This document shows positions 1 to 48,301 of a stretch of 48,301 nt of DNA, piece after piece. The stretch comes from Escherichia phage vB_ EcoD_Phleasolo: the sequence record OL539447.1; one strand, 5' to 3'. Positions within the stretch are counted from its first letter, which is position 1. The number at the start of each line of letters is the position of its first letter. The position numbers were made by a program, and so were the translations under genes. The notes below the pieces were generated by a model that saw nothing but the letters and a program-made list of their open reading frames with translations, did no database searches and had not been told where the DNA came from.

Positions 1-3
1 GCT

Positions 4-519
4 ATGTCAGAAGAGAAAAAGATTCACCAGAAGATAGGGAACTTCAAGGAGCTCTATAATAAGAAGTATGGCGACATTGCCAATCTGAAAATTAACCACA
101 AGTTCACGCCAGAGCAGGTGTTCGATTTGGCTGTTAAGTACTTCACGTGGGCAGAAGAACAAGCAATCAAAGCAATTGAGACGGCCAGCTTCCAGGGTAT
201 CGTAACTGAGAACCTTATTCACAAGCCGCGAGTATTTACGATAACTGGGTTCCAGCTGTTCTGCGGCGTAGGTCATAATGCTATCAGCAAGTGGCGCTCA
301 TCGCCTGGGTTCGATGAGGTCATGGAGTTCGTTGACTCGGTCATCTTTGAGCAGAAGTATCAGCTGGGTGTTAACAACATCGTCAACCCCGGACTGATTG
401 GCAAAGACCTTGGCATCGATAAGCCGCAAGAGGTTAACATCAACAATGCTTCTAATGCCGTGGTAAACGATGAGGAAGCAATGAAGGCCGCCCTGACTTC
501 GGTAATGGAAAAACTATGA
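4..519 (+). CDS. terminase small subunit (DNA-packaging protein)
   Basis: 171-aa ORF immediately upstream of the large terminase gene; assignment by size and position only. Confidence 0.5.
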   Translation: MSEEKKIHQKIGNFKELYNKKYGDIANLKINHKFTPEQVFDLAVKYFTWAEEQAIKAIETASFQGIVTENLIHKPRVFTITGFQLFCGVGHNAISKWRSSPGFDEVMEFVDSVIFEQKYQLGVNNIVNPGLIGKDLGIDKPQEVNINNASNAVVNDEEAMKAALTSVMEKL

Positions 520-616
520 AAATACTAAAATCTATACTGGCATACTACGTCCTTTCTTGCATGGCATTCACTAGCGGCTTTCTTATTGGTGTAATTATTG
601 GAGCAATAAAAAATCT

Positions 617-2185
617 ATGAATACATTAGCATGGGAGGAGATGACGCCAGCCGAAAAGCTGGCAGTTAAGGCGCTATCCACTCACAGCTTCGAGGCATTC
701 CTTCGCGTATGGTTCCAGTTATCGCAGGGTGAGAGATACATCCCTAACTGGCATCATAAATACCTTTGCCGAATCATTGACGAGGTTATTAGTGGGGAGC
801 GCAGGGATACCATCATTAACGTAGCTCCTGGGGCCGGTAAAACCGAGATTACATCTATTCACTTTCCGGTCTACTCAATGATCAGGCTACCAAAGGTTAG
901 GAACCTTAGCTTGTCATTCTCAGACAGTCTGGTGAAGCGTAACTCCAAGCGTGTTCGCGACCTAATCAAGTCCCCTGAGTTCCAGGAACTATGGCCTTGC
1001 AAGTTTGGCACGTGCAAGGATGATGAAATTCAGGTTCTTGATGAGAGTGGAAAGGTTAGATTCGAAGCTATATCGAAAGCAATTGGCGGTCAGATTACTG
1101 GTGCAAGGGGTGGATACATTACAGATAGCTACAGCGGCTGCTTGATGCTGGATGACCCCGACAAACCAGACGACATGCTCAGCAAGGTAAGGCGTGAGGC
1201 TGTGCACGTTTTACTCAAGAATACCATCCGCTCACGTAGGGCTAGTAGCGTTAAAGGTAAAGCTACGCCGATTCTGTCAATTCAGCAAAGGCTTCATACG
1301 CAGGATTCAACGTGGTTCATGACTTCTGGCGGTATGGGTATCGACTTTGATGTAGTGAAGATACCAGCGCTGGTTAATGAAGACTATGTGAACGAGCTTC
1401 CTGACTGGATTCGTGAGCAGTTCGAGAAGGACGTGCTTTCATCTGAATCAGTTGAGCGTGATGGGGTCAGGTACTATAGCTATTTCCCTCAAAAGGAATC
1501 CGTGCATGATTTGATGGCAATGTGGGAATCAGACCCGTACACATTCCTAAGCCAGTACCAACAATCACCAGTAGCTCTAGGTGGAAACCTGATCAACGTC
1601 GATTGGTTCGTAAGACTTGATGAGAATAACAGGCCGCCAGTCAAGTATGACTACCGATTCATTACTGCCGATACTGCCATGACTACGAAGAGTTATAGCG
1701 ACTACTCTGTGTTACAGCTGTGGGGTCGTAAGGGTAACAAGCTTTACCTTCTGGACATGGTAAGAGGTAAGTGGGAAGCGCCTGAGCTTGAGCAAACTCT
1801 TCTGGACTTTGAGAGTAAGCACAGAGCCACCAGTAAAGCGGACGGTATCTTACGCAAGGTTATTATCGAGAAAAAGGCATCTGGTATCGGTCTTATCCAG
1901 TCAGCGGGTCGGACGATGCGAACTCCTATCGAGCCTTTCGTTCCTGATACAGATAAGTTGACCAGGGTGATGAGCGCATTGCCACAAATTAAGGCGGGTA
2001 ACGTAATTCTGCCAGACTCTGCTCCATGGCTTACATCTTTGCTAACTGAGTTCTCAGCATTCACTGCTGATGATTCTCATCCCCATGATGACATTGTGGA
2101 TACCACAACGATGGCTATCAACTGTGAACTAAACTTAGCGGACGATCCAAGGGCTAGGTTGATGAGGTTAGCAGGTGTTAGATAG
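617..2185 (+). CDS. terminase large subunit
   Basis: 522 aa; Walker A-like VAPGAGKTE and Walker B-like CLMLDDPDKPDD in the N-terminal ATPase region, nuclease-sized C-terminal half; first large gene of the structural module. Confidence 0.85.
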   Translation: MNTLAWEEMTPAEKLAVKALSTHSFEAFLRVWFQLSQGERYIPNWHHKYLCRIIDEVISGERRDTIINVAPGAGKTEITSIHFPVYSMIRLPKVRNLSLSFSDSLVKRNSKRVRDLIKSPEFQELWPCKFGTCKDDEIQVLDESGKVRFEAISKAIGGQITGARGGYITDSYSGCLMLDDPDKPDDMLSKVRREAVHVLLKNTIRSRRASSVKGKATPILSIQQRLHTQDSTWFMTSGGMGIDFDVVKIPALVNEDYVNELPDWIREQFEKDVLSSESVERDGVRYYSYFPQKESVHDLMAMWESDPYTFLSQYQQSPVALGGNLINVDWFVRLDENNRPPVKYDYRFITADTAMTTKSYSDYSVLQLWGRKGNKLYLLDMVRGKWEAPELEQTLLDFESKHRATSKADGILRKVIIEKKASGIGLIQSAGRTMRTPIEPFVPDTDKLTRVMSALPQIKAGNVILPDSAPWLTSLLTEFSAFTADDSHPHDDIVDTTTMAINCELNLADDPRARLMRLAGVR

Positions 2186-2254
2186 CACGAATTGCTAAAG
2201 ACAATAGCCACGGATGGCATATAATTAACTCACTTAAACGAGAGGAGATAGTAA

Positions 2255-2611
2255 ATGTTTAAAGCTAAATTTGTAAATTACAAAACACCAGCATCTGGTT
2301 ATATTGGTATTTTCACTCCTGGTAGGGAGTACAAACTAGATGTCATTGAGAATGACAGATATTATAGAACATACGATGATTACGGCGTAGAGGTTAAGTT
2401 CAATTCACTTTTTTTAGATAATTATGTTTTTGAGCGAGTTTCAGATTCCGAGCTGTTTGACATGATTGAGGAGCCAGCAAGCCTAAAGTATTATATCAAT
2501 GGCAACTTGGTGCAAAAAAGCTACTTCTACGAGTTAATTGGCGAGCTAAATGAGGCTGATAGACTTGGCGCCAAAGTGTCTTCAGTCAAATTTGAAATCA
2601 AGTTCGAGTAA
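2255..2611 (+). CDS. hypothetical protein
   Basis: 118-aa ORF with SD-like GAGAGGAG upstream; followed by a terminator. Confidence 0.4.
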   Translation: MFKAKFVNYKTPASGYIGIFTPGREYKLDVIENDRYYRTYDDYGVEVKFNSLFLDNYVFERVSDSELFDMIEEPASLKYYINGNLVQKSYFYELIGELNEADRLGAKVSSVKFEIKFE

Positions 2612-2631
2612 TCAAAACTCTGTGATACACT

Positions 2632-2656
2632 AGCCCCTACTCAGGGGCTTTTTTAT
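2632..2656 (+). terminator. rho-independent terminator
   Basis: Hairpin AGCCCCT-ACTC-AGGGGCT followed by TTTTTT. Confidence 0.6.
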
Positions 2657-2668
2657 TGGAGAAATTAC

Positions 2669-3937
2669 ATGGTAAAAGCAGACAGCTACGCAAACATCTT
2701 TCTTAACGGGAGTGATGGTAGCGAGATTTACGGAAGGTTTGGCGGCCTTGGCTTAACAGCTCCAGCGCAGCTTGAGCAGCTTTACGTCAGTAGCGCACTG
2801 GTTCGTCGAATTATTGATATCGTGCCAGAGGTTGCACTTGGCGCTGGCTTTAACATTGAGGGTATCGACGATGAAGGTGCTTTCTGGTCGCGCTGGGATG
2901 ATTTAGACCTTTCAGATAGTGTAATCGACGCACTGGCGTGGGCAAGATTATACGGTGGAGCTGCTGTAGTGGCAATTGTCAAGGATGGCAGGGCGCTAAC
3001 TAGCCAGGTTAGGGAGGGAGCTGAACTTGAAACTATCCGCGTCTACGACCGACAGCAAATTAAGGTTCAGACTCGAGAGGAGAATCCACGTAACGCGCGA
3101 TTTGGAAAGCCAGTTACCTATCGCATTACGCCAAATGGTTCGGCCACATTCTACGACGTGCATTACACTCGCTGCCACATCATCGATGGCGAAAGGGTTC
3201 CGAACAACCTACGCCGCAACAACGATGGTTGGGGCGCAAGCGTGCTAACTGGTGACTTAATCGACGCGATTGACGACTATCAGAACTGTGAGAGACTGGC
3301 TACTCAGTTACTTCGTCGAAAGCAACAGGCTGTGTGGAAAGCGAAAGGTTTGGCTGATTTATGCGATGATTCTGATGGATTTGGTGCAGCTCGCTTACGC
3401 CTGGCGCAGGTTGATAATAACAGCGGCGTTGGTCAGGCTATTGGTATTGATGCAGAGAGTGAAGAATATGACGTTCTTAACTCTGACATTGGTGGTATTG
3501 ATGCATTCTTGAGCCAGAAGTTCGACAGAATCGTTGCCCTGAGCGGCATCCATGAAATCATTCTCAAGGCCAAGAATACTGGAGGTGTATCAGCTAGCCA
3601 AAACACAGCCCTTGAGACTTTCTATGGTTATGTTGACCGCAAGCGCAAGTCAGACCTGCTTCCTTTACTTGGTTTCCTGATTCAATTTATTGTCACTCAG
3701 GACGAATGGTCAGTTGAATTTAATCCACTATCTCAAGTTAGCGATAAAGATAAATCTGAGATTCTAGAGAAGAACGTTAACTCAGTTTCAGCTCTTGTTG
3801 CTGGTGGCGTGATGAATACTGATGAAGCCCGTGATACACTACGAGCTATTGCGCCAGAGGTTAAGCTGCAAGATGGTGATATTGAGCAAACCGCTCAGGG
3901 GAAAACAGTCGAGGAGGTAGTGATTAATGAAGAGTAA
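2669..3937 (+). CDS. portal protein
   Basis: 422-aa ORF directly after the terminase genes and before the scaffold-like gene; assigned by synteny and size. Confidence 0.55.
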   Translation: MVKADSYANIFLNGSDGSEIYGRFGGLGLTAPAQLEQLYVSSALVRRIIDIVPEVALGAGFNIEGIDDEGAFWSRWDDLDLSDSVIDALAWARLYGGAAVVAIVKDGRALTSQVREGAELETIRVYDRQQIKVQTREENPRNARFGKPVTYRITPNGSATFYDVHYTRCHIIDGERVPNNLRRNNDGWGASVLTGDLIDAIDDYQNCERLATQLLRRKQQAVWKAKGLADLCDDSDGFGAARLRLAQVDNNSGVGQAIGIDAESEEYDVLNSDIGGIDAFLSQKFDRIVALSGIHEIILKAKNTGGVSASQNTALETFYGYVDRKRKSDLLPLLGFLIQFIVTQDEWSVEFNPLSQVSDKDKSEILEKNVNSVSALVAGGVMNTDEARDTLRAIAPEVKLQDGDIEQTAQGKTVEEVVINEE

Positions 3938-5036
3938 AATGCGTTATGACAGCGCTAAAGTAAAAGCCCGTTTCGATGAGAACGGGTTTCTAGTGGACAC
4001 TCCAGTGGTTGCTCGTGTTGGTGTTCAAACATACTACATGCCAGATGGCTCAGAGCGCCGAGAGTTCCGACCAGCATCAGAGGTGTTTAAATCCGATTCC
4101 CTGCAAAGCTATCAGGGCAAGCCGCTTACGCTTGGTCATGTAGTTGTTAATTCAGATAACGCCAAGGATGTTGTAGTTGGAGCAGTATCTGGTGCAGCTA
4201 TGCGTCAGGATTCTACAGTTGTCGTTCCTCTAACAGTTTACGATAAGCAGGCAATAGAAAAGGCTAAGTCTGGCGTTGCTGGTGAGCTATCGGTTGGCTA
4301 TAACACTGTTGATATTGAGTCTCCTGGCTGGGGTAGTAACGAAACGGGTGAGTATAAGCTTGATGGAGAGTACGCAAGCCAGGATGATATCCCTGCTGAT
4401 TGGGTACGCTTTGATGCCCTGCAAACAAACATCGTTGTGAACCACATTGCTCTGGTATATAAAGGCCGCGCGCAAGTAGCTAAACTGAATCTGGACGCGG
4501 AACAGGAAAACCCGTATACTGATACCGTTCAATCAAATAAAGAGGATAAATTGATGATTAAGATTAAACTGGATGGCGAGCAGGAGTTCGAAATCGCCCC
4601 GGAAGTTGCTAAGCACATCGAAGCTGTTAAAGCTGATGCAGAACAGGCAAAAGCAAAAGCTGACACCCTTGAAGCTGAGCGTGACGCACTGAAAGCTAAA
4701 GTTGATGGCATTCCTGCTGAAATTGAATCTGCCGTAGCGAAAGCTAAAGCTGATGCTGACGAACTGGCCGCTCTGGTTGCTACCGCTGCAGAAGCTGGCG
4801 TTAAAGCTGATGGTATGGATGCTAAAGCAATCAAAGTTGCTTACGTTAAAGAAGTATCCGGCCTTGACGTTGCAGAGAAATCTGACGCATACATCGATGC
4901 GGCCTTTGATATCGCTAAAGATAGTGATAAAATGGCTGAAGTCCGCAAAGCAGTTGTTGCTGCGGATAAATCTGACGCTGCCGACGCGCCTAAGAAATTA
5001 GACCCGCGCGCTCGCCTCGCTAAATTGAAAAAATAA
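3927..5036 (+). CDS. head scaffolding / prohead maturation-like protein
   Basis: 369 aa; C-terminal half is an Ala/Lys/Glu-rich predicted coiled coil typical of scaffolding proteins; sits between portal and capsid genes. Confidence 0.4.
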   Translation: MKSKMRYDSAKVKARFDENGFLVDTPVVARVGVQTYYMPDGSERREFRPASEVFKSDSLQSYQGKPLTLGHVVVNSDNAKDVVVGAVSGAAMRQDSTVVVPLTVYDKQAIEKAKSGVAGELSVGYNTVDIESPGWGSNETGEYKLDGEYASQDDIPADWVRFDALQTNIVVNHIALVYKGRAQVAKLNLDAEQENPYTDTVQSNKEDKLMIKIKLDGEQEFEIAPEVAKHIEAVKADAEQAKAKADTLEAERDALKAKVDGIPAEIESAVAKAKADADELAALVATAAEAGVKADGMDAKAIKVAYVKEVSGLDVAEKSDAYIDAAFDIAKDSDKMAEVRKAVVAADKSDAADAPKKLDPRARLAKLKK

Positions 5037-5047
5037 GGAGTCTTAAT

Positions 5048-5518
5048 ATGGCAATTCGTCGTCAAGCTACTGCTGGTATGGTTGCAGATACCTCTCTGTA
5101 CAATATCGATGGTGCCTGTGTAATGTCTACCGGCGTAGTCCAGGGTGTCGGTTATGCTGTTGGTGTCGGTTCTGTTGATGCTGATGGTCACAAAGTTCTG
5201 ATTTCCGCTGTTGCTGATAACGTATACGGCGTCCTGGTGAAGTCACACTACGAAAGCCCGCGTGGTTCTTACGGTGGTGTTGTTGGTAACATTGATAACT
5301 TCCAGGTCGCAAACGTAATGACTCACGGTCGCATCTGGATGGTTACCGGCCTTCCTTCTGCTCCTGCATTTGGTAGTGCTGTTACCATTGATACTAATGG
5401 TTCCGCAACAAGCGGCGGCGCAGTCACTACCAACTGGACCTTCGCCGGTGGTTTCCAGGCAGCTGACACTGTGTCTGGCGAACCAGCACTGGTTGAAGTT
5501 CAGGTTATTCAGAAATAA
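5048..5518 (+). CDS. Gly/Val-rich capsid-associated protein (decoration-like)
   Basis: 156-aa ORF with AGGAG RBS in the head module; function inferred from position only. Confidence 0.3.
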   Translation: MAIRRQATAGMVADTSLYNIDGACVMSTGVVQGVGYAVGVGSVDADGHKVLISAVADNVYGVLVKSHYESPRGSYGGVVGNIDNFQVANVMTHGRIWMVTGLPSAPAFGSAVTIDTNGSATSGGAVTTNWTFAGGFQAADTVSGEPALVEVQVIQK

Positions 5519-5535
5519 TTAGCAAAGCTAAACTA

Positions 5536-5559
5536 AACCTCCTCCGGGAGGTTTTTTTA
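5536..5559 (+). terminator. rho-independent terminator
   Basis: ACCTCC-TCCG-GGAGGT hairpin plus T7 run; near-identical copies at 6900 and 12870. Confidence 0.7.
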
Positions 5560-5602
5560 TGCCTGTAAACTGGTACAATTAGTTTCACTTTAAATCGGAG
5601 GA

Positions 5603-6895
5603 ATGAAAATGGCTAGCTTCTTGGAATTGGTAAGAGATAACATTGATAAGGGTTTAGCGACAATGCAGCCCGTTCAGTTATCAACTGAGTTTACTGCAAT
5701 TAAAGAGATTAGGGTAGCAACATCAATCACCACGCCACAAACAATATCAAGGAGTGATGAAACAAAGCTAATGTATACAACTTACGGGCTTGCTAACGTA
5801 GCTGGTGGTTCATACACAGGACAATCGCCAAACGGAGTCCAGATGAAGGTTGAGTTTATGACTGACTCAACTTTGTTCGAAATCAAAACCATCGGCTCAA
5901 TCGGCACTTACTCAATTTTTATTGACGGCAAACTGGTAAATGCTGATGCATTCGCTACGCCAAATGGAGAGGCGGTGAGCTGGATGCAAGTTAAAGCTAA
6001 TGACGGAGTTATCAGCGGGAAACTTCGACACGTTGAAATCTACGGCATCAACTCAGCATTCGGAGCCTTCGTGTTTGGTGCTGGCGACACGGTTAGTCGT
6101 GAAATCTCAATCAAGCGCCCGCTTATTTATCAGATGGGTGATAGTTATACTTATGGAACTGGTGCTGGATTCAGGACTCAAGCTTACGGCTCATCTCCTG
6201 CCGTAAATGACTTCTATGCATTCACCAGGTCTCTTGGTTTTGATGGTATTGCTGAAGGAATTGGTGGATCAGGATGGAACTCAGCTGCCGGTCAGTATCC
6301 AATGTCTCGCGTGCAAACAAGGCTTGCAAAGCTAAATCGCAAGCCGTCAGTTATCTCCTGGGCGCTTGGATATAATGATGCCGCTGCCATCCTGACTGGA
6401 ACAAATAGCCAAAAGCTACTAGTTTCGATGGGTGAGTGTCTCGCTGAGACTAGGAAGGTTTATAGTGACGTTCCAATCATCCAGATTAGCAGCGCAACGC
6501 CGAAGGGAATTACCACTGGAATTCAGAAGGTAATTGATTTGGTTAATGGTTTTTGTTCTGATAACGACATTCCAGTAATTAACATAAGTAGCTATGTTAC
6601 TAATGCTAACTCGGCAATTTATACAGGAACAGACAACGTTCACCCGGGAACTCTTGGCCATGAGTTTAGGGGAATGGCAATGGCTCGCGAGGTTCTGCTT
6701 GCAGCCTCGGGTCAGAAATCACTAACAGTCCCAGTTACGCCGCGTGCATTTAACGTGGTAGCAAGGCTGACTAAAAGTTTTGGAGTTACAATCTTCTCTG
6801 GTGTAGTAAATGCTATTGATGAGAATGATGTTGCCGGACAGCTATACTTGCAGACTGGTGCTCGAGTGGAAATTCTCTCAGTATCTCGCGCCTAA
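5603..6895 (+). CDS. SGNH/GDSL hydrolase-domain protein (esterase/deacetylase-like)
   Basis: 430 aa; C-terminal domain carries a GDS block (YQMGDSYTYGTG) and a DxxH block (DNVHPGTLGH); own TGGTACAAT extended -10 and flanking terminators. Confidence 0.55.
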   Translation: MKMASFLELVRDNIDKGLATMQPVQLSTEFTAIKEIRVATSITTPQTISRSDETKLMYTTYGLANVAGGSYTGQSPNGVQMKVEFMTDSTLFEIKTIGSIGTYSIFIDGKLVNADAFATPNGEAVSWMQVKANDGVISGKLRHVEIYGINSAFGAFVFGAGDTVSREISIKRPLIYQMGDSYTYGTGAGFRTQAYGSSPAVNDFYAFTRSLGFDGIAEGIGGSGWNSAAGQYPMSRVQTRLAKLNRKPSVISWALGYNDAAAILTGTNSQKLLVSMGECLAETRKVYSDVPIIQISSATPKGITTGIQKVIDLVNGFCSDNDIPVINISSYVTNANSAIYTGTDNVHPGTLGHEFRGMAMAREVLLAASGQKSLTVPVTPRAFNVVARLTKSFGVTIFSGVVNAIDENDVAGQLYLQTGARVEILSVSRA

Positions 6896-6899
6896 TATC

Positions 6900-6923
6900 A
6901 AACCTCCTTCGGGAGGTTTTTTA
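6900..6923 (+). terminator. rho-independent terminator
   Basis: ACCTCC-TTCG-GGAGGT hairpin plus T run. Confidence 0.7.
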
Positions 6924-6976
6924 TTGCTCTTTTTCTGTTAGACTGTCAATGATTATTAACCAATCAGGAGATAAAG

Positions 6977-8488
6977 ATGGCTTACACAGAAATTGCTATG
7001 GCGGTAGGGAATTCACCTGAAATCTTAGCCAGGAACGTAAAAATGATGATGTCATCTGGATTTCAGCCATATGGTGACGTCCAGATGCTAAGCGGCACTC
7101 TCTTTGGCATGAAAATGGCCAAGGGAACAGCAAACAACGTTGAAGACTTTATGGTGACATCCGACACCACAGTTCAGGGATTGATTAACAGGGTTAACCG
7201 ATATCTTTTGCAGGGCTGGAAAAGGTTTGGCAATGCTCACTTTGAGGATGGAGCATATCTTTCAGCACTTGCGAAAGGTGATTTTGTAAGTGATGAAGAC
7301 GGAGGCTCAGGTGAAGCAGGCCCACAAGGTCCGATTGGTCCACAGGGTCCAGCAGGTCCCGCAGGCGCAGCTGGTCCGCAAGGTCCTCAAGGTCCAACTG
7401 GTGCAACTGGCCCAGCGGGTGCGGCAGGTGCTAAAGGTGACACTGGCCCACAAGGTCCGGCAGGTCCGCAAGGTCCTCAAGGTGAAACTGGCGAGGCTGG
7501 TCCATAGGGTCCTATCGGCCCAACGGGCGCCACAGGTCCGGCTGGCCCAAAAGGTGATAAAGGTGATGCAGGCCCAGTTGGCCCGGCAGGATTAACTTTC
7601 CGCGGGATGTACGACGCAGCTACTGCTTACGTTAAAGATGATGTGGTTACATTCAATAACTCTAGCTGGTTTGCTACCGCCGCTGTGACCGGAGAGAATC
7701 CAGATGTTAGCGATTCCTGGGAGTTGCTGGCCGCGCAGGGCGCTCCAGGTCCGCAAGGCGCAACTGGTCCAGCAGGCCCAACTGGCCCGGCAGGCCCTGC
7801 AGGTATTCAGGGACCTCAGGGAGAGAGAGGGCTTCATGGTGAGCAAGGTCCGTCAGGCCCGCAAGGCTTGCAAGGTGCAGCTGGTCCAGTTGGACCTCAA
7901 GGCCCAGCAGGTCCTCAGGGTGAGCGAGGAATACAGGGTCCGGTTGGCCCTCAAGGATTGCAGGGTGTAAAAGGTGATCCAGGCGTTAATTCTACATATA
8001 CACTACCTTTAAAAAACTACCTTGTAATAGCCCTTAATGAAGAGGAGGGGGCGAGGCAGACATTCAGGGTGCCAGAAGACAGTTCGGGAGCTGAAATAGC
8101 TTTTGTGGTCAGAAATAAAGATTCTTCAAACACTTCACCATCTGGAGTTTATGAGCTGGGATGTGGAGTGACTGGTACGGCTTCAATGCACTTTTCAGGT
8201 TGGATTATTAGTAACCTTAACCAACCAGATAAAATAAGATCAGCCTCTATGCTAATTGCTTCCATGACTAATAGTCAGCGATACTTTACGCAGTTAGCAA
8301 TAGGAACAAGGGGTGATCTTTTTAAAGGTTGCTTAACCAATCAGGAAACTGGTGAGCTATGGTACATTGAGGCTTTTGGTACCAAGCCAAGAGGGGCAGG
8401 GCAAACCGACTTAGGTAGACTCTCAGTTAAGATTGAGAAAAGAGTTGATACAGTAGTTGGAAGCTTAACAAAATTCCCAAGAGTTTAA
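6977..8488 (+). CDS. collagen-like (Gly-X-Y repeat) protein with a globular C-terminal domain, interrupted by an in-frame TAG at 7505-7507
   Basis: Two same-frame ORFs (6977-7507 and 7607-8488) separated only by one TAG; Gly-X-Y repeats (GPQGPAGP...) run through the stop in perfect register. Confidence 0.6.
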
Positions 8489-8528
8489 GCTTTGCTCAAG
8501 GATGAGCACCCATGCATTGATATAGCTA

Positions 8529-8556
8529 TTGTCCCAATCGAAATCTCGTGTATAAT
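8529..8556 (+). promoter_or_regulatory. sigma70-like promoter with extended -10 (TTGTCC-N16-TG-TATAAT)
   Basis: Hexamers read directly from sequence upstream of the capsid gene. Confidence 0.45.
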
Positions 8557-8594
8557 TGACACGTAAACTCATAAACAAAAGGATGCATCTTAAT

Positions 8595-9542
8595 ATGACT
8601 ATCAAACTTGACGCTTTCGAGCAAGAAAAGATTACTAACCACCTGCGCGCTATGGGTGTTGATAAGGCTGATGCGGCTGGTATCTGGACTGTTAAGCAGC
8701 TCACCGCAAGCCTGAATAAAGCTTACGAAACCGAGTACGACCAGAACTCCGTAGTAAATCTGTTCCCTGTAAGTAATGAAATCCCTGGCTACGCTAAATA
8801 TTTTGAGTATCCGGTATTTGATGGCGTAGGTATTGCTCAGATCGTAGCTGATTACACTGATGACCTGCCGCTGGTTGATGCCTTGGCAACTGAACGTCAG
8901 GGTAAAGTTTTCCGCTTCGGTAACGCTTTCCTGATTTCCATTGATGAAATTAAAGTTGGTCAAGCTACCGGTCAGTCTCTGTCTACTCGCAAGCAGTCTC
9001 TTGCTTTCGAAGCTCACGACAAGCTTCTTGATAAACTGGTGTGGTCCGGCTCTACTGCTCACGGCATCCCTAGCGTTTTCGACTACCCGAACATCAACAA
9101 CGTTGTTAGCGCTGGCTCATGGTCTCAGCCAACTACTGCGGTAAGTGATATTACAAGTCTCTTGGATATTATCGAGACTTCAACCAATGGTCAGCACCGT
9201 GCGACTCACCTGCTTCTGCCTACTACCGCTCGTCGTATCATGCAGAACCTGGTACCTGGCACTTCTGTTAGCTACGGTGAATTCTTCCGTCAGAACAATA
9301 GCGGCGTAACAGTTGAGTTCGTTCAGTACCTGAATGATTACAATGGTTCTGGCACCTCTGCAGCTATCGCTTATGAGAAAGACCCTAACAACATGGCAAT
9401 CGAGATTCCGGAAGCGACTAACGCACTGCCGGCTCAGCCGCGCGACTTGCACTTCCGTGTTCCGGTAACTTCTAAAGCAACTGGCTTGATCGTGTATCGT
9501 CCTTTGACCATGGCTGTAATGAAAGGCATCACCTTCGCGTAA
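8595..9542 (+). CDS. major capsid protein
   Basis: 315 aa from the ATG at 8595 (ORF track opens at 8556); strong promoter upstream and strong terminator downstream, central in the head module; start choice uncertain. Confidence 0.6.
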   Translation: MTIKLDAFEQEKITNHLRAMGVDKADAAGIWTVKQLTASLNKAYETEYDQNSVVNLFPVSNEIPGYAKYFEYPVFDGVGIAQIVADYTDDLPLVDALATERQGKVFRFGNAFLISIDEIKVGQATGQSLSTRKQSLAFEAHDKLLDKLVWSGSTAHGIPSVFDYPNINNVVSAGSWSQPTTAVSDITSLLDIIETSTNGQHRATHLLLPTTARRIMQNLVPGTSVSYGEFFRQNNSGVTVEFVQYLNDYNGSGTSAAIAYEKDPNNMAIEIPEATNALPAQPRDLHFRVPVTSKATGLIVYRPLTMAVMKGITFA

Positions 9543-9565
9543 TAGCAATTATTGCTTACCACTTG

Positions 9566-9590
9566 CCACCCTTCGGGGTGGTATTTTTGT
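9566..9590 (+). terminator. rho-independent terminator
   Basis: CCACCC-TTCG-GGGTGG hairpin plus T run immediately after the capsid gene. Confidence 0.7.
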
Positions 9591-9634
9591 TTATATGACT
9601 ATATAATCAAACAATCGAAACAAAGGAGGAAAGA

Positions 9635-9880
9635 ATGAAACTGTTACATAAAGGTGCTTGTGTTATCCGTCTTGGCGCAAAAGATTATCTTCCAGGCGAC
9701 ACCATCGAGGTTGAAGAGTTATCAGTTGGATTAAAGATTCTGGTAGCTGAAGGCAAGCTTGAGGTTGAGGATGACCACAAGGCAACTAAAGAAATCGAGC
9801 AGGAAGTTAAAGCCAAGGCTAAGCCGAAGAAGCAACCAAAGAGTATTGATGAAGCTGAGAATGGCGGCGACTACAAATAA
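9635..9880 (+). CDS. hypothetical head-associated protein (Lys-rich C-terminus)
   Basis: 81 aa; strong RBS AAAGGAGGAAAGA. Confidence 0.4.
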   Translation: MKLLHKGACVIRLGAKDYLPGDTIEVEELSVGLKILVAEGKLEVEDDHKATKEIEQEVKAKAKPKKQPKSIDEAENGGDYK

Positions 9881-9924
9881 ACCAAGAGGGCGCTTCGGCG
9901 TCCTTTATTGTATGGAGATATAAA

Positions 9925-10326
9925 ATGAATGAAGAAGTAATTGCGTACATGCGCACGCTTTACCCGCCTCTTAAGGGTCAGCCTGATGATGTTCTTAACG
10001 CATGGATTGAGGTGGCAAGGCTATTTATCTGCTTAGATAAGTTTGGCGACAAGCAGGTTCAGGCATTGGCATTCTACACGCTTCACTTGCTTAGCCAGGA
10101 TATCGCACTGAAGACTGAGAATGATTCAAGCCAGACATCCTCTGACCGGGTTAAGTCCTACTCCCTTTCCGGCGAATACACTATTAGCTATGATACAAGC
10201 ACAGCTTCCGCAAGCTCATCTAACCTTGAGGCTTCATCATGGGGTAAGCTTTACATTGATTTGATGCGTCGTAAAGTTGGCCGCTGGGGTTTGATTACGT
10301 CTGGTGGGTCGAGGTGCTGCCGATGA
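9925..10326 (+). CDS. putative head-tail connector/adaptor
   Basis: 133-aa ORF between capsid and tail genes; positional inference. Confidence 0.3.
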   Translation: MNEEVIAYMRTLYPPLKGQPDDVLNAWIEVARLFICLDKFGDKQVQALAFYTLHLLSQDIALKTENDSSQTSSDRVKSYSLSGEYTISYDTSTASASSSNLEASSWGKLYIDLMRRKVGRWGLITSGGSRCCR

Positions 10327-10691
10327 ATCACGCACTCTTGCAGCAGCAGATCAAGGCTGGTATTAATCTCCTGTCAGATGGTGATGGCGCTTTCGAAGCT
10401 ACTACCCAGCCAACCATCTCGATAGTAAATGGCTACGAAGTGCGCACGCCTGGCACTTCATACGCAGTGAGGGGTGTTATCCGTGAATTCAAAGCGCGAG
10501 ACATTGACGGTGACATCATCAAATTCGGTGACCGTCGCGGAATTTTTACTGCTGATTCAGTTGTATCGGAAGGCGACCGCATCTACATTGACCAGGAGGC
10601 CTACACAGTCATTGACCCGCGACCAGTGAAGCCAACTGGCACGGTAATCGCCTACAGGCCAGTATTACGGAGGGCTGCTACTTATGGCTAA
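10314..10691 (+). CDS. putative head-tail joining protein
   Basis: 125-aa ORF overlapping its neighbours in the neck gene block. Confidence 0.3.
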   Translation: MLPMNHALLQQQIKAGINLLSDGDGAFEATTQPTISIVNGYEVRTPGTSYAVRGVIREFKARDIDGDIIKFGDRRGIFTADSVVSEGDRIYIDQEAYTVIDPRPVKPTGTVIAYRPVLRRAATYG

Positions 10692-11112
10692 TGACGTTGT
10701 AAGTTTCAGGAACTCAATTAACGCATGGATTGATGGCGTCACTGATGGTGTAGAATTGATTGTGGAAGGCACGCTAACTAAGGCTGCCAACGACATAGTT
10801 AAGCTATCTCCAGTTGATACAGGTCGATTCAGGGGTAACTGGCAGGCCACTGGCAATTCACCAGCCGCACAGTCACTAAATAATTACGACCCTGACGGCA
10901 GTGAGACTCGTAACTCTCTTCGTAGGCAAATCTACGCACTAGCAAGAGATACAAATACGAACGTAATTTACGTTACCAACCGGCTTGATTATGCGCAAGG
11001 ACTTGAGTTTGGTTCATCCAATCAGGCGCCTTCTGGTGTTCTTGGTGTTGTCCAGAAGAGGCTTGGTCGTTACTTCGCCGAGGCGGTACAGGAGGCTAAA
11101 CGTGCACTATGA
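10684..11112 (+). CDS. putative neck/tail completion protein
   Basis: 142-aa ORF; positional inference. Confidence 0.3.
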   Translation: MANDVVSFRNSINAWIDGVTDGVELIVEGTLTKAANDIVKLSPVDTGRFRGNWQATGNSPAAQSLNNYDPDGSETRNSLRRQIYALARDTNTNVIYVTNRLDYAQGLEFGSSNQAPSGVLGVVQKRLGRYFAEAVQEAKRAL

Positions 11113-11500
11113 AATGATGGTAGCATCAAGAAAGCTGGTTAGCGATGCTGCGGTTGATATTGCCGGCGGACTACCAGTGGCTTACGAGAACTGCGGATTC
11201 ACGCCGCCCAAAAACGGAAGTTCATGGCTGAAGTTTGACTACACGGAGGTTGATAGTGTTACGTGGGGATTGCAGAGAACATGTCGGTATTACGTTGGCA
11301 TGGTTCAGGTCTCTATATTCTTTTCACCAGGTGAGGGTACTGATAGGCCTCGCCAATTGGCTGGGCGATTGTCAGAAGCTTTCGCCGATGGTACAATGCT
11401 TGACAGCGGATACATTTATGAAGGCGGTTCTGTGTTTCCTCCAGTGAAATCACAATCCGGCTGGTTCATTCCTGTCCGATTCTACGTACGTATGGATTAA
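11102..11500 (+). CDS. putative tail terminator / tail-associated protein
   Basis: GTG at 11102 lies 6 nt after a perfect AGGAGG; the ORF-track start at 10985 overlaps the upstream gene and looks spurious. Confidence 0.3.
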   Translation: MHYEMMVASRKLVSDAAVDIAGGLPVAYENCGFTPPKNGSSWLKFDYTEVDSVTWGLQRTCRYYVGMVQVSIFFSPGEGTDRPRQLAGRLSEAFADGTMLDSGYIYEGGSVFPPVKSQSGWFIPVRFYVRMD

Positions 11501-11514
11501 TTAAGGAGATTTAC

Positions 11515-12165
11515 ATGGCCCATCTTAGCAATGGCACACAAATTTTTTTGCAGGGTTCCAAATCTGAAGCGGTAGCCGTAACAGCTATCACTAACGCAGC
11601 TCAGCCAGTTATGACCGTAGCTGATGCCTCAACTTTCGCAGCTGGTGACTTCATTGTTGTTGAGTCATCGTCATGGTCTAAACTTTCAGAAAAACAGTTG
11701 CGAGTAGTAACATCAACGGATACAACAATTACCGTTGAAGGCATTGACACTACCGACCCGCTTCAGTTCCCAGCTGGCGGAACGGCATCGATCTACAAGG
11801 TTCTTACCTGGTATGAGATGCCTTGTGTTCAGGACGTTTCAACTGATGGCGGCGAGCAGCAGTTCGTTACCTATCAGTGCTTGGCTGATGACCGTGAACA
11901 GCAGATTCCAACCTATAAGTCAGCGGTAAATACGACCTATACGTTTGCTCATGAGTTCACCAACCCTATCTACCCGGTTCTCCGTAACTACGACGAGTCC
12001 GGCGCACTGATTGCGATTCGTGCATATGTACCAAAAGCTGGCGAAGTTCGCCTGTGGACCGGAACTATTGCTTTTAACGAAACTCCAAACGTTTCAGTTA
12101 ACGAAATCGAAACTGTATCCGTAGCAATTACGGTACGTGGACGCTACAGCTTCCTCGCTGCATAA
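11515..12165 (+). CDS. major tail protein
   Basis: 216 aa with RBS AAGGAG; immediately upstream of chaperone and tape measure genes; followed by a strong terminator. Confidence 0.6.
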   Translation: MAHLSNGTQIFLQGSKSEAVAVTAITNAAQPVMTVADASTFAAGDFIVVESSSWSKLSEKQLRVVTSTDTTITVEGIDTTDPLQFPAGGTASIYKVLTWYEMPCVQDVSTDGGEQQFVTYQCLADDREQQIPTYKSAVNTTYTFAHEFTNPIYPVLRNYDESGALIAIRAYVPKAGEVRLWTGTIAFNETPNVSVNEIETVSVAITVRGRYSFLAA

Positions 12166-12171
12166 CAATCA

Positions 12172-12196
12172 AGCCCCTTCACAGGGGCTTTTTTTA
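12172..12196 (+). terminator. rho-independent terminator
   Basis: AGCCCCT-TCAC-AGGGGCT hairpin plus T7 run. Confidence 0.7.
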
Positions 12197-12238
12197 TGTT
12201 ATAATTTCAACTCAAACAAACACGAGAGGATTATTTAA

Positions 12239-12553
12239 ATGGCTAAGTTCAAATTAAAATTAGGCGCACTCCCTGATTTCAAACTTCCTGTTAAGTTCCA
12301 GATGATCAACGGAGAAGAAGCTGAGGTTATTTTCAACGCCAAGCATCGTAAGGCTAAAGAGATTCAGGAAGTATTCCAGACTGAAGGCCTTAAGGACTTT
12401 GACTTTGTTAAAGAGATTTGCAGCGGTTGGAACCTTGAAGAGGAATTTAACGACGAGAACATCGAGGAGCTGGTATCTCTGTTCCCAGCATCCGTTCTGG
12501 CACTGACTAACGCTTACATGCAAGCTCTGGCGGGCCAGCGCGCAAAGGTCTAA
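12239..12553 (+). CDS. tail assembly chaperone (G-like)
   Basis: 104 aa; sits between major tail and tape measure genes. Confidence 0.5.
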   Translation: MAKFKLKLGALPDFKLPVKFQMINGEEAEVIFNAKHRKAKEIQEVFQTEGLKDFDFVKEICSGWNLEEEFNDENIEELVSLFPASVLALTNAYMQALAGQRAKV

Positions 12554-12870
12554 AGCGCGCAGTATATCTACAATACCAAAGAGAGCCAACGGACGCCGAA
12601 CTTGAAGCTATTGGCATGCGGCGTTCCGATTATGAAGATGAAGAGCCAGAGGAGTTATACTTCGATGATGACATGATGCTGGCATGGACTGTTTACCAGG
12701 CAACTTCAACTCAATGGCGTGTAGGTATGAACGGCGCTACCGGAATAGATTATTCAGTACTCCCTTTCCTCTTTGATGTGTATAATGTCAAGGACAAAGA
12801 GATGACTTTAAATGACTTGCGAATACTGGAGTGCAAAGCACTTGAGATGATGCAAGTAAGGCAAAAATAA
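12511..12870 (+). CDS. tail assembly chaperone -1 frame extension (G-T-like; expressed only by frameshift)
   Basis: The -1 frame is open from 12511 and overlaps the last 43 nt of the upstream ORF; no SD before the internal ATG at 12616; AAAG slip-prone site at 12544-12547. Confidence 0.35.
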   Translation, partial: RLHASSGGPARKGLKRAVYLQYQREPTDAELEAIGMRRSDYEDEEPEELYFDDDMMLAWTVYQATSTQWRVGMNGATGIDYSVLPFLFDVYNVKDKEMTLNDLRILECKALEMMQVRQK

Positions 12871-12894
12871 CCTCCCTTTGTGGAGGTTTTTTTA
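12870..12894 (+). terminator. rho-independent terminator (possibly partial)
   Basis: ACCTCC-CTTTGT-GGAGGT hairpin plus T run, directly before the tape measure start. Confidence 0.5.
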
Positions 12895-12904
12895 TGGAGG
12901 TTAC

Positions 12905-15883
12905 ATGGCAGAATTTGCAGGTATCACTCTTGGCGTTGACGTTCGCCAGGTTGACCAGGGCACAAAGTCCCTGCAAGAATTTAAACGTGCCAATGAGCAG
13001 GCTGCGGCTGGTGTTAGCGAATTTGTTAACGCTGAGCTAGTTGCGAAGAATCAGGCTCGCGATACTGCCAGATATCTTTCTGAGCAGCGAACTGCTTTCC
13101 GTCAGCTGCAAACCGCAATCGACCCAACGGCAGGAAAACTTCGCAAACTACAGGAAGCGGCTGACGCACTGGATAAATCCTTCTCCGCAGGAGTTGTTCC
13201 TGAGGCTGAATTCTACCGCTTAAGCGAGGCTCTTGAGACTCAGACTAACAGGCTTCGCAACTCACAGCGCGCATTGACTGAGGAAGGCAGGGCGGCAATT
13301 GAGGCATCAAAAGCCAAGGCTCAGGCAGCTACACAGGCGGAAAGATTCCTTAAGTCTTTGCAGGCTGAAGCTCAGGCGGCAACATTAACGCGAGAGGAGC
13401 TGTTAAAGCTCAGGGCTGCTGAGTTAGGAGTCTCAAGCCAGGCTGCGCCAATTATTGCACAAATCGGAGCAGCAGCTGACCAGTCCGCAGCGGCATTAAC
13501 AAGGCAGAGCCAGGCTTTGCAACGTTCCGGGCTATCTGTTGGCGCATATAAGAACGCAATACGCACACTTCCGGCGCAGATTACAGATATTGGAACCTCA
13601 TTGGCTGGCGGCATTCCAATCTGGTTAATTGCAATTCAGCAGGGTGGCCAGATTAAGGATAGCTTTGGTGGTGTAGCTAACACATTCAGGTTTGCGCTTG
13701 CTGCATTAAACCCGTTCGTTGTTGCAGCTGGAGCTCTCGGTGTTGCTCTTGGTGCTCTTGGGCTATCAGCTTATCAGGCTTATCAGAACACATCACAGCT
13801 AAACCAGACGCTTACCCTGACCGGGCAATCAGCGAACTTATCAGCTGCAGCGGTTCAGAACCTAGCAAGGAATGCTGCTGAAGCTGCCGGAGCTACTCAG
13901 GGTTTAGGCCAGGAAATTGCTAATGGATTGGTCGCAAGTGGAAACCGCACGGTAGCTCAGATTTCAATTATCACTGAGGCAACTGCGCGCTGGGCTACGG
14001 TTACTGGTGATTCAGCTGACGATATCGTCAAGAACTTCGATAAAATCGCAAATGACCCGGTCAAAGGGCTGGCTGAGCTTGATAAGCAGTTTAATTTCTT
14101 AACCGCTGGTCAACTTAAGTACATCGAGCAGATTAGGGTTACAGAGGGTCAAACTCAAGCTGTAACGGCCGCCACGAAAATATTTGCTGATGTGATGGAG
14201 AATCGCTTAACCAAAGTTGCAGAGTCGCTAACGCCGCTTGAGAGGGCTTGGGATAGCTTCAAAAACTTCGTTTCTCGGGTTTGGACAGATATCGGGAACA
14301 GAACGCTTGGCGCGCTAAACCTAATTGTAGACGTTGTTGCTGGCACTATTGAGCAGATTCAGTTTCTGATTGGTCAGGGTGACGTTCTTATCAACAACTT
14401 CCTGATATCGACAATCAAAGCATTCCAGAATATCCCTGGCGCTGATGGAGTTGGTAGTGAGTTGGTTCAGCAATTTGAGAAGCAAAACGAAGGGATAAAG
14501 AAAGCTAACGAGGAGTTAGTTAAGTCAGTAGCTGAGCGTGACGCAAGGATTCGTAAGGGTGAGCTTGGTTATGTCACCTCAACTCAGGAGGAGCAGCAAA
14601 GGAATGGAGAATCTGACGCTGAGTTCGAGAAACGCAGAAAGTCACGTGAGCAGGAACTTAAAGATATTGAGGCAGCGAATAAGGCAAGGAAGACTGGAGT
14701 TAAGGACCAGCAAGACCTTACTATCAACTATGAGTCAGGCGTCTTAGCTCTACAGGCTCAGCTTAAGGTTCTTCAGGAACACCGCCAGATTAGTGATGTC
14801 ATCAGTAACGAGCGAAAGCAGCTGTTCGCAGAAGAAGCAAGGTTTGCAATCCTTAATGAAAGGCTGGCTGATGGCACTATCACCAAACAGCAAAGGGCGT
14901 TACTGCTACAGCAAGATAAAATCTTAGGACTGGCTCGTGAGAAAGCTGAGATTGGTGACCAGATTGTTCTGCAGGAAAGGGCCAATAAACTCCTTGATGA
15001 TAACATCAAGAAGACTCGCCAGATTAACGCTGAAGCAGTATCAATAAGTGTTGGCGCTGGATTATCTCAGCGCGAAGCTGAAAGGAAGCGAGAGTTGGCG
15101 GCGCTAGAAGCCCAGCAGATTTCTAAAGGCGGCTCCGTAGATGACACTGACTTCCAAGCATTGTTGCAGGCTCGTCAGAATTTCTACAATCAGGAAGACG
15201 CATTACGTGGCAACTGGTTGGCTGGTGTTAAGTCTGCGTTTGCTGAGACGGCTGATGAATTAGCAAACTTCAATCAGATTGGTTCTGAATTGGCAATGAG
15301 TGCCTTCAATGGATTGACTGACCAGATTACAAACCTGGTTACTACCGGAGAGGCAAACTTTAAAGAGTTTACCGCTTCAATTCTGAAGCAGATTGCACGC
15401 ATTGCAACGCAATTACTTTTGATTAAAGCTATTGAGTCAACCATATCTAGTTTTGGTGGTGGCGGCGGCTCAACAGGTACAGCTATAGCTAACTTTGGTA
15501 AATCTTTTGGCTTTGCATCTGGTGGCTACACAGGTAGTGGTGGTAAGTACGAGCCAGCTGGCACGGTGCATAAAGGTGAATTCGTATTTACTAAAGAGGC
15601 AACCTCAAGGATTGGCGTTGATAACCTTTACAAGTTGATGCGCGGATACGCAAACGGTGGGGTGGTTGGCTCTGGTCCTGGCTATGCGACTGGTGGACTT
15701 GTTGGTGGAAGCAACGTTAACGTTGGTGGAGTGAATGTTACCGTTCAGACAGGTCTTGGCGGTGGTGGCGGCAATGACGCTAAACAGTTAGAATCTGGTA
15801 TCAGGGTTATCATCGCGGAAGAGATTACTCAATCTTTCCAGCAGGGCGGAACGGCTTACCAGTTCTTGCGTGGTTACAGTTAA
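12905..15883 (+). CDS. tail tape measure protein
   Basis: 992 aa from ATG 12905 (track start 12878 is a TTG inside the terminator); long coiled-coil region, hydrophobic segments and Gly-rich C-terminus. Confidence 0.85.
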   Translation: MAEFAGITLGVDVRQVDQGTKSLQEFKRANEQAAAGVSEFVNAELVAKNQARDTARYLSEQRTAFRQLQTAIDPTAGKLRKLQEAADALDKSFSAGVVPEAEFYRLSEALETQTNRLRNSQRALTEEGRAAIEASKAKAQAATQAERFLKSLQAEAQAATLTREELLKLRAAELGVSSQAAPIIAQIGAAADQSAAALTRQSQALQRSGLSVGAYKNAIRTLPAQITDIGTSLAGGIPIWLIAIQQGGQIKDSFGGVANTFRFALAALNPFVVAAGALGVALGALGLSAYQAYQNTSQLNQTLTLTGQSANLSAAAVQNLARNAAEAAGATQGLGQEIANGLVASGNRTVAQISIITEATARWATVTGDSADDIVKNFDKIANDPVKGLAELDKQFNFLTAGQLKYIEQIRVTEGQTQAVTAATKIFADVMENRLTKVAESLTPLERAWDSFKNFVSRVWTDIGNRTLGALNLIVDVVAGTIEQIQFLIGQGDVLINNFLISTIKAFQNIPGADGVGSELVQQFEKQNEGIKKANEELVKSVAERDARIRKGELGYVTSTQEEQQRNGESDAEFEKRRKSREQELKDIEAANKARKTGVKDQQDLTINYESGVLALQAQLKVLQEHRQISDVISNERKQLFAEEARFAILNERLADGTITKQQRALLLQQDKILGLAREKAEIGDQIVLQERANKLLDDNIKKTRQINAEAVSISVGAGLSQREAERKRELAALEAQQISKGGSVDDTDFQALLQARQNFYNQEDALRGNWLAGVKSAFAETADELANFNQIGSELAMSAFNGLTDQITNLVTTGEANFKEFTASILKQIARIATQLLLIKAIESTISSFGGGGGSTGTAIANFGKSFGFASGGYTGSGGKYEPAGTVHKGEFVFTKEATSRIGVDNLYKLMRGYANGGVVGSGPGYATGGLVGGSNVNVGGVNVTVQTGLGGGGGNDAKQLESGIRVIIAEEITQSFQQGGTAYQFLRGYS

Positions 15884-15914
15884 TAAATGGGGCTTCGGCC
15901 CCTAAGGATTTTAG

Positions 15915-16265
15915 ATGGCATTGGAAACATTTCGTTGGTGTACACAAATTCAAGGTGGATCAGCAAACTTCACCAACGCGAATAACGTTAGGGTGGTTAG
16001 CTTTGGTAATGGCTACGAGCAGCGTGGGACTGGTGGCTATAGGACCAATAGGCGCACATACAATATGACCTACACTAACACTAACTGGAAGGAAGTGTTA
16101 GACTTCTGCTTTTCGCACATCATTACACCTTTTGCGTGGACAACTCCGCAAGGTGAACTTAAGCTGTTTGTTGTGGCTCAAGATAGCATCAGCGTCACAC
16201 CAAATACTAAGGAAGTACAGACTGTATCAATGCAGTTTGTAGAAGTTTTCACCTCGATGCAGTAA
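15915..16265 (+). CDS. minor tail protein (lambda M-like)
   Basis: 116 aa, first gene after the tape measure; M-L-K-I-J order matches lambda-like tail tips. Confidence 0.55.
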   Translation: MALETFRWCTQIQGGSANFTNANNVRVVSFGNGYEQRGTGGYRTNRRTYNMTYTNTNWKEVLDFCFSHIITPFAWTTPQGELKLFVVAQDSISVTPNTKEVQTVSMQFVEVFTSMQ

Positions 16266-16269
16266 ACTA

Positions 16270-16291
16270 AGACCCTACGGGGTCTTTTTTA
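16270..16291 (+). terminator. rho-independent terminator
   Basis: AGACCC-TACG-GGGTCT hairpin plus T run. Confidence 0.6.
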
Positions 16292-16304
16292 TTGGAGAAA
16301 TATC

Positions 16305-17069
16305 ATGGCAACGCCATTAAGCACTAAGTTTGAGAATCAATTACAAAGCTTGTTCCCTGGTGAGGTCGTTACGCTTATCGAGGTTGACGGAGGAAAGTTT
16401 GGCGCACCAGTTTACCGCTTTCATGGGGAGAATATCAGCTATACGCCAGAAGAAATCATGATGGCACAATCAACAGGTCAGCCACTGCCAGCAAAGGCAA
16501 TCACTTTCCGTGGAGAAGAGTATGGCGCAAGGCCTTTTGGCATTCAGGGTATTAACATGACTTCTGACGGCAAGGCAAACAAGGTAACTCTGGTTGTATC
16601 AAACGTTGACCAGAACATCTCGGCGCTCATCCGCACTTATAATGGTCTTGTTCAGGCTAAGGTTACTATCTGGATAACCCTTCGTGAGAATATTAATGAA
16701 GATGGCACCATTGCTGATGGGGATTACCGTAAGCTAGTTTACTTCATTGAGCGACCTAAGCAGGTTGACTACAACACGGCGTCATTTGAACTAACTAGCC
16801 CAATGGATATGGATGGTATCTACATTCCGGCTCGACTTGTTCAGTCTGTTTGTTATTGGGCACAGCGCAATCAGTACCGCTCAGGGAATGGATGTAACTA
16901 CATGGGCAATCGATACTTCGATAAGGACAACGTGCCTGTGACTGACCCATCCCAAGACTTCTGCGCCGGAACGGTGACCGCCTGTAAGTTAAGGTTTGGA
17001 GCTAACAATCAATTAGACTTTGGCGGTTGTGCGGCTGCAAGTCTGCAAGCGAAAGCCAACCAGAACTAA
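16305..17069 (+). CDS. minor tail protein (lambda L-like)
   Basis: 254 aa with a Cys cluster near the C-terminus (CYWAQ...GNGCNYMG...CAG...C...C), consistent with L-type tail tip proteins. Confidence 0.65.
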   Translation: MATPLSTKFENQLQSLFPGEVVTLIEVDGGKFGAPVYRFHGENISYTPEEIMMAQSTGQPLPAKAITFRGEEYGARPFGIQGINMTSDGKANKVTLVVSNVDQNISALIRTYNGLVQAKVTIWITLRENINEDGTIADGDYRKLVYFIERPKQVDYNTASFELTSPMDMDGIYIPARLVQSVCYWAQRNQYRSGNGCNYMGNRYFDKDNVPVTDPSQDFCAGTVTACKLRFGANNQLDFGGCAAASLQAKANQN

Positions 17070-17079
17070 GGAGTTGAAA

Positions 17080-17172
17080 ATGAAATTATTGTGTGCTTAT
17101 TTGATATTTATATTTTTGTCAATGTTTGGATTGTCATTAACATTAATTCTCAATATGGCTGGTGTTTTATGA
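17080..17172 (+). CDS. small hydrophobic peptide (30 aa)
   Basis: ATG 9 nt after TAAGGAG; peptide MKLLCAYLIFIFLSMFGLSLTLILNMAGVL; its stop overlaps the next gene's ATG (ATGA). Confidence 0.3.
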   Translation: MKLLCAYLIFIFLSMFGLSLTLILNMAGVL

Positions 17173-17915
17173 TTACACCTAAAGTTAAACTAGAAATATT
17201 TCGCCACGCCAACGAGGTTTACCCGCAGGAATCTTGCGGGGTTGTAACTCAAAAGGGAATGGCGCAGAAATATCACAGGATTACCAATGTATCCAAAACT
17301 CCTGAGCAATCATTCATTCTTGACCCAGCAGAATTCATGGAGATTTCAGATAGTGAACAAATTGTTTACGTGGTTCATTCTCATACTGGTGACGGTGCCA
17401 CTACTCGCCCTAGCGCTGCAGACATTTGTAGTTGTAATGAGTGCGAAATTCCTTATGTCATTGTTAGCATTCCCGAAGGCGATTTGCGAATTATTGAACC
17501 TAGCACAATGCCTTTAGCTGGCAGGCCGTGGGGTTTGGGCAGCTTCGATTGTTGGAGTTTGGTCATGGAATTTCACAAGCTACACGGCGTTAAGCTGAAC
17601 GACTACCGAGTTGATTACCAGTGGTGGACGAATGAATACCCTGACAATATCTACGATGATAATTGGCAACTTGAAGGGTTTGAGTTAGTTCGAGGTAATG
17701 ATATTCCCATTGGCTCAATGGTTATGATGCAGATTCAAAGCGAGAAGACAAACCACGCTGCAATCTACATTGGTGATAATAAAATCCTGCACCATTTATA
17801 TGGTAAGATGAGTAAGGTTGATTTGTACGGTGATTACTATCGTGAGCGGACTGTGCGAATCGTAAGGCATAAAGATTTACCGGAGGATGCTGGTTATGAC
17901 CCAGAACGTGATTGA
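17169..17915 (+). CDS. tail assembly protein (lambda K-like; JAB/MPN plus NlpC/P60-like)
   Basis: HSHTGDGATTRPSAADICSCNE metal-site-like motif near the N-terminus; start moved to the ATG at 17169. Confidence 0.65.
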   Translation: MITPKVKLEIFRHANEVYPQESCGVVTQKGMAQKYHRITNVSKTPEQSFILDPAEFMEISDSEQIVYVVHSHTGDGATTRPSAADICSCNECEIPYVIVSIPEGDLRIIEPSTMPLAGRPWGLGSFDCWSLVMEFHKLHGVKLNDYRVDYQWWTNEYPDNIYDDNWQLEGFELVRGNDIPIGSMVMMQIQSEKTNHAAIYIGDNKILHHLYGKMSKVDLYGDYYRERTVRIVRHKDLPEDAGYDPERD

Positions 17916-18462
17916 TGTTAAGTTAGGATTAGGTTTAGGCAGGAAGTTTGGAAAGCTACATAAACTGTGCGTTAAGACAGTTCCAGAAGCAATGCGGGCC
18001 CTATCTGTAAACATCCCTGAATTTAAGGAATTCATGCGTAGTCATGTTGGCCAGAACACAAGGTTTGCTGTATTCGTTGACGGTAAAAATGTTAACGAAC
18101 ACAAGATTAACGACCTGCAGACTGTGCGTGAAATCAGGATTATGCCAATCCCACAAGGTCGAAAATCAGGAGGTTTATTCCAGACAATCCTTGGTGGCGT
18201 ACTTCTGGTGGCATCTTACTTCTTCCCCGTTCTTTTGCCAGTGGCTGTAGGCCTTCTTGCTGGTGGCGTAGCTCAGTTATTGGCACCGCAAGCGACAGGA
18301 TTGAATGACCAGGCATCACAAACAAGCAACAGGGCTTCATACGCATTTGGCTCAGCAGTAAACACCATTGCTGCTGGTAACCCGGTTTGTTTGCCTTATG
18401 GTTACAGGACTGTTGGTGGCGCCGTGTTTAGCGCTGGTTCATTTGCTGAAGATATTGTTTAA
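17887..18462 (+). CDS. tail assembly protein (lambda I-like)
   Basis: 191 aa with a hydrophobic C-terminal segment; overlaps the K-like gene and precedes the J-like gene. Confidence 0.55.
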   Translation: MLVMTQNVIDVKLGLGLGRKFGKLHKLCVKTVPEAMRALSVNIPEFKEFMRSHVGQNTRFAVFVDGKNVNEHKINDLQTVREIRIMPIPQGRKSGGLFQTILGGVLLVASYFFPVLLPVAVGLLAGGVAQLLAPQATGLNDQASQTSNRASYAFGSAVNTIAAGNPVCLPYGYRTVGGAVFSAGSFAEDIV

Positions 18463-18469
18463 AATTACA

Positions 18470-18492
18470 ACCCGCCTAGTGCGGGTTTTTTA
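18470..18492 (+). terminator. rho-independent terminator
   Basis: ACCCGC-CTAGT-GCGGGT hairpin plus T run. Confidence 0.6.
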
Positions 18493-18503
18493 TTTAGTGT
18501 AGA

Positions 18504-21500
18504 ATGGCACAAATGGTTAAACAAACAACGAGGTTATATGATATGGCCGATTTGCCAAAGATTTATGGAAGCAAGGGTGGTGGCAAGAAGCCACACACAC
18601 CTGTGGAGCAAGAAGATAACCTGGTTTCACTAAACAAGATTAAGGTGCTGCTGGCCGTTGCTGATGGTGAGGTTGATTCTAGCTTCTCACTTAAGGATGT
18701 TTACCTTGCTGACGTTCCAGTGCAGAACCAGGACAACTCATTCAACTATGAAGGTGTAACCGCTGAGTTTCGCCCAGGCACTCAATCTCAAGATTACATC
18801 GCCGGGCTAGACGGTGAGGCATCAGAGATTCAGGTTAGTCGTGAGATTAACAATGATACACCTTACATCATCGCAGTTAACAACAGTCAGCTTTCAGCAA
18901 TCCGAGTCAAGCTGTTCTGGCCTCGACTCGTTAAGCAAGAAGAGAATGGAGATTTAAATGGCACAACATGTGAATATGCAATCGATTTATCAGTTAATGG
19001 CTCAGCGTACACTGAATATACCAGAGGCGTGGCTAACGGTAAAACTACAACAGGTTACGACCGCAGTATCAGGGTTAACTTACCAGCCGAGTTTAGCAGC
19101 GCTCTTGTTCGTATTAGGAAGTTAACGCCAGACTCAACAAGCAGCACACTGGTTAACGGAATGCAGATTACAACCTATCAGGAAGTAATCGACGCTAAGT
19201 TCCGCTACCCTCTTACAGCGCTTGTTTACGTTGAGTTCAGCTCCGACCTATTCCCCAATGGCATCCCAACGATAGCTATTAAGAAAAAGTGGAAGCTTAT
19301 CCGCGTACCGACAAACTACAATCCAGAGACAAGGACTTATAGCGGCACATGGGATGGTACCTTTAAGATGGCGTGGTCTGACAACCCGGCCTGGGTTTTA
19401 TATGACCTTGTGGTTAGTCAGCGTTACGGATTAGATCAGCGAGAACTTGGTGTAGAGATTGATAAATGGGGTCTGTATGAAGCTGCGCAATTCTGTGACC
19501 AGATGGTTCCTGATGGTAAGGGTGGAATGGAGCCGCGATATACTTGCAACGTTGTAATTCAGCAGAAGGTTGAAGCATACCAGCTTATTCGTGACATCTG
19601 TTCTATATTCCGCGGTTTAACCTTCTATGATGGTGAGCAAATCGGGATTGTTGTAGACAGGCCGCGCCAGCCAAGTTACGTGTTCACCAATGATAACGTT
19701 GTTGATGGATTGTTTAACAGGACATTCTCTAGCGATAAGTCTCTTTACACGACTGCAAACGTTCAGTTTGATGACGTAGAGAATAACTATCAGCAAGATG
19801 TTGAACCAGTGTTCGACCTTGAAGCAACTCGCCGCTTTGGTTATAACCCTGTAGACCTGACCGCAATTGGATGCGTAAGGCGTAGTGAAGCTAACCGTCG
19901 AGGTCGCTGGTTGCTGAAAACAAACCTTCGAAGTGAAACGGTAACGTTCACAACTGGCCTCGAAGGGATGATTCCTATGATTGGTGATGTAATTGCTGTC
20001 AATGACCAGGCTTGGTCAAGCAACTACACATTGAACCTTTCGGGTCGAATCGTTGAGGCTACTGGTCTGCAGGTTTTTGTTCCTTTCGCTATTGATGCGG
20101 ACCCAGGCGACAGGATTTTAATCAACAAGCCCGATGGAAGCCCGGAGTACAGGACTATCGCTTCAGTATCTGCAGATAAGCTTACGCTTGAACTGAACAC
20201 AGCATTCAGTTTCACGCCGCAGCCGGATACGGTATTCGCAATCGATAAGCAGAATCTGGCGTTGCAGCAGTATGTGGTGACCGGGATTCAAAAAGCTAAC
20301 ACGGATGGAGAGGACTCATTCCAGTACAGCATCACAGCTGTTCAGTATGATCCTAACAAGTACGATGAGATTGACTACGGAGTAAACATCGATGACAGGC
20401 CAACAAGCATCGTTGACCCTGACAGGATTTTGCCACCGCAGAACATCACCGTTACTAGCTACAGCAAGGTAGTGCAGGGCTTAAGCGTTGAGACGATGGT
20501 TATTGGTTACGACAAAGTGCAGTATGCGAAAACATACAACGTACAATGGCGTAAGAATAACGGAAACTGGATTAACGTTCCTGAGACGGCTAACACTGAA
20601 GTTGATATTGAAGGTATCTACGCTGGCATTTACGACGTCAGGGTTCGTGCTGTAACTGACCAAAAATCAGTATCGGCATGGTCAGAAATCACAACTGTTA
20701 GCCTCACTGGCAAAATTGGAGAACCATCTGCGCCGCCTGTAATTACGGCTTCTGATGATGAGGTTTTCGGAATTAGGGTTAAGTGGGGCTTCCCTACTGA
20801 CTCAGCGGATACTGCGTACACCGAGCTTCAGCAGGTTCCTGATAATGGTGACGGTACATACAATCCAGAGAATGCATCACTGCTTACCCTGGTTCCTTAT
20901 CCTCAGTACGAATACTGGCACACAACTTTACCAGCAGGTAACGTGAGGTGGTACAGGGCGAGGATTATTGACAGGATAGGTAACGTATCTCCATGGACTG
21001 ATTTTGTCAGGGGTATGGCATCTGATGATGTAAGTGCAATCATTGGCGACATCAAGGTTGATATCGAAAACTCTGATGGTTACAAGTATCTTCTCCAGAA
21101 CGCCATTGATGCAAATACTGACATCCAGAACCAGGCCGAAGCAATAATTGAGAACGCATTAGCAAACGATACTGACGTGCGCGTTATGAAGCGCGAGAAT
21201 GGAGCAAGGAAGGCTGAATATCGCCAGGCTGTTAGTTTGATTGCTGATGAAACTCAGGCGCGTGTAAATGCTCTCACAGAACTTAAAGCGCAGATTGATG
21301 ATGAGATTGTTGGTCAGATTACGACAATTGAAACTGCTTTAGCTACAGAGACCGAGGCAAGGGCTACTGCTGATACCGCTCTAAGCGCAAGGCTTGGTGA
21401 TAACGAGGCGGCTTTGAATCAGAAGCTTGACTCTTACGCCACGGTCGAAGGCGTTGGTGTTCAGTACGGCGTTAAGCTAGGTCTGAAGTACAATGGAGTT

Positions 21501-21899
21501 GAGTATGGCGCTGGCATGAGCATGGAGTTAACTGGTAGTGGTGGAAATGTTCGCAGTCAGTTCATTTTCGACGCCAACAGATTTGCAATCAGTAACGGCA
21601 TTAGTTCTGGTTCCGGTCAGTGGTCACTGCCTTTTGTTGTCGATAATAACCAGGTTTTCATTCAAAGCGCTGTGATACAGGACGGTTCAATCACTAACGC
21701 GAAGATTGGAGACGCAATTCAGTCTAACAACTTTGTAGCAAACTCTGTTGGCTGGAGGCTTGATAAGGCTGGAACTTTCGAAAATAACGGTTCTACGCCT
21801 GGCGAGGGTAAAATGAAGCAAACTAACCAGACAATTTCGGTTGCTGATGCTAACGGAAGGCTTCGTGTTCAGATTGGCCGTTTGACTGGAGTTTACTAA
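18504..21899 (+). CDS. central tail fibre / host specificity protein (lambda J-like)
   Basis: 1131 aa, largest structural gene, last of the M-L-K-I-J block. Confidence 0.8.
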   Translation: MAQMVKQTTRLYDMADLPKIYGSKGGGKKPHTPVEQEDNLVSLNKIKVLLAVADGEVDSSFSLKDVYLADVPVQNQDNSFNYEGVTAEFRPGTQSQDYIAGLDGEASEIQVSREINNDTPYIIAVNNSQLSAIRVKLFWPRLVKQEENGDLNGTTCEYAIDLSVNGSAYTEYTRGVANGKTTTGYDRSIRVNLPAEFSSALVRIRKLTPDSTSSTLVNGMQITTYQEVIDAKFRYPLTALVYVEFSSDLFPNGIPTIAIKKKWKLIRVPTNYNPETRTYSGTWDGTFKMAWSDNPAWVLYDLVVSQRYGLDQRELGVEIDKWGLYEAAQFCDQMVPDGKGGMEPRYTCNVVIQQKVEAYQLIRDICSIFRGLTFYDGEQIGIVVDRPRQPSYVFTNDNVVDGLFNRTFSSDKSLYTTANVQFDDVENNYQQDVEPVFDLEATRRFGYNPVDLTAIGCVRRSEANRRGRWLLKTNLRSETVTFTTGLEGMIPMIGDVIAVNDQAWSSNYTLNLSGRIVEATGLQVFVPFAIDADPGDRILINKPDGSPEYRTIASVSADKLTLELNTAFSFTPQPDTVFAIDKQNLALQQYVVTGIQKANTDGEDSFQYSITAVQYDPNKYDEIDYGVNIDDRPTSIVDPDRILPPQNITVTSYSKVVQGLSVETMVIGYDKVQYAKTYNVQWRKNNGNWINVPETANTEVDIEGIYAGIYDVRVRAVTDQKSVSAWSEITTVSLTGKIGEPSAPPVITASDDEVFGIRVKWGFPTDSADTAYTELQQVPDNGDGTYNPENASLLTLVPYPQYEYWHTTLPAGNVRWYRARIIDRIGNVSPWTDFVRGMASDDVSAIIGDIKVDIENSDGYKYLLQNAIDANTDIQNQAEAIIENALANDTDVRVMKRENGARKAEYRQAVSLIADETQARVNALTELKAQIDDEIVGQITTIETALATETEARATADTALSARLGDNEAALNQKLDSYATVEGVGVQYGVKLGLKYNGVEYGAGMSMELTGSGGNVRSQFIFDANRFAISNGISSGSGQWSLPFVVDNNQVFIQSAVIQDGSITNAKIGDAIQSNNFVANSVGWRLDKAGTFENNGSTPGEGKMKQTNQTISVADANGRLRVQIGRLTGVY

Positions 21900-21946
21900 C
21901 TGATAGAATGGGCAAATGGAATTGCCCTTATCAACAGGAGGAATTT

Positions 21947-22255
21947 ATGGCTGAGTATGGGATTGCTACATATGATGCAAATGGTAATTACAATAACTAT
22001 GGGATTAAGCCAGTTACGGTTGTTGGCTTTGATTTCCTTTCCGCTGGCAATAATTCTTACTCGTTTTCTTACTCAATACCAGAAGGCACAAAGGTTGGAT
22101 TCACTATTAGTCTGGATGATGGGGCGATATCTGGACCAGCAAGGAGAATAGTGGCAAGTGGGAACACAATAACGATAACACCAACATCAACACCAGGACC
22201 TGGTGTTTACCCATCATCAAATTGCTACCTCATAGCTTATCTGGAGAATCAATAA
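21947..22255 (+). CDS. hypothetical protein (paralog A, downstream of the J-like gene)
   Basis: Start at the ATG after AGGAGG; N-terminus MAEYGIATYDANGNYNNYG resembles the next gene's MADYGAFIDVNGNPF. Confidence 0.4.
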   Translation: MAEYGIATYDANGNYNNYGIKPVTVVGFDFLSAGNNSYSFSYSIPEGTKVGFTISLDDGAISGPARRIVASGNTITITPTSTPGPGVYPSSNCYLIAYLENQ

Positions 22256-22947
22256 TGGCTGATTACGGAGCTTTTATAGATGTAAATGGAAATCCATTCA
22301 TAACGCCACTATCAACACCATTCGCACTTTACTCAAAAGGAACAATCGCATCAGGTAATGTTAACAACACCCAGTATGCTGATAGATATGTTGACATTCC
22401 TCTCAATGTTCCAGTGATAGCTTTTTGCAAAACGACAAACACAAACAATGGTACAGCTTTGTCAGCATTCACATTTAGGGAGGGATCCAACATTGGAAAG
22501 ATCTACTTTCAGGGTGTTAATCCAGCAAATCAGGCGTTTGTTATGACGTACTACATATTTGCGATATTCCCACAGACTCTACCTGATTGGGGTATGGCTA
22601 TATGGGATGCGCAGGGTAAATTGATACTTACAAATGAAACAAAGGTTCTTAGCGACCTAGCAACAATTGGCACGCCAGGTTATCAATCTGGTGGTTTAAA
22701 TATAGACGTAACATTGCAAGGAAGTTGGGCCGTGGTTCCAACAACCCTGGGGAATAGTCAGATACAAATAGGAACGCTACCAACTGGTCAGCCAGTTATA
22801 ACAAATGCGACAGCTGGAACATCCTGCAGGTACAACGGAGTGCAGACAAGAATAAACGCGCAGTCAACACGTGGCTCTGGAAATGTGTTAAGCACAACAA
22901 ATAACGGAAATGTAATAACAGCAATTAACACATCAGCATACGACTAA
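22255..22947 (+). CDS. hypothetical protein (paralog B, possible distal tail/receptor-related)
   Basis: 230 aa from ATG 22255 (TAATG overlap with the previous gene); Thr/Asn/Gly-rich. Confidence 0.4.
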   Translation: MADYGAFIDVNGNPFITPLSTPFALYSKGTIASGNVNNTQYADRYVDIPLNVPVIAFCKTTNTNNGTALSAFTFREGSNIGKIYFQGVNPANQAFVMTYYIFAIFPQTLPDWGMAIWDAQGKLILTNETKVLSDLATIGTPGYQSGGLNIDVTLQGSWAVVPTTLGNSQIQIGTLPTGQPVITNATAGTSCRYNGVQTRINAQSTRGSGNVLSTTNNGNVITAINTSAYD

Positions 22948-22967
22948 GCCCCTTTCGGGGCTTTTTC
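22947..22967. terminator. bidirectional terminator between convergent genes
   Basis: AGCCCC-TTTC-GGGGCT hairpin followed by T run. Confidence 0.6.
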
Positions 22968-22971
22968 TTTA

Positions 22972-23193
22972 TCAACCTCCACAATCGTGGTCTTTAAAAT
23001 TCCGCTCAGAGACGTACTGAAACGAGAATGGATATCCGGCCCTAAGTAAAAACTCCTCACCGCGCTTCTGCGTGCCAAAAACATAAACAGAGTAACTCAT
23101 TCCGCTTGACTCATAAATCGCCGTACAAGTGCGCTCCGGCATCGTAGAGCACCCGCCTAACGTCATTGCTGCGATAACGATTAATTTTTTCAT
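22972..23193 (-). CDS. cor: Cor/Llp-like superinfection-exclusion lipoprotein
   Basis: From the ATG at 23193: MKKLIVIAAMTLGGC... signal peptide with lipobox; 73 aa, Cys-rich; on the opposite strand right after the tail fibre genes; SD AAGGTG upstream. Confidence 0.55.
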   Translation of the reverse strand: MKKLIVIAAMTLGGCSTMPERTCTAIYESSGMSYSVYVFGTQKRGEEFLLRAGYPFSFQYVSERNFKDHDCGG

Positions 23194-23203
23194 CTCATTC
23201 ACC

Positions 23204-23308
23204 TTAGAAACCGTTAAAGTTTGAAGCCAGCAGCAGAACCCAAACGAAGAAGCTGGTAGTTGCTACGCCGAAGATTGCAGAGATTAAGTTAGTGGTTAAG
23301 TTAGTCAT
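23204..23308 (-). CDS. small hydrophobic peptide (34 aa), first gene of the cor-like operon
   Basis: MTNLTTNLISAIFGVATTSFFVWVLLLASNFNGF; SD AAGGA 7 nt upstream; below the ORF-track size cutoff. Confidence 0.3.
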   Translation of the reverse strand: MTNLTTNLISAIFGVATTSFFVWVLLLASNFNGF

Positions 23309-23896
23309 TTTGTATTCCTTAGTAAGTATGTTTCGTTTCGATGGAGTAACTATAGCAAAGGCTTCAGCGGTAGTCTTTAGCAAATCGTGCTATTTGATAT
23401 ACGCGTAACCGATGTAACTCGATGTATACAATCTCATCCGCGGAAAATTGTATACGCTTTTTTACGCGCAGATACGCATTAGTTACATTTATAAATCCTT
23501 ATATAATAAGGTTTTAGAGTAGTATTATTATTATATATATTACTATGTATATCTTGTAACTACTCTCTATAGCTATGTTGGTATGTTTTTCTAAAAGACT
23601 ATGTTTGATTTCCTGTTAAGGAGGAAATGCATATAGATATAGATAGGGTGCAAAATTGGTGGATACATTGGTTACAAGAGTTACATTCAGCATCCATGCG
23701 GCCTAGAGACTAGCAAGGCGTATTTAGGTGCGTTTTACACCGATATACAAAATAGCACGATTAATCAAAACGGCTGCTTCTTGATTGGGTATAGTGCACT
23801 CATCGGCAGCAATGGTGCTGCGTCTATCTACCAAAAAATGGTAGATACAAATGAAATAGCTCCTCAACTTGAGGAGCAAGGATAAGAGAGAAGATA

Positions 23897-24523
23897 ATGA
23901 ACTTAATCAATACCAAGAAAGAAATGACCATGACGACAACTGAGATTGCTAAGATTGTTGGTCAGCGACACGATAACTTAATGAATGATGTTAAATCAAT
24001 GTACCTTGAGTTGTATGGTGAAAATCATTCTCCTGAGATTCAGGAGATTAAAATTCACAACAACAGAAGCCAAAAAATTGCAATTCTTGATAAAAAACAC
24101 ACACTATGCCTTGCTGCAAAGTACAGCGCAAAGGTTAGAATGAACATGATCGAGAAGATTGAGAGCCTTGAGCAGGAAAACAAATTACTGAAAGAGCATA
24201 TGGCTAAGATGGTTTCAATTGACGAGATCAAAGTTTATAAGATAGAAGCTGCGTCAGCAAAAGCTGCACAGCACAGAGCTGAAGATAACTATTACGCAAT
24301 TGAGAAGTTCATGTTTAAGAACATGGATAAGTGCGGAAATCCTGCAGAACTTGATGAGCAATACTTCGATGTTAAATTCGAGTCAAATCGTTACCATGAC
24401 TCTCAAGAGGTTGTTTACAAGTACCAGGCCCAGCTTGAGGTTGCTTGCGAGAAGTTAAAGGCCAAAGATGAGCTGATTGCTAATCTGGTAGACAAGAATA
24501 GCGAGATTCTTAAGTTGAAATGA
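23897..24523 (+). CDS. Rha-family phage regulatory protein (antirepressor-like)
   Basis: N-terminal TTTEIAKIVGQRHDNLMNDVKSM resembles the Rha-domain signature (...G K.H.NVLRDI...); first gene of the rightward early unit. Confidence 0.5.
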   Translation: MNLINTKKEMTMTTTEIAKIVGQRHDNLMNDVKSMYLELYGENHSPEIQEIKIHNNRSQKIAILDKKHTLCLAAKYSAKVRMNMIEKIESLEQENKLLKEHMAKMVSIDEIKVYKIEAASAKAAQHRAEDNYYAIEKFMFKNMDKCGNPAELDEQYFDVKFESNRYHDSQEVVYKYQAQLEVACEKLKAKDELIANLVDKNSEILKLK

Positions 24524-24596
24524 TAGGCAAAACCAATTGGATAAACTTATCCACGGATGGCATAGTTAAATCACACAAACAAAGAGAGATATAGAA

Positions 24597-24791
24597 ATGG
24601 CATACTTCATTATTCAAGAGCGAAACAATCCGATTTTCGGCACGGTATACTACTGCGAGGATGGTTCCGGATACTGCGACCACAAAGCTGACGCCAAGAG
24701 ATTCGATACTAAAGCTGAGGCAATGGAATGGGGCAGCATTAACGATGAGGAGCTGGGTGGAATTGTTAAGGTGATTAAGGTTAAGGAGTAA
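24597..24791 (+). CDS. hypothetical protein
   Basis: 64-aa ORF with RBS. Confidence 0.4.
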   Translation: MAYFIIQERNNPIFGTVYYCEDGSGYCDHKADAKRFDTKAEAMEWGSINDEELGGIVKVIKVKE

Positions 24792-24794
24792 TTC

Positions 24795-25754
24795 ATGAGC
24801 TTCAAGGTTTACACTAACGATGAGTTAACCAACGAAGCCTACCATGAGGAGTCTGACCATGTGTCTGGCTCTGGTCTGGCTCACATCTTCTCAACTTGCC
24901 CAGCCGCATACAAATACGCTGAGCATGATGATAGCAGTAAAGCGTTAAAGTTCGGTACATTGGCTCACACGATGGTTTTGGAGAGCTCTGTATTTGATGC
25001 GACATACTATCGTCAGCCAGCGCAGGAAGAGTTTGAAGACCTGATTACCAGTAAGGCTGCATTAGCAGCAAGACTGAAAGCGATGGGAATTGCTGGAACT
25101 TCTGGAAAGGATTACCCTGAATTAATGGAGATACTGGCACTGACTGGTGAATCACTCAACGTATGGTGGGATATCCAGCGCTCTAGCGAGATTAAAGCAG
25201 AAGGCCGCGAGATTGTATCAGCTAAGGACTTTGACACCGTACAGGCGATGCGAGAGGTTTTGTGTGGAATTCCTGCTTACAATGCAATAGTTAACAGTGA
25301 AACCGCTCAGCGTGAACTATCAATTTTCGGTGAGATTAACGATTGTGGAGTGAAGGTAAGACTGGACCATGTTGATGTAGTTGGTGATGTTGTTTATATC
25401 CGAGATTACAAAACAACTAGCGACGCTTCTCCGTCAGGTTTCGGTCGCCTCGCCTTTAAGCATGGTTACTTGTTAAAGATGGCACTTCAACATGACTTAT
25501 TTGTGCGAGCCTTTAATGAAAAGAGGCGAGTTGTTGTTCAGCTATTGGCGCAGGAAAAAAAGAGCCCGTACCTACCAATGTGCTACACGATAACAAAAGA
25601 ACAGTTAAGGGTTGGTAGGTTGCAATACATGAGTGCGCTTTCTACATACAAGCATTGTAAGAAGCTTGATATCTGGCCTGGGTATGGGTTCGGTGAAACA
25701 GAGATGGAATTGCAGATACCTGAATATGAGATGAAGAAATATGAATTGGCATGA
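24795..25754 (+). CDS. PD-(D/E)XK-type recombination exonuclease
   Basis: D...VYIRDYKT motif typical of the nuclease superfamily core; sits with Erf and SSB. Confidence 0.55.
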   Translation: MSFKVYTNDELTNEAYHEESDHVSGSGLAHIFSTCPAAYKYAEHDDSSKALKFGTLAHTMVLESSVFDATYYRQPAQEEFEDLITSKAALAARLKAMGIAGTSGKDYPELMEILALTGESLNVWWDIQRSSEIKAEGREIVSAKDFDTVQAMREVLCGIPAYNAIVNSETAQRELSIFGEINDCGVKVRLDHVDVVGDVVYIRDYKTTSDASPSGFGRLAFKHGYLLKMALQHDLFVRAFNEKRRVVVQLLAQEKKSPYLPMCYTITKEQLRVGRLQYMSALSTYKHCKKLDIWPGYGFGETEMELQIPEYEMKKYELA

Positions 25755-26196
25755 TATTTTTGAGTATATAGATGGATGCATAATATGGCGTGCTAGTGGT
25801 AATGTTGCTGGTTACAAACGAAAGGATGGTTATGTGATTGTGACAATAAATGGTAAGAAAATACTAGCGCATCGGATAATATACGAAATGAATAACGGAG
25901 ATATAGAGCCAGGTATGCAAATTGACCATATTGACCACAATCCATCAAACAACAGGATTGAAAACCTTAGGGTGGTTAACCACCAGGAGAACCAATCCAA
26001 TAAGTCAAAGCAGTCAAATAACACTTCAGGGGTTACTGGCGTTTGGCTACATAAGAAATCTGGAAGGTTTGTAGCTGAAATAATGGTTGAAAAGAAGAAG
26101 ATACATATAGGCTACTTTGATGACAAGCTGAATGCGGCAAAGGCTAGAAAGGATGCTGAAATTAAGTTTGGGTTTCATAAAAATCATGGAAAATAG
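25741..26196 (+). CDS. HNH homing endonuclease with AP2 DNA-binding domain
   Basis: HRIIYEMNNG...IDHIDHNPSNNRIENLRVVNHQEN (HNH) followed by GVTGVWLHKKSGRFVAEI...YFDDKLNAAKARKDAE (AP2-like). Confidence 0.8.
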   Translation: MNWHDIFEYIDGCIIWRASGNVAGYKRKDGYVIVTINGKKILAHRIIYEMNNGDIEPGMQIDHIDHNPSNNRIENLRVVNHQENQSNKSKQSNNTSGVTGVWLHKKSGRFVAEIMVEKKKIHIGYFDDKLNAAKARKDAEIKFGFHKNHGK

Positions 26197-26263
26197 CACG
26201 AATAGCTAAAACAACATTAAATCGGTGAGGTATAGTTACCTCATCGACAACGAGAGGAAAAGT

Positions 26264-26914
26264 ATGAATACCAGCGACAAAAACACAAACGTTTTAAAGG
26301 CTCTATTTGAAGCTAAGAGCAAGTTTGCCAAGGCTGAAAAGTCAAAGCAGAACTCGCACCTCAAGAACAAATATGCAACATTAGATGACGTACTCGCAGC
26401 TGTAGAGCCTGGATTGGAGGATAGCGGTCTTGTGATGTTCCAGAGCATGATTGAGTCAGAAGTTGCAAATCAGATTAAGGTTGAGACTAAGATTTATCAT
26501 GCTGAGTCTGCTGAATGGGTTTCTTTCCTGACTATCGTTCCGTTGGCTAAAAATGACTGCCAGGGAACCGGCTCGTCATTAACGTACGCTCGACGCTACG
26601 CTATTACGGCAGCTCTCGGTCTTAGTCAGGCTGATGATGACGGCAATCTTGCAGTCAAGAGCGTCAAGGACTGGCGTAAAGATGTGGAAAAAGCAGAGTC
26701 TCGCGATGAACTTGTAGAGGTTTACAAGGCTTGTAAATCACAAGCTGATGCAGCAACGTGGGGTATTGTAGAGAAGGCCATCATCGAAAAGCAGGCGGAG
26801 ATTAAGATGGCATCTGCGAGCGGGTTCAATCCAGCTAAACCAAAAGAAGTAACTAAAGTTGTTGCAAATGCACCGAGTGAAGCTGTAGAATCACAATCAA
26901 TCGAACGGTTCTAA
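26264..26914 (+). CDS. erf: Erf-family single-strand annealing protein
   Basis: NSHLKNKYATLDDVLAAVEPGL and ARRYAITAALGL resemble conserved Erf blocks; start moved to ATG 26264 after GAGAGGAAAAGT. Confidence 0.65.
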   Translation: MNTSDKNTNVLKALFEAKSKFAKAEKSKQNSHLKNKYATLDDVLAAVEPGLEDSGLVMFQSMIESEVANQIKVETKIYHAESAEWVSFLTIVPLAKNDCQGTGSSLTYARRYAITAALGLSQADDDGNLAVKSVKDWRKDVEKAESRDELVEVYKACKSQADAATWGIVEKAIIEKQAEIKMASASGFNPAKPKEVTKVVANAPSEAVESQSIERF

Positions 26915-26961
26915 ATTAAACGGGGCTTCGGCCCCAAAATCAAACGAGAAGAGAATATAAA

Positions 26962-27387
26962 ATGCATACTTTAACAGGCGTAATTCGCAAAGCTCCTTAC
27001 ACCAAAGATGGTCAGAATGCTAAAGGCAAATGGAAGATGTACGCTATCGAGATGAGCGAATCCTACAAGACTAAAGACGGAGAGCGTAAATATACTAACT
27101 ATCGAATAACGATGTTTGCTAGTGAGGCGCAGATTGGCTGGTATGATGAGGCATTTCAGGAAGGAAAAGTTATCTCTGTGAGTGGTGATTCATTGGTGGT
27201 TAATGAGCGTGAGCATAATGGTAAGGTCTACATCACTCTGGAGTTTCAGAATCCTCGATTAATGTTTAGCCAGCGAGGTGGGGAATCGGAACCACAGCAA
27301 CAACAACAACGCCAGCAGCCTCAGCCTCAGCAGCAGCGACAGCAGCCACAGCAGCAAAGCCAGTTCGATGACGATATTCCGTTCTGA
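26962..27387 (+). CDS. ssb: single-stranded DNA-binding protein
   Basis: OB-fold-sized N-terminal domain, Gln/Pro-rich linker and the classic acidic tail ...FDDDIPF. Confidence 0.85.
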   Translation: MHTLTGVIRKAPYTKDGQNAKGKWKMYAIEMSESYKTKDGERKYTNYRITMFASEAQIGWYDEAFQEGKVISVSGDSLVVNEREHNGKVYITLEFQNPRLMFSQRGGESEPQQQQQRQQPQPQQQRQQPQQQSQFDDDIPF

Positions 27388-27398
27388 TGTAAAATATA

Positions 27399-27422
27399 AA
27401 GCCCCTTTCGGGGCTTTTTTTA
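27399..27422. terminator. bidirectional terminator
   Basis: AGCCCC-TTTC-GGGGCT hairpin flanked by an A run and a T7 run; between convergent ssb and tail fibre genes. Confidence 0.7.
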
Positions 27423-30032
27423 TATTGCTCTAACCTGCCACCTTTTATCATAAAAGTGAGCAAATCCACTATATGTTAATTTAAGGTGGCAAAGGAATGT
27501 GCTTACCGATGCAGTTGGTGTTAAAATCCTCAGGAATGTCTGACCACCAGTCACGTACTTAGTAATAGAAACCCCATCAAGAGAAGTGCTTTTTGAGCCA
27601 GTCGACTTAGCTATCTTGTTATACCAAGGTATTCCTGATGAGACATTGGCCTTAGTGCTTCCAGATAAGCTAAATTGAATAATACCTCCTGATTCCTGAC
27701 CGCCTAATCCATTCTTATTAATTGGTATAAGGCTCAACTCTCCAGCAATAAATGTTGACCCATACCTGGACTCCTCACCAACTGTAGTAAGAAGGATATC
27801 AAGCGCCCTGTTATAAGGCAGCAATAAAGTAGCATCCTCAGTTCTGACCTGATTGAAGTCCATTCCACTAGTAACATGAACAGCAGATAACGTAGTTCCG
27901 TTATATGAGTTCCTTGCTTCAACTGGTGACTCGCCATATGTCACGTTGCCAACTTTAGTGCTCCTCAACGTGCTCTTTGAGAATGAACCAGTGTATTGAC
28001 TGTTAATAATCCTGAAGTCATCACCAAAATGAACAGAGTTACCTTCTGCAGTTGGGTTTGAAATGGTGTTTTCCATAATCATCAAGGCGTAATCAGACTT
28101 GAAATAACCATCGCTAAAACGTATCGATCCAACTGGCATTCTACTTTCATTAGCTGGCAATTTTATCATCCTAAGGACTCCAGTGTTCATGCTTGATTGA
28201 ATCCAGCAAGAAAACCCCTTTACATCAAATCCAAACTGATCGTCATCACCACCATAGTCGGAGAAATCAAATACAGTATCTCCATTAACACCCTCAACCC
28301 CAGCACCTACGATATTAACAGACCTTAACTGGCCACCAATCTTGTGTGGAGTTAAGCAACCATCAGCAGCTATGTTTGTCGCAGTGACATACATAACAGG
28401 AAAACCACCAGCTACAGGCTCCAGGGTTGTTGTGTTAATGCCGTAACCCCAAAGAAAGCCAACATCACAGTGGTGTGCCCATACAGAATCAAGGGCGGTA
28501 CTTGTATTACCTGAAAGTCCAATGCCGTATGTGCAATCGTACATGTATACATTTGAAATTTTAGAAACAAATGTCAGTGTTGATAATGCATACTTGTAAT
28601 GATAAAACTCAACGTTATCTATTGTGTACTGCTTGCCGCCACCACCTTGACCTGAGTCATTTCCGCTAATTAGAGGTGAGCCGTTATAATCAGCATCTGC
28701 GTTCCTGAAGCCAATGTTTTTAACAAACATATTGTGACCCCAAGGCGAAACAATGAAGCCACCATTGCCAGATGTGTAAATCAAACACCTCCTAGGAGTT
28801 GCTGTACCTTCAATCCTAATTGTCTGTCCTGAGAACCTCTCACCAGATACGTTGACCCTTGTTGTGCCAATGTAGATAGGCCTATCAATGAGAATCTTCT
28901 TGTTTAATTTGATTGATGCTGTGTAGCACTTCTGCATAGCAACGCCATCGTTAGACACGCCAGTCAAATCAGCGGCGCCCATGCTTGGTGCTTTTGGATA
29001 TGGCGTACCTTGGATTGTATTTCCATCAATATATGGCGCGTTCATCAGAGCACCAAACATCATTGGTGACAAGCCTTCAATCAATGAAAGATCTCGCTTC
29101 CATCTGTGGTTTCCGGTAGTGACAATAACAACACCATCATCATCTGTGCTGGTTGAATCATTGGCATCGTAATAGAACCAGCCACCGCCAAGCATGCTAG
29201 TCCCTGAGTGACTAGATACATAAACCCGCTCACCGTCACGAAGTGGCACCAAGCCCCTCAAAATAGATAAGTTATCAACATTACGATCAGCAAATGACAA
29301 AGGCACCCATCCAGAAGATGAAACCCCTCCAGTTGACTCAGGGGTTGAGTTAGCCGGGACGGTTTTAGGAAGCGCGCCCGCCCAAATGTAAGGGACAGCA
29401 ATACCAGATGAAATGTCAATTACCTGTTGAGTTGCTGATTGAATAGTTACGCCAGACTGAAATGAGCCAATGAGAGCACCAGAAACTGACTGAGCTGCTG
29501 ACTCAGCACTTTGAGCAGAGGATGCTGCGTTAGATGCACTTAAACCCGCTGCATCCCTCGCCGCCTCAGCTTGAGATAATGAGGACTGAACATCTGCCTT
29601 ATCTGCCGATACTTGCAAGGCATCACTGGCAACCTGCTGAGACTGGTTGTTTACGTTTGTGACATTTTGCTGGAATGCATCAGCATCAAACTGATTAAAA
29701 GCATCAACAGCTGCTGCGACTTCAGTCTCATTTGACTGATAGTAACGCAAGGTTTCAGCAACATCCTGAGCAAGTCCCTGAACAGTAATCCCGTCGTGAG
29801 CAAGAATTGAGTACTGAGTACCAGTCGGAGCGGTAAATCCCTTGTCGTTAAAAACTCGAATTTCGGTATCACTGATTATTTCAGCAATGGTAACAATACT
29901 TGCTGGCGTGGTATTGAAAATCATTGTTGCGCCAACTCGAATTAGAGTTAACGGCTGCCTCCAGGTAGTACCAACACCAGTTACAGTTCCGTCAGCTGCA
30001 AGCGATGCTGTTCCCGCGTCATAAATTGCCAT
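27420..30032 (-). CDS. tail fibre / tailspike protein (possible beta-helix depolymerase domain)
   Basis: 870 aa; Ala/Ser/Gln-rich shaft segment (SQAEAARDAAGLSASNAASSAQSAESAAQS) followed by a large Gly/Asn/Thr-rich domain. Confidence 0.6.
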   Translation of the reverse strand: MAIYDAGTASLAADGTVTGVGTTWRQPLTLIRVGATMIFNTTPASIVTIAEIISDTEIRVFNDKGFTAPTGTQYSILAHDGITVQGLAQDVAETLRYYQSNETEVAAAVDAFNQFDADAFQQNVTNVNNQSQQVASDALQVSADKADVQSSLSQAEAARDAAGLSASNAASSAQSAESAAQSVSGALIGSFQSGVTIQSATQQVIDISSGIAVPYIWAGALPKTVPANSTPESTGGVSSSGWVPLSFADRNVDNLSILRGLVPLRDGERVYVSSHSGTSMLGGGWFYYDANDSTSTDDDGVVIVTTGNHRWKRDLSLIEGLSPMMFGALMNAPYIDGNTIQGTPYPKAPSMGAADLTGVSNDGVAMQKCYTASIKLNKKILIDRPIYIGTTRVNVSGERFSGQTIRIEGTATPRRCLIYTSGNGGFIVSPWGHNMFVKNIGFRNADADYNGSPLISGNDSGQGGGGKQYTIDNVEFYHYKYALSTLTFVSKISNVYMYDCTYGIGLSGNTSTALDSVWAHHCDVGFLWGYGINTTTLEPVAGGFPVMYVTATNIAADGCLTPHKIGGQLRSVNIVGAGVEGVNGDTVFDFSDYGGDDDQFGFDVKGFSCWIQSSMNTGVLRMIKLPANESRMPVGSIRFSDGYFKSDYALMIMENTISNPTAEGNSVHFGDDFRIINSQYTGSFSKSTLRSTKVGNVTYGESPVEARNSYNGTTLSAVHVTSGMDFNQVRTEDATLLLPYNRALDILLTTVGEESRYGSTFIAGELSLIPINKNGLGGQESGGIIQFSLSGSTKANVSSGIPWYNKIAKSTGSKSTSLDGVSITKYVTGGQTFLRILTPTASVSTFLCHLKLTYSGFAHFYDKRWQVRAI

Positions 30033-30110
30033 TTTATTTCTCCTCTTTGATAGATGAAACCTATTGTATCAGATTAGTTGTAATAAAAAACCCTCCGAAG
30101 AGGGTAATTG

Positions 30111-31058
30111 TTATGAATGCTTATCTATCAGATCTTGCGGGTTATATAACTTTCGCTCAAGTCCCATTTTGAAGTTCCCACCGTTTGGAACTACAACTTT
30201 TAGGCCTCTATCATCAGCAACGTAAAGTGATTCATTGTCATCAGGGAGGCAGGCTACCCGTAATTCGCGTTCACCTCCGAGATAACGATACGCCACTATT
30301 TCAAGATTTTCTGGCGTGAAAGTAACCCAAACCTCCTGATTGGTTGCCACCTTAACACGATAACCATCAATCAGATCGCTTGTCATATATATAGCAGCAT
30401 CAGGCTGGCCGCTTCCTAGCTTAACAACAGAGCCACGCGAATAATCACGCGCCAGAAATGTGTACTCACCATTATCATAAGCAAACATGACGTTACACAT
30501 TTCATCATCAATACCGTCAGCGTGAACCATGTGGCATGGCAATGCATGTATTAGCTCTTCAGAGCCATCATGGCGCAATTTAACACCAACGTCATAAGAA
30601 TCTTCAGTTAGGCACTCATACACGCTTAAATCGGTGTTCTCGCGCTTTTCCGTACGCTCCATTACTGCTACACACGATTCATGATCAGCCATCTTACCTA
30701 ATCCTTTTTCAGGTACGCGTGACGCCCTGCGATAAGCCCTTGCCTTGTAATCCTGCGGAACTTTACCAAGGAATCGACCGAGAATGTTAATAACCTCACT
30801 ATAAGGTTCTCCAGTCAACTTCATCATCCAGCCAACACCAGAGTCGTTACCGCATTGGTTACAGATGGCGCCACCGTCACCAGGGGAGTTAATATTGTCA
30901 GTCCAGCGGAAGCGGTCTTTTCCCGAGCAGTGAGGGCATGGGCCGTGCTTTTTGCTAAAGTATGAATCATTAAGCCCGCATATAGATTGCAGCGCCTCCC
31001 TCCAGAGGCCTTTCATGTACGGAAGAACCTCTTCTTTCTGGTAACTTATCTCGCTCAC
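30111..31058 (-). CDS. DNA primase (zinc-ribbon containing)
   Basis: N-terminal zinc-ribbon motif GPCPHCSGKDRFRW...CNQCGN; adjacent to the helicase region. Confidence 0.55.
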   Translation of the reverse strand: MSEISYQKEEVLPYMKGLWREALQSICGLNDSYFSKKHGPCPHCSGKDRFRWTDNINSPGDGGAICNQCGNDSGVGWMMKLTGEPYSEVINILGRFLGKVPQDYKARAYRRASRVPEKGLGKMADHESCVAVMERTEKRENTDLSVYECLTEDSYDVGVKLRHDGSEELIHALPCHMVHADGIDDEMCNVMFAYDNGEYTFLARDYSRGSVVKLGSGQPDAAIYMTSDLIDGYRVKVATNQEVWVTFTPENLEIVAYRYLGGERELRVACLPDDNESLYVADDRGLKVVVPNGGNFKMGLERKLYNPQDLIDKHS

Positions 31059-31110
31059 TGTATTTACTCCAATAAAAAAGGTTGCACCGATTATGGCACA
31101 ACCTTAATTT

Positions 31111-31593
31111 TTACTCTTTAGCTTTTCGTGCTGCTTCATTAGCTGCTTTAATTTTACGCCAAGAGCGACACTCTGGTTTGGTAGCTAACTCAGCATCAGT
31201 AACCACGCGCAGCATGTGACGCTTCTTGCAGCGCAGAGTAAGTGGCTTGCCGTTACCATCAAATTGAAGGTCTGGACGGCAGAATGTAGCGCGGAACCCT
31301 TCGCCAGTTCGCTTGTATCGATTGTGAGCAAGCTGGGCGCCACGTGCCGACATCATGCCGCGATTAAACCACTCCTCAACAGCCTGTCGAGTAACCTTTA
31401 ATTGCTTCGCCATATTAGCCTTGCTGCCGTAGAAGTCTAAAACAATCTCAAGCCTCGCCCTTAAACCCGCTCTTACTTCATCCTTTAACACATAGTAACC
31501 TGACGGTCGTTTGCGAGGTTTTTTGTCTTCTGTTCGTATTGTTCCGTTATTACCGTTAAGGGTACGCTTATCAATTTCACACACTTTTATCAC
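31111..31593 (-). CDS. putative HTH DNA-binding protein
   Basis: 160 aa, basic, with an HTH-like segment MAKQLKVTRQAVEEWFNRG; GTG start at 31593. Confidence 0.35.
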   Translation of the reverse strand: MIKVCEIDKRTLNGNNGTIRTEDKKPRKRPSGYYVLKDEVRAGLRARLEIVLDFYGSKANMAKQLKVTRQAVEEWFNRGMMSARGAQLAHNRYKRTGEGFRATFCRPDLQFDGNGKPLTLRCKKRHMLRVVTDAELATKPECRSWRKIKAANEAARKAKE

Positions 31594-31677
31594 CTCGATA
31601 GCACTTTTTGTTAAACATTGTCTTTGATGGCTGTTATTATAACGTCAATCGAACGAACATGAAAGGCATTTGAGAAC

Positions 31678-33621
31678 ATGACTATGCGATTGAAATCAAT
31701 ACAAAAACAAATTGAAGAACTAGGCAAAGATAAGATTAAAGAGATTCAGGAAAAATTCACATCATCAAATGGCATGGTTCCTTACAGCTATCAGTGCGTG
31801 ATGTATGACGAGATCGCCAAGCGCATTGGTAAATATAAATACCCATTCATCGCTATGGCTTCAGTATCCGCTGGTAAGACTCTGGTTTTCGCCATGGTCG
31901 CAAAGCGTTGCTCTGAACTTGGTTTGCCGATGCTTTTACTTGCGAGACAGGCTGAGCTTGTTAGCCAGAGCGCCTCTGAAATTTCAGACTACGGCGTTCC
32001 TAACTCTGTCTATTGTTCAGGCCTTGGCATTAAGTCCTCTTATTTCCCTGTAATTGTTGGCTCTGAAGGTACAGTTGTTGGTGGCCTTGATAAGGCGCTT
32101 GGTGACTTCTGCCCCGCAGTAGTCGCAATAGATGAATGTCACATGGTAGATGACCAGGATATCGCTGAAGCAATAGACAACAATGAGACATCTCAGCAAG
32201 CGAGAGATAAAGGACGAAGCCAGTACACAATAATTATCCTTACATTGATGGAGAGATGCCGCGCTAAGTATGGTCGTGAATTGAGAATATTTGGCCTGAC
32301 TGGTTCTCCTTTCCGCGGGACCGCGCCAATTGTTGTAGAGAACCTTAAGGAACTTGGATTCTGGCGTGAAGCAGCGACTAACATTGATACCAACTATCTG
32401 GTTGAGTTTGGCTCTGTTGTTCCTACAAATTTCGGGTCTACTGATGGTGTTGGCTATGACCTATCTGAGTTTGATACCTCAGCTGATGATGGTGTTCAGG
32501 ACTTCACTAAATCCCAGCTAGAAGCAATGGAGAAGAAGATTCAGCAGTCGGGCACAATGACAGCTGAGATTATGAAGAAGGTGTGGTTGGCAGCTAAAGA
32601 ACGAAACGGTGTTCTCGTGACGTGCGCTGGTGAGCGCCATTGCAAGGAGGCTGCAAGCTATCTTCCTGAAGGTGAAACTTACTGCATAATTACTGGAAAA
32701 ACTGGTGAGAAGCAGCGTAAGGAACTACTGGATAAGTGCTTCACTGGAGAGATTAAATATTGCTTCCAGGTTCAGGCGCTTACTACTGGGGTTAACGTTC
32801 CAACATGGGATACTAGCGTAATTCTTCGCAAGATTGGCAGCCTAACTCTTCTAGTCCAACTTCTAGGTCGTGGAATGCGCAAACTGAAGAAGCTACATGA
32901 AGACAAGGGAATGGTTAAGAATGACCATTTAGTTTTAGATTTCGCTGGAACTATGGACTCGATGGCTTCACTGTACTTCAATCCCATTCTTGAGCAAGCT
33001 CAGTATCAGCTACGGAAGAGTAACGGCAAGGAGACTAAGCAGTGTCCAGTTTGCGGAACTGAGAACAGCTTCTTTGCTCGCCGCTGTATGCATGTTGACG
33101 AAAGCAATAATCGATGTGAATACTTCTGGGTTAGTCGCACATGCGAAGACCAGAAAGACCCTCGCACTGGTAAAGTTATAGTTAAAGGATGCGGGGTTCA
33201 GAATGACGTTGCAGCTAAGATTTGCAGGGGCTGTGATTGCACATTACTTGACCCGAACCTAAAGTTAAGCGGGAAACATTACAGAAAAAACGATTGGTTT
33301 GACGTTGTTGATTTTAAGGTTGGACTAACAAAGAACCAATCAGGAATCATCTATAACTATGTGCTTGATGATGGCATGGGCGGAACCTTCAAGGCTTATG
33401 AGGTTTTCTTCGTAGAGTCTGACCATAGAGTATGTAAAACTCTCTGGCTGAATAATGGAATTAAAGGTCACGTAGTTGATATGAATGCCAAGCGATATAT
33501 GGCTGCATATCGAAATGCTCGCAAGATTATGGAGTACGCGCAGTACATTCAGGCCCCGAAGCGAGTAACACACCGCAAGACCGCTAAAGGCGGAGATAAC
33601 ATGGCAAATAAGGAGTTCTGA
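31678..33621 (+). CDS. SF2 DNA helicase with C-terminal zinc-finger region
   Basis: Walker A AMASVSAGKTLV, DECH box (AIDECHMVDD), C-terminal Cys clusters. Confidence 0.8.
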   Translation: MTMRLKSIQKQIEELGKDKIKEIQEKFTSSNGMVPYSYQCVMYDEIAKRIGKYKYPFIAMASVSAGKTLVFAMVAKRCSELGLPMLLLARQAELVSQSASEISDYGVPNSVYCSGLGIKSSYFPVIVGSEGTVVGGLDKALGDFCPAVVAIDECHMVDDQDIAEAIDNNETSQQARDKGRSQYTIIILTLMERCRAKYGRELRIFGLTGSPFRGTAPIVVENLKELGFWREAATNIDTNYLVEFGSVVPTNFGSTDGVGYDLSEFDTSADDGVQDFTKSQLEAMEKKIQQSGTMTAEIMKKVWLAAKERNGVLVTCAGERHCKEAASYLPEGETYCIITGKTGEKQRKELLDKCFTGEIKYCFQVQALTTGVNVPTWDTSVILRKIGSLTLLVQLLGRGMRKLKKLHEDKGMVKNDHLVLDFAGTMDSMASLYFNPILEQAQYQLRKSNGKETKQCPVCGTENSFFARRCMHVDESNNRCEYFWVSRTCEDQKDPRTGKVIVKGCGVQNDVAAKICRGCDCTLLDPNLKLSGKHYRKNDWFDVVDFKVGLTKNQSGIIYNYVLDDGMGGTFKAYEVFFVESDHRVCKTLWLNNGIKGHVVDMNAKRYMAAYRNARKIMEYAQYIQAPKRVTHRKTAKGGDNMANKEF

Positions 33622-34010
33622 TGATTAAGGTATTTTACGATAAGACAAGCACGGACAAGGCCAAAGAGTTTGTACACCAGGTTAACTGTATCGCATGGGT
33701 TCGCCATAACCACCCTGAGATATTTGCATGGCACGTGAAGAATGAAGGCTTAAAGTCAATCGGCACTGCAGTGAAGGATAAGCAGGAGGGCGTAATCAAG
33801 GGAGTGTCGGATATATTACTGATCGGGCCAAAAGGATTTGGAGCAATAGAACTTAAGCGAGCAATAAAATCAGATAGCAAAGTTTCGAAGGAGCAAAAGG
33901 AGTTTCTTGAAAAGGTATCAGAAACAGGCGGTTACGCAGCAATCTGCTACGGATTCGAAATGTTTAAACTGGCAATTGAGGATTATCTATCAAATAGCAC
34001 GAATTGCTAA
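33621..34010 (+). CDS. VRR-NUC domain nuclease
   Basis: GVSDILLIGPKGFGAIELKR...KEQKEFLEKV matches the VRR-NUC core pattern; ends ...NSTNC via the palindromic motif. Confidence 0.55.
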   Translation: MIKVFYDKTSTDKAKEFVHQVNCIAWVRHNHPEIFAWHVKNEGLKSIGTAVKDKQEGVIKGVSDILLIGPKGFGAIELKRAIKSDSKVSKEQKEFLEKVSETGGYAAICYGFEMFKLAIEDYLSNSTNC

Positions 34011-34076
34011 AGACGAAAACCAAGGATGGTGTATTATCACTTCATCGAAACGAAACGCACAAATGAGGCAAACAAA

Positions 34077-34400
34077 ATGAAAAAGTTAATTATCGCAACT
34101 ATCCTGATGGCGGCAGCAAGTGTTAATGCAGACGCGAAAGCTAACAACTGTCATGACATCGTTCAGTACGCTTACAACCTTGCAGTTAACGAATGGGGCG
34201 CTAACAAAACTGATGTGGTTAATGCTAAAACTGTCAGTCTCTACCTGGATACATGTGAAATTGCTATCAAATCACGAGGCACTTACACTAAAGATGAACT
34301 TACAGCTAAGTATGATTCAGTAAAAACAAGCACTAAATCAGAGATGGATGTTCAGGATATTGTAATCCTTGTATCTAGAATCTCTTACGATAAGGCATAA
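34077..34400 (+). CDS. secreted/periplasmic hypothetical protein (signal peptide)
   Basis: MKKLIIATILMAAASVNA|DAK signal peptide; start moved to ATG 34077. Confidence 0.45.
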   Translation: MKKLIIATILMAAASVNADAKANNCHDIVQYAYNLAVNEWGANKTDVVNAKTVSLYLDTCEIAIKSRGTYTKDELTAKYDSVKTSTKSEMDVQDIVILVSRISYDKA

Positions 34401-34404
34401 TTTT

Positions 34405-34632
34405 ATGAAACTTTCTTTAGAAACAAAGTGGGAACTGTTCCAGGGATTAGCAGCAAAGAAGCTGGTTGATAACGGATTTAATCAAGATCCTTTTGAAATG
34501 GCTAGCAGTCTAGATATGAGCTTTGAAGAAGATTACTTGCACGCTGATTTAGAGGATTGGGAAGATATGATGCAAGGTAACATTGAAGAGTTTAAAGAGG
34601 ATGTGCCTGAACTTTTTGCGGAGATTCACTAA
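34405..34632 (+). CDS. hypothetical acidic protein
   Basis: 75 aa from ATG 34405; Asp/Glu-rich. Confidence 0.35.
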   Translation: MKLSLETKWELFQGLAAKKLVDNGFNQDPFEMASSLDMSFEEDYLHADLEDWEDMMQGNIEEFKEDVPELFAEIH

Positions 34633-34934
34633 TGAGTGAGGAACTTAAAGTATTCTATAAAGCCTATGCCGCTTGGCTTGACGCTGGCGCTGTTAACAAG
34701 GGTGCATTCTGGCGTGACTGTGGTTTGTGTACGTGTATCGTGTCTTGGACGAACGACGATGAAGGTTATGAGTTACTGAATGAAATGAAATCGCAGTTTA
34801 CCGCCGCTGGTCTGAGCGATCGATTCCCGTTCAACGTTAGCGACGAGGATTACGCCCGGGAGCATCTCAATAGCGCCATGCACCTTAACGAAGACCGCGT
34901 AGCCTGGGTACGCAAACATGTGGAGATCCACTAA
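34632..34934 (+). CDS. hypothetical protein
   Basis: 100-aa ORF, start coupled to the upstream stop. Confidence 0.4.
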   Translation: MSEELKVFYKAYAAWLDAGAVNKGAFWRDCGLCTCIVSWTNDDEGYELLNEMKSQFTAAGLSDRFPFNVSDEDYAREHLNSAMHLNEDRVAWVRKHVEIH

Positions 34935-34940
34935 TGAAGA

Positions 34941-35285
34941 TTGATAGAAAGCAATTCTCAAAAGCTCAAATTAACGCATGGATTGCAACGCAGTTTAATA
35001 ACTCAGAACATTGGATTAAAGCAATCGAACAGCTTAGGTGTGCTTATGATACTAAAAACCGGAAGGGCTGAGGTCTGGAAGCACTGCGGAGAGGCTGGAC
35101 TACAGGATGATATCAAGATAATAAGTAAGTACTTTGACATTGATGATATCTCTGTAGTTTATGATGGAAAATTCAGCTATATGAACCAGCGCCCTCGAAA
35201 GTATGTAAGAGTTCCGGCAACCCCAAGCCTTGCGATGTATCGCGAGGAAGGTAAGAAGATATTTAAGAAAGGTGCTAAGAAATGA
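34941..35285 (+). CDS. hypothetical protein (start uncertain)
   Basis: Track ORF opens with TTG; likely starts at the ATG at 35046 after AGGTG; an alternative 45-aa ORF (34934-35071) overlaps in another frame. Confidence 0.3.
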   Translation: MIESNSQKLKLTHGLQRSLITQNIGLKQSNSLGVLMILKTGRAEVWKHCGEAGLQDDIKIISKYFDIDDISVVYDGKFSYMNQRPRKYVRVPATPSLAMYREEGKKIFKKGAKK

Positions 35286-35539
35286 ATTTACCTGGACTTG
35301 ATTTTGATGAGAGTAAGTATCCAGTTGTCTTTTTTGGTGAGAAGCCTTACCGGAAGATCCCTTTTGCTGATTGGATTCCACCAGACTATCTTGATGTGCT
35401 GGTTCAGATTGAAGTTGGTAAGGCTGAACTCATGTATTACTCACCAGGCTGCAACATGATGATGCCTAGTGAATACTCTCCGGCAATAGCCGCGCTTGAA
35501 ACTGAGTTTCTTGATTACTGGCTAAAAGAAGTTAAATAG
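35282..35539 (+). CDS. hypothetical protein
   Basis: 85-aa ORF; its TAG stop is the first triplet of a palindromic motif copy. Confidence 0.4.
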   Translation: MNLPGLDFDESKYPVVFFGEKPYRKIPFADWIPPDYLDVLVQIEVGKAELMYYSPGCNMMMPSEYSPAIAALETEFLDYWLKEVK

Positions 35540-35690
35540 CACTTTTTGTTAAAACGCACCGCCAAGGATGGCGTATAGTGTGTTCATCGAAACGAGAGAA
35601 GCTTTAGATGAAAACATTACTACCGTTGATGGCTATGCCATTAACCTTTATAATCATGTACTTCATAATCTGCTAACAGGAAATTAAATA

Positions 35691-36824
35691 ATGGCTATTG
35701 CTAAAATTACGAACGAACAACTTAAAGAAGAACTAGCTAACGGTATGACTAACAAATCAATCGCAGAGAAGTACGGTATGAATATTCGTAACGTAGAACT
35801 GCGTCGCAGCAAGCTGGCTAAGGCTGGGGATGGTCACGGTCGCGATGTTAGTAACCTAATTCCTCAAGGCTACATGGTTAAGGGTGTATCTAGCCTCGTT
35901 GATAATGATGGAAATGTAAAGTTGCAGTGGGTTAAGTCCTCCATTGATGCAGAAAAGCTTGAAGAGATTATGAATCAAGCGCGAGAGGCATTTTCTAGTG
36001 AGTTACCAAAAGAAAAAGCAGTGAAGTCTGAAGGTCTGGATTTTGATGAAGATACTTTAGCCATGTATCCAGTGTTTGACCTTCATATTGGCGCGATGGC
36101 TCATAAGCATGAGTGTGGAGAAAACTACGACACAGCAACAGCTGAGAAAGTAATGAATGACTACTTTGATTACGCTGTTCAGAAAGCTCCAAATTCAAAG
36201 AATGCGGTACTAGTTCTTGGAGGAGATTTACTTCACTATGATTCTCTAGAGGCTAAAACTCCAGCTAGTGGTCACATCCTTGATAGTGACAGTCGCTACG
36301 CTAAAATTGTTTATGTTTGCATACGTTCGGTTCGTCGTGCAATTAGAAACATGCTTAGCAAACATGAAAATGTAGAGGTTAAAGTTATATCCGGGAATCA
36401 TGATGAAAGTGGTATGGTTTGGTTGCGAGCTGCACTTGCGGCATTTTATGAGGAAGAACCACGCGTAAGTATTGATGTTAGCCCCGCGGCAATGATGGTA
36501 ACTAAGTTTGGTTCTACAATGCTCGGGTTCACTCACGGCCATCAAATGCGGAAAGCTGATACTCGCCTTACGGTTATGGCTACTGACTGGCGACGTGACT
36601 TTGGCTTAAGTGATTATGTATACACCCACTCAGGCCACTGGCATTCACAGAAGATTACAGAAACAAATCTTGGTATTGATGAGGTTCATGGTCAGCTTGG
36701 TTCACCAGATGCATATAGTGCGAATGGTGGATGGCGCTCACAAAGGCAGGCTGCGGTAATCATATATCATAAAGAGTTTGGTGAAGTTGGTCGCTTTATC
36801 TGTCGCCCTGAAATGTTTAAATAA
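35691..36824 (+). CDS. HTH domain fused to a calcineurin-like metallophosphoesterase
   Basis: N-terminal HTH-like TNKSIAEKYGMNIRNVELRRSKL; phosphoesterase motifs in canonical order DLHIGAMAH, VLGGDLLHYD, SGNHDE, then GHQ and HSGHWH. Confidence 0.5.
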   Translation: MAIAKITNEQLKEELANGMTNKSIAEKYGMNIRNVELRRSKLAKAGDGHGRDVSNLIPQGYMVKGVSSLVDNDGNVKLQWVKSSIDAEKLEEIMNQAREAFSSELPKEKAVKSEGLDFDEDTLAMYPVFDLHIGAMAHKHECGENYDTATAEKVMNDYFDYAVQKAPNSKNAVLVLGGDLLHYDSLEAKTPASGHILDSDSRYAKIVYVCIRSVRRAIRNMLSKHENVEVKVISGNHDESGMVWLRAALAAFYEEEPRVSIDVSPAAMMVTKFGSTMLGFTHGHQMRKADTRLTVMATDWRRDFGLSDYVYTHSGHWHSQKITETNLGIDEVHGQLGSPDAYSANGGWRSQRQAAVIIYHKEFGEVGRFICRPEMFK

Positions 36825-36890
36825 TAGCACTTTTTGCTAAAGCCCTCCGGGGCTTTTGAAAGGTGTCAATTACAGACTGAGGAATCAAAA

Positions 36891-37088
36891 ATGATTACAG
36901 AGATGATTTTAGTTGCAAGCCTGTCGTCTCCATTGGCATCTCATCAGTATTGTGAGCTTGGCAAAGAGATTTATCACGATGGAGTGGAAGTAAACACAGT
37001 TGTTGAGTGGCTAAATCACAGTACGATGAACATTGATGATAAGAAGGTTGTCCTTGAGTGCTATCTGGTGGAGGCAAATAAAGTTTAA
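36891..37088 (+). CDS. hypothetical protein
   Basis: 65 aa from ATG 36891 after GAGGAATCAAAA. Confidence 0.35.
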   Translation: MITEMILVASLSSPLASHQYCELGKEIYHDGVEVNTVVEWLNHSTMNIDDKKVVLECYLVEANKV

Positions 37089-37164
37089 ATAGCACGAATT
37101 GCTAAAACACAAATTAAAAGATTGGGTATAGTTACTCCATCGAAACAAACGAGAGGATACAAAT

Positions 37165-37350
37165 ATGGCTAAGTTCACACAATCAGATGCACAAATCGAA
37201 GTTAAAGATGTTGGTTTTGGTAAGGCATTCAAGATTGCGCAGGCGTACGGGTCTAGCGAAGAAGATGTGAAAGTTGACACTATTAACCTTACTGCTAAGA
37301 ATGCACGTGAGATCGCTTATGCAATCCTTGCAGCACTTGGAGAAAAATGA
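37165..37350 (+). CDS. hypothetical protein
   Basis: 61-aa ORF with RBS GAGAGGA. Confidence 0.4.
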   Translation: MAKFTQSDAQIEVKDVGFGKAFKIAQAYGSSEEDVKVDTINLTAKNAREIAYAILAALGEK

Positions 37351-37351
37351 A

Positions 37352-37525
37352 ATGACTAAATTATTTTGCGTAATCAACAAATCAAAAACTCTGCCGTTCA
37401 CTGTAAACAATCCGTATAGCGCTGAGTATCAGGGTGAAGGAAACTACAAGATTTATGGCGATGACATGACATGGATTTTTGCGCCAATCGATGGAGCTTT
37501 GTTGGAATTCATTATCGCAGACTAA
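37352..37525 (+). CDS. hypothetical protein
   Basis: 57 aa from ATG 37352, coupled to the upstream stop. Confidence 0.35.
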   Translation: MTKLFCVINKSKTLPFTVNNPYSAEYQGEGNYKIYGDDMTWIFAPIDGALLEFIIAD

Positions 37526-37551
37526 GTTATTAAAAACATTAACTTGCAAAT

Positions 37552-37577
37552 AGGCGGCCTTTAAGGCTGCCTTTTTT
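37552..37577 (+). terminator. rho-independent terminator
   Basis: AGGCGGCC-TTTAA-GGCTGCCT hairpin plus T6 run. Confidence 0.65.
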
Positions 37578-37639
37578 CGTTTATGTCAAAGGCTAATGTC
37601 TGGTATTATTTAACCAAATCAACTAAACAAGGCCGCAAC

Positions 37640-37855
37640 ATGAAACATTTCTATGACGCAGCCGCCTTGTCCGGTAGCGGAGTAGCTATGGGCGGCGGTT
37701 TATCTGACAACACAATCATCGGCATTATCGGATTAGTTATCGCCGTATGCTTTGGTATTTTTGGCGCATGGCTGCGCTGGCGTGACAGTAAAGCGCTCCA
37801 TAAGGCACTTGAAGATGGAGACATCCGAGAGGCAATGAGAATCAGGAGCAAATGA
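37640..37855 (+). CDS. holin (single-TMD type)
   Basis: 71 aa from ATG 37640; one strong hydrophobic helix and a charged C-terminus; overlaps the lysozyme start (ATGATG). Confidence 0.5.
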   Translation: MKHFYDAAALSGSGVAMGGGLSDNTIIGIIGLVIAVCFGIFGAWLRWRDSKALHKALEDGDIREAMRIRSK

Positions 37856-38337
37856 TGAGCATCAAAAATAAGGTAATTGGTTCGGCAGTAGCTGGTGCCA
37901 TGGCGTTAGCGGTTCCGTTCCTTAATGAGCATGAAGGCGTTGAGTACAAGCCTTACAGAGATATTGCTGGGGTATGGACCACATGCGCTGGAATTACTGG
38001 TCCTGACGTTATTCTAGGTAAGGTTTATACTAAGAAAGAGTGTGACGCGCTTCTTGCAAAGCACTTAGCAATTCATCAGCGCGCTGTTGATAAAGCTCTG
38101 AATGTTAATGTTCCAGTTAGCACCAGGGCGGCACTGTACAGTTTTTCATTCAATGTGGGAACCAGTGCAATGCGCAACTCGACTGTTATTAGGCGCATGA
38201 ATCGTGGCGATATCCGCGGAGGATGCGAGGCGCTATCTATGTGGAATAAAATTAGCGTTGGTGGCAAGAAGGTTGTTAGTAAAGGCCTGGTTAACAGGCG
38301 TAACGCGGAGATTAAACTATGCGTCTCGGAATTGTAA
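37852..38337 (+). CDS. endolysin (lysozyme-like muramidase)
   Basis: N-terminal catalytic pattern EHEGVEYKPYRDIAGVWTTCAGITG (Glu...Asp...Thr spacing typical of phage lysozymes). Confidence 0.8.
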   Translation: MMSIKNKVIGSAVAGAMALAVPFLNEHEGVEYKPYRDIAGVWTTCAGITGPDVILGKVYTKKECDALLAKHLAIHQRAVDKALNVNVPVSTRAALYSFSFNVGTSAMRNSTVIRRMNRGDIRGGCEALSMWNKISVGGKKVVSKGLVNRRNAEIKLCVSEL

Positions 38338-38723
38338 TTATTGCAACTGTATTACTGACTGGTTGCTCTGGCCTATCGGCTATTTCTGATTTTTTACCAG
38401 CAAAGGATGGCGTCGAGGCAACAGCGCAGGTGGGTGAATCTAACCAGAAAACAGGGGTTGGGCTATCAAATCAGACAGACAAATCTAGCTCTATAGAAAG
38501 CGATATGCGCAACTCAACTAACAGAGACGTGGACTCATCAAGCCAGAAAAAGACCGCCGCTACTGGCCTATCAGCTAACACAATAACGGCTGAAAAGATT
38601 GAAATTCATAGTACTGAAAACTCAGGGGTAGATTCATTAGTCTGGGGTATTCTTGCCGGGCTAGTTTCTTGTTTGTTAACTTACTTCACTTTAAGATTTG
38701 CAGGAAACAAAAAAGGAGCCTAA
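38319..38723 (+). CDS. unimolecular spanin (u-spanin)
   Basis: N-terminal lipoprotein signal with lipobox (LLTGC) plus a C-terminal transmembrane helix in one polypeptide; last gene of the lysis cassette. Confidence 0.65.
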   Translation: MRLGIVIIATVLLTGCSGLSAISDFLPAKDGVEATAQVGESNQKTGVGLSNQTDKSSSIESDMRNSTNRDVDSSSQKKTAATGLSANTITAEKIEIHSTENSGVDSLVWGILAGLVSCLLTYFTLRFAGNKKGA

Positions 38724-38735
38724 TGGCTCCTTTCT
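38708..38735. terminator. bidirectional terminator
   Basis: AGGAGCC-TAAT-GGCTCCT hairpin flanked by A and T runs between convergent units. Confidence 0.6.
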
Positions 38736-38738
38736 CTA

Positions 38739-38936
38739 TTAATAATCATCCTCCTCGAGGTTGTCACCCTCATACACTAAAAAGAACCCAAGCCTTTGTA
38801 ATTCAGCTCCCGCCATGAAGTAACCCAACGCTTCGGCTCGCTCTGAGTCATTTTTTAAACCATCTAAAGGGTATCTCTCATAAAATTTATTAATCAACAT
38901 AGCTTGGTCAAACTTGCTTGAATTGTATTCTTTCAT
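38739..38936 (-). CDS. hypothetical protein
   Basis: 65-aa ORF, last gene of the leftward unit. Confidence 0.35.
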   Translation of the reverse strand: MKEYNSSKFDQAMLINKFYERYPLDGLKNDSERAEALGYFMAGAELQRLGFFLVYEGDNLEEDDY

Positions 38937-39268
38937 TTAAATAATTCCTCGTCTGTCATTTCTTTTATCGTCATCATCTCATTGGTGTACTTATCACTCT
39001 CACCATTAAGGCATCTGAAGCTAAATCCGAATGGTCGCTTCATGCTTCCTTTACTCCAGTAATTACCATTAACTCCATCGATGTAACCTTCAGTCATACA
39101 TCTTGCCAGAAACTCCTTTGACGCGGATGATGCAAAGTAACGCGTAGTAACTCCAGCCGCTTTAGCCATTCTTTCACAGTCTTTATGGCGGTAAATGAAC
39201 ACCGCCAGATGCTGCCTGTTAAATCTCTCGTAGCTCTCGCAGAACTTGAACACATCTAGTAAAAACAT
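38933..39268 (-). CDS. hypothetical protein
   Basis: 111-aa ORF. Confidence 0.4.
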   Translation of the reverse strand: MFLLDVFKFCESYERFNRQHLAVFIYRHKDCERMAKAAGVTTRYFASSASKEFLARCMTEGYIDGVNGNYWSKGSMKRPFGFSFRCLNGESDKYTNEMMTIKEMTDEELFK

Positions 39269-39367
39269 AAATCACCCATAAATTAATGATAATATGCAAA
39301 ACAAAATACTCATCAAATGAATAGGAATTAGAGAGTACATGACAAAATTTTCAACCTTTCTCATAAA

Positions 39368-40951
39368 TCACCCCAGCAGTCGTGGATTAATGTAAACCTT
39401 ATCACCAATCAGGCAGGTGTAGTTTTTCTCATCAAGCATCGGAAGTAAATGGTCTTTAATCTTAGCCATTACGCCAGCCTGAGCCTCAAACGGTCTAACC
39501 TTACGTGCCGCTTCATAGAGTGATCGCAACCCCACCACTCCTTTACTGTTCTTTCCTTGCTTAATAAGAATATCAATTAGCTTGTTCATCTCTGCATTAT
39601 CACCAGCGTGACCAGCAGCATTAGCGGAAGACAAGTAAGTCTTACTCAGTTCTTCAAACATAAGAAGAGCTTCTTGCATCGTTTCAAGCCCAATCTCCCT
39701 GGACTTCTGCGGACTCCCTCCGTTTGGATTAAACCAGTTACGGATAGTGTGAAGAACTGCCGCTATCCTGATTACCTGCTTATCCATTTTACCTAACGCT
39801 CCGCGCAACATTGTGTGCGAGTACTTACCGCCATCTGCAAGGTGCGGCTCCATTTCCTGACGAGCACGGTTGAGGTGCTTCATTGCTGAATTACTGACAG
39901 TTAGTTTTACATCTTGCTCGCTCATTATTTCATGAACAAGACGAAAGTAATCTGCCTTTAATCCACCATCAATTGGTTTATATGTTGACTCGCCCTCATC
40001 ATCAACAAACACACGCTCACCAAGGAATGACTTCTCGCGCACAAGAAGGAAACGCTCTGATACACCGATACCGCGAGCGCCAGCATTCATGATTGCGACG
40101 ATTGTTTCATCCTGCGCAATTACAGAAATGCAACCCATAGCAATAAAGCTCATGTTGTTCTCTGCGTTCGCACGCGCGATAGATACGTTACCAGCATCCC
40201 AGGCCTTCAGAACAAGTTCGCTGTTAGTTTTCTTCGAGCCATCACCGTAAGTCATACCAAGAAGTGAGTTAACACTTGTCGCTTCATCAGAAATCACGGA
40301 GAAGTTGCCCTGGCGGTTGTTGATTCGCGCAAGACCTTCCGGGGTAGTATCAGATACCGGAAACACAATGTCGCACAGCTTTTCTAACTTCTCTTCCAAC
40401 TCCTCTTTATCTTCGAATAATCCAGCCATCTCAGATGGTGACTTCTCTTGCTTCATTTCTTTTGCCAGGGCTGACAATTTAGCCATAATCTTCTTACGGT
40501 CACGCTTGCGTAATTCGTTCAATCGCTCAGTCTCAGCAATCATTGGCGCTAGTGCGAGTGAGTTAATAGCTGACTTACCAGTTGATGGAGGCTGACTGGT
40601 TACTACGTACAGCGCGGTAGGCTGCTGAGTTCCATGATACTCAACCGTAAAGCGACCAAGCATTGCTGCTGAAATACACCCAAGGAAGTGCATGTAAGCT
40701 GAAGACTCTGGGAACTGAACTGAGCGTGCGATATTGCTTGATAATTTACCAACGACATCACAATCATTTCCTAGCGAGATGACCGGATATTTGTCACCAG
40801 TTGAATCAATTTCTACCGGAGCCTTCCAGAATGATGCACTCTGTCGATAACCATTGGCATTAATAGCAACTCGCAATGGTGGTAAATTTTCAGCTGCCGC
40901 AACAGACATTACTTGTTCGACTGATAATTTATCTTCGTTAAAATCAAACAT
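39368..40951 (-). CDS. P-loop NTPase (replication/defence-associated, family unresolved)
   Basis: 527 aa; Walker A-like SQPPSTGKS and Walker B-like FSVISDEA; its termini have a paralogous copy at 43257-43928. Confidence 0.45.
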   Translation of the reverse strand: MFDFNEDKLSVEQVMSVAAAENLPPLRVAINANGYRQSASFWKAPVEIDSTGDKYPVISLGNDCDVVGKLSSNIARSVQFPESSAYMHFLGCISAAMLGRFTVEYHGTQQPTALYVVTSQPPSTGKSAINSLALAPMIAETERLNELRKRDRKKIMAKLSALAKEMKQEKSPSEMAGLFEDKEELEEKLEKLCDIVFPVSDTTPEGLARINNRQGNFSVISDEATSVNSLLGMTYGDGSKKTNSELVLKAWDAGNVSIARANAENNMSFIAMGCISVIAQDETIVAIMNAGARGIGVSERFLLVREKSFLGERVFVDDEGESTYKPIDGGLKADYFRLVHEIMSEQDVKLTVSNSAMKHLNRARQEMEPHLADGGKYSHTMLRGALGKMDKQVIRIAAVLHTIRNWFNPNGGSPQKSREIGLETMQEALLMFEELSKTYLSSANAAGHAGDNAEMNKLIDILIKQGKNSKGVVGLRSLYEAARKVRPFEAQAGVMAKIKDHLLPMLDEKNYTCLIGDKVYINPRLLG

Positions 40952-41028
40952 CTTATTCTCTCTATTTGTTATCGATGGGTATAAATATACCCGCCGAAGC
41001 GGGTAGTGTCATTAACAAAAAGTGCTAT

Positions 41029-41382
41029 TTACTTATACTGAGCTTCAAACTTATACATCCCATAACCAACATCATAGCCAACTTCATCATCGCGAGTAAG
41101 TTGCCAGCCGTCACCTTCGTTGTCGTAGATGTAGCCAGCATTACGACCTAATCCAGCGTGCATGGAGACCTGGTAACGCTTACCTTCAGTAAATGATTTC
41201 TTGAGCGGATTGCTGTGGTCAACCCTGGTGCACAGTAGTGTCTTTGTCTTAATGTAGTGACCGTTCATGTCTATATTAACCCATTTGCCATCGACCTTAA
41301 TTTGTTCAACTCCATCTTTTGCTCGAGCTTTAAATAATTTGTTATCGCTGCTTACCCAGTTCTTTGTGATGGTAGTGGCCAT
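41029..41382 (-). CDS. hypothetical protein
   Basis: 117-aa ORF with RBS AAGGAAAG; promoter-like motif upstream. Confidence 0.4.
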   Translation of the reverse strand: MATTITKNWVSSDNKLFKARAKDGVEQIKVDGKWVNIDMNGHYIKTKTLLCTRVDHSNPLKKSFTEGKRYQVSMHAGLGRNAGYIYDNEGDGWQLTRDDEVGYDVGYGMYKFEAQYK

Positions 41383-41454
41383 TATTACTTTCCTTTTATG
41401 CGTGTCATTTCAGTGATTTCAATATACATCATAAGCCCCGAAGGGCTTTAACAA

Positions 41455-41613
41455 TTAGTGCTATTTCTTTGCTGCTTTTGCAATTGCTTTCTGAACAATG
41501 TCGAAACTCTCAATCAAATCTTCTTTAAAGTAGTCACCAACAGGCCAGCCCTTGCCGCTGTACTTTGCTATGGTTTCTAGATCGTAATAGTTCAAATCAG
41601 ATGGCTTAAGCAT
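41455..41613 (-). CDS. small hypothetical protein (52 aa)
   Basis: ATG overlaps the upstream stop (TAAATG); below the ORF-track cutoff. Confidence 0.3.
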
Positions 41614-41853
41614 TTATCTCACCTCATCAAAAGTGGCGATTCCAGGGATGAACATACCAACCTTCCAGCCAGCTATAGCAATCCACCCCGAATCGTGCTT
41701 GTGCGGACGCTCAGCGCCATTAATCACCCATTCGTTCGGGATTGTCTTACCGTTAATGATAAGCGGCTCAGCGTCGTATACAGAGTCTTTTACGAACGGT
41801 GTTAAAACCTTCTTATCCGTGCTTTGGATAACGTTAGTGCAGCGAATCTTCAT
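41614..41853 (-). CDS. hypothetical protein
   Basis: 79-aa ORF coupled to its neighbours. Confidence 0.4.
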   Translation of the reverse strand: MKIRCTNVIQSTDKKVLTPFVKDSVYDAEPLIINGKTIPNEWVINGAERPHKHDSGWIAIAGWKVGMFIPGIATFDEVR

Positions 41854-42107
41854 GCTAATACCTCGATTTCTTCTTCCGTAACGCTGAATTCTTCACCTTC
41901 ATAAACAGCCGTGATGCCATCAATTACAACATCGCGCTTCGCATCAATGAAGTACTCACCTTCAAGTTCAAACACCTCAACCTCTTCACCAACTTCATAG
42001 CCCATCTCAGCCAGGCTTAATGCATCTTCGTCAAACTTGATTTCGTTGTTGATAATAATCGCTTTCATCTGATATCTCCTCGTTGTCGATGTGATAACTA
42101 TAACCAA
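41850..42107 (-). CDS. small highly acidic protein (paralog of 46527-46739)
   Basis: 85 aa, about 25 Asp/Glu versus 5 Lys/Arg; first gene of the leftward unit leaving control region B. Confidence 0.4.
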   Translation of the reverse strand: MVIVITSTTRRYQMKAIIINNEIKFDEDALSLAEMGYEVGEEVEVFELEGEYFIDAKRDVVIDGITAVYEGEEFSVTEEEIEVLA

Positions 42108-42160
42108 TCAGGGCTGAATGGTCATTAGCAAAAAGTGCTATTCGTTCGATTTATGGATTG

Positions 42161-42257
42161 TTGCAGATATTGCAATGATTCACTTCACTATTGCATGTAT
42201 AGCAATATTGCATCGATTGCAATGATTTTCTGGACTGTTGCGAAATTTGCAATGATT
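42161..42257. repeat. iteron-like array: three or four copies of TTGCR-N5-TGCAA, each followed by TGATT
   Basis: Copies at 42161-42175, 42191-42205 (degenerate), 42208-42222 and 42238-42252, in the divergent intergenic region. Confidence 0.6.
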
Positions 42258-42682
42258 GATGGATTGATGGAATGAAGGAGGGCGCATCAACTAGTTGGTT
42301 GGTTTTAGCTTACACGAGGAGCTTTCCTTTATATACGCGTTATGGCTTGTTCAACCGTGTGGAGAAATTGCCATATTTACGCCATCCACGCCAGTTTACG
42401 CGCTGGTTACAAAATAAATCCCTTATATAACAACCTTTTAGATTTATTATTATTATTATTATTATATATGTTATCCCGTAACCATGATTATCCAAGATAT
42501 TGGTGATATTTTTTTGATATTGCGCGGCGCATAAAGATTTAGATAAAGAGATAGGGATGCAAGTGGGGTGGAGAAAATGGCTTAACAGACCATAACGGCA
42601 ATAACAGCCTTGATATGACTAGCGTCAGCATGTAACAATTTAGCATAACGTGCGATTACTGAGTTGAACGTGTAAATAATGC

Positions 42683-42710
42683 TTGCGACATTCACCCATC
42701 ATGGTAAGAT
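42683..42710 (+). promoter_or_regulatory. sigma70-like promoter candidate (TTGCGA-N16-TAAGAT)
   Basis: Hexamers read directly, about 30 nt upstream of the 42742 start. Confidence 0.3.
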
Positions 42711-42741
42711 GCTCTCACACTAAACGAGAGGAGTAGTAAAA

Positions 42742-43257
42742 ATGAGTAATACAATTCGTGAAGCAAACCCGACACTTGGCGACCTGGTGCGCCACCTTGT
42801 TAAGATGGCACTCAATTCAGAGGATGGAAGCGTAACAGTTCCCGTTAAGTTGCTTTACAAGAATCTTTACGGAGAAATTGATAACGGCTATGTAGCAGCC
42901 GACTTTAGACCTGGCGGCAAATATTCACTTCCAAAGCTTAAGGCTTCCTATGTTTCAAATACAGCCAGTAGAATGCAGGAAGTTAAAGACGCAGATAAGC
43001 GCGCAAGGTTCTCTTGTGGAGAGATGGATTATAATGGTGATGAGCATTATTGCGTAAAAATCACAATGGTCGACGGAGCTGTTAAGAATGGAACCCGAGC
43101 TAAGACAAGCAGTCAATTAGAGGAGAAAGCGGTAAGCGAGTTTAAAGCCAGGCTACTTAAGCTTTCCCCTAGCGTTGCAGGCATGAGTGGTGATGAACTT
43201 AAGGGCGCGGTAACTATGATTAACGCATATCAGGAAATGATTAAGGAGACTAAATAA
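42742..43257 (+). CDS. hypothetical protein
   Basis: 171-aa ORF with RBS GAGAGGAG; first gene of the rightward terminal unit. Confidence 0.4.
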   Translation: MSNTIREANPTLGDLVRHLVKMALNSEDGSVTVPVKLLYKNLYGEIDNGYVAADFRPGGKYSLPKLKASYVSNTASRMQEVKDADKRARFSCGEMDYNGDEHYCVKITMVDGAVKNGTRAKTSSQLEEKAVSEFKARLLKLSPSVAGMSGDELKGAVTMINAYQEMIKETK

Positions 43258-43928
43258 TGTTTGATTTCAAAGAGGATAAACTTACTTATGAGCAGGTGTT
43301 AGCAGCAGCAGCGGCAGACAATCTGCCTCCCTTGCGAGTATCAATAATTGCAAATGGTTACCGACAATCTGCAAATCTATGGCCTGAACTGGATAAGGTA
43401 TGGCGAATACAGTAATTTTTACATTGATGAGTGCGTTGAACTATATGAAGGATATGGCGAGCCAACTGCGTGCCATGGAGATGAGCTTGGTATCAGCTTT
43501 CCCGAAGAGCGTGAGGATTGATATATGACAAAGATTTCGAACTAGACACTGGAGCTTTAAAGATTATAGAAATCCTCATTAATCAAGGAATGAGCAGTAA
43601 AGGTGTCGTTGGTCTCGGGTCACTATATAATACAGTAAGGAAAGTTAAACCATTCGAAGGTAAAAGTGAAGTAATTATGGATATCAGAGATGTCATCATC
43701 CCAAACCTTGATAAGCTTGGCTATGCATGCCTAATCGGAGATAAGATTTACATCAACCCTAAACTGCTTGATGGCAACCAGGACTGGACTTACAAGGTTA
43801 AGCTGCTGGAAGATGATTTCAACATCGACGATTGCGAGAAGATTGTTGACGAGATTACTATCAAGGCAATTGATGAGCAAATCGAGAGGCTCAAGCGGAA
43901 GAAGAAGTACCTCCTGACCGGTAAATAG
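43257..43928 (+). pseudogene. internally deleted paralog of the 527-aa P-loop gene (N-terminal 52-aa ORF 43257-43415 plus C-terminal ORF 43518-43928)
   Basis: MFDFKEDKLTYEQVLAAAAADNLPPLRVSIIANGYRQSA matches the N-terminus of the 39368-40951 protein; ...KGVVGLGSLYNTVRKVKPFEG...YACLIGDKIYINPKLL matches its C-terminus; ATPase core absent. Confidence 0.45.
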
Positions 43929-43968
43929 CACGAATTGCTAAACCAGTTCCGCAGGGATGCGTTATAGT
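43926..43968 (+). promoter_or_regulatory. representative phage promoter unit: TAGCA-N5-TGCTA palindrome, 22-nt spacer with CGCA-GGGA-TGCG mini-palindrome, TATAGT -10
   Basis: Same architecture recurs about 16 times across the genome, followed by a conserved CATCGAAACGA leader. Confidence 0.5.
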
Positions 43969-44289
43969 TATTTCATCGAAACGAAATGGTTAATAGAGGA
44001 AGGCAAATGAGTTATTACGAAGTTATCGACACTGGCAATAAATCATTACTTGGCTCAAAGCGCTTTAAATGTACCGGCCAAGGGTTCACTGGATACGGCT
44101 TTGACGAGAAAGATGCCATCCTGGAATGGAAAGAAGCTAAATACATTGGGGAGTTCGACGAATGAAACACATTGGATGGCTGGTAAACGGAACGTTCTAC
44201 TCACTAACCGACGCAGTAAGGGTGGAAAGAATTAGAGTTAACTGCGGACGAAATGTCCAGATTCTTGAAATTTACGCAGAGGAGGAAGT

Positions 44290-44766
44290 ATGCGTAAGGT
44301 ACTGATGATATGCGTCTATGTTGCCATATTCTTATTGGCAAACCTCCTGGTAGCCTCATTTGGTCCAGCGGTAACTCCATTTAACGCACTTTTTCTTATA
44401 GCGGCAGACATGGTATTAAGGGACAGGATTCAGTTTGAGAGCGGTGCGGCATGGTCAATACTAGCATGCTTCCTTGCCGGATTTGCGACTGTATTAATAG
44501 CGCCAGGTTCAGAGATGATTGCTTTAGCATCTGGCCTATCATGCTTACTTGCTGGATCAGCTTCAGCGATTGCATTCAAATTAAAGTCTGGTGGATTTTT
44601 TCAGAAGGCGTTGCCAGCAAACGTAATTGCTGCTGCGGTAGATTCAATTGCATTCCCATTAATTGCTTTCGGGTCTATAATGCCAGGCATAACAGCAGCC
44701 CAGTTTGCCGCTAAAACTATTGGCGCATCAATCATACTATTAATCATAAGGAAATTATCTAAGTGA
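44290..44766 (+). CDS. small polytopic inner-membrane protein (possible precursor transporter; family unverified)
   Basis: 158 aa with 4-5 hydrophobic helices; RBS GGAGG; stop overlaps the next gene's GTG start (GTGA). Confidence 0.4.
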   Translation: MRKVLMICVYVAIFLLANLLVASFGPAVTPFNALFLIAADMVLRDRIQFESGAAWSILACFLAGFATVLIAPGSEMIALASGLSCLLAGSASAIAFKLKSGGFFQKALPANVIAAAVDSIAFPLIAFGSIMPGITAAQFAAKTIGASIILLIIRKLSK

Positions 44767-45593
44767 CAATTCACTTCCATGGCTCCCCTATAACGGGGGG
44801 CAAGGGCGATGCACTTGCTCGGACCGCGTATACAAATGGCGGTGCTTTCGTGTCATTCGCCCACCCGCAGCAGATAGAATTGGCGTTTAAGGTAGCGAAT
44901 GCAGTATGCATAGATAATGGTGCGTTCTCTAAGAAGAATAGCGGCAAAGCTACTGACTGGCATAAATTCTATAATGACTTTTTACCCAGATTTATCGACA
45001 GAGAAAAGTTACGATTCTTTGTTATACCTGATGATATCAGCGGGTGCGACAAAGAGAACGACAGATTAATAAGCGAACTTCCATTACACCTAAAGCACAA
45101 AGGAGCTCCAGTCTGGCATATGCATGAGAGCTTAGACAGGCTAGTCCACCTTGCCAACGAGTGGGAATACATGTGTATAGGCTCGTCAGGCGAGTACTAC
45201 TCTATCCGTTCAGAGAAATGGAAGCGGCGCATGAATGATGCCTTTAACGCTCTAATTCAGAGGGGCTACTCAGCAAAAATTCACGGCCTCAGAATGCTGG
45301 ATGGTCGAGTTCTTGGCAACTACCCACTGGATCAGGCTGACTCAACAAACCTGGCTATTAATGCGCCTAAGTGGATATGCAAATATATAGATATGACCAT
45401 TGAGGCGTGCCGAGCTCAGACTCACAGAGACGCATGGATTTCAACCTCAGATCCGAAGTTTGCACTTGAGCAATTAATCGCAGACGGCGGCACAAGGGAG
45501 CAGATGCTGGCACAGAGATGCGCGATACTCAGGAATTGCATAGAAGCAGTAAGGCCACCATCAAGGGATTCATGGAATAGCACGAATTGCTAA
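44763..45593 (+). CDS. hypothetical enzyme (possible TGT/DpdA-like base-exchange enzyme)
   Basis: 276 aa; VCIDNGAFS resembles the TGT substrate-pocket motif (TDSGGFQ); no CxCxxC zinc site seen; coupled to the upstream membrane protein. Confidence 0.3.
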   Translation: MTIHFHGSPITGGKGDALARTAYTNGGAFVSFAHPQQIELAFKVANAVCIDNGAFSKKNSGKATDWHKFYNDFLPRFIDREKLRFFVIPDDISGCDKENDRLISELPLHLKHKGAPVWHMHESLDRLVHLANEWEYMCIGSSGEYYSIRSEKWKRRMNDAFNALIQRGYSAKIHGLRMLDGRVLGNYPLDQADSTNLAINAPKWICKYIDMTIEACRAQTHRDAWISTSDPKFALEQLIADGGTREQMLAQRCAILRNCIEAVRPPSRDSWNSTNC

Positions 45594-45644
45594 ACAATAA
45601 ATCGGGTAGTCAGCTATGATTACCCTATCAACAACGAAGAGGAA

Positions 45645-45863
45645 ATGATTATGGATACTGGAATTTTACGCATTGACGATGTTCACTTTGACCAGGCTGA
45701 GGTCAGTGTCACCAAGTTAACCTTTCGAGGTAATGTTGTTAGCCTTGACTTCGATCCTGACGACTACGGCGACGGTCAAACACTTATGCAATACTCACCT
45801 GTTGCGGCCCGCAAATTAGCGGCGGCATTAATCCTGGCGGCAGAAGAGGCGGAAGAGCAATGA
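45645..45863 (+). CDS. hypothetical protein
   Basis: 72-aa ORF with RBS GAAGAGGAA. Confidence 0.4.
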   Translation: MIMDTGILRIDDVHFDQAEVSVTKLTFRGNVVSLDFDPDDYGDGQTLMQYSPVAARKLAAALILAAEEAEEQ

Positions 45864-46099
45864 TTACCATTAACCTGTCTTATGAACAAGCTGCAGAGCT
45901 AAAAGATATAATGCAGCACTCACTCATTAACAAGAATTATAGCTGCACAGAGGTGCTATCAGAAGCGATTACACAGATTCAGAACCAACAGATAGCTGAC
46001 GATGATGAACTCCCATGGGACACTGATACCGCCTGGAGCCGATACGAGCAGATTTGCACAGCGCTATCAGGTTGTCAGCTGGCTAGCCAATACAAATGA
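45860..46099 (+). CDS. hypothetical protein
   Basis: 79-aa ORF coupled to the upstream gene. Confidence 0.4.
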   Translation: MITINLSYEQAAELKDIMQHSLINKNYSCTEVLSEAITQIQNQQIADDDELPWDTDTAWSRYEQICTALSGCQLASQYK

Positions 46100-46217
46100 C
46101 AATATACGAACACAAATTCAGTAGCAGGGGTATTGATATGCTCCTGCATTATGTAGACGAGAGATACGCCATGTTGATGCAGAAGACGCATGGCGGCACA
46201 ATAACGAGGATTGAGAT

Positions 46218-46469
46218 ATGAAGATTCATAGCAAGTACAACCGAGAGATTATCGGCCTGGATGGAACGTTAACGACAGTCGATGTATATCGTGTTCTGGA
46301 TGCATTCCAGGTAACAGACCCAGCAATTCAGCACGCAATCAAGAAAATGCTCTGTACTGGGTTGCGAGGCCACAAGGATTACCTCACCGACATTGATGAC
46401 TCAATAGAATCACTTAGGAAAGCAAAGGAGCTTTACGGTCAGAAGAAGATAAATAGCACGAATTGCTAA
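46218..46469 (+). CDS. hypothetical protein
   Basis: 83-aa ORF; ends ...NSTNC via the palindromic motif. Confidence 0.4.
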   Translation: MKIHSKYNREIIGLDGTLTTVDVYRVLDAFQVTDPAIQHAIKKMLCTGLRGHKDYLTDIDDSIESLRKAKELYGQKKINSTNC

Positions 46470-46526
46470 ACATCAATCGCAGGGATGCGTTACTATTACT
46501 AAATCGAAACGAACTAGGAAGAAGAA

Positions 46527-46739
46527 ATGAAAATTAAAATTATCGATGTTGATTATGTTACTGATGACGAGTCTATCACGCTTCGCGAATGCGGCTTCGA
46601 GATTGGCGATGTTGTAGAGGTGTCTGGTAAGTACAACAACGGAGAGCTTTCAATCCAGGCAATCCGTGAGACTGATTTTGTTAATGTTGGCAATGAGGTT
46701 AGTATAAGCGAATTTGAATATGAGGTAGTGGAAGAATGA
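46527..46739 (+). CDS. small highly acidic protein (paralog of 41850-42107)
   Basis: 70 aa, 17 Asp/Glu versus 5 Lys/Arg; similar N-terminus MKIKIIDVDY... to the other copy. Confidence 0.4.
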   Translation: MKIKIIDVDYVTDDESITLRECGFEIGDVVEVSGKYNNGELSIQAIRETDFVNVGNEVSISEFEYEVVEE

Positions 46740-46985
46740 AACCCTCTGAGTGGTGCAAAAAGATGATGGATGAGGCAAAAGACGGCGAGGAGGCGATGAC
46801 ATACTTTGAGTTGATGAATATGTGGCGTGAGCGCGAGGAGAAGAAATCGTGATTTGGATTCACACGTACTATACTGGCAAGTTCAATAGCGTAATGCACA
46901 AGAGGATGTATGACAGCTATGAAGCAGCAAAAGCACAACACGCAGTTCTCGGTGGCGACATTCAATCTTACAAGAAGGCTTAATT

Positions 46986-47225
46986 ATGTTCGGACTTACT
47001 CAACCGCAATTCAATGCAGTGCGCGCCCAGGCTAAGAAGCTAAACGAGGCAGTGGATAAGCTAACAGCCAAGCAGAAGCAGGATAACGATATCATGAAGG
47101 CAGTTATCTGTGAGTTCCATAGCCCGGTCAGTACAATCATCGAGAAGATGCGGTTCGTCTGGGTTGCTGGTTATCTGGCTGGCCGCGTTGGTAAGCGTGA
47201 AGATGGGAGTAATATCTATGATTAA
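46986..47225 (+). CDS. hypothetical protein
   Basis: 79-aa ORF. Confidence 0.4.
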   Translation: MFGLTQPQFNAVRAQAKKLNEAVDKLTAKQKQDNDIMKAVICEFHSPVSTIIEKMRFVWVAGYLAGRVGKREDGSNIYD

Positions 47226-47418
47226 TCCATTCAAGAGTTTCGCTGTTTCTATGGGATGGACTTGCAGGAAGCATGTATTCGTACTCTTTAGGCATATCAA
47301 GTGGTATGAGATTGAGTACTACCGCAAAGGATATAGAAGTAAGCTGGTATGTCGCAATTGCAATAAAATGATTTACTCTAAGATTGATTTTAATGATAAA
47401 TTTGGATTGCCACTATGA
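47218..47418 (+). CDS. hypothetical Cys-containing protein
   Basis: 66 aa from ATG 47218 (track ORF 47110 opens with GTG inside the upstream gene); contains CxxC. Confidence 0.35.
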   Translation: MINPFKSFAVSMGWTCRKHVFVLFRHIKWYEIEYYRKGYRSKLVCRNCNKMIYSKIDFNDKFGLPL

Positions 47419-47675
47419 CTGAACTATCAATATGGTTCCTGGCTGGCATGCTGACTTGGATTTATTTCGTGGTCATGGCTTGACTCAAATGTTTAATATG
47501 GTTAGTATTAAACACGTAGACGGCAATGACCGTAACGCGCATCGCGGAGATGAAAGCCGATAGCCGGGCTGGATAAAGATACGAGGCAACTACCGCATCG
47601 CCAAAAGCAAAGTGTAAGTCGGACTTGCGGAGCATTGTGAAAGCTCGCCGGATTCCGTAACCGGCACCTATTCAA

Positions 47676-47751
47676 GTTCTGTTAGTGTAAGTGGACAGCA
47701 CGAAGACCTCCTAAGTCTTAGGTACTGGTTCAAGTCCAGTGCGGAACGCCA
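47676..47751 (+). tRNA. tRNA-Arg (anticodon CCT)
   Basis: Hand-folded cloverleaf: acceptor GTTCTGT/GCGGAAC (two G-U pairs), D stem GTGT/GCAC with GG loop, anticodon stem AAGAC/GTCTT with loop CT-CCT-AA, T arm ACTGG-TTCAAGT-CCAGT, encoded CCA. Confidence 0.7.
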
Positions 47752-47756
47752 AATAT

Positions 47757-47858
47757 GCTCACGTTGCTAATGTTGGCCTAAGGGTGGAGCTTATACCTCC
47801 ATAAAGCAATCACCAGATAAGTGATGTAACGCAGGTTCGATTCCTGCCGTGAGCACCA
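47757..47858 (+). tRNA. tRNA-like element, non-canonical length (identity unresolved)
   Basis: Canonical T arm GCAGG-TTCGATT-CCTGC, 3' CGTGAGC-A-CCA and a perfect complementary GCTCACG 102 nt upstream; two internal 5-bp hairpins; no clean D arm. Confidence 0.3.
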
Positions 47859-47874
47859 ATCATGGAGCATCCTA

Positions 47875-48060
47875 GTGAATAACTACGAAGTCCGTTTAAC
47901 TTCCCGCCTAATGGGCAGGCAATGCAAATCTTGCCAGCAATCCTACGAAGGTAGGTTCCCTGCTAACAGCCCTGAAGAAGCAGTTGCAGCCGCAAAGGCA
48001 GCATTTAAGATTGACCTGACGGTTCACAAAGTCAGCGTTGATAAAGTATCCCTCGTTTGA
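47875..48060 (+). CDS. hypothetical protein
   Basis: 61-aa ORF with GGAG RBS; contains CxxC; followed by a terminator. Confidence 0.4.
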   Translation: MNNYEVRLTSRLMGRQCKSCQQSYEGRFPANSPEEAVAAAKAAFKIDLTVHKVSVDKVSLV

Positions 48061-48088
48061 GATTGGTAATCTCGCAATGTAGTGTTTC

Positions 48089-48112
48089 GCCCTCCTCGTG
48101 AGGGCTTTTTTT
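48089..48112 (+). terminator. rho-independent terminator
   Basis: GCCCTC-CTCGT-GAGGGC hairpin plus T7 run. Confidence 0.65.
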
Positions 48113-48301
48113 CGTCTCTACTCATGGTACAATGACTTTTAAAACAGGAGGAATGACAATGACAGGCTATCAACCAAAACCACACGATGGCGAAATAAAA
48201 CCACCGCCAAGGAGACCTTGATGATTGAGTCTATAGCATCAATATTTGGGGTTATTGTCGGATTTACTATAATTTACAACATCTGGAAGATTAGGAGTTA
48301 A

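Follow-up and report, generated by a model that had tools for sequence, protein, structure and literature searches.

A 1.65-kb accessory cassette pairing a compact DpdA-like enzyme with a candidate 7-deazaguanine-precursor importer in a virulent T1-like coliphage

CAjan gp35 and the DpdA of phage 9g, enzymes of the phage DpdA1 type that act as DNA guanine/preQ0 transglycosylases, are encoded together with folE, queD, queE and queC (or gat and queC), and with plentiful substrate they attain modification of 25–32% of G. CAjan DpdA1 has neither a CxCxxC zinc site nor a Pfam TGT match, and it is encoded near a Vut_1-type gene of ~158 aa. In E. coli, the 9g enzyme by itself places dPreQ0 in plasmid DNA (PMC6884629), and CAjan mutated in folE/queC goes on incorporating preQ0 from the host, at a level 12-fold lower (PMC7544227). 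Deletion of the CAjan transporter homologue (yhhQ) left modification unaffected (PMC7544227). Bacterial DpdA, part of the Dpd restriction-modification system and known from the S. Montevideo structure (PDB 7UI4), is a protein of 413 aa with Ins1, Ins2, Ins3, Ins8 and a CxCx2Cx22H zinc site, and it needs the DpdB ATPase; bacterial DpdA and DpdA2 modify <0.1% of G (PMC10516641). A further relative, Cap10 of type IV CBASS (PDB 9NTN), is a compact TGT barrel whose substrate is protein-linked 7-amido-7-deazaguanine and whose partners are the CD-NTase CdnD and the QueC-like Cap9.

Phages with DpdA and no biosynthesis genes are the largest and least understood 7-deazaguanine-related group. Those catalogued by Hutinet et al. 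(2019) include Salmonella phages 7-11, SEN1, SPN3UB and BTP1, Enterobacteria phages SfI and HK106, and Pectobacterium phage PEAT2; they are mostly temperate or lambdoid phages, or prophages, with the enzyme alone. By the field's own account, the modification status of such phages is hard to predict. Phage 7-11 carries 50 dADG per 10^6 nt (~0.02% of G) and no dPreQ0 (PMC6884629), and the DpdA-only Mycobacterium phage Orion has no modification.

The DNA analysed here (the window) is the 48,301-nucleotide sequence OL539447.1 of Escherichia phage vB_EcoD_Phleasolo, a virulent, T1-like member of the Drexlerviridae, which joins the DpdA-only phages. Four genes, orf59, orf47, a VUT-like transporter gene and a DpdA-like enzyme gene, form a self-contained, mobile accessory cassette (Table 1). 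It is 1,652 bp long and has a repeated 18-bp element at both ends; the window contains 11 copies of the element, where 0.07 would be expected. Relatives AKS96 and Sf12, which lack the cassette, have at this place a single copy of the element, which runs straight on into the sequence found after 45593 in the window. The right-hand copy also makes up the 3' end of the DpdA-like gene, coding for its five C-terminal residues and the stop (N-S-T-N-C-stop), and downstream of it the next unit begins, with a TATGAT box and an ATG at 45645. Some 22 nt downstream of the left-hand copy lies a -10-like TATAGT (about 43963–43968), followed by a conserved leader, CATCGAAACGA. One reading of the repeat made TTGCTA the -35 box of a canonical sigma-70 promoter; the 22-nt spacing to the -10-like box and a silent promoter scanner leave this reading unsupported, and 'repeated regulatory element' is all that the repeat is called here. 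In its base composition the cassette does not stand out as foreign. Neither PHROG nor Pfam gave a match for orf59, and orf47 is kept at 53–60% identity directly 5' of the VUT-like gene in RCIP0319, Phc, LHE71 and Lg3. An ORF at 46218–46469 that matches CAjan gp40 was rejected as a part of the module: its domain is widespread in T1-like phages lacking DpdA, and the ORF falls beyond the end of the cassette.

Table 1. Features of the cassette, in window coordinates.
Feature	Position	Strand	Description
Left cassette boundary	43924..43941	+	Exact copy of the 18-bp element AATAGCACGAATTGCTAA, with TAGCA-N5-TGCTA inside
orf59	43986..44165	+	Small first cassette gene; in Phc, Lg3 and LHE71, same place 5' of the pair at 58–66% identity
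orf47	44162..44305	+	Small gene; shares 4 nt with orf59 and 16 nt with the VUT-like gene
VUT-like membrane protein gene	44290..44766	+	ATG start, 158 aa
DpdA-like gene	44763..45593	+	GTG start, 276 aa
Right cassette boundary	45576..45593	+	The 18-bp element again, in an exact copy

The last two genes overlap as the original prediction described, the stop codon of the membrane protein (TGA, 44764–44766) sharing two letters with the GTG start of the enzyme (44763–44765) in a GTGA at 44763–44766, and an AGGA Shine-Dalgarno-like sequence lies ~10 nt upstream of that GTG. GenBank records (Opt-719, Sadiya) begin the DpdA-like gene 87 nt later, at window position 44850. Since the N-terminal residues H4, H6, G7, P9 and G12 are invariant in 40 homologues, and relatives have an ATG exactly at the position of the GTG (ATG ACA ATT CAC), the upstream start is the correct one. 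The enzyme in current GenBank records is 29 codons too short and is labelled hypothetical.

Its sequence places the 276-aa protein, which is compact and zinc-less, in the phage DpdA lineage of the TGT superfamily, with a predicted full set of catalytic residues, and makes it a candidate DNA guanine/7-deazaguanine transglycosylase. It matches PHROG 887, 'queuine tRNA-ribosyltransferase', at E 7e-71. An hhalign comparison of its family alignment with that of CAjan DpdA1 gave a probability of 98.7% (E 1.7e-16, 177 columns) and one with the validated CAjan DpdA gave 93%, while tblastn with CAjan DpdA against the window reached E 0.001; the PHROG and family-alignment matches lie far beyond chance. 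Relatives found by tblastn at 37–48% identity were SEN1, HK106, SfI, PEAT2 and 7-11, all of them catalogued as encoding DpdA without biosynthesis genes (Hutinet et al. 2019). These matches support the TGT/DpdA relationship that had been predicted from motifs. Scans of Pfam (including TGT, PF01702) and NCBIfam gave no match; PDB sequences, searched with phmmer and twice with hmmsearch, gave nothing, or chance matches to GCN4 coiled coils; and no PADLOC model, those for DpdA and Cap10 included, matches the family. CAjan DpdA itself has no Pfam match and reaches only E 0.0013 with the PADLOC DpdA model. There is no CxCxxC motif, as was stated at the outset, and no conserved Cys cluster. The validated CAjan DpdA likewise lacks a zinc site, so its absence does not disqualify the assignment, and CxCx2Cx22H is a mark of bacterial DpdA and TGT rather than of the phage DpdA1 type.

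The protein differs from the known enzymes in several respects. Pairwise identity to CAjan DpdA is ~24%, the lengths are 276 and 306 aa, and the regions C-terminal to beta-8 are unrelated; many homologues from DpdA-only phages align over residues 1–200 only. Compared with bacterial DpdA, the window enzyme has none of the four Ins elements and no HMM-level sequence similarity, and the phage encodes no DpdB. The predicted model is a (beta/alpha)8 TIM-barrel most similar to TGT-family structures, and the best structural match is Cap10. We observe that Cap10 binds a protein-linked base and not DNA, a point that counts against the explanation that we favour below.

Across 82 diverse relatives (27–60% identity) just six residues never vary, namely D51, D90, H119, H174, D193 and S194, and all catalytic residues are strictly conserved across >500 representative clusters. 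In an hhalign alignment, D51, H119, H174, D193 and S194 fall on the invariant D63, H132, H187, D206 and S207 of CAjan DpdA. The motifs singled out by the original prediction, VCIDNGAFS (residues 47–55), IPDD (88–91) and GSSG (140–143), are all present and were well chosen: IDNGAFS aligns with LDSGAFS of CAjan DpdA, with F55 at +4 from D51; GSSG aligns with the Gly-rich GGMVG block; and IPDD contains the invariant D90, which lies just after beta-4 and aligns three residues off CAjan D105. The catalytic motif reads DNG, not DSG, with Asn after the Asp. H119 stands at the end of beta-5, and D193 and S194 are in beta-8 (residues 191–194). The nucleophile, left unnamed in the earlier account, would be D193, in ADST. 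Motifs common to DpdA1 and the window enzyme are (L/I)D(S/N)GAFS, P-x-(F/W)-H-x-x-E, the Gly-rich block after beta-6, (K)xH(G/A)(L/F) and xDS(T/S). On these alignments we propose that D51 (with F55 at +4) is the general acid/base, that D90 and H119 recognize the base, and that H174 is the partner of a nucleophilic D193. The invariant three Asp, two His and one Ser match the Asp95/Asp130/His181/Asp256 site of S. Montevideo DpdA, whose catalytic logic of three Asp and a His they would share, D(+4)F spacing included. In that enzyme Asp95, with Phe99, serves as general acid/base, Asp130 and His181 recognize the base, and Asp256 is the nucleophile near the end of beta-8, as D248 is in Cap10.

A TIM-barrel with unrelated chemistry, resembling these enzymes through its generic fold and standing beside an unrelated small permease or holin-like protein, would account for the top PDB matches in Foldseek, which are epimerases, aldolases and tryptophan synthase alpha (E 0.006 or weaker), and for the want of an HMMER-level match to any TGT, DpdA or Cap10 model. 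We give it very little credence: the profile–profile alignment places every conserved motif on the validated DpdA, the residues that never vary coincide exactly with the catalytic set of TGT, and the gene recurs beside a Vut_1-family gene, as in the validated deazaguanine cluster of CAjan. The fold match, together with the invariant residues and the alignment, has already largely refuted it.

The substrate could also be RNA or protein rather than DNA, with the enzyme acting as a TGT that remodels host tRNA (queuosine position 34) to serve phage translation, or handling protein-linked 7-deazaguanine as Cap10 does; the latter might interfere with type IV CBASS or QatABCD, which depend on such conjugates. 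The window enzyme shares with Cap10 a D/S-D-(K/H)-H-D active-site layout, and the His-Asp catalytic pair of Cap10 (H226/D248) has a spacing similar to that of H174/D193. We nevertheless think this improbable, since sequence profiles tie the family to DpdA1 and not to Cap10, which has 13% identity and no profile match; PADLOC gave the bacterial DpdA model for CAjan DpdA and nothing for the window family. Neither the phage annotation nor family scans disclosed a CD-NTase with an N-terminal M(G/S)G(G/S)GG tail, a QueC-like Cap9 or a Qat gene. As regards tRNA, the label 'queuine tRNA-ribosyltransferase' in PHROG and RefSeq would favour a TGT, but such names are inherited and are not tests; the tRNA-binding insertions and Zn subdomain of TGT are absent, and the sole tRNA gene of the phage is tRNA-Arg, not a substrate with a GUN anticodon.

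The 158-aa membrane protein, which had been suggested to be of the YhhQ/DUF165 type, belongs by sequence to the Vut_1/YhhQ superfamily (DUF165, COG1738) as a short, divergent member linked through intermediates, and is a candidate importer of 7-deazaguanine precursors. It matches phrog_4899 at E 5e-28. Its own match to Pfam Vut_1 (PF02592) is sub-threshold (13.9 bits against a gathering threshold of 27.2; E 0.07); 10 of 18 relatives match Vut_1 at E <= 0.01 (best 1.2e-11), and homology is supported through these intermediates. Against CAjan gp41, a putative preQ0 transporter of 159 aa, hhalign gave 96% (E 2.6e-9). The direct resemblance to E. coli YhhQ is weak: hhalign gave 13.6% (E 0.002), over the C-terminal half only, and BLASTP nothing significant. 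Both proteins have six transmembrane helices and a D-(S/T)-x-x-F-x-x-I-A-F motif, in 158 aa here and 221 aa in YhhQ. In the AF2 model (pLDDT 89.8) six helices span residues 2–157, with conserved polar residues N18, D40, R44, S81, D118, S119 and K142 in the helices, and the top BFVD matches (TM 0.64–0.74) include a 'Putative vitamin uptake transporter'. The census listing suggests a likeness to Clostridium phage CDKM15, halophage eHP-6 and Sinorhizobium phage phiLM21, which have DpdA and YhhQ under adjacent accessions and no preQ0 synthesis genes; their hosts belong to other phyla, and PSI-BLAST started from E. coli YhhQ finds their transporters but would barely find the window protein.

The gene family and its pairing with a transporter are already known from other phages, and the novelty implied at first is not supported: the family had entered the 2019 catalogue as DpdA, and RefSeq labels the PEAT2 genes, an overlapping pair like that of the window phage, 'VUT family protein' and 'queuine tRNA-ribosyltransferase'. 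Of 10 other phage lineages, 8 have VUT-like and DpdA-like genes side by side, usually overlapping and in either order, and the two are also adjacent in one Tara marine contig; in a further case the adjoining ORF is truncated and carries MDSGAF. This recurrence favours a functional link between the two genes. What the published census missed is the short VUT subfamily, which went unrecognised for PEAT2, given that its YhhQ column was left empty. The same VUT-like gene lies between DNA methyltransferases, without a DpdA-like gene, in mEp021 and MagusPhagus; mEp021_33 was considered as a mis-annotated DpdA and belongs to a genuine methyltransferase family, phrog_757.

Biosynthesis genes are absent, as had been predicted. 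FolE, QueD, QueE and QueC are missing from the GenBank annotation, tblastn with the four CAjan proteins gave nothing below E 0.1 in the window, and the ten largest non-structural hypothetical proteins fall into other families. The base would consequently have to come from the host queuosine pathway, from outside the cell, or from both, and the results on the CAjan mutants and on 9g DpdA alone speak for such a salvage arrangement.

We consider it rather probable, from these sequence comparisons, that the cassette carries out DpdA-type 7-deazaguanine modification of DNA with precursor salvage by the coupled transporter. The four genes would probably be a single transcription unit driven from the repeated regulatory element, with the last two translationally coupled. 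By analogy with TGT and DpdA (PMC10164549), the target would be a deoxyguanosine in double-stranded phage DNA: D193 would attack its C1', and D51 would protonate the guanine as it departs. The covalent intermediate would then be resolved by a 7-deazaguanine base, in all likelihood preQ0 or something closely derived from it, which leaves a modified base in the DNA. The six-helix Vut_1-type protein would import precursors and enlarge their pool while infection proceeds. Such modification would be expected to shield phage DNA from restriction or from other defences that target nucleic acids, though its level may be low, as it is in 7-11, the nearest DpdA-only relative tested (37% identity) and the only one.

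That low level lends some weight to another possibility, which we judge unlikely: a genuine DpdA-family transglycosylase might act at trace level, or at very few sites, and give little or no protection from restriction. Its value would lie elsewhere, in marking a few sites or evading one defence, or it would be nearly neutral cargo, and the cargo of the VUT-like protein would perhaps not be preQ0. Besides the trace of dADG in 7-11, the unmodified DNA of Orion and the low yields of the bacterial enzymes, this would suit a cassette that is dispensable, being absent from AKS96 and Sf12, a VUT-like gene that occurs without DpdA in mEp021 and MagusPhagus, and a CAjan yhhQ deletion without phenotype. 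Strict conservation of the catalytic residues speaks against it, the close pairing with a transporter, met with repeatedly, points to selection for an activity that its substrate limits, and the yields of DpdA1 relatives are high when substrate is plentiful.

More speculatively, and we think it doubtful, the zinc-less DpdA-only enzyme and mini-VUT importer may constitute a distinct salvage system that inserts into phage DNA a 7-deazaguanine taken from the environment and other than preQ0 (for example preQ1, queuine-derived or of CDG/ADG type), or, in view of the structural match to Cap10, one that diverts 7-deazaguanine intermediates from type IV CBASS or QatABCD. The large DpdA-only group would then gain a function unlike classical dPreQ0 hypermodification. 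Were the cassette inactive or active only at trace level, the outcome would simply be a corrected annotation. In either event the 1.65-kb cassette is a tractable system and a clean test case of whether DpdA and an importer suffice for protective DNA modification: it is precisely bounded, AKS96 and Sf12 are natural relatives without it, and que and yhhQ mutants of E. coli BW25113 exist. The window phage was itself isolated on BW25113.

On profile evidence, the 276-aa protein of the window belongs to the DpdA family and has its catalytic residues conserved. It matched PHROG 887 ('queuine tRNA-ribosyltransferase', E 7e-71), and a profile of 82 sequences sharing 27-60% identity aligned over 177 columns, with 98.7% probability (E 1.7e-16), to the family profile of CAjan DpdA1, a validated phage DNA guanine/preQ0 transglycosylase. 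The original prediction of a TGT/DpdA-like soluble protein is thereby borne out, and the motifs it had named (VCIDNGAFS, IPDD and GSSG) are all found. Only D51, D90, H119, H174, D193 and S194 are invariant across the 82 sequences; in the profile alignment all but D90, which sits 3 residues off DpdA1 D105, pair with invariant DpdA1 residues. [quoted passage not shown] The CxCx2Cx22H zinc site of bacterial DpdA/TGTs was not found in the 276-aa protein, and CAjan DpdA likewise lacks it. Pfam, NCBIfam, PADLOC and PDB-sequence searches returned zero matches to the protein; the misses in HMM libraries are uninformative, since validated CAjan DpdA fails too (PADLOC DpdA only at E 0.0013).

Homologs number 3,116, mostly unnamed prophage proteins, and an exhaustive search yielded 525 representative clusters. 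By tblastn, about 100 phage records contain direct relatives, among them SEN1 (48%), HK106 (40%), PEAT2 (38%), SfI and 7-11 (37%); these five are all catalogued as DpdA-only phages, which carry DpdA without preQ0 biosynthesis genes (Hutinet et al. 2019). Judged by sequence, the 276-aa protein and its VUT-like neighbour are a member of this catalogued group. In the same census CDKM15, eHP-6 and phiLM21 have DpdA plus YhhQ and nothing else of the pathway, and the RefSeq annotation of PEAT2 gives a like pair, a 'VUT family protein' and a 'queuine tRNA-ribosyltransferase'. The census (Hutinet 2019 Supplementary Data 1) credits PEAT2 with DpdA alone and leaves its YhhQ column blank, yet PEAT2 gp18 is a VUT-family protein overlapping DpdA, so this short VUT subfamily evidently lay below the detection of the 2019 study. 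New here are the presence of the pair in T1-like phages, a revised start codon for the DpdA-like gene, the recognition of a mini-VUT subfamily overlooked for PEAT2, the four-gene cassette bounded by repeats and, unexpectedly, Cap10 as the best structural match of the 276-aa protein.

Coordinates of features (window unless a locus is named)
Feature	Coordinates	Strand	Size
VUT-like ORF	44290-44766	+	158 aa
DpdA-like ORF	44763-45593	+	276 aa
18-bp element copies	2181, 26192, 33993, 36823, 37088, 43924, 45576, 46452	+	18 bp
18-bp element copies	23377, 41448, 42125	-	18 bp
PEAT2 gp18 and DpdA	L004 3983-5208		
mEp021 VUT-like region	L005 3992-5259; L008 18806-20073		
MagusPhagus VUT-like region	L011 2977-4241		
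Overlapping ORF, metagenome contig SRR22401716_2370	L023 2412-3038		208 aa
gp40-like ORF	46218-46469		83 aa
CAjan gp40	L002 5014-5583		
tRNA-Arg gene	~47805-47880 (L001 47747-47822)		

The two ORFs are coupled as proposed, sharing GTGA. In Opt-719 and Sadiya the GenBank start of the DpdA-like gene is an internal GTG (window 44850), which omits 29 conserved N-terminal residues, first barrel strand included (44763-44849; L001 44705-44791). The upstream GTG at 44763 is the correct start, because the IHFHGxPIxG block, encoded 5' of 44850, does not vary among 40 homologs and relatives have ATG precisely at the upstream position. All three GenBank records label the gene 'hypothetical protein'.

Exact copies of an 18-bp element, AATAGCACGAATTGCTAA, at 43924 and 45576 flank orf59, orf47 and the VUT-like and DpdA-like genes. 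AKS96 and Sf12 have one copy at this site with unchanged outer flanks, so the module is a 1,652-bp insertion between repeats; orf59 and orf47 accompany the pair in other Drexlerviridae, and no foreign base composition was seen in the cassette. The element occurs 11 times in the genome (0.07 expected), contains the inverted repeat TAGCA-N5-TGCTA, and is followed each time by a TATAGT/TATAAT-like -10 box about 22 nt on, the conserved leader CATCGAAACGA, an RBS and a start codon. This arrangement is not canonical for sigma-70; the element probably represents a promoter or operator repeated across the phage genome, and it appears to form the boundary at which gene cassettes recombine. The C-terminal pentapeptide NSTNC recurs in several unrelated proteins (window 45576-45593 and 46452-46469; homologs P0002, P0008 and P0011), since the element itself supplies their final five codons and stop (AAT AGC ACG AAT TGC TAA), so that a regulatory repeat dictates protein C-termini.

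Predicted membership in the precursor-transporter superfamily was supported through kin: 10 of 18 relatives of the 158-aa protein matched Pfam Vut_1 (best 1.2e-11), and its profile matched CAjan gp41 (159 aa, 'putative preQ0 transporter') at 96%, whereas its own Vut_1 match was sub-threshold (E 0.07) and similarity to characterized E. coli YhhQ weak (13.6%). NCBI names the Opt-719 copy 'VUT family protein'. The predicted model has six helices, and its best three viral structural matches (TM 0.64-0.74) include a sole named one, 'Putative vitamin uptake transporter'. We treat the protein as a short, divergent Vut_1-superfamily member with a putative precursor substrate.

FolE, QueD, QueE and QueC are, as anticipated, not encoded in the window by annotation, protein scans or tblastn with CAjan proteins. 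A 7-deazaguanine DNA-modification module, a concept already published, is supported as a candidate. By analogy with established TGT/DpdA chemistry, D193 would displace guanine from DNA, forming a covalent intermediate, with D51 as acid/base; a 7-deazaguanine from the host queuosine pathway or VUT-like import would complete the exchange. Published data make salvage plausible: in E. coli, DpdA of 9g suffices by itself to insert dPreQ0 (PMC6884629), and about one-twelfth of the modification persists in folE/queC mutants of CAjan (PMC7544227). Expectations are tempered by 7-11 DNA, with only ~0.02% dADG, by Orion, with none (PMC6884629), and by CAjan yhhQ deletion, which left modification unaffected (PMC7544227).

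Apart from a 745 bp rotation, the window has the same sequence as Klebsiella phage vB_KpnD_Opt-79 (OL539453.1, 48,301 bp), and the genomes of Escherichia phages Opt-719 and Sadiya (Drexlerviridae, Rogunavirinae) essentially match it. OL539453.1, OL539451.1 and OL539467.1 are 100% identical over a 3-kb test region and 48,301-48,303 bp long (≤2 bp apart); their host labels disagree (Klebsiella pneumoniae, Escherichia coli and Serratia marcescens). In the genome announcement, E. coli BW25113 is the isolation host of Opt-719 and Sadiya, and the DpdA/VUT region goes unmentioned. The tRNA-Arg annotated near the right end has an anticodon that is not GUN and would therefore not serve as a TGT substrate. 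The 83-aa ORF shares 44% identity (E 5e-14) with the C-terminal 79 residues of gp40, a gene of unknown function within the CAjan deazaguanine cluster; the link is probably coincidental, as this domain (phrog_2452 C-terminal part) is widespread in DpdA-less T1-like phages.

VUT-like and DpdA-like genes are adjacent, usually overlapping, in Phc, Lg3, LHE71, RCIP0319, ECO111 5-P, Tbat1_6, PEAT2 and AB3P2 (order reversed in the last), and adjacent in a Tara marine contig; in one truncated contig the ORF downstream of the VUT-like gene begins MRFF...IMDSGAF. The mEp021/MagusPhagus group departs from this pattern: there the VUT-like gene is flanked by DNA methyltransferases, and a DpdA-like gene was not found. 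In mEp021-like temperate phages the homolog of the VUT-like protein (35% identity) shares 4 nt with a phrog_757 DNA methyltransferase, and ahead of the homolog lie genes for a DUF6378 protein and an N6-adenine methyltransferase; the transporter family thus also associates with other DNA-modification genes. The 208-aa protein of the metagenome contig overlaps a Vut_1 gene and directly follows a Lar restriction-alleviation gene. It matched the DpdA-like profile weakly (E 5.5e-4), with corresponding FDNDCF, APDV, VHMGRV and VDGT motifs, and may represent a DpdA-like barrel reduced still further.

Follow-up and report, generated by a model that had tools for sequence, protein, structure and literature searches.

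To our knowledge, bacteria have only two ways of reading AUA, a dedicated wobble modification (lysidine) or a co-evolved IleRS, and no other sense codon is restricted in this way. The first route is that of tRNA-Ile2, the CAU anticodon of which receives lysidine from TilS; Stx phages carry ileZ-argN-argO. Prophages of L. curvatus likewise carry tRNA-Ile(CAU) to decode AUA (PMC10688831). The second route is that of Mycoplasma mobile, in which a tRNA-Ile with an unmodified-type UAU anticodon reads AUA without need of lysidine, and charging was solved by a change in IleRS, which has Arg865 in place of Trp (PMC3575796). For E. coli IleRS, charging of a tRNA with a UAU anticodon is 1.1% as efficient as that of the LAU form, t6A37 matters for charging, and an unmodified UAU anticodon reads AUG too on E. 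coli ribosomes (PMC3575796). Determinants of IleRS are A73, positions 34 to 36, t6A37, and U12-A23 (PMC9976931). In t6A substrates 36-UAA-38 is strictly conserved, and TsaD reads G10-C25, C11-G24, and U12-A23 beside A26 (PMC13276492).

Two kinds of class II tRNA are also relevant. The nev-tRNA-Ile(UAU) genes are nuclear genes of nematodes whose products are charged with Leu in vitro (PMC3333845), and allo-tRNAs combine Ser identity with an 8/4 or 9/3 acceptor/T configuration (PMC5389517). As described there, in neither kind does the extra arm mimic an anticodon loop, and neither has a duplicated D-stem strand. Anticodon-arm mimics are known outside tRNA, in the thrS mRNA operator, which is bound by ThrRS, and in viral tRNA-like structures. 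This mimicry is touched on in PMC9976931.

The window examined here is the whole 48,301-nt stretch of Escherichia phage vB_ EcoD_Phleasolo (OL539447.1). It carries, 5 nt (47752 to 47756) downstream of a tRNA-Arg gene, a 102-nt element that has no annotation in GenBank and belongs to a family of two-arm tRNA-like RNAs. The element resembles bacterial and phage tRNA-Ile1 (GAU) in A73, in a G10-C25/C11-G24/U12-A23 D stem followed by A26, in its 7/5 acceptor/T configuration, in G18-G19, and in a normal T loop, and its arm 2 loop equals the CUGAUAA loop of E. coli tRNA-Ile1 except at position 33. Unlike tRNA-Ile1, it has A33 for U33 in all members and a 33-nt module with a UAU loop in the would-be D loop, and the family is essentially phage-only and 97 to 105 nt in length.

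With tRNA-Ile2 it shares the presumed role of AUA supply and the frequent company of rare-codon Arg tRNAs; however, its anticodon is UAU, without C34 and hence without dependence on TilS, and its identity would come from the second arm. The unmodified-type UAU with no lysidine need is also that of M. mobile, but the M. mobile tRNA is single-arm and class I, whereas the phage tRNA has a GAU-type arm and a phage cannot change the host IleRS. In the proximal of its two registers (below), it resembles the class II nev-tRNAs and allo-tRNAs in having a long variable arm with UAU and A73 (PMC3333845; PMC5389517). In that register an extra stem-loop would lie between positions 44 and 48 and a D arm, with just two Watson-Crick pairs in the window copy, 5' of the anticodon arm; the anticodon is UAU (Ile) in all members and not one for Leu, Ser, Tyr, or Sec. 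Unlike the allo-tRNAs, it is 7/5, with all seven acceptor pairs covarying. As in the thrS operator and viral tRNA-like structures, a stem-loop copying the cognate anticodon loop would recruit a synthetase; here, however, the mimic would lie inside a tRNA and serve the charging of the same molecule, with no mRNA regulation or genome tagging.

Organization of the tRNA unit

This T1-like phage would have in the region a small operon of rare-codon tRNAs, with a conserved promoter, a leader, tRNA-Arg(CCU), and the two-arm tRNA-Ile (Table 1). The sigma70-like motif that the first-pass annotation had picked out is present; such motifs are as frequent in the region as expected by chance (two found versus 2.4 expected in a consensus scan), yet the position and sequence of this site are kept in the Rogunavirinae relatives phiEB49, Sd1, Rogue1, and phiJLA23 (alignment). 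The leader had been put at 160 nt and was thought possibly to hold further structure. The length is 7 nt greater, and the structure amounts to two small hairpins (approximately 47629 to 47667) directly upstream of tRNA-Arg, with three compensatory pairs among four relatives. As the minimum free energy (MFE) of the leader was no better than that of shuffles (z = +0.48) and no Rfam family matched it, the leader was rejected as a structured RNA. The tRNA-Arg(CCU) call was exact to the nucleotide, and the rare-codon role suggested for it fits the phage, in which AGG is the most-used Arg codon (25.6% of Arg codons, 12 per 1,000). The 61-amino-acid open reading frame (ORF) beyond the 102-nt element is annotated as a hypothetical protein in OL539453 and is kept beside the tRNA slot in relatives; it had no Pfam match.

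In an alignment with Rogue1, phiJLA23, and Sd1, the 102-nt element appears as a precise insertion of approximately 107 nt. All of the parts described for it earlier (T arm, acceptor strands with CCA, and two hairpins with the loops CTTATAC and CAGATAA) were recovered, and its tRNA-like character was borne out by a match to Rfam RF00005 (47757 to 47855) of 42.7 bits, where the gathering score is 29 and E, taken over the whole window, is 7.5e-6. The element folds better than 200 of 200 shuffles (z = -2.8). That it has no clean D arm was a fair description: the best D stem of the window copy, GCT (47766 to 47768) with AGC (47805 to 47807), encloses hairpin 1, and the proximal D stem has just two Watson-Crick pairs. 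Both internal loops are isoleucine anticodon loops, UAU in arm 1 and GAU, with A33, in arm 2. At 27 to 33 nt across the family, the extra module falls far below the hundreds of nucleotides of a group I intron, and we know of no bulge-helix-bulge (BHB) splicing endonuclease in bacteria.

In alignments to the Rfam tRNA model, the window copy takes the form of a tRNA with a D-loop insertion and anticodon GAU, and two homologues, L105 and L084, take that of long-variable-arm tRNAs with anticodon UAU (52.2 and 50.5 bits, respectively). An unusual long variable arm and an insertion had been offered as alternatives; by these alignments both stand, as two registers of one molecule.

Table 1. Features of the tRNA unit, with positions in the window
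Feature	Positions	Strand	Basis or remarks
Sigma70-like promoter motif, TTGACT-N17-TAGTAT	47480..47508	+	Consensus scan; presumed start of the tRNA unit, putative function
Leader, 167 nt	47509..47675	+	Alignment; first ~77 nt near-identical among Rogunavirinae
Canonical tRNA-Arg, anticodon CCU, G73, encoded CCA	47676..47751	+	ARAGORN; Rfam RF00005, 52 bits
Two-arm tRNA-Ile-like gene, 102 nt, whole element	47757..47858	+	Rfam, 42.7 bits; covariation in all four helices
Acceptor stem, 5' strand, GCTCACG	47757..47763	+	Pairs with 47848-47854 (CGTGAGC)
U8-U9; shared D-stem 5' strand G10-C11-U12(-A13); 5' part of D loop with A14, G18-G19	47764..47776	+	G 47772 is the Levitt partner of C 47830
Proximal D-stem 3' strand, AAGG	47780..47783	+	C11-G24 and U12-A23 paired; G10.G25 and A13.A22 mismatched
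Arm 1: G26, stem UGGAG/CUCCA, 7-nt loop, U44	47784..47802	+	Loop 47790-47796 (CTTATAC), C32-U33-U34-A35-U36-A37-C38; anticodon UAU at 47792-47794
Distal D-stem 3' strand, A23'-G24'-C25', with A26'	47805..47808	+	
Arm 2: stem AUCAC/GUGAU, 7-nt loop	47809..47825	+	Loop 47814-47820 (CAGATAA), C32-A33-G34-A35-U36-A37-A38; GAU at 47816-47818, A33 at 47815
Linker GUAAC, 5 nt	47826..47830	+	Ends at position 48 (C 47830)
T arm, GCAGG-UUCGAUU-CCUGC	47831..47847	+	
Acceptor stem, 3' strand; discriminator A73; CCA	47848..47858	+	A73 at 47855; CCA at 47856-47858
61-aa ORF	47875..48060	+	ORF list; directly 3' of the 102-nt element, probably same transcript
Intrinsic-terminator-like hairpin and T run	48089..48112	+	Consensus scan; likely end of the unit

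A phage family with the features of a tRNA

The two-arm element was identified at a minimum of 159 phage loci, with 119 distinct sequences that fall into two subfamilies (A and B), and on at least 120 IMG/VR contigs. At least seven unrelated groups of cultured phages carry it, always in or adjoining tRNA clusters. Only four matches were found in 185,579 bacterial species genomes; none was found in E. coli genomes, and E. coli chromosomes or prophages were therefore rejected as its source. The family is thus widespread and phage-specific, occurring essentially only in phages. No description of the architecture was found in full-text searches of the freely accessible literature, and the family is apparently undescribed. 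Other long tRNAs in related arrays (Arg, 95 to 99 nt; Pro, 98 nt) were rejected as instances of the design, as they have plain long variable arms without an anticodon mimic.

Across the family, pairing is kept in 96.4% of helix cells, and double changes are seen at 20 of the 26 pairs; none of 500 shuffles matched this, and controls with slid helices were approximately 45% paired. Double changes occur in all seven acceptor pairs (99.8% of cells paired), in three of the five T-stem pairs (99.7% of cells paired), in five of six pairs in arm 1, and in all five of arm 2. Within subfamily A the T loop and TTGCTAAT..TGG are invariant. The L-shape tertiary signature is present in the form of U8, A14, G18-G19, a T loop UUCGA(N)U, and an R15-Y48 Levitt pair. 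In subfamily A, positions 15 and 48 (columns 16 and 79) are A-U in 47 sequences and G-C in 30, with approximately 19 concerted switches and no exception, and in subfamily B all 47 are A15-U48. A73 is found in 119 of 119 sequences and ACCA in 117. With its acceptor/T-arm domain and tertiary core both normal, and with A73 and CCA present, the 102-nt element is, at the level of sequence, a genuine tRNA.

A tRNA has a single anticodon arm; here two covarying hairpins have anticodon-type 7-nt loops. Loop 1 has the consensus Y-U33-UAU-A37, in which U33-UAU-A37 never varies, even among sequences from a scan that put no constraint on the loop, followed by a variable N38 (A38 in 36 of 77 subfamily A sequences and 3 of 47 in subfamily B). 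Loop 2 has the consensus Y-A33-GAU-A37-A38, and N-AGAUAA is likewise invariant with the loop left free. Arm 2 is flanked by five to six unpaired nucleotides on each side.

Searches for single-arm versions of the two-arm backbone returned no match for either arm. When either module was deleted in silico, the remaining RNA was canonical by ARAGORN, as Ile(tat) in 77/77 cases and as Ile(gat) in 73/77. These two results argue that the arms depend on each other. Intact two-arm RNAs were missed by ARAGORN in 72 of 77 cases, and for the window element and 52 related loci it gave junk calls or none. As the Rfam match and covariation are clear, this failure is not evidence against a tRNA. The two-arm genes are mostly without annotation; together with the ARAGORN misses, this would mean that phage tRNA repertoires and their AUA-decoding capacity are undercounted.

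The element occupies the AUA-decoder slot of large phage tRNA arrays. Ordinary tRNA-Ile(GAU) genes are co-resident in at least 10 arrays and ordinary tRNA-Ile(UAU) genes in none, and a recurrent partner of the element is Arg(UCU/CCU), likewise a rare-codon tRNA. This placement bears on the proposal that the product is no adaptor at all but a tRNA-like decoy, sponge, inhibitor, or primer/regulatory RNA, directed, for example, at a host tRNA-Ile-directed nuclease, another tRNA-targeting defence, IleRS, or modification enzymes. Phage tRNAs do counter tRNA-targeting defences, there are two anticodon-like loops of which one has a non-cleavable-looking purine at position 33, and ARAGORN-type rules reject the RNA as a tRNA. 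Against this, all features required for processing, CCA, EF-Tu binding, and the L shape are under strong selection (acceptor/T covariation, Levitt pair, G18-G19, T loop, and A73-CCA), the genes sit in the decoder slot, and we know of no anticodon nuclease specific for tRNA-Ile. A non-adaptor role is therefore judged very unlikely.

Proposed roles of the two arms

Our preferred reading, held tentatively and at a little less than an even chance, is that of an AUA-decoding tRNA-Ile(UAU) in which the second arm supplies the IleRS and t6A determinants. Two tandem copies of a module consisting of a D-stem 3' strand, position 26, and an anticodon arm lie between the D region and the T arm. Arm 1 (U33-UAU-A37) would be the decoding arm and would read the rare Ile codon AUA on the ribosome, with arm 2 in the variable-arm position during decoding, as in a class II tRNA. 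Arm 2 copies the anticodon arm of tRNA-Ile(GAU), with G34, A35, U36, A37, and A38 retained and A33 in the place of U33. By conjecture, A33 would keep arm 2 from serving as a decoding loop and might shield it from anticodon nucleases.

The UAU arm is taken as the decoder because it has U33 and A37 and is the arm that Rfam picks as the anticodon arm in L105 and L084, because the proximal 13-22 pair covaries between the subfamilies, and because of the co-resident ordinary tRNA genes and the recurrent pairing with Arg(UCU/CCU) given above. The codon usage of the window is a further reason, with AUA accounting for 17.5% of Ile codons and dominating in some accessory genes; overall, it is just moderately enriched in this phage and is rare in the capsid gene. 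Genes at 22222 to 22947, 25741 to 26196, and 44290 to 45593 are rich in AUA. Reading of AUG by an unmodified UAU anticodon would be a cost of this assignment.

The reverse assignment would make arm 2 (GAU) the sole true anticodon arm, reading AUU/AUC, and hairpin 1 a D-loop insertion with another role, such as a protein-binding site, an anticodon-nuclease decoy, or a stabiliser. The Rfam alignment of the window copy has this form and existing "tRNA-Ile" annotations imply it; moreover, all members have a fully matched GCU/AGC D stem, the predicted pair probability of this register is the higher of the two (0.19 versus 0.008 for the other register), and arm 2 has a complete Ile identity and t6A signature. 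However, U33 is near-universal in decoding tRNAs, and A33 is found in arm 2 in 119/119 sequences but in none of 11 co-resident ordinary tRNA-Ile(GAU) genes, of which nine have U33 and two have C33. A GAU decoder would also be redundant with those genes, and AUU and AUC are not rare; it would leave unexplained a loop 1 of the form Y32-U33-NNN-A37 with an Ile anticodon. In addition, the contacts that the ribosome makes with the elbow would be expected to clash with a hairpin of approximately 19 nt protruding there, and subfamily B aligns best in the opposite register. This assignment appears quite improbable.

Under the preferred reading of a UAU decoder with a separate identity arm, arm 2 is assigned the identity role because, with AGC-A, it has the full IleRS/t6A set, whereas loop 1 often lacks A38. 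The t6A37 signature (36-UAA-38 with G10-C25/C11-G24/U12-A23) is found for arm 2 with the distal AGC in 77/77 sequences, and loop 1 of the window copy (CUUAUAC, with C38) is without it. Of the IleRS anticodon set, G34 or lysidine34 followed by A35-U36, the GAU form is invariant in arm 2, and arm 1 has UAU. The minor IleRS determinants C4-G69 and C29-G41 (arm 2) are both present in the window copy and occur in 17/77 and 35/77 sequences, respectively. IleRS is reported to use D-loop residues as well (PMC9976931); these would be disrupted by the 33-nt insert when arm 2 is in place, which counts against the presentation of an IleRS face.

A class II tRNA with A73 could instead be charged by LeuRS or another anticodon-blind synthetase, so that AUA would be read as Leu or another amino acid. 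LeuRS does not read the anticodon, and the long-arm architecture with A73 and UAU parallels the nev-tRNAs (PMC3333845). However, such charging leaves the invariant Ile-type AGAUAA loop, AGC-A, and U12-A23 unexplained, and recoded AUA would harm the phage's own AUA-rich genes. In E. coli, A15-U48 is an identity element for LeuRS; this pair is replaced by G-C in 30/77 sequences of subfamily A. Misreading of this kind is considered highly improbable.

If the tRNA-Ile(UAU) reading is true, a tRNA whose second arm provides its IleRS and t6A handle would add a third solution to AUA, one not seen before. The amino acid loaded may then be separated from the codon read across the two-arm family. It would be the first natural case known to us in which the synthetase-read and ribosome-read anticodons are different loops of one tRNA. 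This would bear on how firmly the identity of a tRNA is bound to its decoding anticodon, on phage escape from host codon bias across many hosts, and on the design of orthogonal tRNAs for codon reassignment.

Two possible D-stem registers

The proximal and distal D-stem 3' strands would compete for one 5' strand, G10-C11-U12. The proximal D stem has C11-G24 in 118/119 and U12-A23 in 110/119 sequences, together with a purine-purine mismatch at 10.25 in 116/119; the 13-22 pair covaries between the subfamilies, and the D arm of subfamily B is canonical apart from 10.25. In 119/119 sequences the distal AGC can form all three Watson-Crick pairs with G10-C11-U12, and A26' follows it in 73/77. The asymmetry between a mismatched proximal and a perfect distal register is thus conserved. 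As the distal GCU/AGC stem never varies, it has no covariation support, and none was seen for 13-22'. Nearest-neighbour energies did not separate the registers (-0.75 +/- 0.9 kcal/mol) and were set aside as uninformative for choosing between them. Two pairings in the MFE structure were also rejected: in a GCUA/UGGC mini-hairpin the partner of G10 varies (C, U, or A) and G18-G19, needed for the elbow, would be sequestered, and pairing of AGC with the 3' linker, which would extend hairpin 2, involves variable columns (75 and 76).

The second register would arise when the AGC-A before arm 2 re-pairs with G10-C11-U12, giving a standard tRNA-Ile(GAU) body with G10-C25, C11-G24, U12-A23, A26, 36-UAA-38, and A73. 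With this face shown to host enzymes, the t6A37 machinery and IleRS could modify the RNA and charge it with isoleucine. A bistable tRNA, in which the shared 5' strand alternates between the two 3'-strand copies to present a tRNA-Ile(GAU) face, rendered non-decoding by A33, to IleRS and the t6A enzymes and a class-II-like tRNA-Ile(UAU) face to the ribosome, is possible but, in our estimate, doubtful. In such a tRNA amino-acid identity would be uncoupled physically from codon reading, and neither TilS/lysidine nor an adapted IleRS would be required for a phage to decode AUA, whatever its host. The analysis shows the anatomy, conservation, covariation, and distribution of the family; we infer that the gene is expressed, that its product is charged with isoleucine and uses arm 1 on the ribosome, and that the register switches. 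The invariant G 47782 could instead pair within a CC-UAA-GG mini-helix (columns 21-27 and 22-26) and have no part in the proximal D stem, and AGC could contact the D stem through tertiary interactions in a static fold like that of class II tRNAs.

A static class II tRNA-Ile(UAU) would have arm 1 as its anticodon arm, arm 2 as a long variable arm, and no switch of register; AGC and the AGAUAA loop would be held in tertiary contacts or would serve as an additional identity element recognized directly by IleRS or some other factor, much as SerRS makes use of the variable arm of tRNA-Ser. This is the layout of L105 and L084 in their Rfam alignments, and subfamily B has a canonical proximal D arm and a covarying 13-22 pair. 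Nucleotides that directly follow position 44 engage the D stem in triples in ordinary tRNAs; AGC occupies exactly this place, with G10 left free for its C by the constant mismatch at 10.25. However, the full complementarity of AGC-A to G10-C11-U12 with its A26 equivalent in 119/119 sequences exceeds the needs of a triple, and the unpaired nucleotides on each side of arm 2 are unlike those of known variable arms. TsaD contacts the D stem and loop together (PMC13276492), and reading by IleRS or TsaD of a loop away from the D/anticodon stack end is hard to picture. The static fold is accordingly regarded as unlikely. Complementarity between the two loops is an automatic consequence of having an NAU anticodon loop with U33 and A37-A38, and both loops are invariant; loop-loop kissing between UUAU (loop 1) and AUAA (loop 2) through four A-U pairs is possible.

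Anatomy and conservation of the 102-nt element

The first-pass annotation described a second tRNA-like element five nucleotides after tRNA-Arg(CCU), with a perfect T arm, complementary acceptor strands ending in CCA, two internal hairpins and no clean D arm, and inspection of the sequence bears out this anatomy. With the Rfam tRNA model the element scores 42.7 bits, above the threshold of 29, and its RNA folds better than 200 of 200 shuffles. ARAGORN called tRNA-Arg at exactly the boundaries that had been folded by hand (52 bits with the Rfam model) but returned only a nonsensical 'tRNA-???' for the element, and the GenBank annotation likewise lists tRNA-Arg alone. Each of the two internal loops is an anticodon loop of isoleucine type, and the element consists of two tandem modules, each comprising a D-stem 3′ strand, position 26, a 5-bp stem enclosing a 7-nt loop, and position 44.

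Coordinates of the features discussed, in the window unless a phage locus or contig (L number) is named
Feature	Position	Description
Promoter-like motif	47480-47508	TTGACT-N17-TAGTAT
First ~77 nt of leader	47509-47585	almost invariant among Rogunavirinae
Two small leader hairpins	47629-47667	immediately upstream of tRNA-Arg; GGAGC-AUUGUGAAA-GCUCG and CCGG-AUUCCGUAA-CCGG
tRNA-Arg(CCU)	47676-47751	
Slot compared among relatives	47752-47862	
102-nt element	47757-47858 (+)	
Unpaired D-loop purine	47772	
CC...GG around UAA	47777-47783	alignment columns 21-27
Loop 1	47790-47796	C32-U33-U34-A35-U36-A37-C38; canonical anticodon loop, anticodon UAU, codon AUA
Loop 2	47814-47820	C32-A33-G34-A35-U36-A37-A38; E. 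coli tRNA-Ile1 loop CUGAUAA with U33 changed to A
Pyrimidine just 5′ of T stem	47830	
Terminator-like signal	48089-48112	
Largest structural genes	12878-15883, 18504-21899, 27420-30032	examples with frequent AGG
Low-GC accessory genes	21908-22947, 25741-26196, 34941-35285, 44290-45593	clustered AUA
HNH endonuclease (PF13392)	25741-26196	AUA 11/17 Ile codons
ORF	22222-22947	AUA 14/20 Ile codons
Major capsid gene	8556-9542	AUA 1/21 Ile codons
tRNA-Ile(GAU), loop CCGAUAA	L004:327-402; L050:14383-14457(-)	C33
Long Arg(UCU)	L058:4577-4671(-)	95 nt
Long Pro(UGG)	L050:12993-13090(-)	98 nt
Long Arg(CCU)	L014:3645-3743(-)	99 nt
tRNA with 8-nt anticodon loop	L023:3445-3520; L097:7487-7562	loop CUUCUAAG

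In an alignment of 77 sequences, the acceptor stem, both hairpins and the T stem were 96.4% paired, and 20 of the 26 helix pairs had changed on both sides. None of 500 shuffles reached these values, and sliding the partners by one to three columns left only about 45% of cells paired. When left unconstrained in scans, loop 1 was always Y-U-U-A-U-A-N and loop 2 always Y-A-G-A-U-A-A. Loop 1 is unconstrained at position 38 (A in 36, C in 35 and U in 6 sequences of subfamily A; C in 42 of 47 of subfamily B), and A73 with CCA is present in 117 of 119 sequences. The unpaired D-loop purine covaries perfectly with the pyrimidine preceding the T stem (A-U in 47 sequences, G-C in 30, no intermediates; on a crude tree both positions switch together about 19 times). 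The two form the Levitt 15-48 tertiary pair, which, taken with U8, A14, G18-G19 and the T loop, establishes a tRNA-type core for the RNA. Set beside this core, a non-translational decoy, raised in the first-pass annotation for an element of such length without a clean D arm, is very unlikely.

Two possible D-stem registers and the proposed roles of the arms

ARAGORN missed the intact RNA in 72 of 77 cases; with the second module deleted in silico it called a normal tRNA-Ile(tat) in 77 of 77, and with the first deleted a tRNA-Ile(gat) in 73. The single 5′ strand G10-C11-U12(-N13) can pair with the 3′ strands of both modules, asymmetrically across the 119 sequences. The distal strand, AGC, allows G-C at 10-25, C-G at 11-24 and U-A at 12-23 in every sequence and is followed in most by A26; the proximal strand has a purine-purine mismatch at 10-25 in 116 (G-C once), C-G at 11-24 in 118 and U-A at 12-23 in 110. 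Proximal 13-22 covaries between subfamilies, U13 occurring with A22 in 46 of 47 members of subfamily B and position 22 drifting between A and U in subfamily A, which has A13; covariation at distal 13-22 is absent from the 119 sequences. Between G18-G19 and hairpin 1, the CC...GG segment is weakly coupled (columns 21/27: C-G 62, U-A 3, U-G 2; columns 22/26: C-G 62, U-G 13), suggesting a possible 2-bp mini-helix that, as a rival to the proximal D stem, would also account for conservation of the G at 47782.

Nearest-neighbor energies for the two registers come out roughly level, and the generic Rfam tRNA model flips register within this one homologous family. For the window copy it opens a 33-nt D-loop insertion and takes the CAGATAA hairpin, the GAU arm, as the anticodon arm; for L105 (a subfamily B locus) and L084 the UAU arm is chosen and hairpin 2 becomes a variable arm of 26-27 nt, and these alignments score above that of the window (52.2 and 50.5 bits). 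A weakened proximal and a perfect distal D stem would let the molecule alternate between two cloverleaves. In this two-register model the weakest point is the lack of any variation in the distal D stem; its support consists of this invariance and the match to the t6A/IleRS signature, nothing else. A static class-II fold, with AGC held in tertiary contacts, would agree with the long variable arm assigned in L105 and L084; it is considered unlikely.

The evidence favors arm 1 (UAU) as the putative decoding arm. It keeps U33 and purine 37, the requirements for decoding, and nothing beyond, and the highest-scoring Rfam cloverleaves use it as their anticodon arm. At least 10 large phage tRNA arrays with the element also carry an ordinary tRNA-Ile(GAU), and an ordinary tRNA-Ile(UAU) was never alongside it in the large arrays examined; the element thus occupies the position of the AUA reader, and another tRNA reading through GAU would be superfluous. 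Those co-resident tRNA-Ile(GAU) have U33 in nine cases, C33 in two and A33 in none. With A33, arm 2 would be unfit for decoding and might escape nucleases whose cut follows a pyrimidine at position 33. That the GAU arm is the real anticodon and hairpin 1 a D-loop insert, as Rfam aligns the window copy, seems quite improbable.

E. coli IleRS uses a UAU-anticodon tRNA-Ile with a kcat/Km of 1.1% of that of the lysidine form, IleRS had to change for UAU use in M. mobile, and t6A37 is important for isoleucylation (PMC3575796). IleRS determinants comprise A73, positions 34-36, t6A37, U12-A23, C29-G41 and D-loop residues (PMC9976931); 36-UAA-38 is completely conserved in bacterial t6A substrates, and TsaD reads the D-stem pairs G10-C25, C11-G24 and U12-A23 beside A26 (PMC13276492). 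Arm 2 with the distal AGC-A carries the sequence features of this list across members, the exceptions being A26 (in most), C-G at 29-41 (in 35 of 77) and the D-loop residues, which the 33-nt insert disrupts in this register, and loop 1 often lacks even A38. The simplest coherent reading of these sequences is a division of labor, in which arm 2, presenting the IleRS/t6A signature, would serve identity and modification and arm 1 would read AUA.

The nearest published systems are the UAU system of M. mobile and the allo-tRNAs and nev-tRNAs, long-arm tRNAs with odd anticodons. By analogy with nematode nev-tRNAs the element might be charged by LeuRS, which we consider highly improbable beside its isoleucine signature. 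A search of openly accessible full-text papers found no description of a tRNA with two anticodon arms, of a GAU-type extra arm or of a phage tRNA-Ile(UAU) of this kind. The element is a tRNA, and there is a realistic chance that its mechanism is new in kind.

In small clusters, the repeated partner of the element is Arg(UCU) or Arg(CCU), which are likewise classic tRNAs for rare codons. In E. coli, AGG makes up roughly 2% of Arg codons and AUA 7-8% of Ile codons. The suggestion that tRNA-Arg(CCU) supplements host decoding fits codon usage in the window genome (44.7% GC), where AGG is the commonest Arg codon (25.6%, 12 per 1,000), matching the phage's own tRNA, and occurs often in the largest structural genes. 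AUA (17.5% of Ile codons, 11 per 1,000) is clustered in a few low-GC (37-47%) accessory genes, in some of which it supplies at least half of the Ile codons, and is rare in the major capsid gene.

Distribution and genomic setting

Using blastn with a 111-nt query, the whole element, hairpins included, was found at 75-93% identity in unrelated phages: Vibrio phages of the Schitoviridae and Demerecviridae, a Klebsiella Stephanstirmvirinae phage, the Xanthomonas jumbo phage Xoo-sp13, Pectobacterium Autographiviridae and Ounavirinae phages and other Drexlerviridae. It always lay within or adjoining tRNA clusters and was only sometimes labeled 'tRNA-Ile'. Pattern scans of IMG/VR matched 79 contigs with loop 2 left free, at least 85 with loop 1 left free and at least 120 when the two loops and the AGC linker were the sole anchors; each single-module form of the backbone gave 0 matches. 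The element occurs in at least 159 loci, with 119 distinct full-length sequences. The same pattern was present in only 4 of 185,579 species genomes of bacteria and archaea, and 5,426 E. coli genomes held no match. The element is a family, and a phage family.

The window is the complete 48,301-bp genome of a T1-like siphophage, identical over 47450-47900 (100%) to Klebsiella phage vB_KpnD_Opt-79, Escherichia phage Opt-719 and phage Sadiya (Drexlerviridae, Rogunavirinae). Alignment with Rogue1, phiJLA23 and Sd1 shows the element to be a precise insertion of ~107 nt, bordered by '...GGAACRCCAA' of tRNA-Arg and by 'CATGGAGCATCC', which supplies a conserved 61-aa ORF with its ribosome-binding site and start. 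In a comparison that included loci L099-L102 and L001, this slot was occupied by tRNA-Val in phiEB49, empty in Rogue1 and phiJLA23, and holding the two-arm tRNA in Opt-79 and in phages PCEc3, CEB_EC3a, BEK6, ESCO41 and ETEP102; PCEc3-like phages combine it with Arg(UCU), and Sd1 has tRNA-Trp upstream of the Arg gene. These differing contents mark the slot, which lies upstream of the small terminase gene, as a hotspot for tRNA cassettes. The tRNA-Arg sequence is present in phiJLA23, yet no tRNA is annotated.

The slot is preceded by a conserved promoter motif and leader and followed by a terminator-like signal. The sigma70-like motif noted at first pass is present and kept in place in relatives, but chance alone would account for the bare motif. 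Of the structure anticipated in the leader, the whole folds no better than shuffles, but two small hairpins are kept in Rogue1 and phiJLA23 by compensatory changes (GAGG/CCUC and CCGC/GCGG).

Under different host labels, Klebsiella for Opt-79, E. coli for Opt-719 and Serratia for Sadiya, these three phages of 48,301-48,303 bp are 100% identical over the queried region, and 'Pseudomonas phage PsgS01F' shares its length (44,679 bp) and match with Escherichia phage PCEc3 (records with conflicting hosts: OL539453, OL539451, OL539467, PQ314493 and PP134917). Host labels of such identical or near-identical deposits may be unreliable.

Other unusual tRNAs accompany the element. Two otherwise ordinary phage tRNA-Ile(GAU) have C33, U33 being near-universal in tRNAs. 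Element-bearing arrays include long tRNAs with non-class-II anticodons, Arg(UCU) and Pro(UGG), which on folding have long variable arms without an anticodon-loop mimic, and an unusually long Arg(CCU). In an Actinobacillus-associated provirus (L023, L097), a tRNA with an 8-nt anticodon loop adjoins the two-arm tRNA; called 'tRNA-???' with a 4-base anticodon by ARAGORN, it may derive from an Arg(UCU) tRNA by expansion of the loop. Six large element-bearing arrays on IMG/VR contigs (L046, L050, L052, L059, L064 and L088) carry tmRNA genes, some permuted, with tag peptides such as ANDETFALAA.
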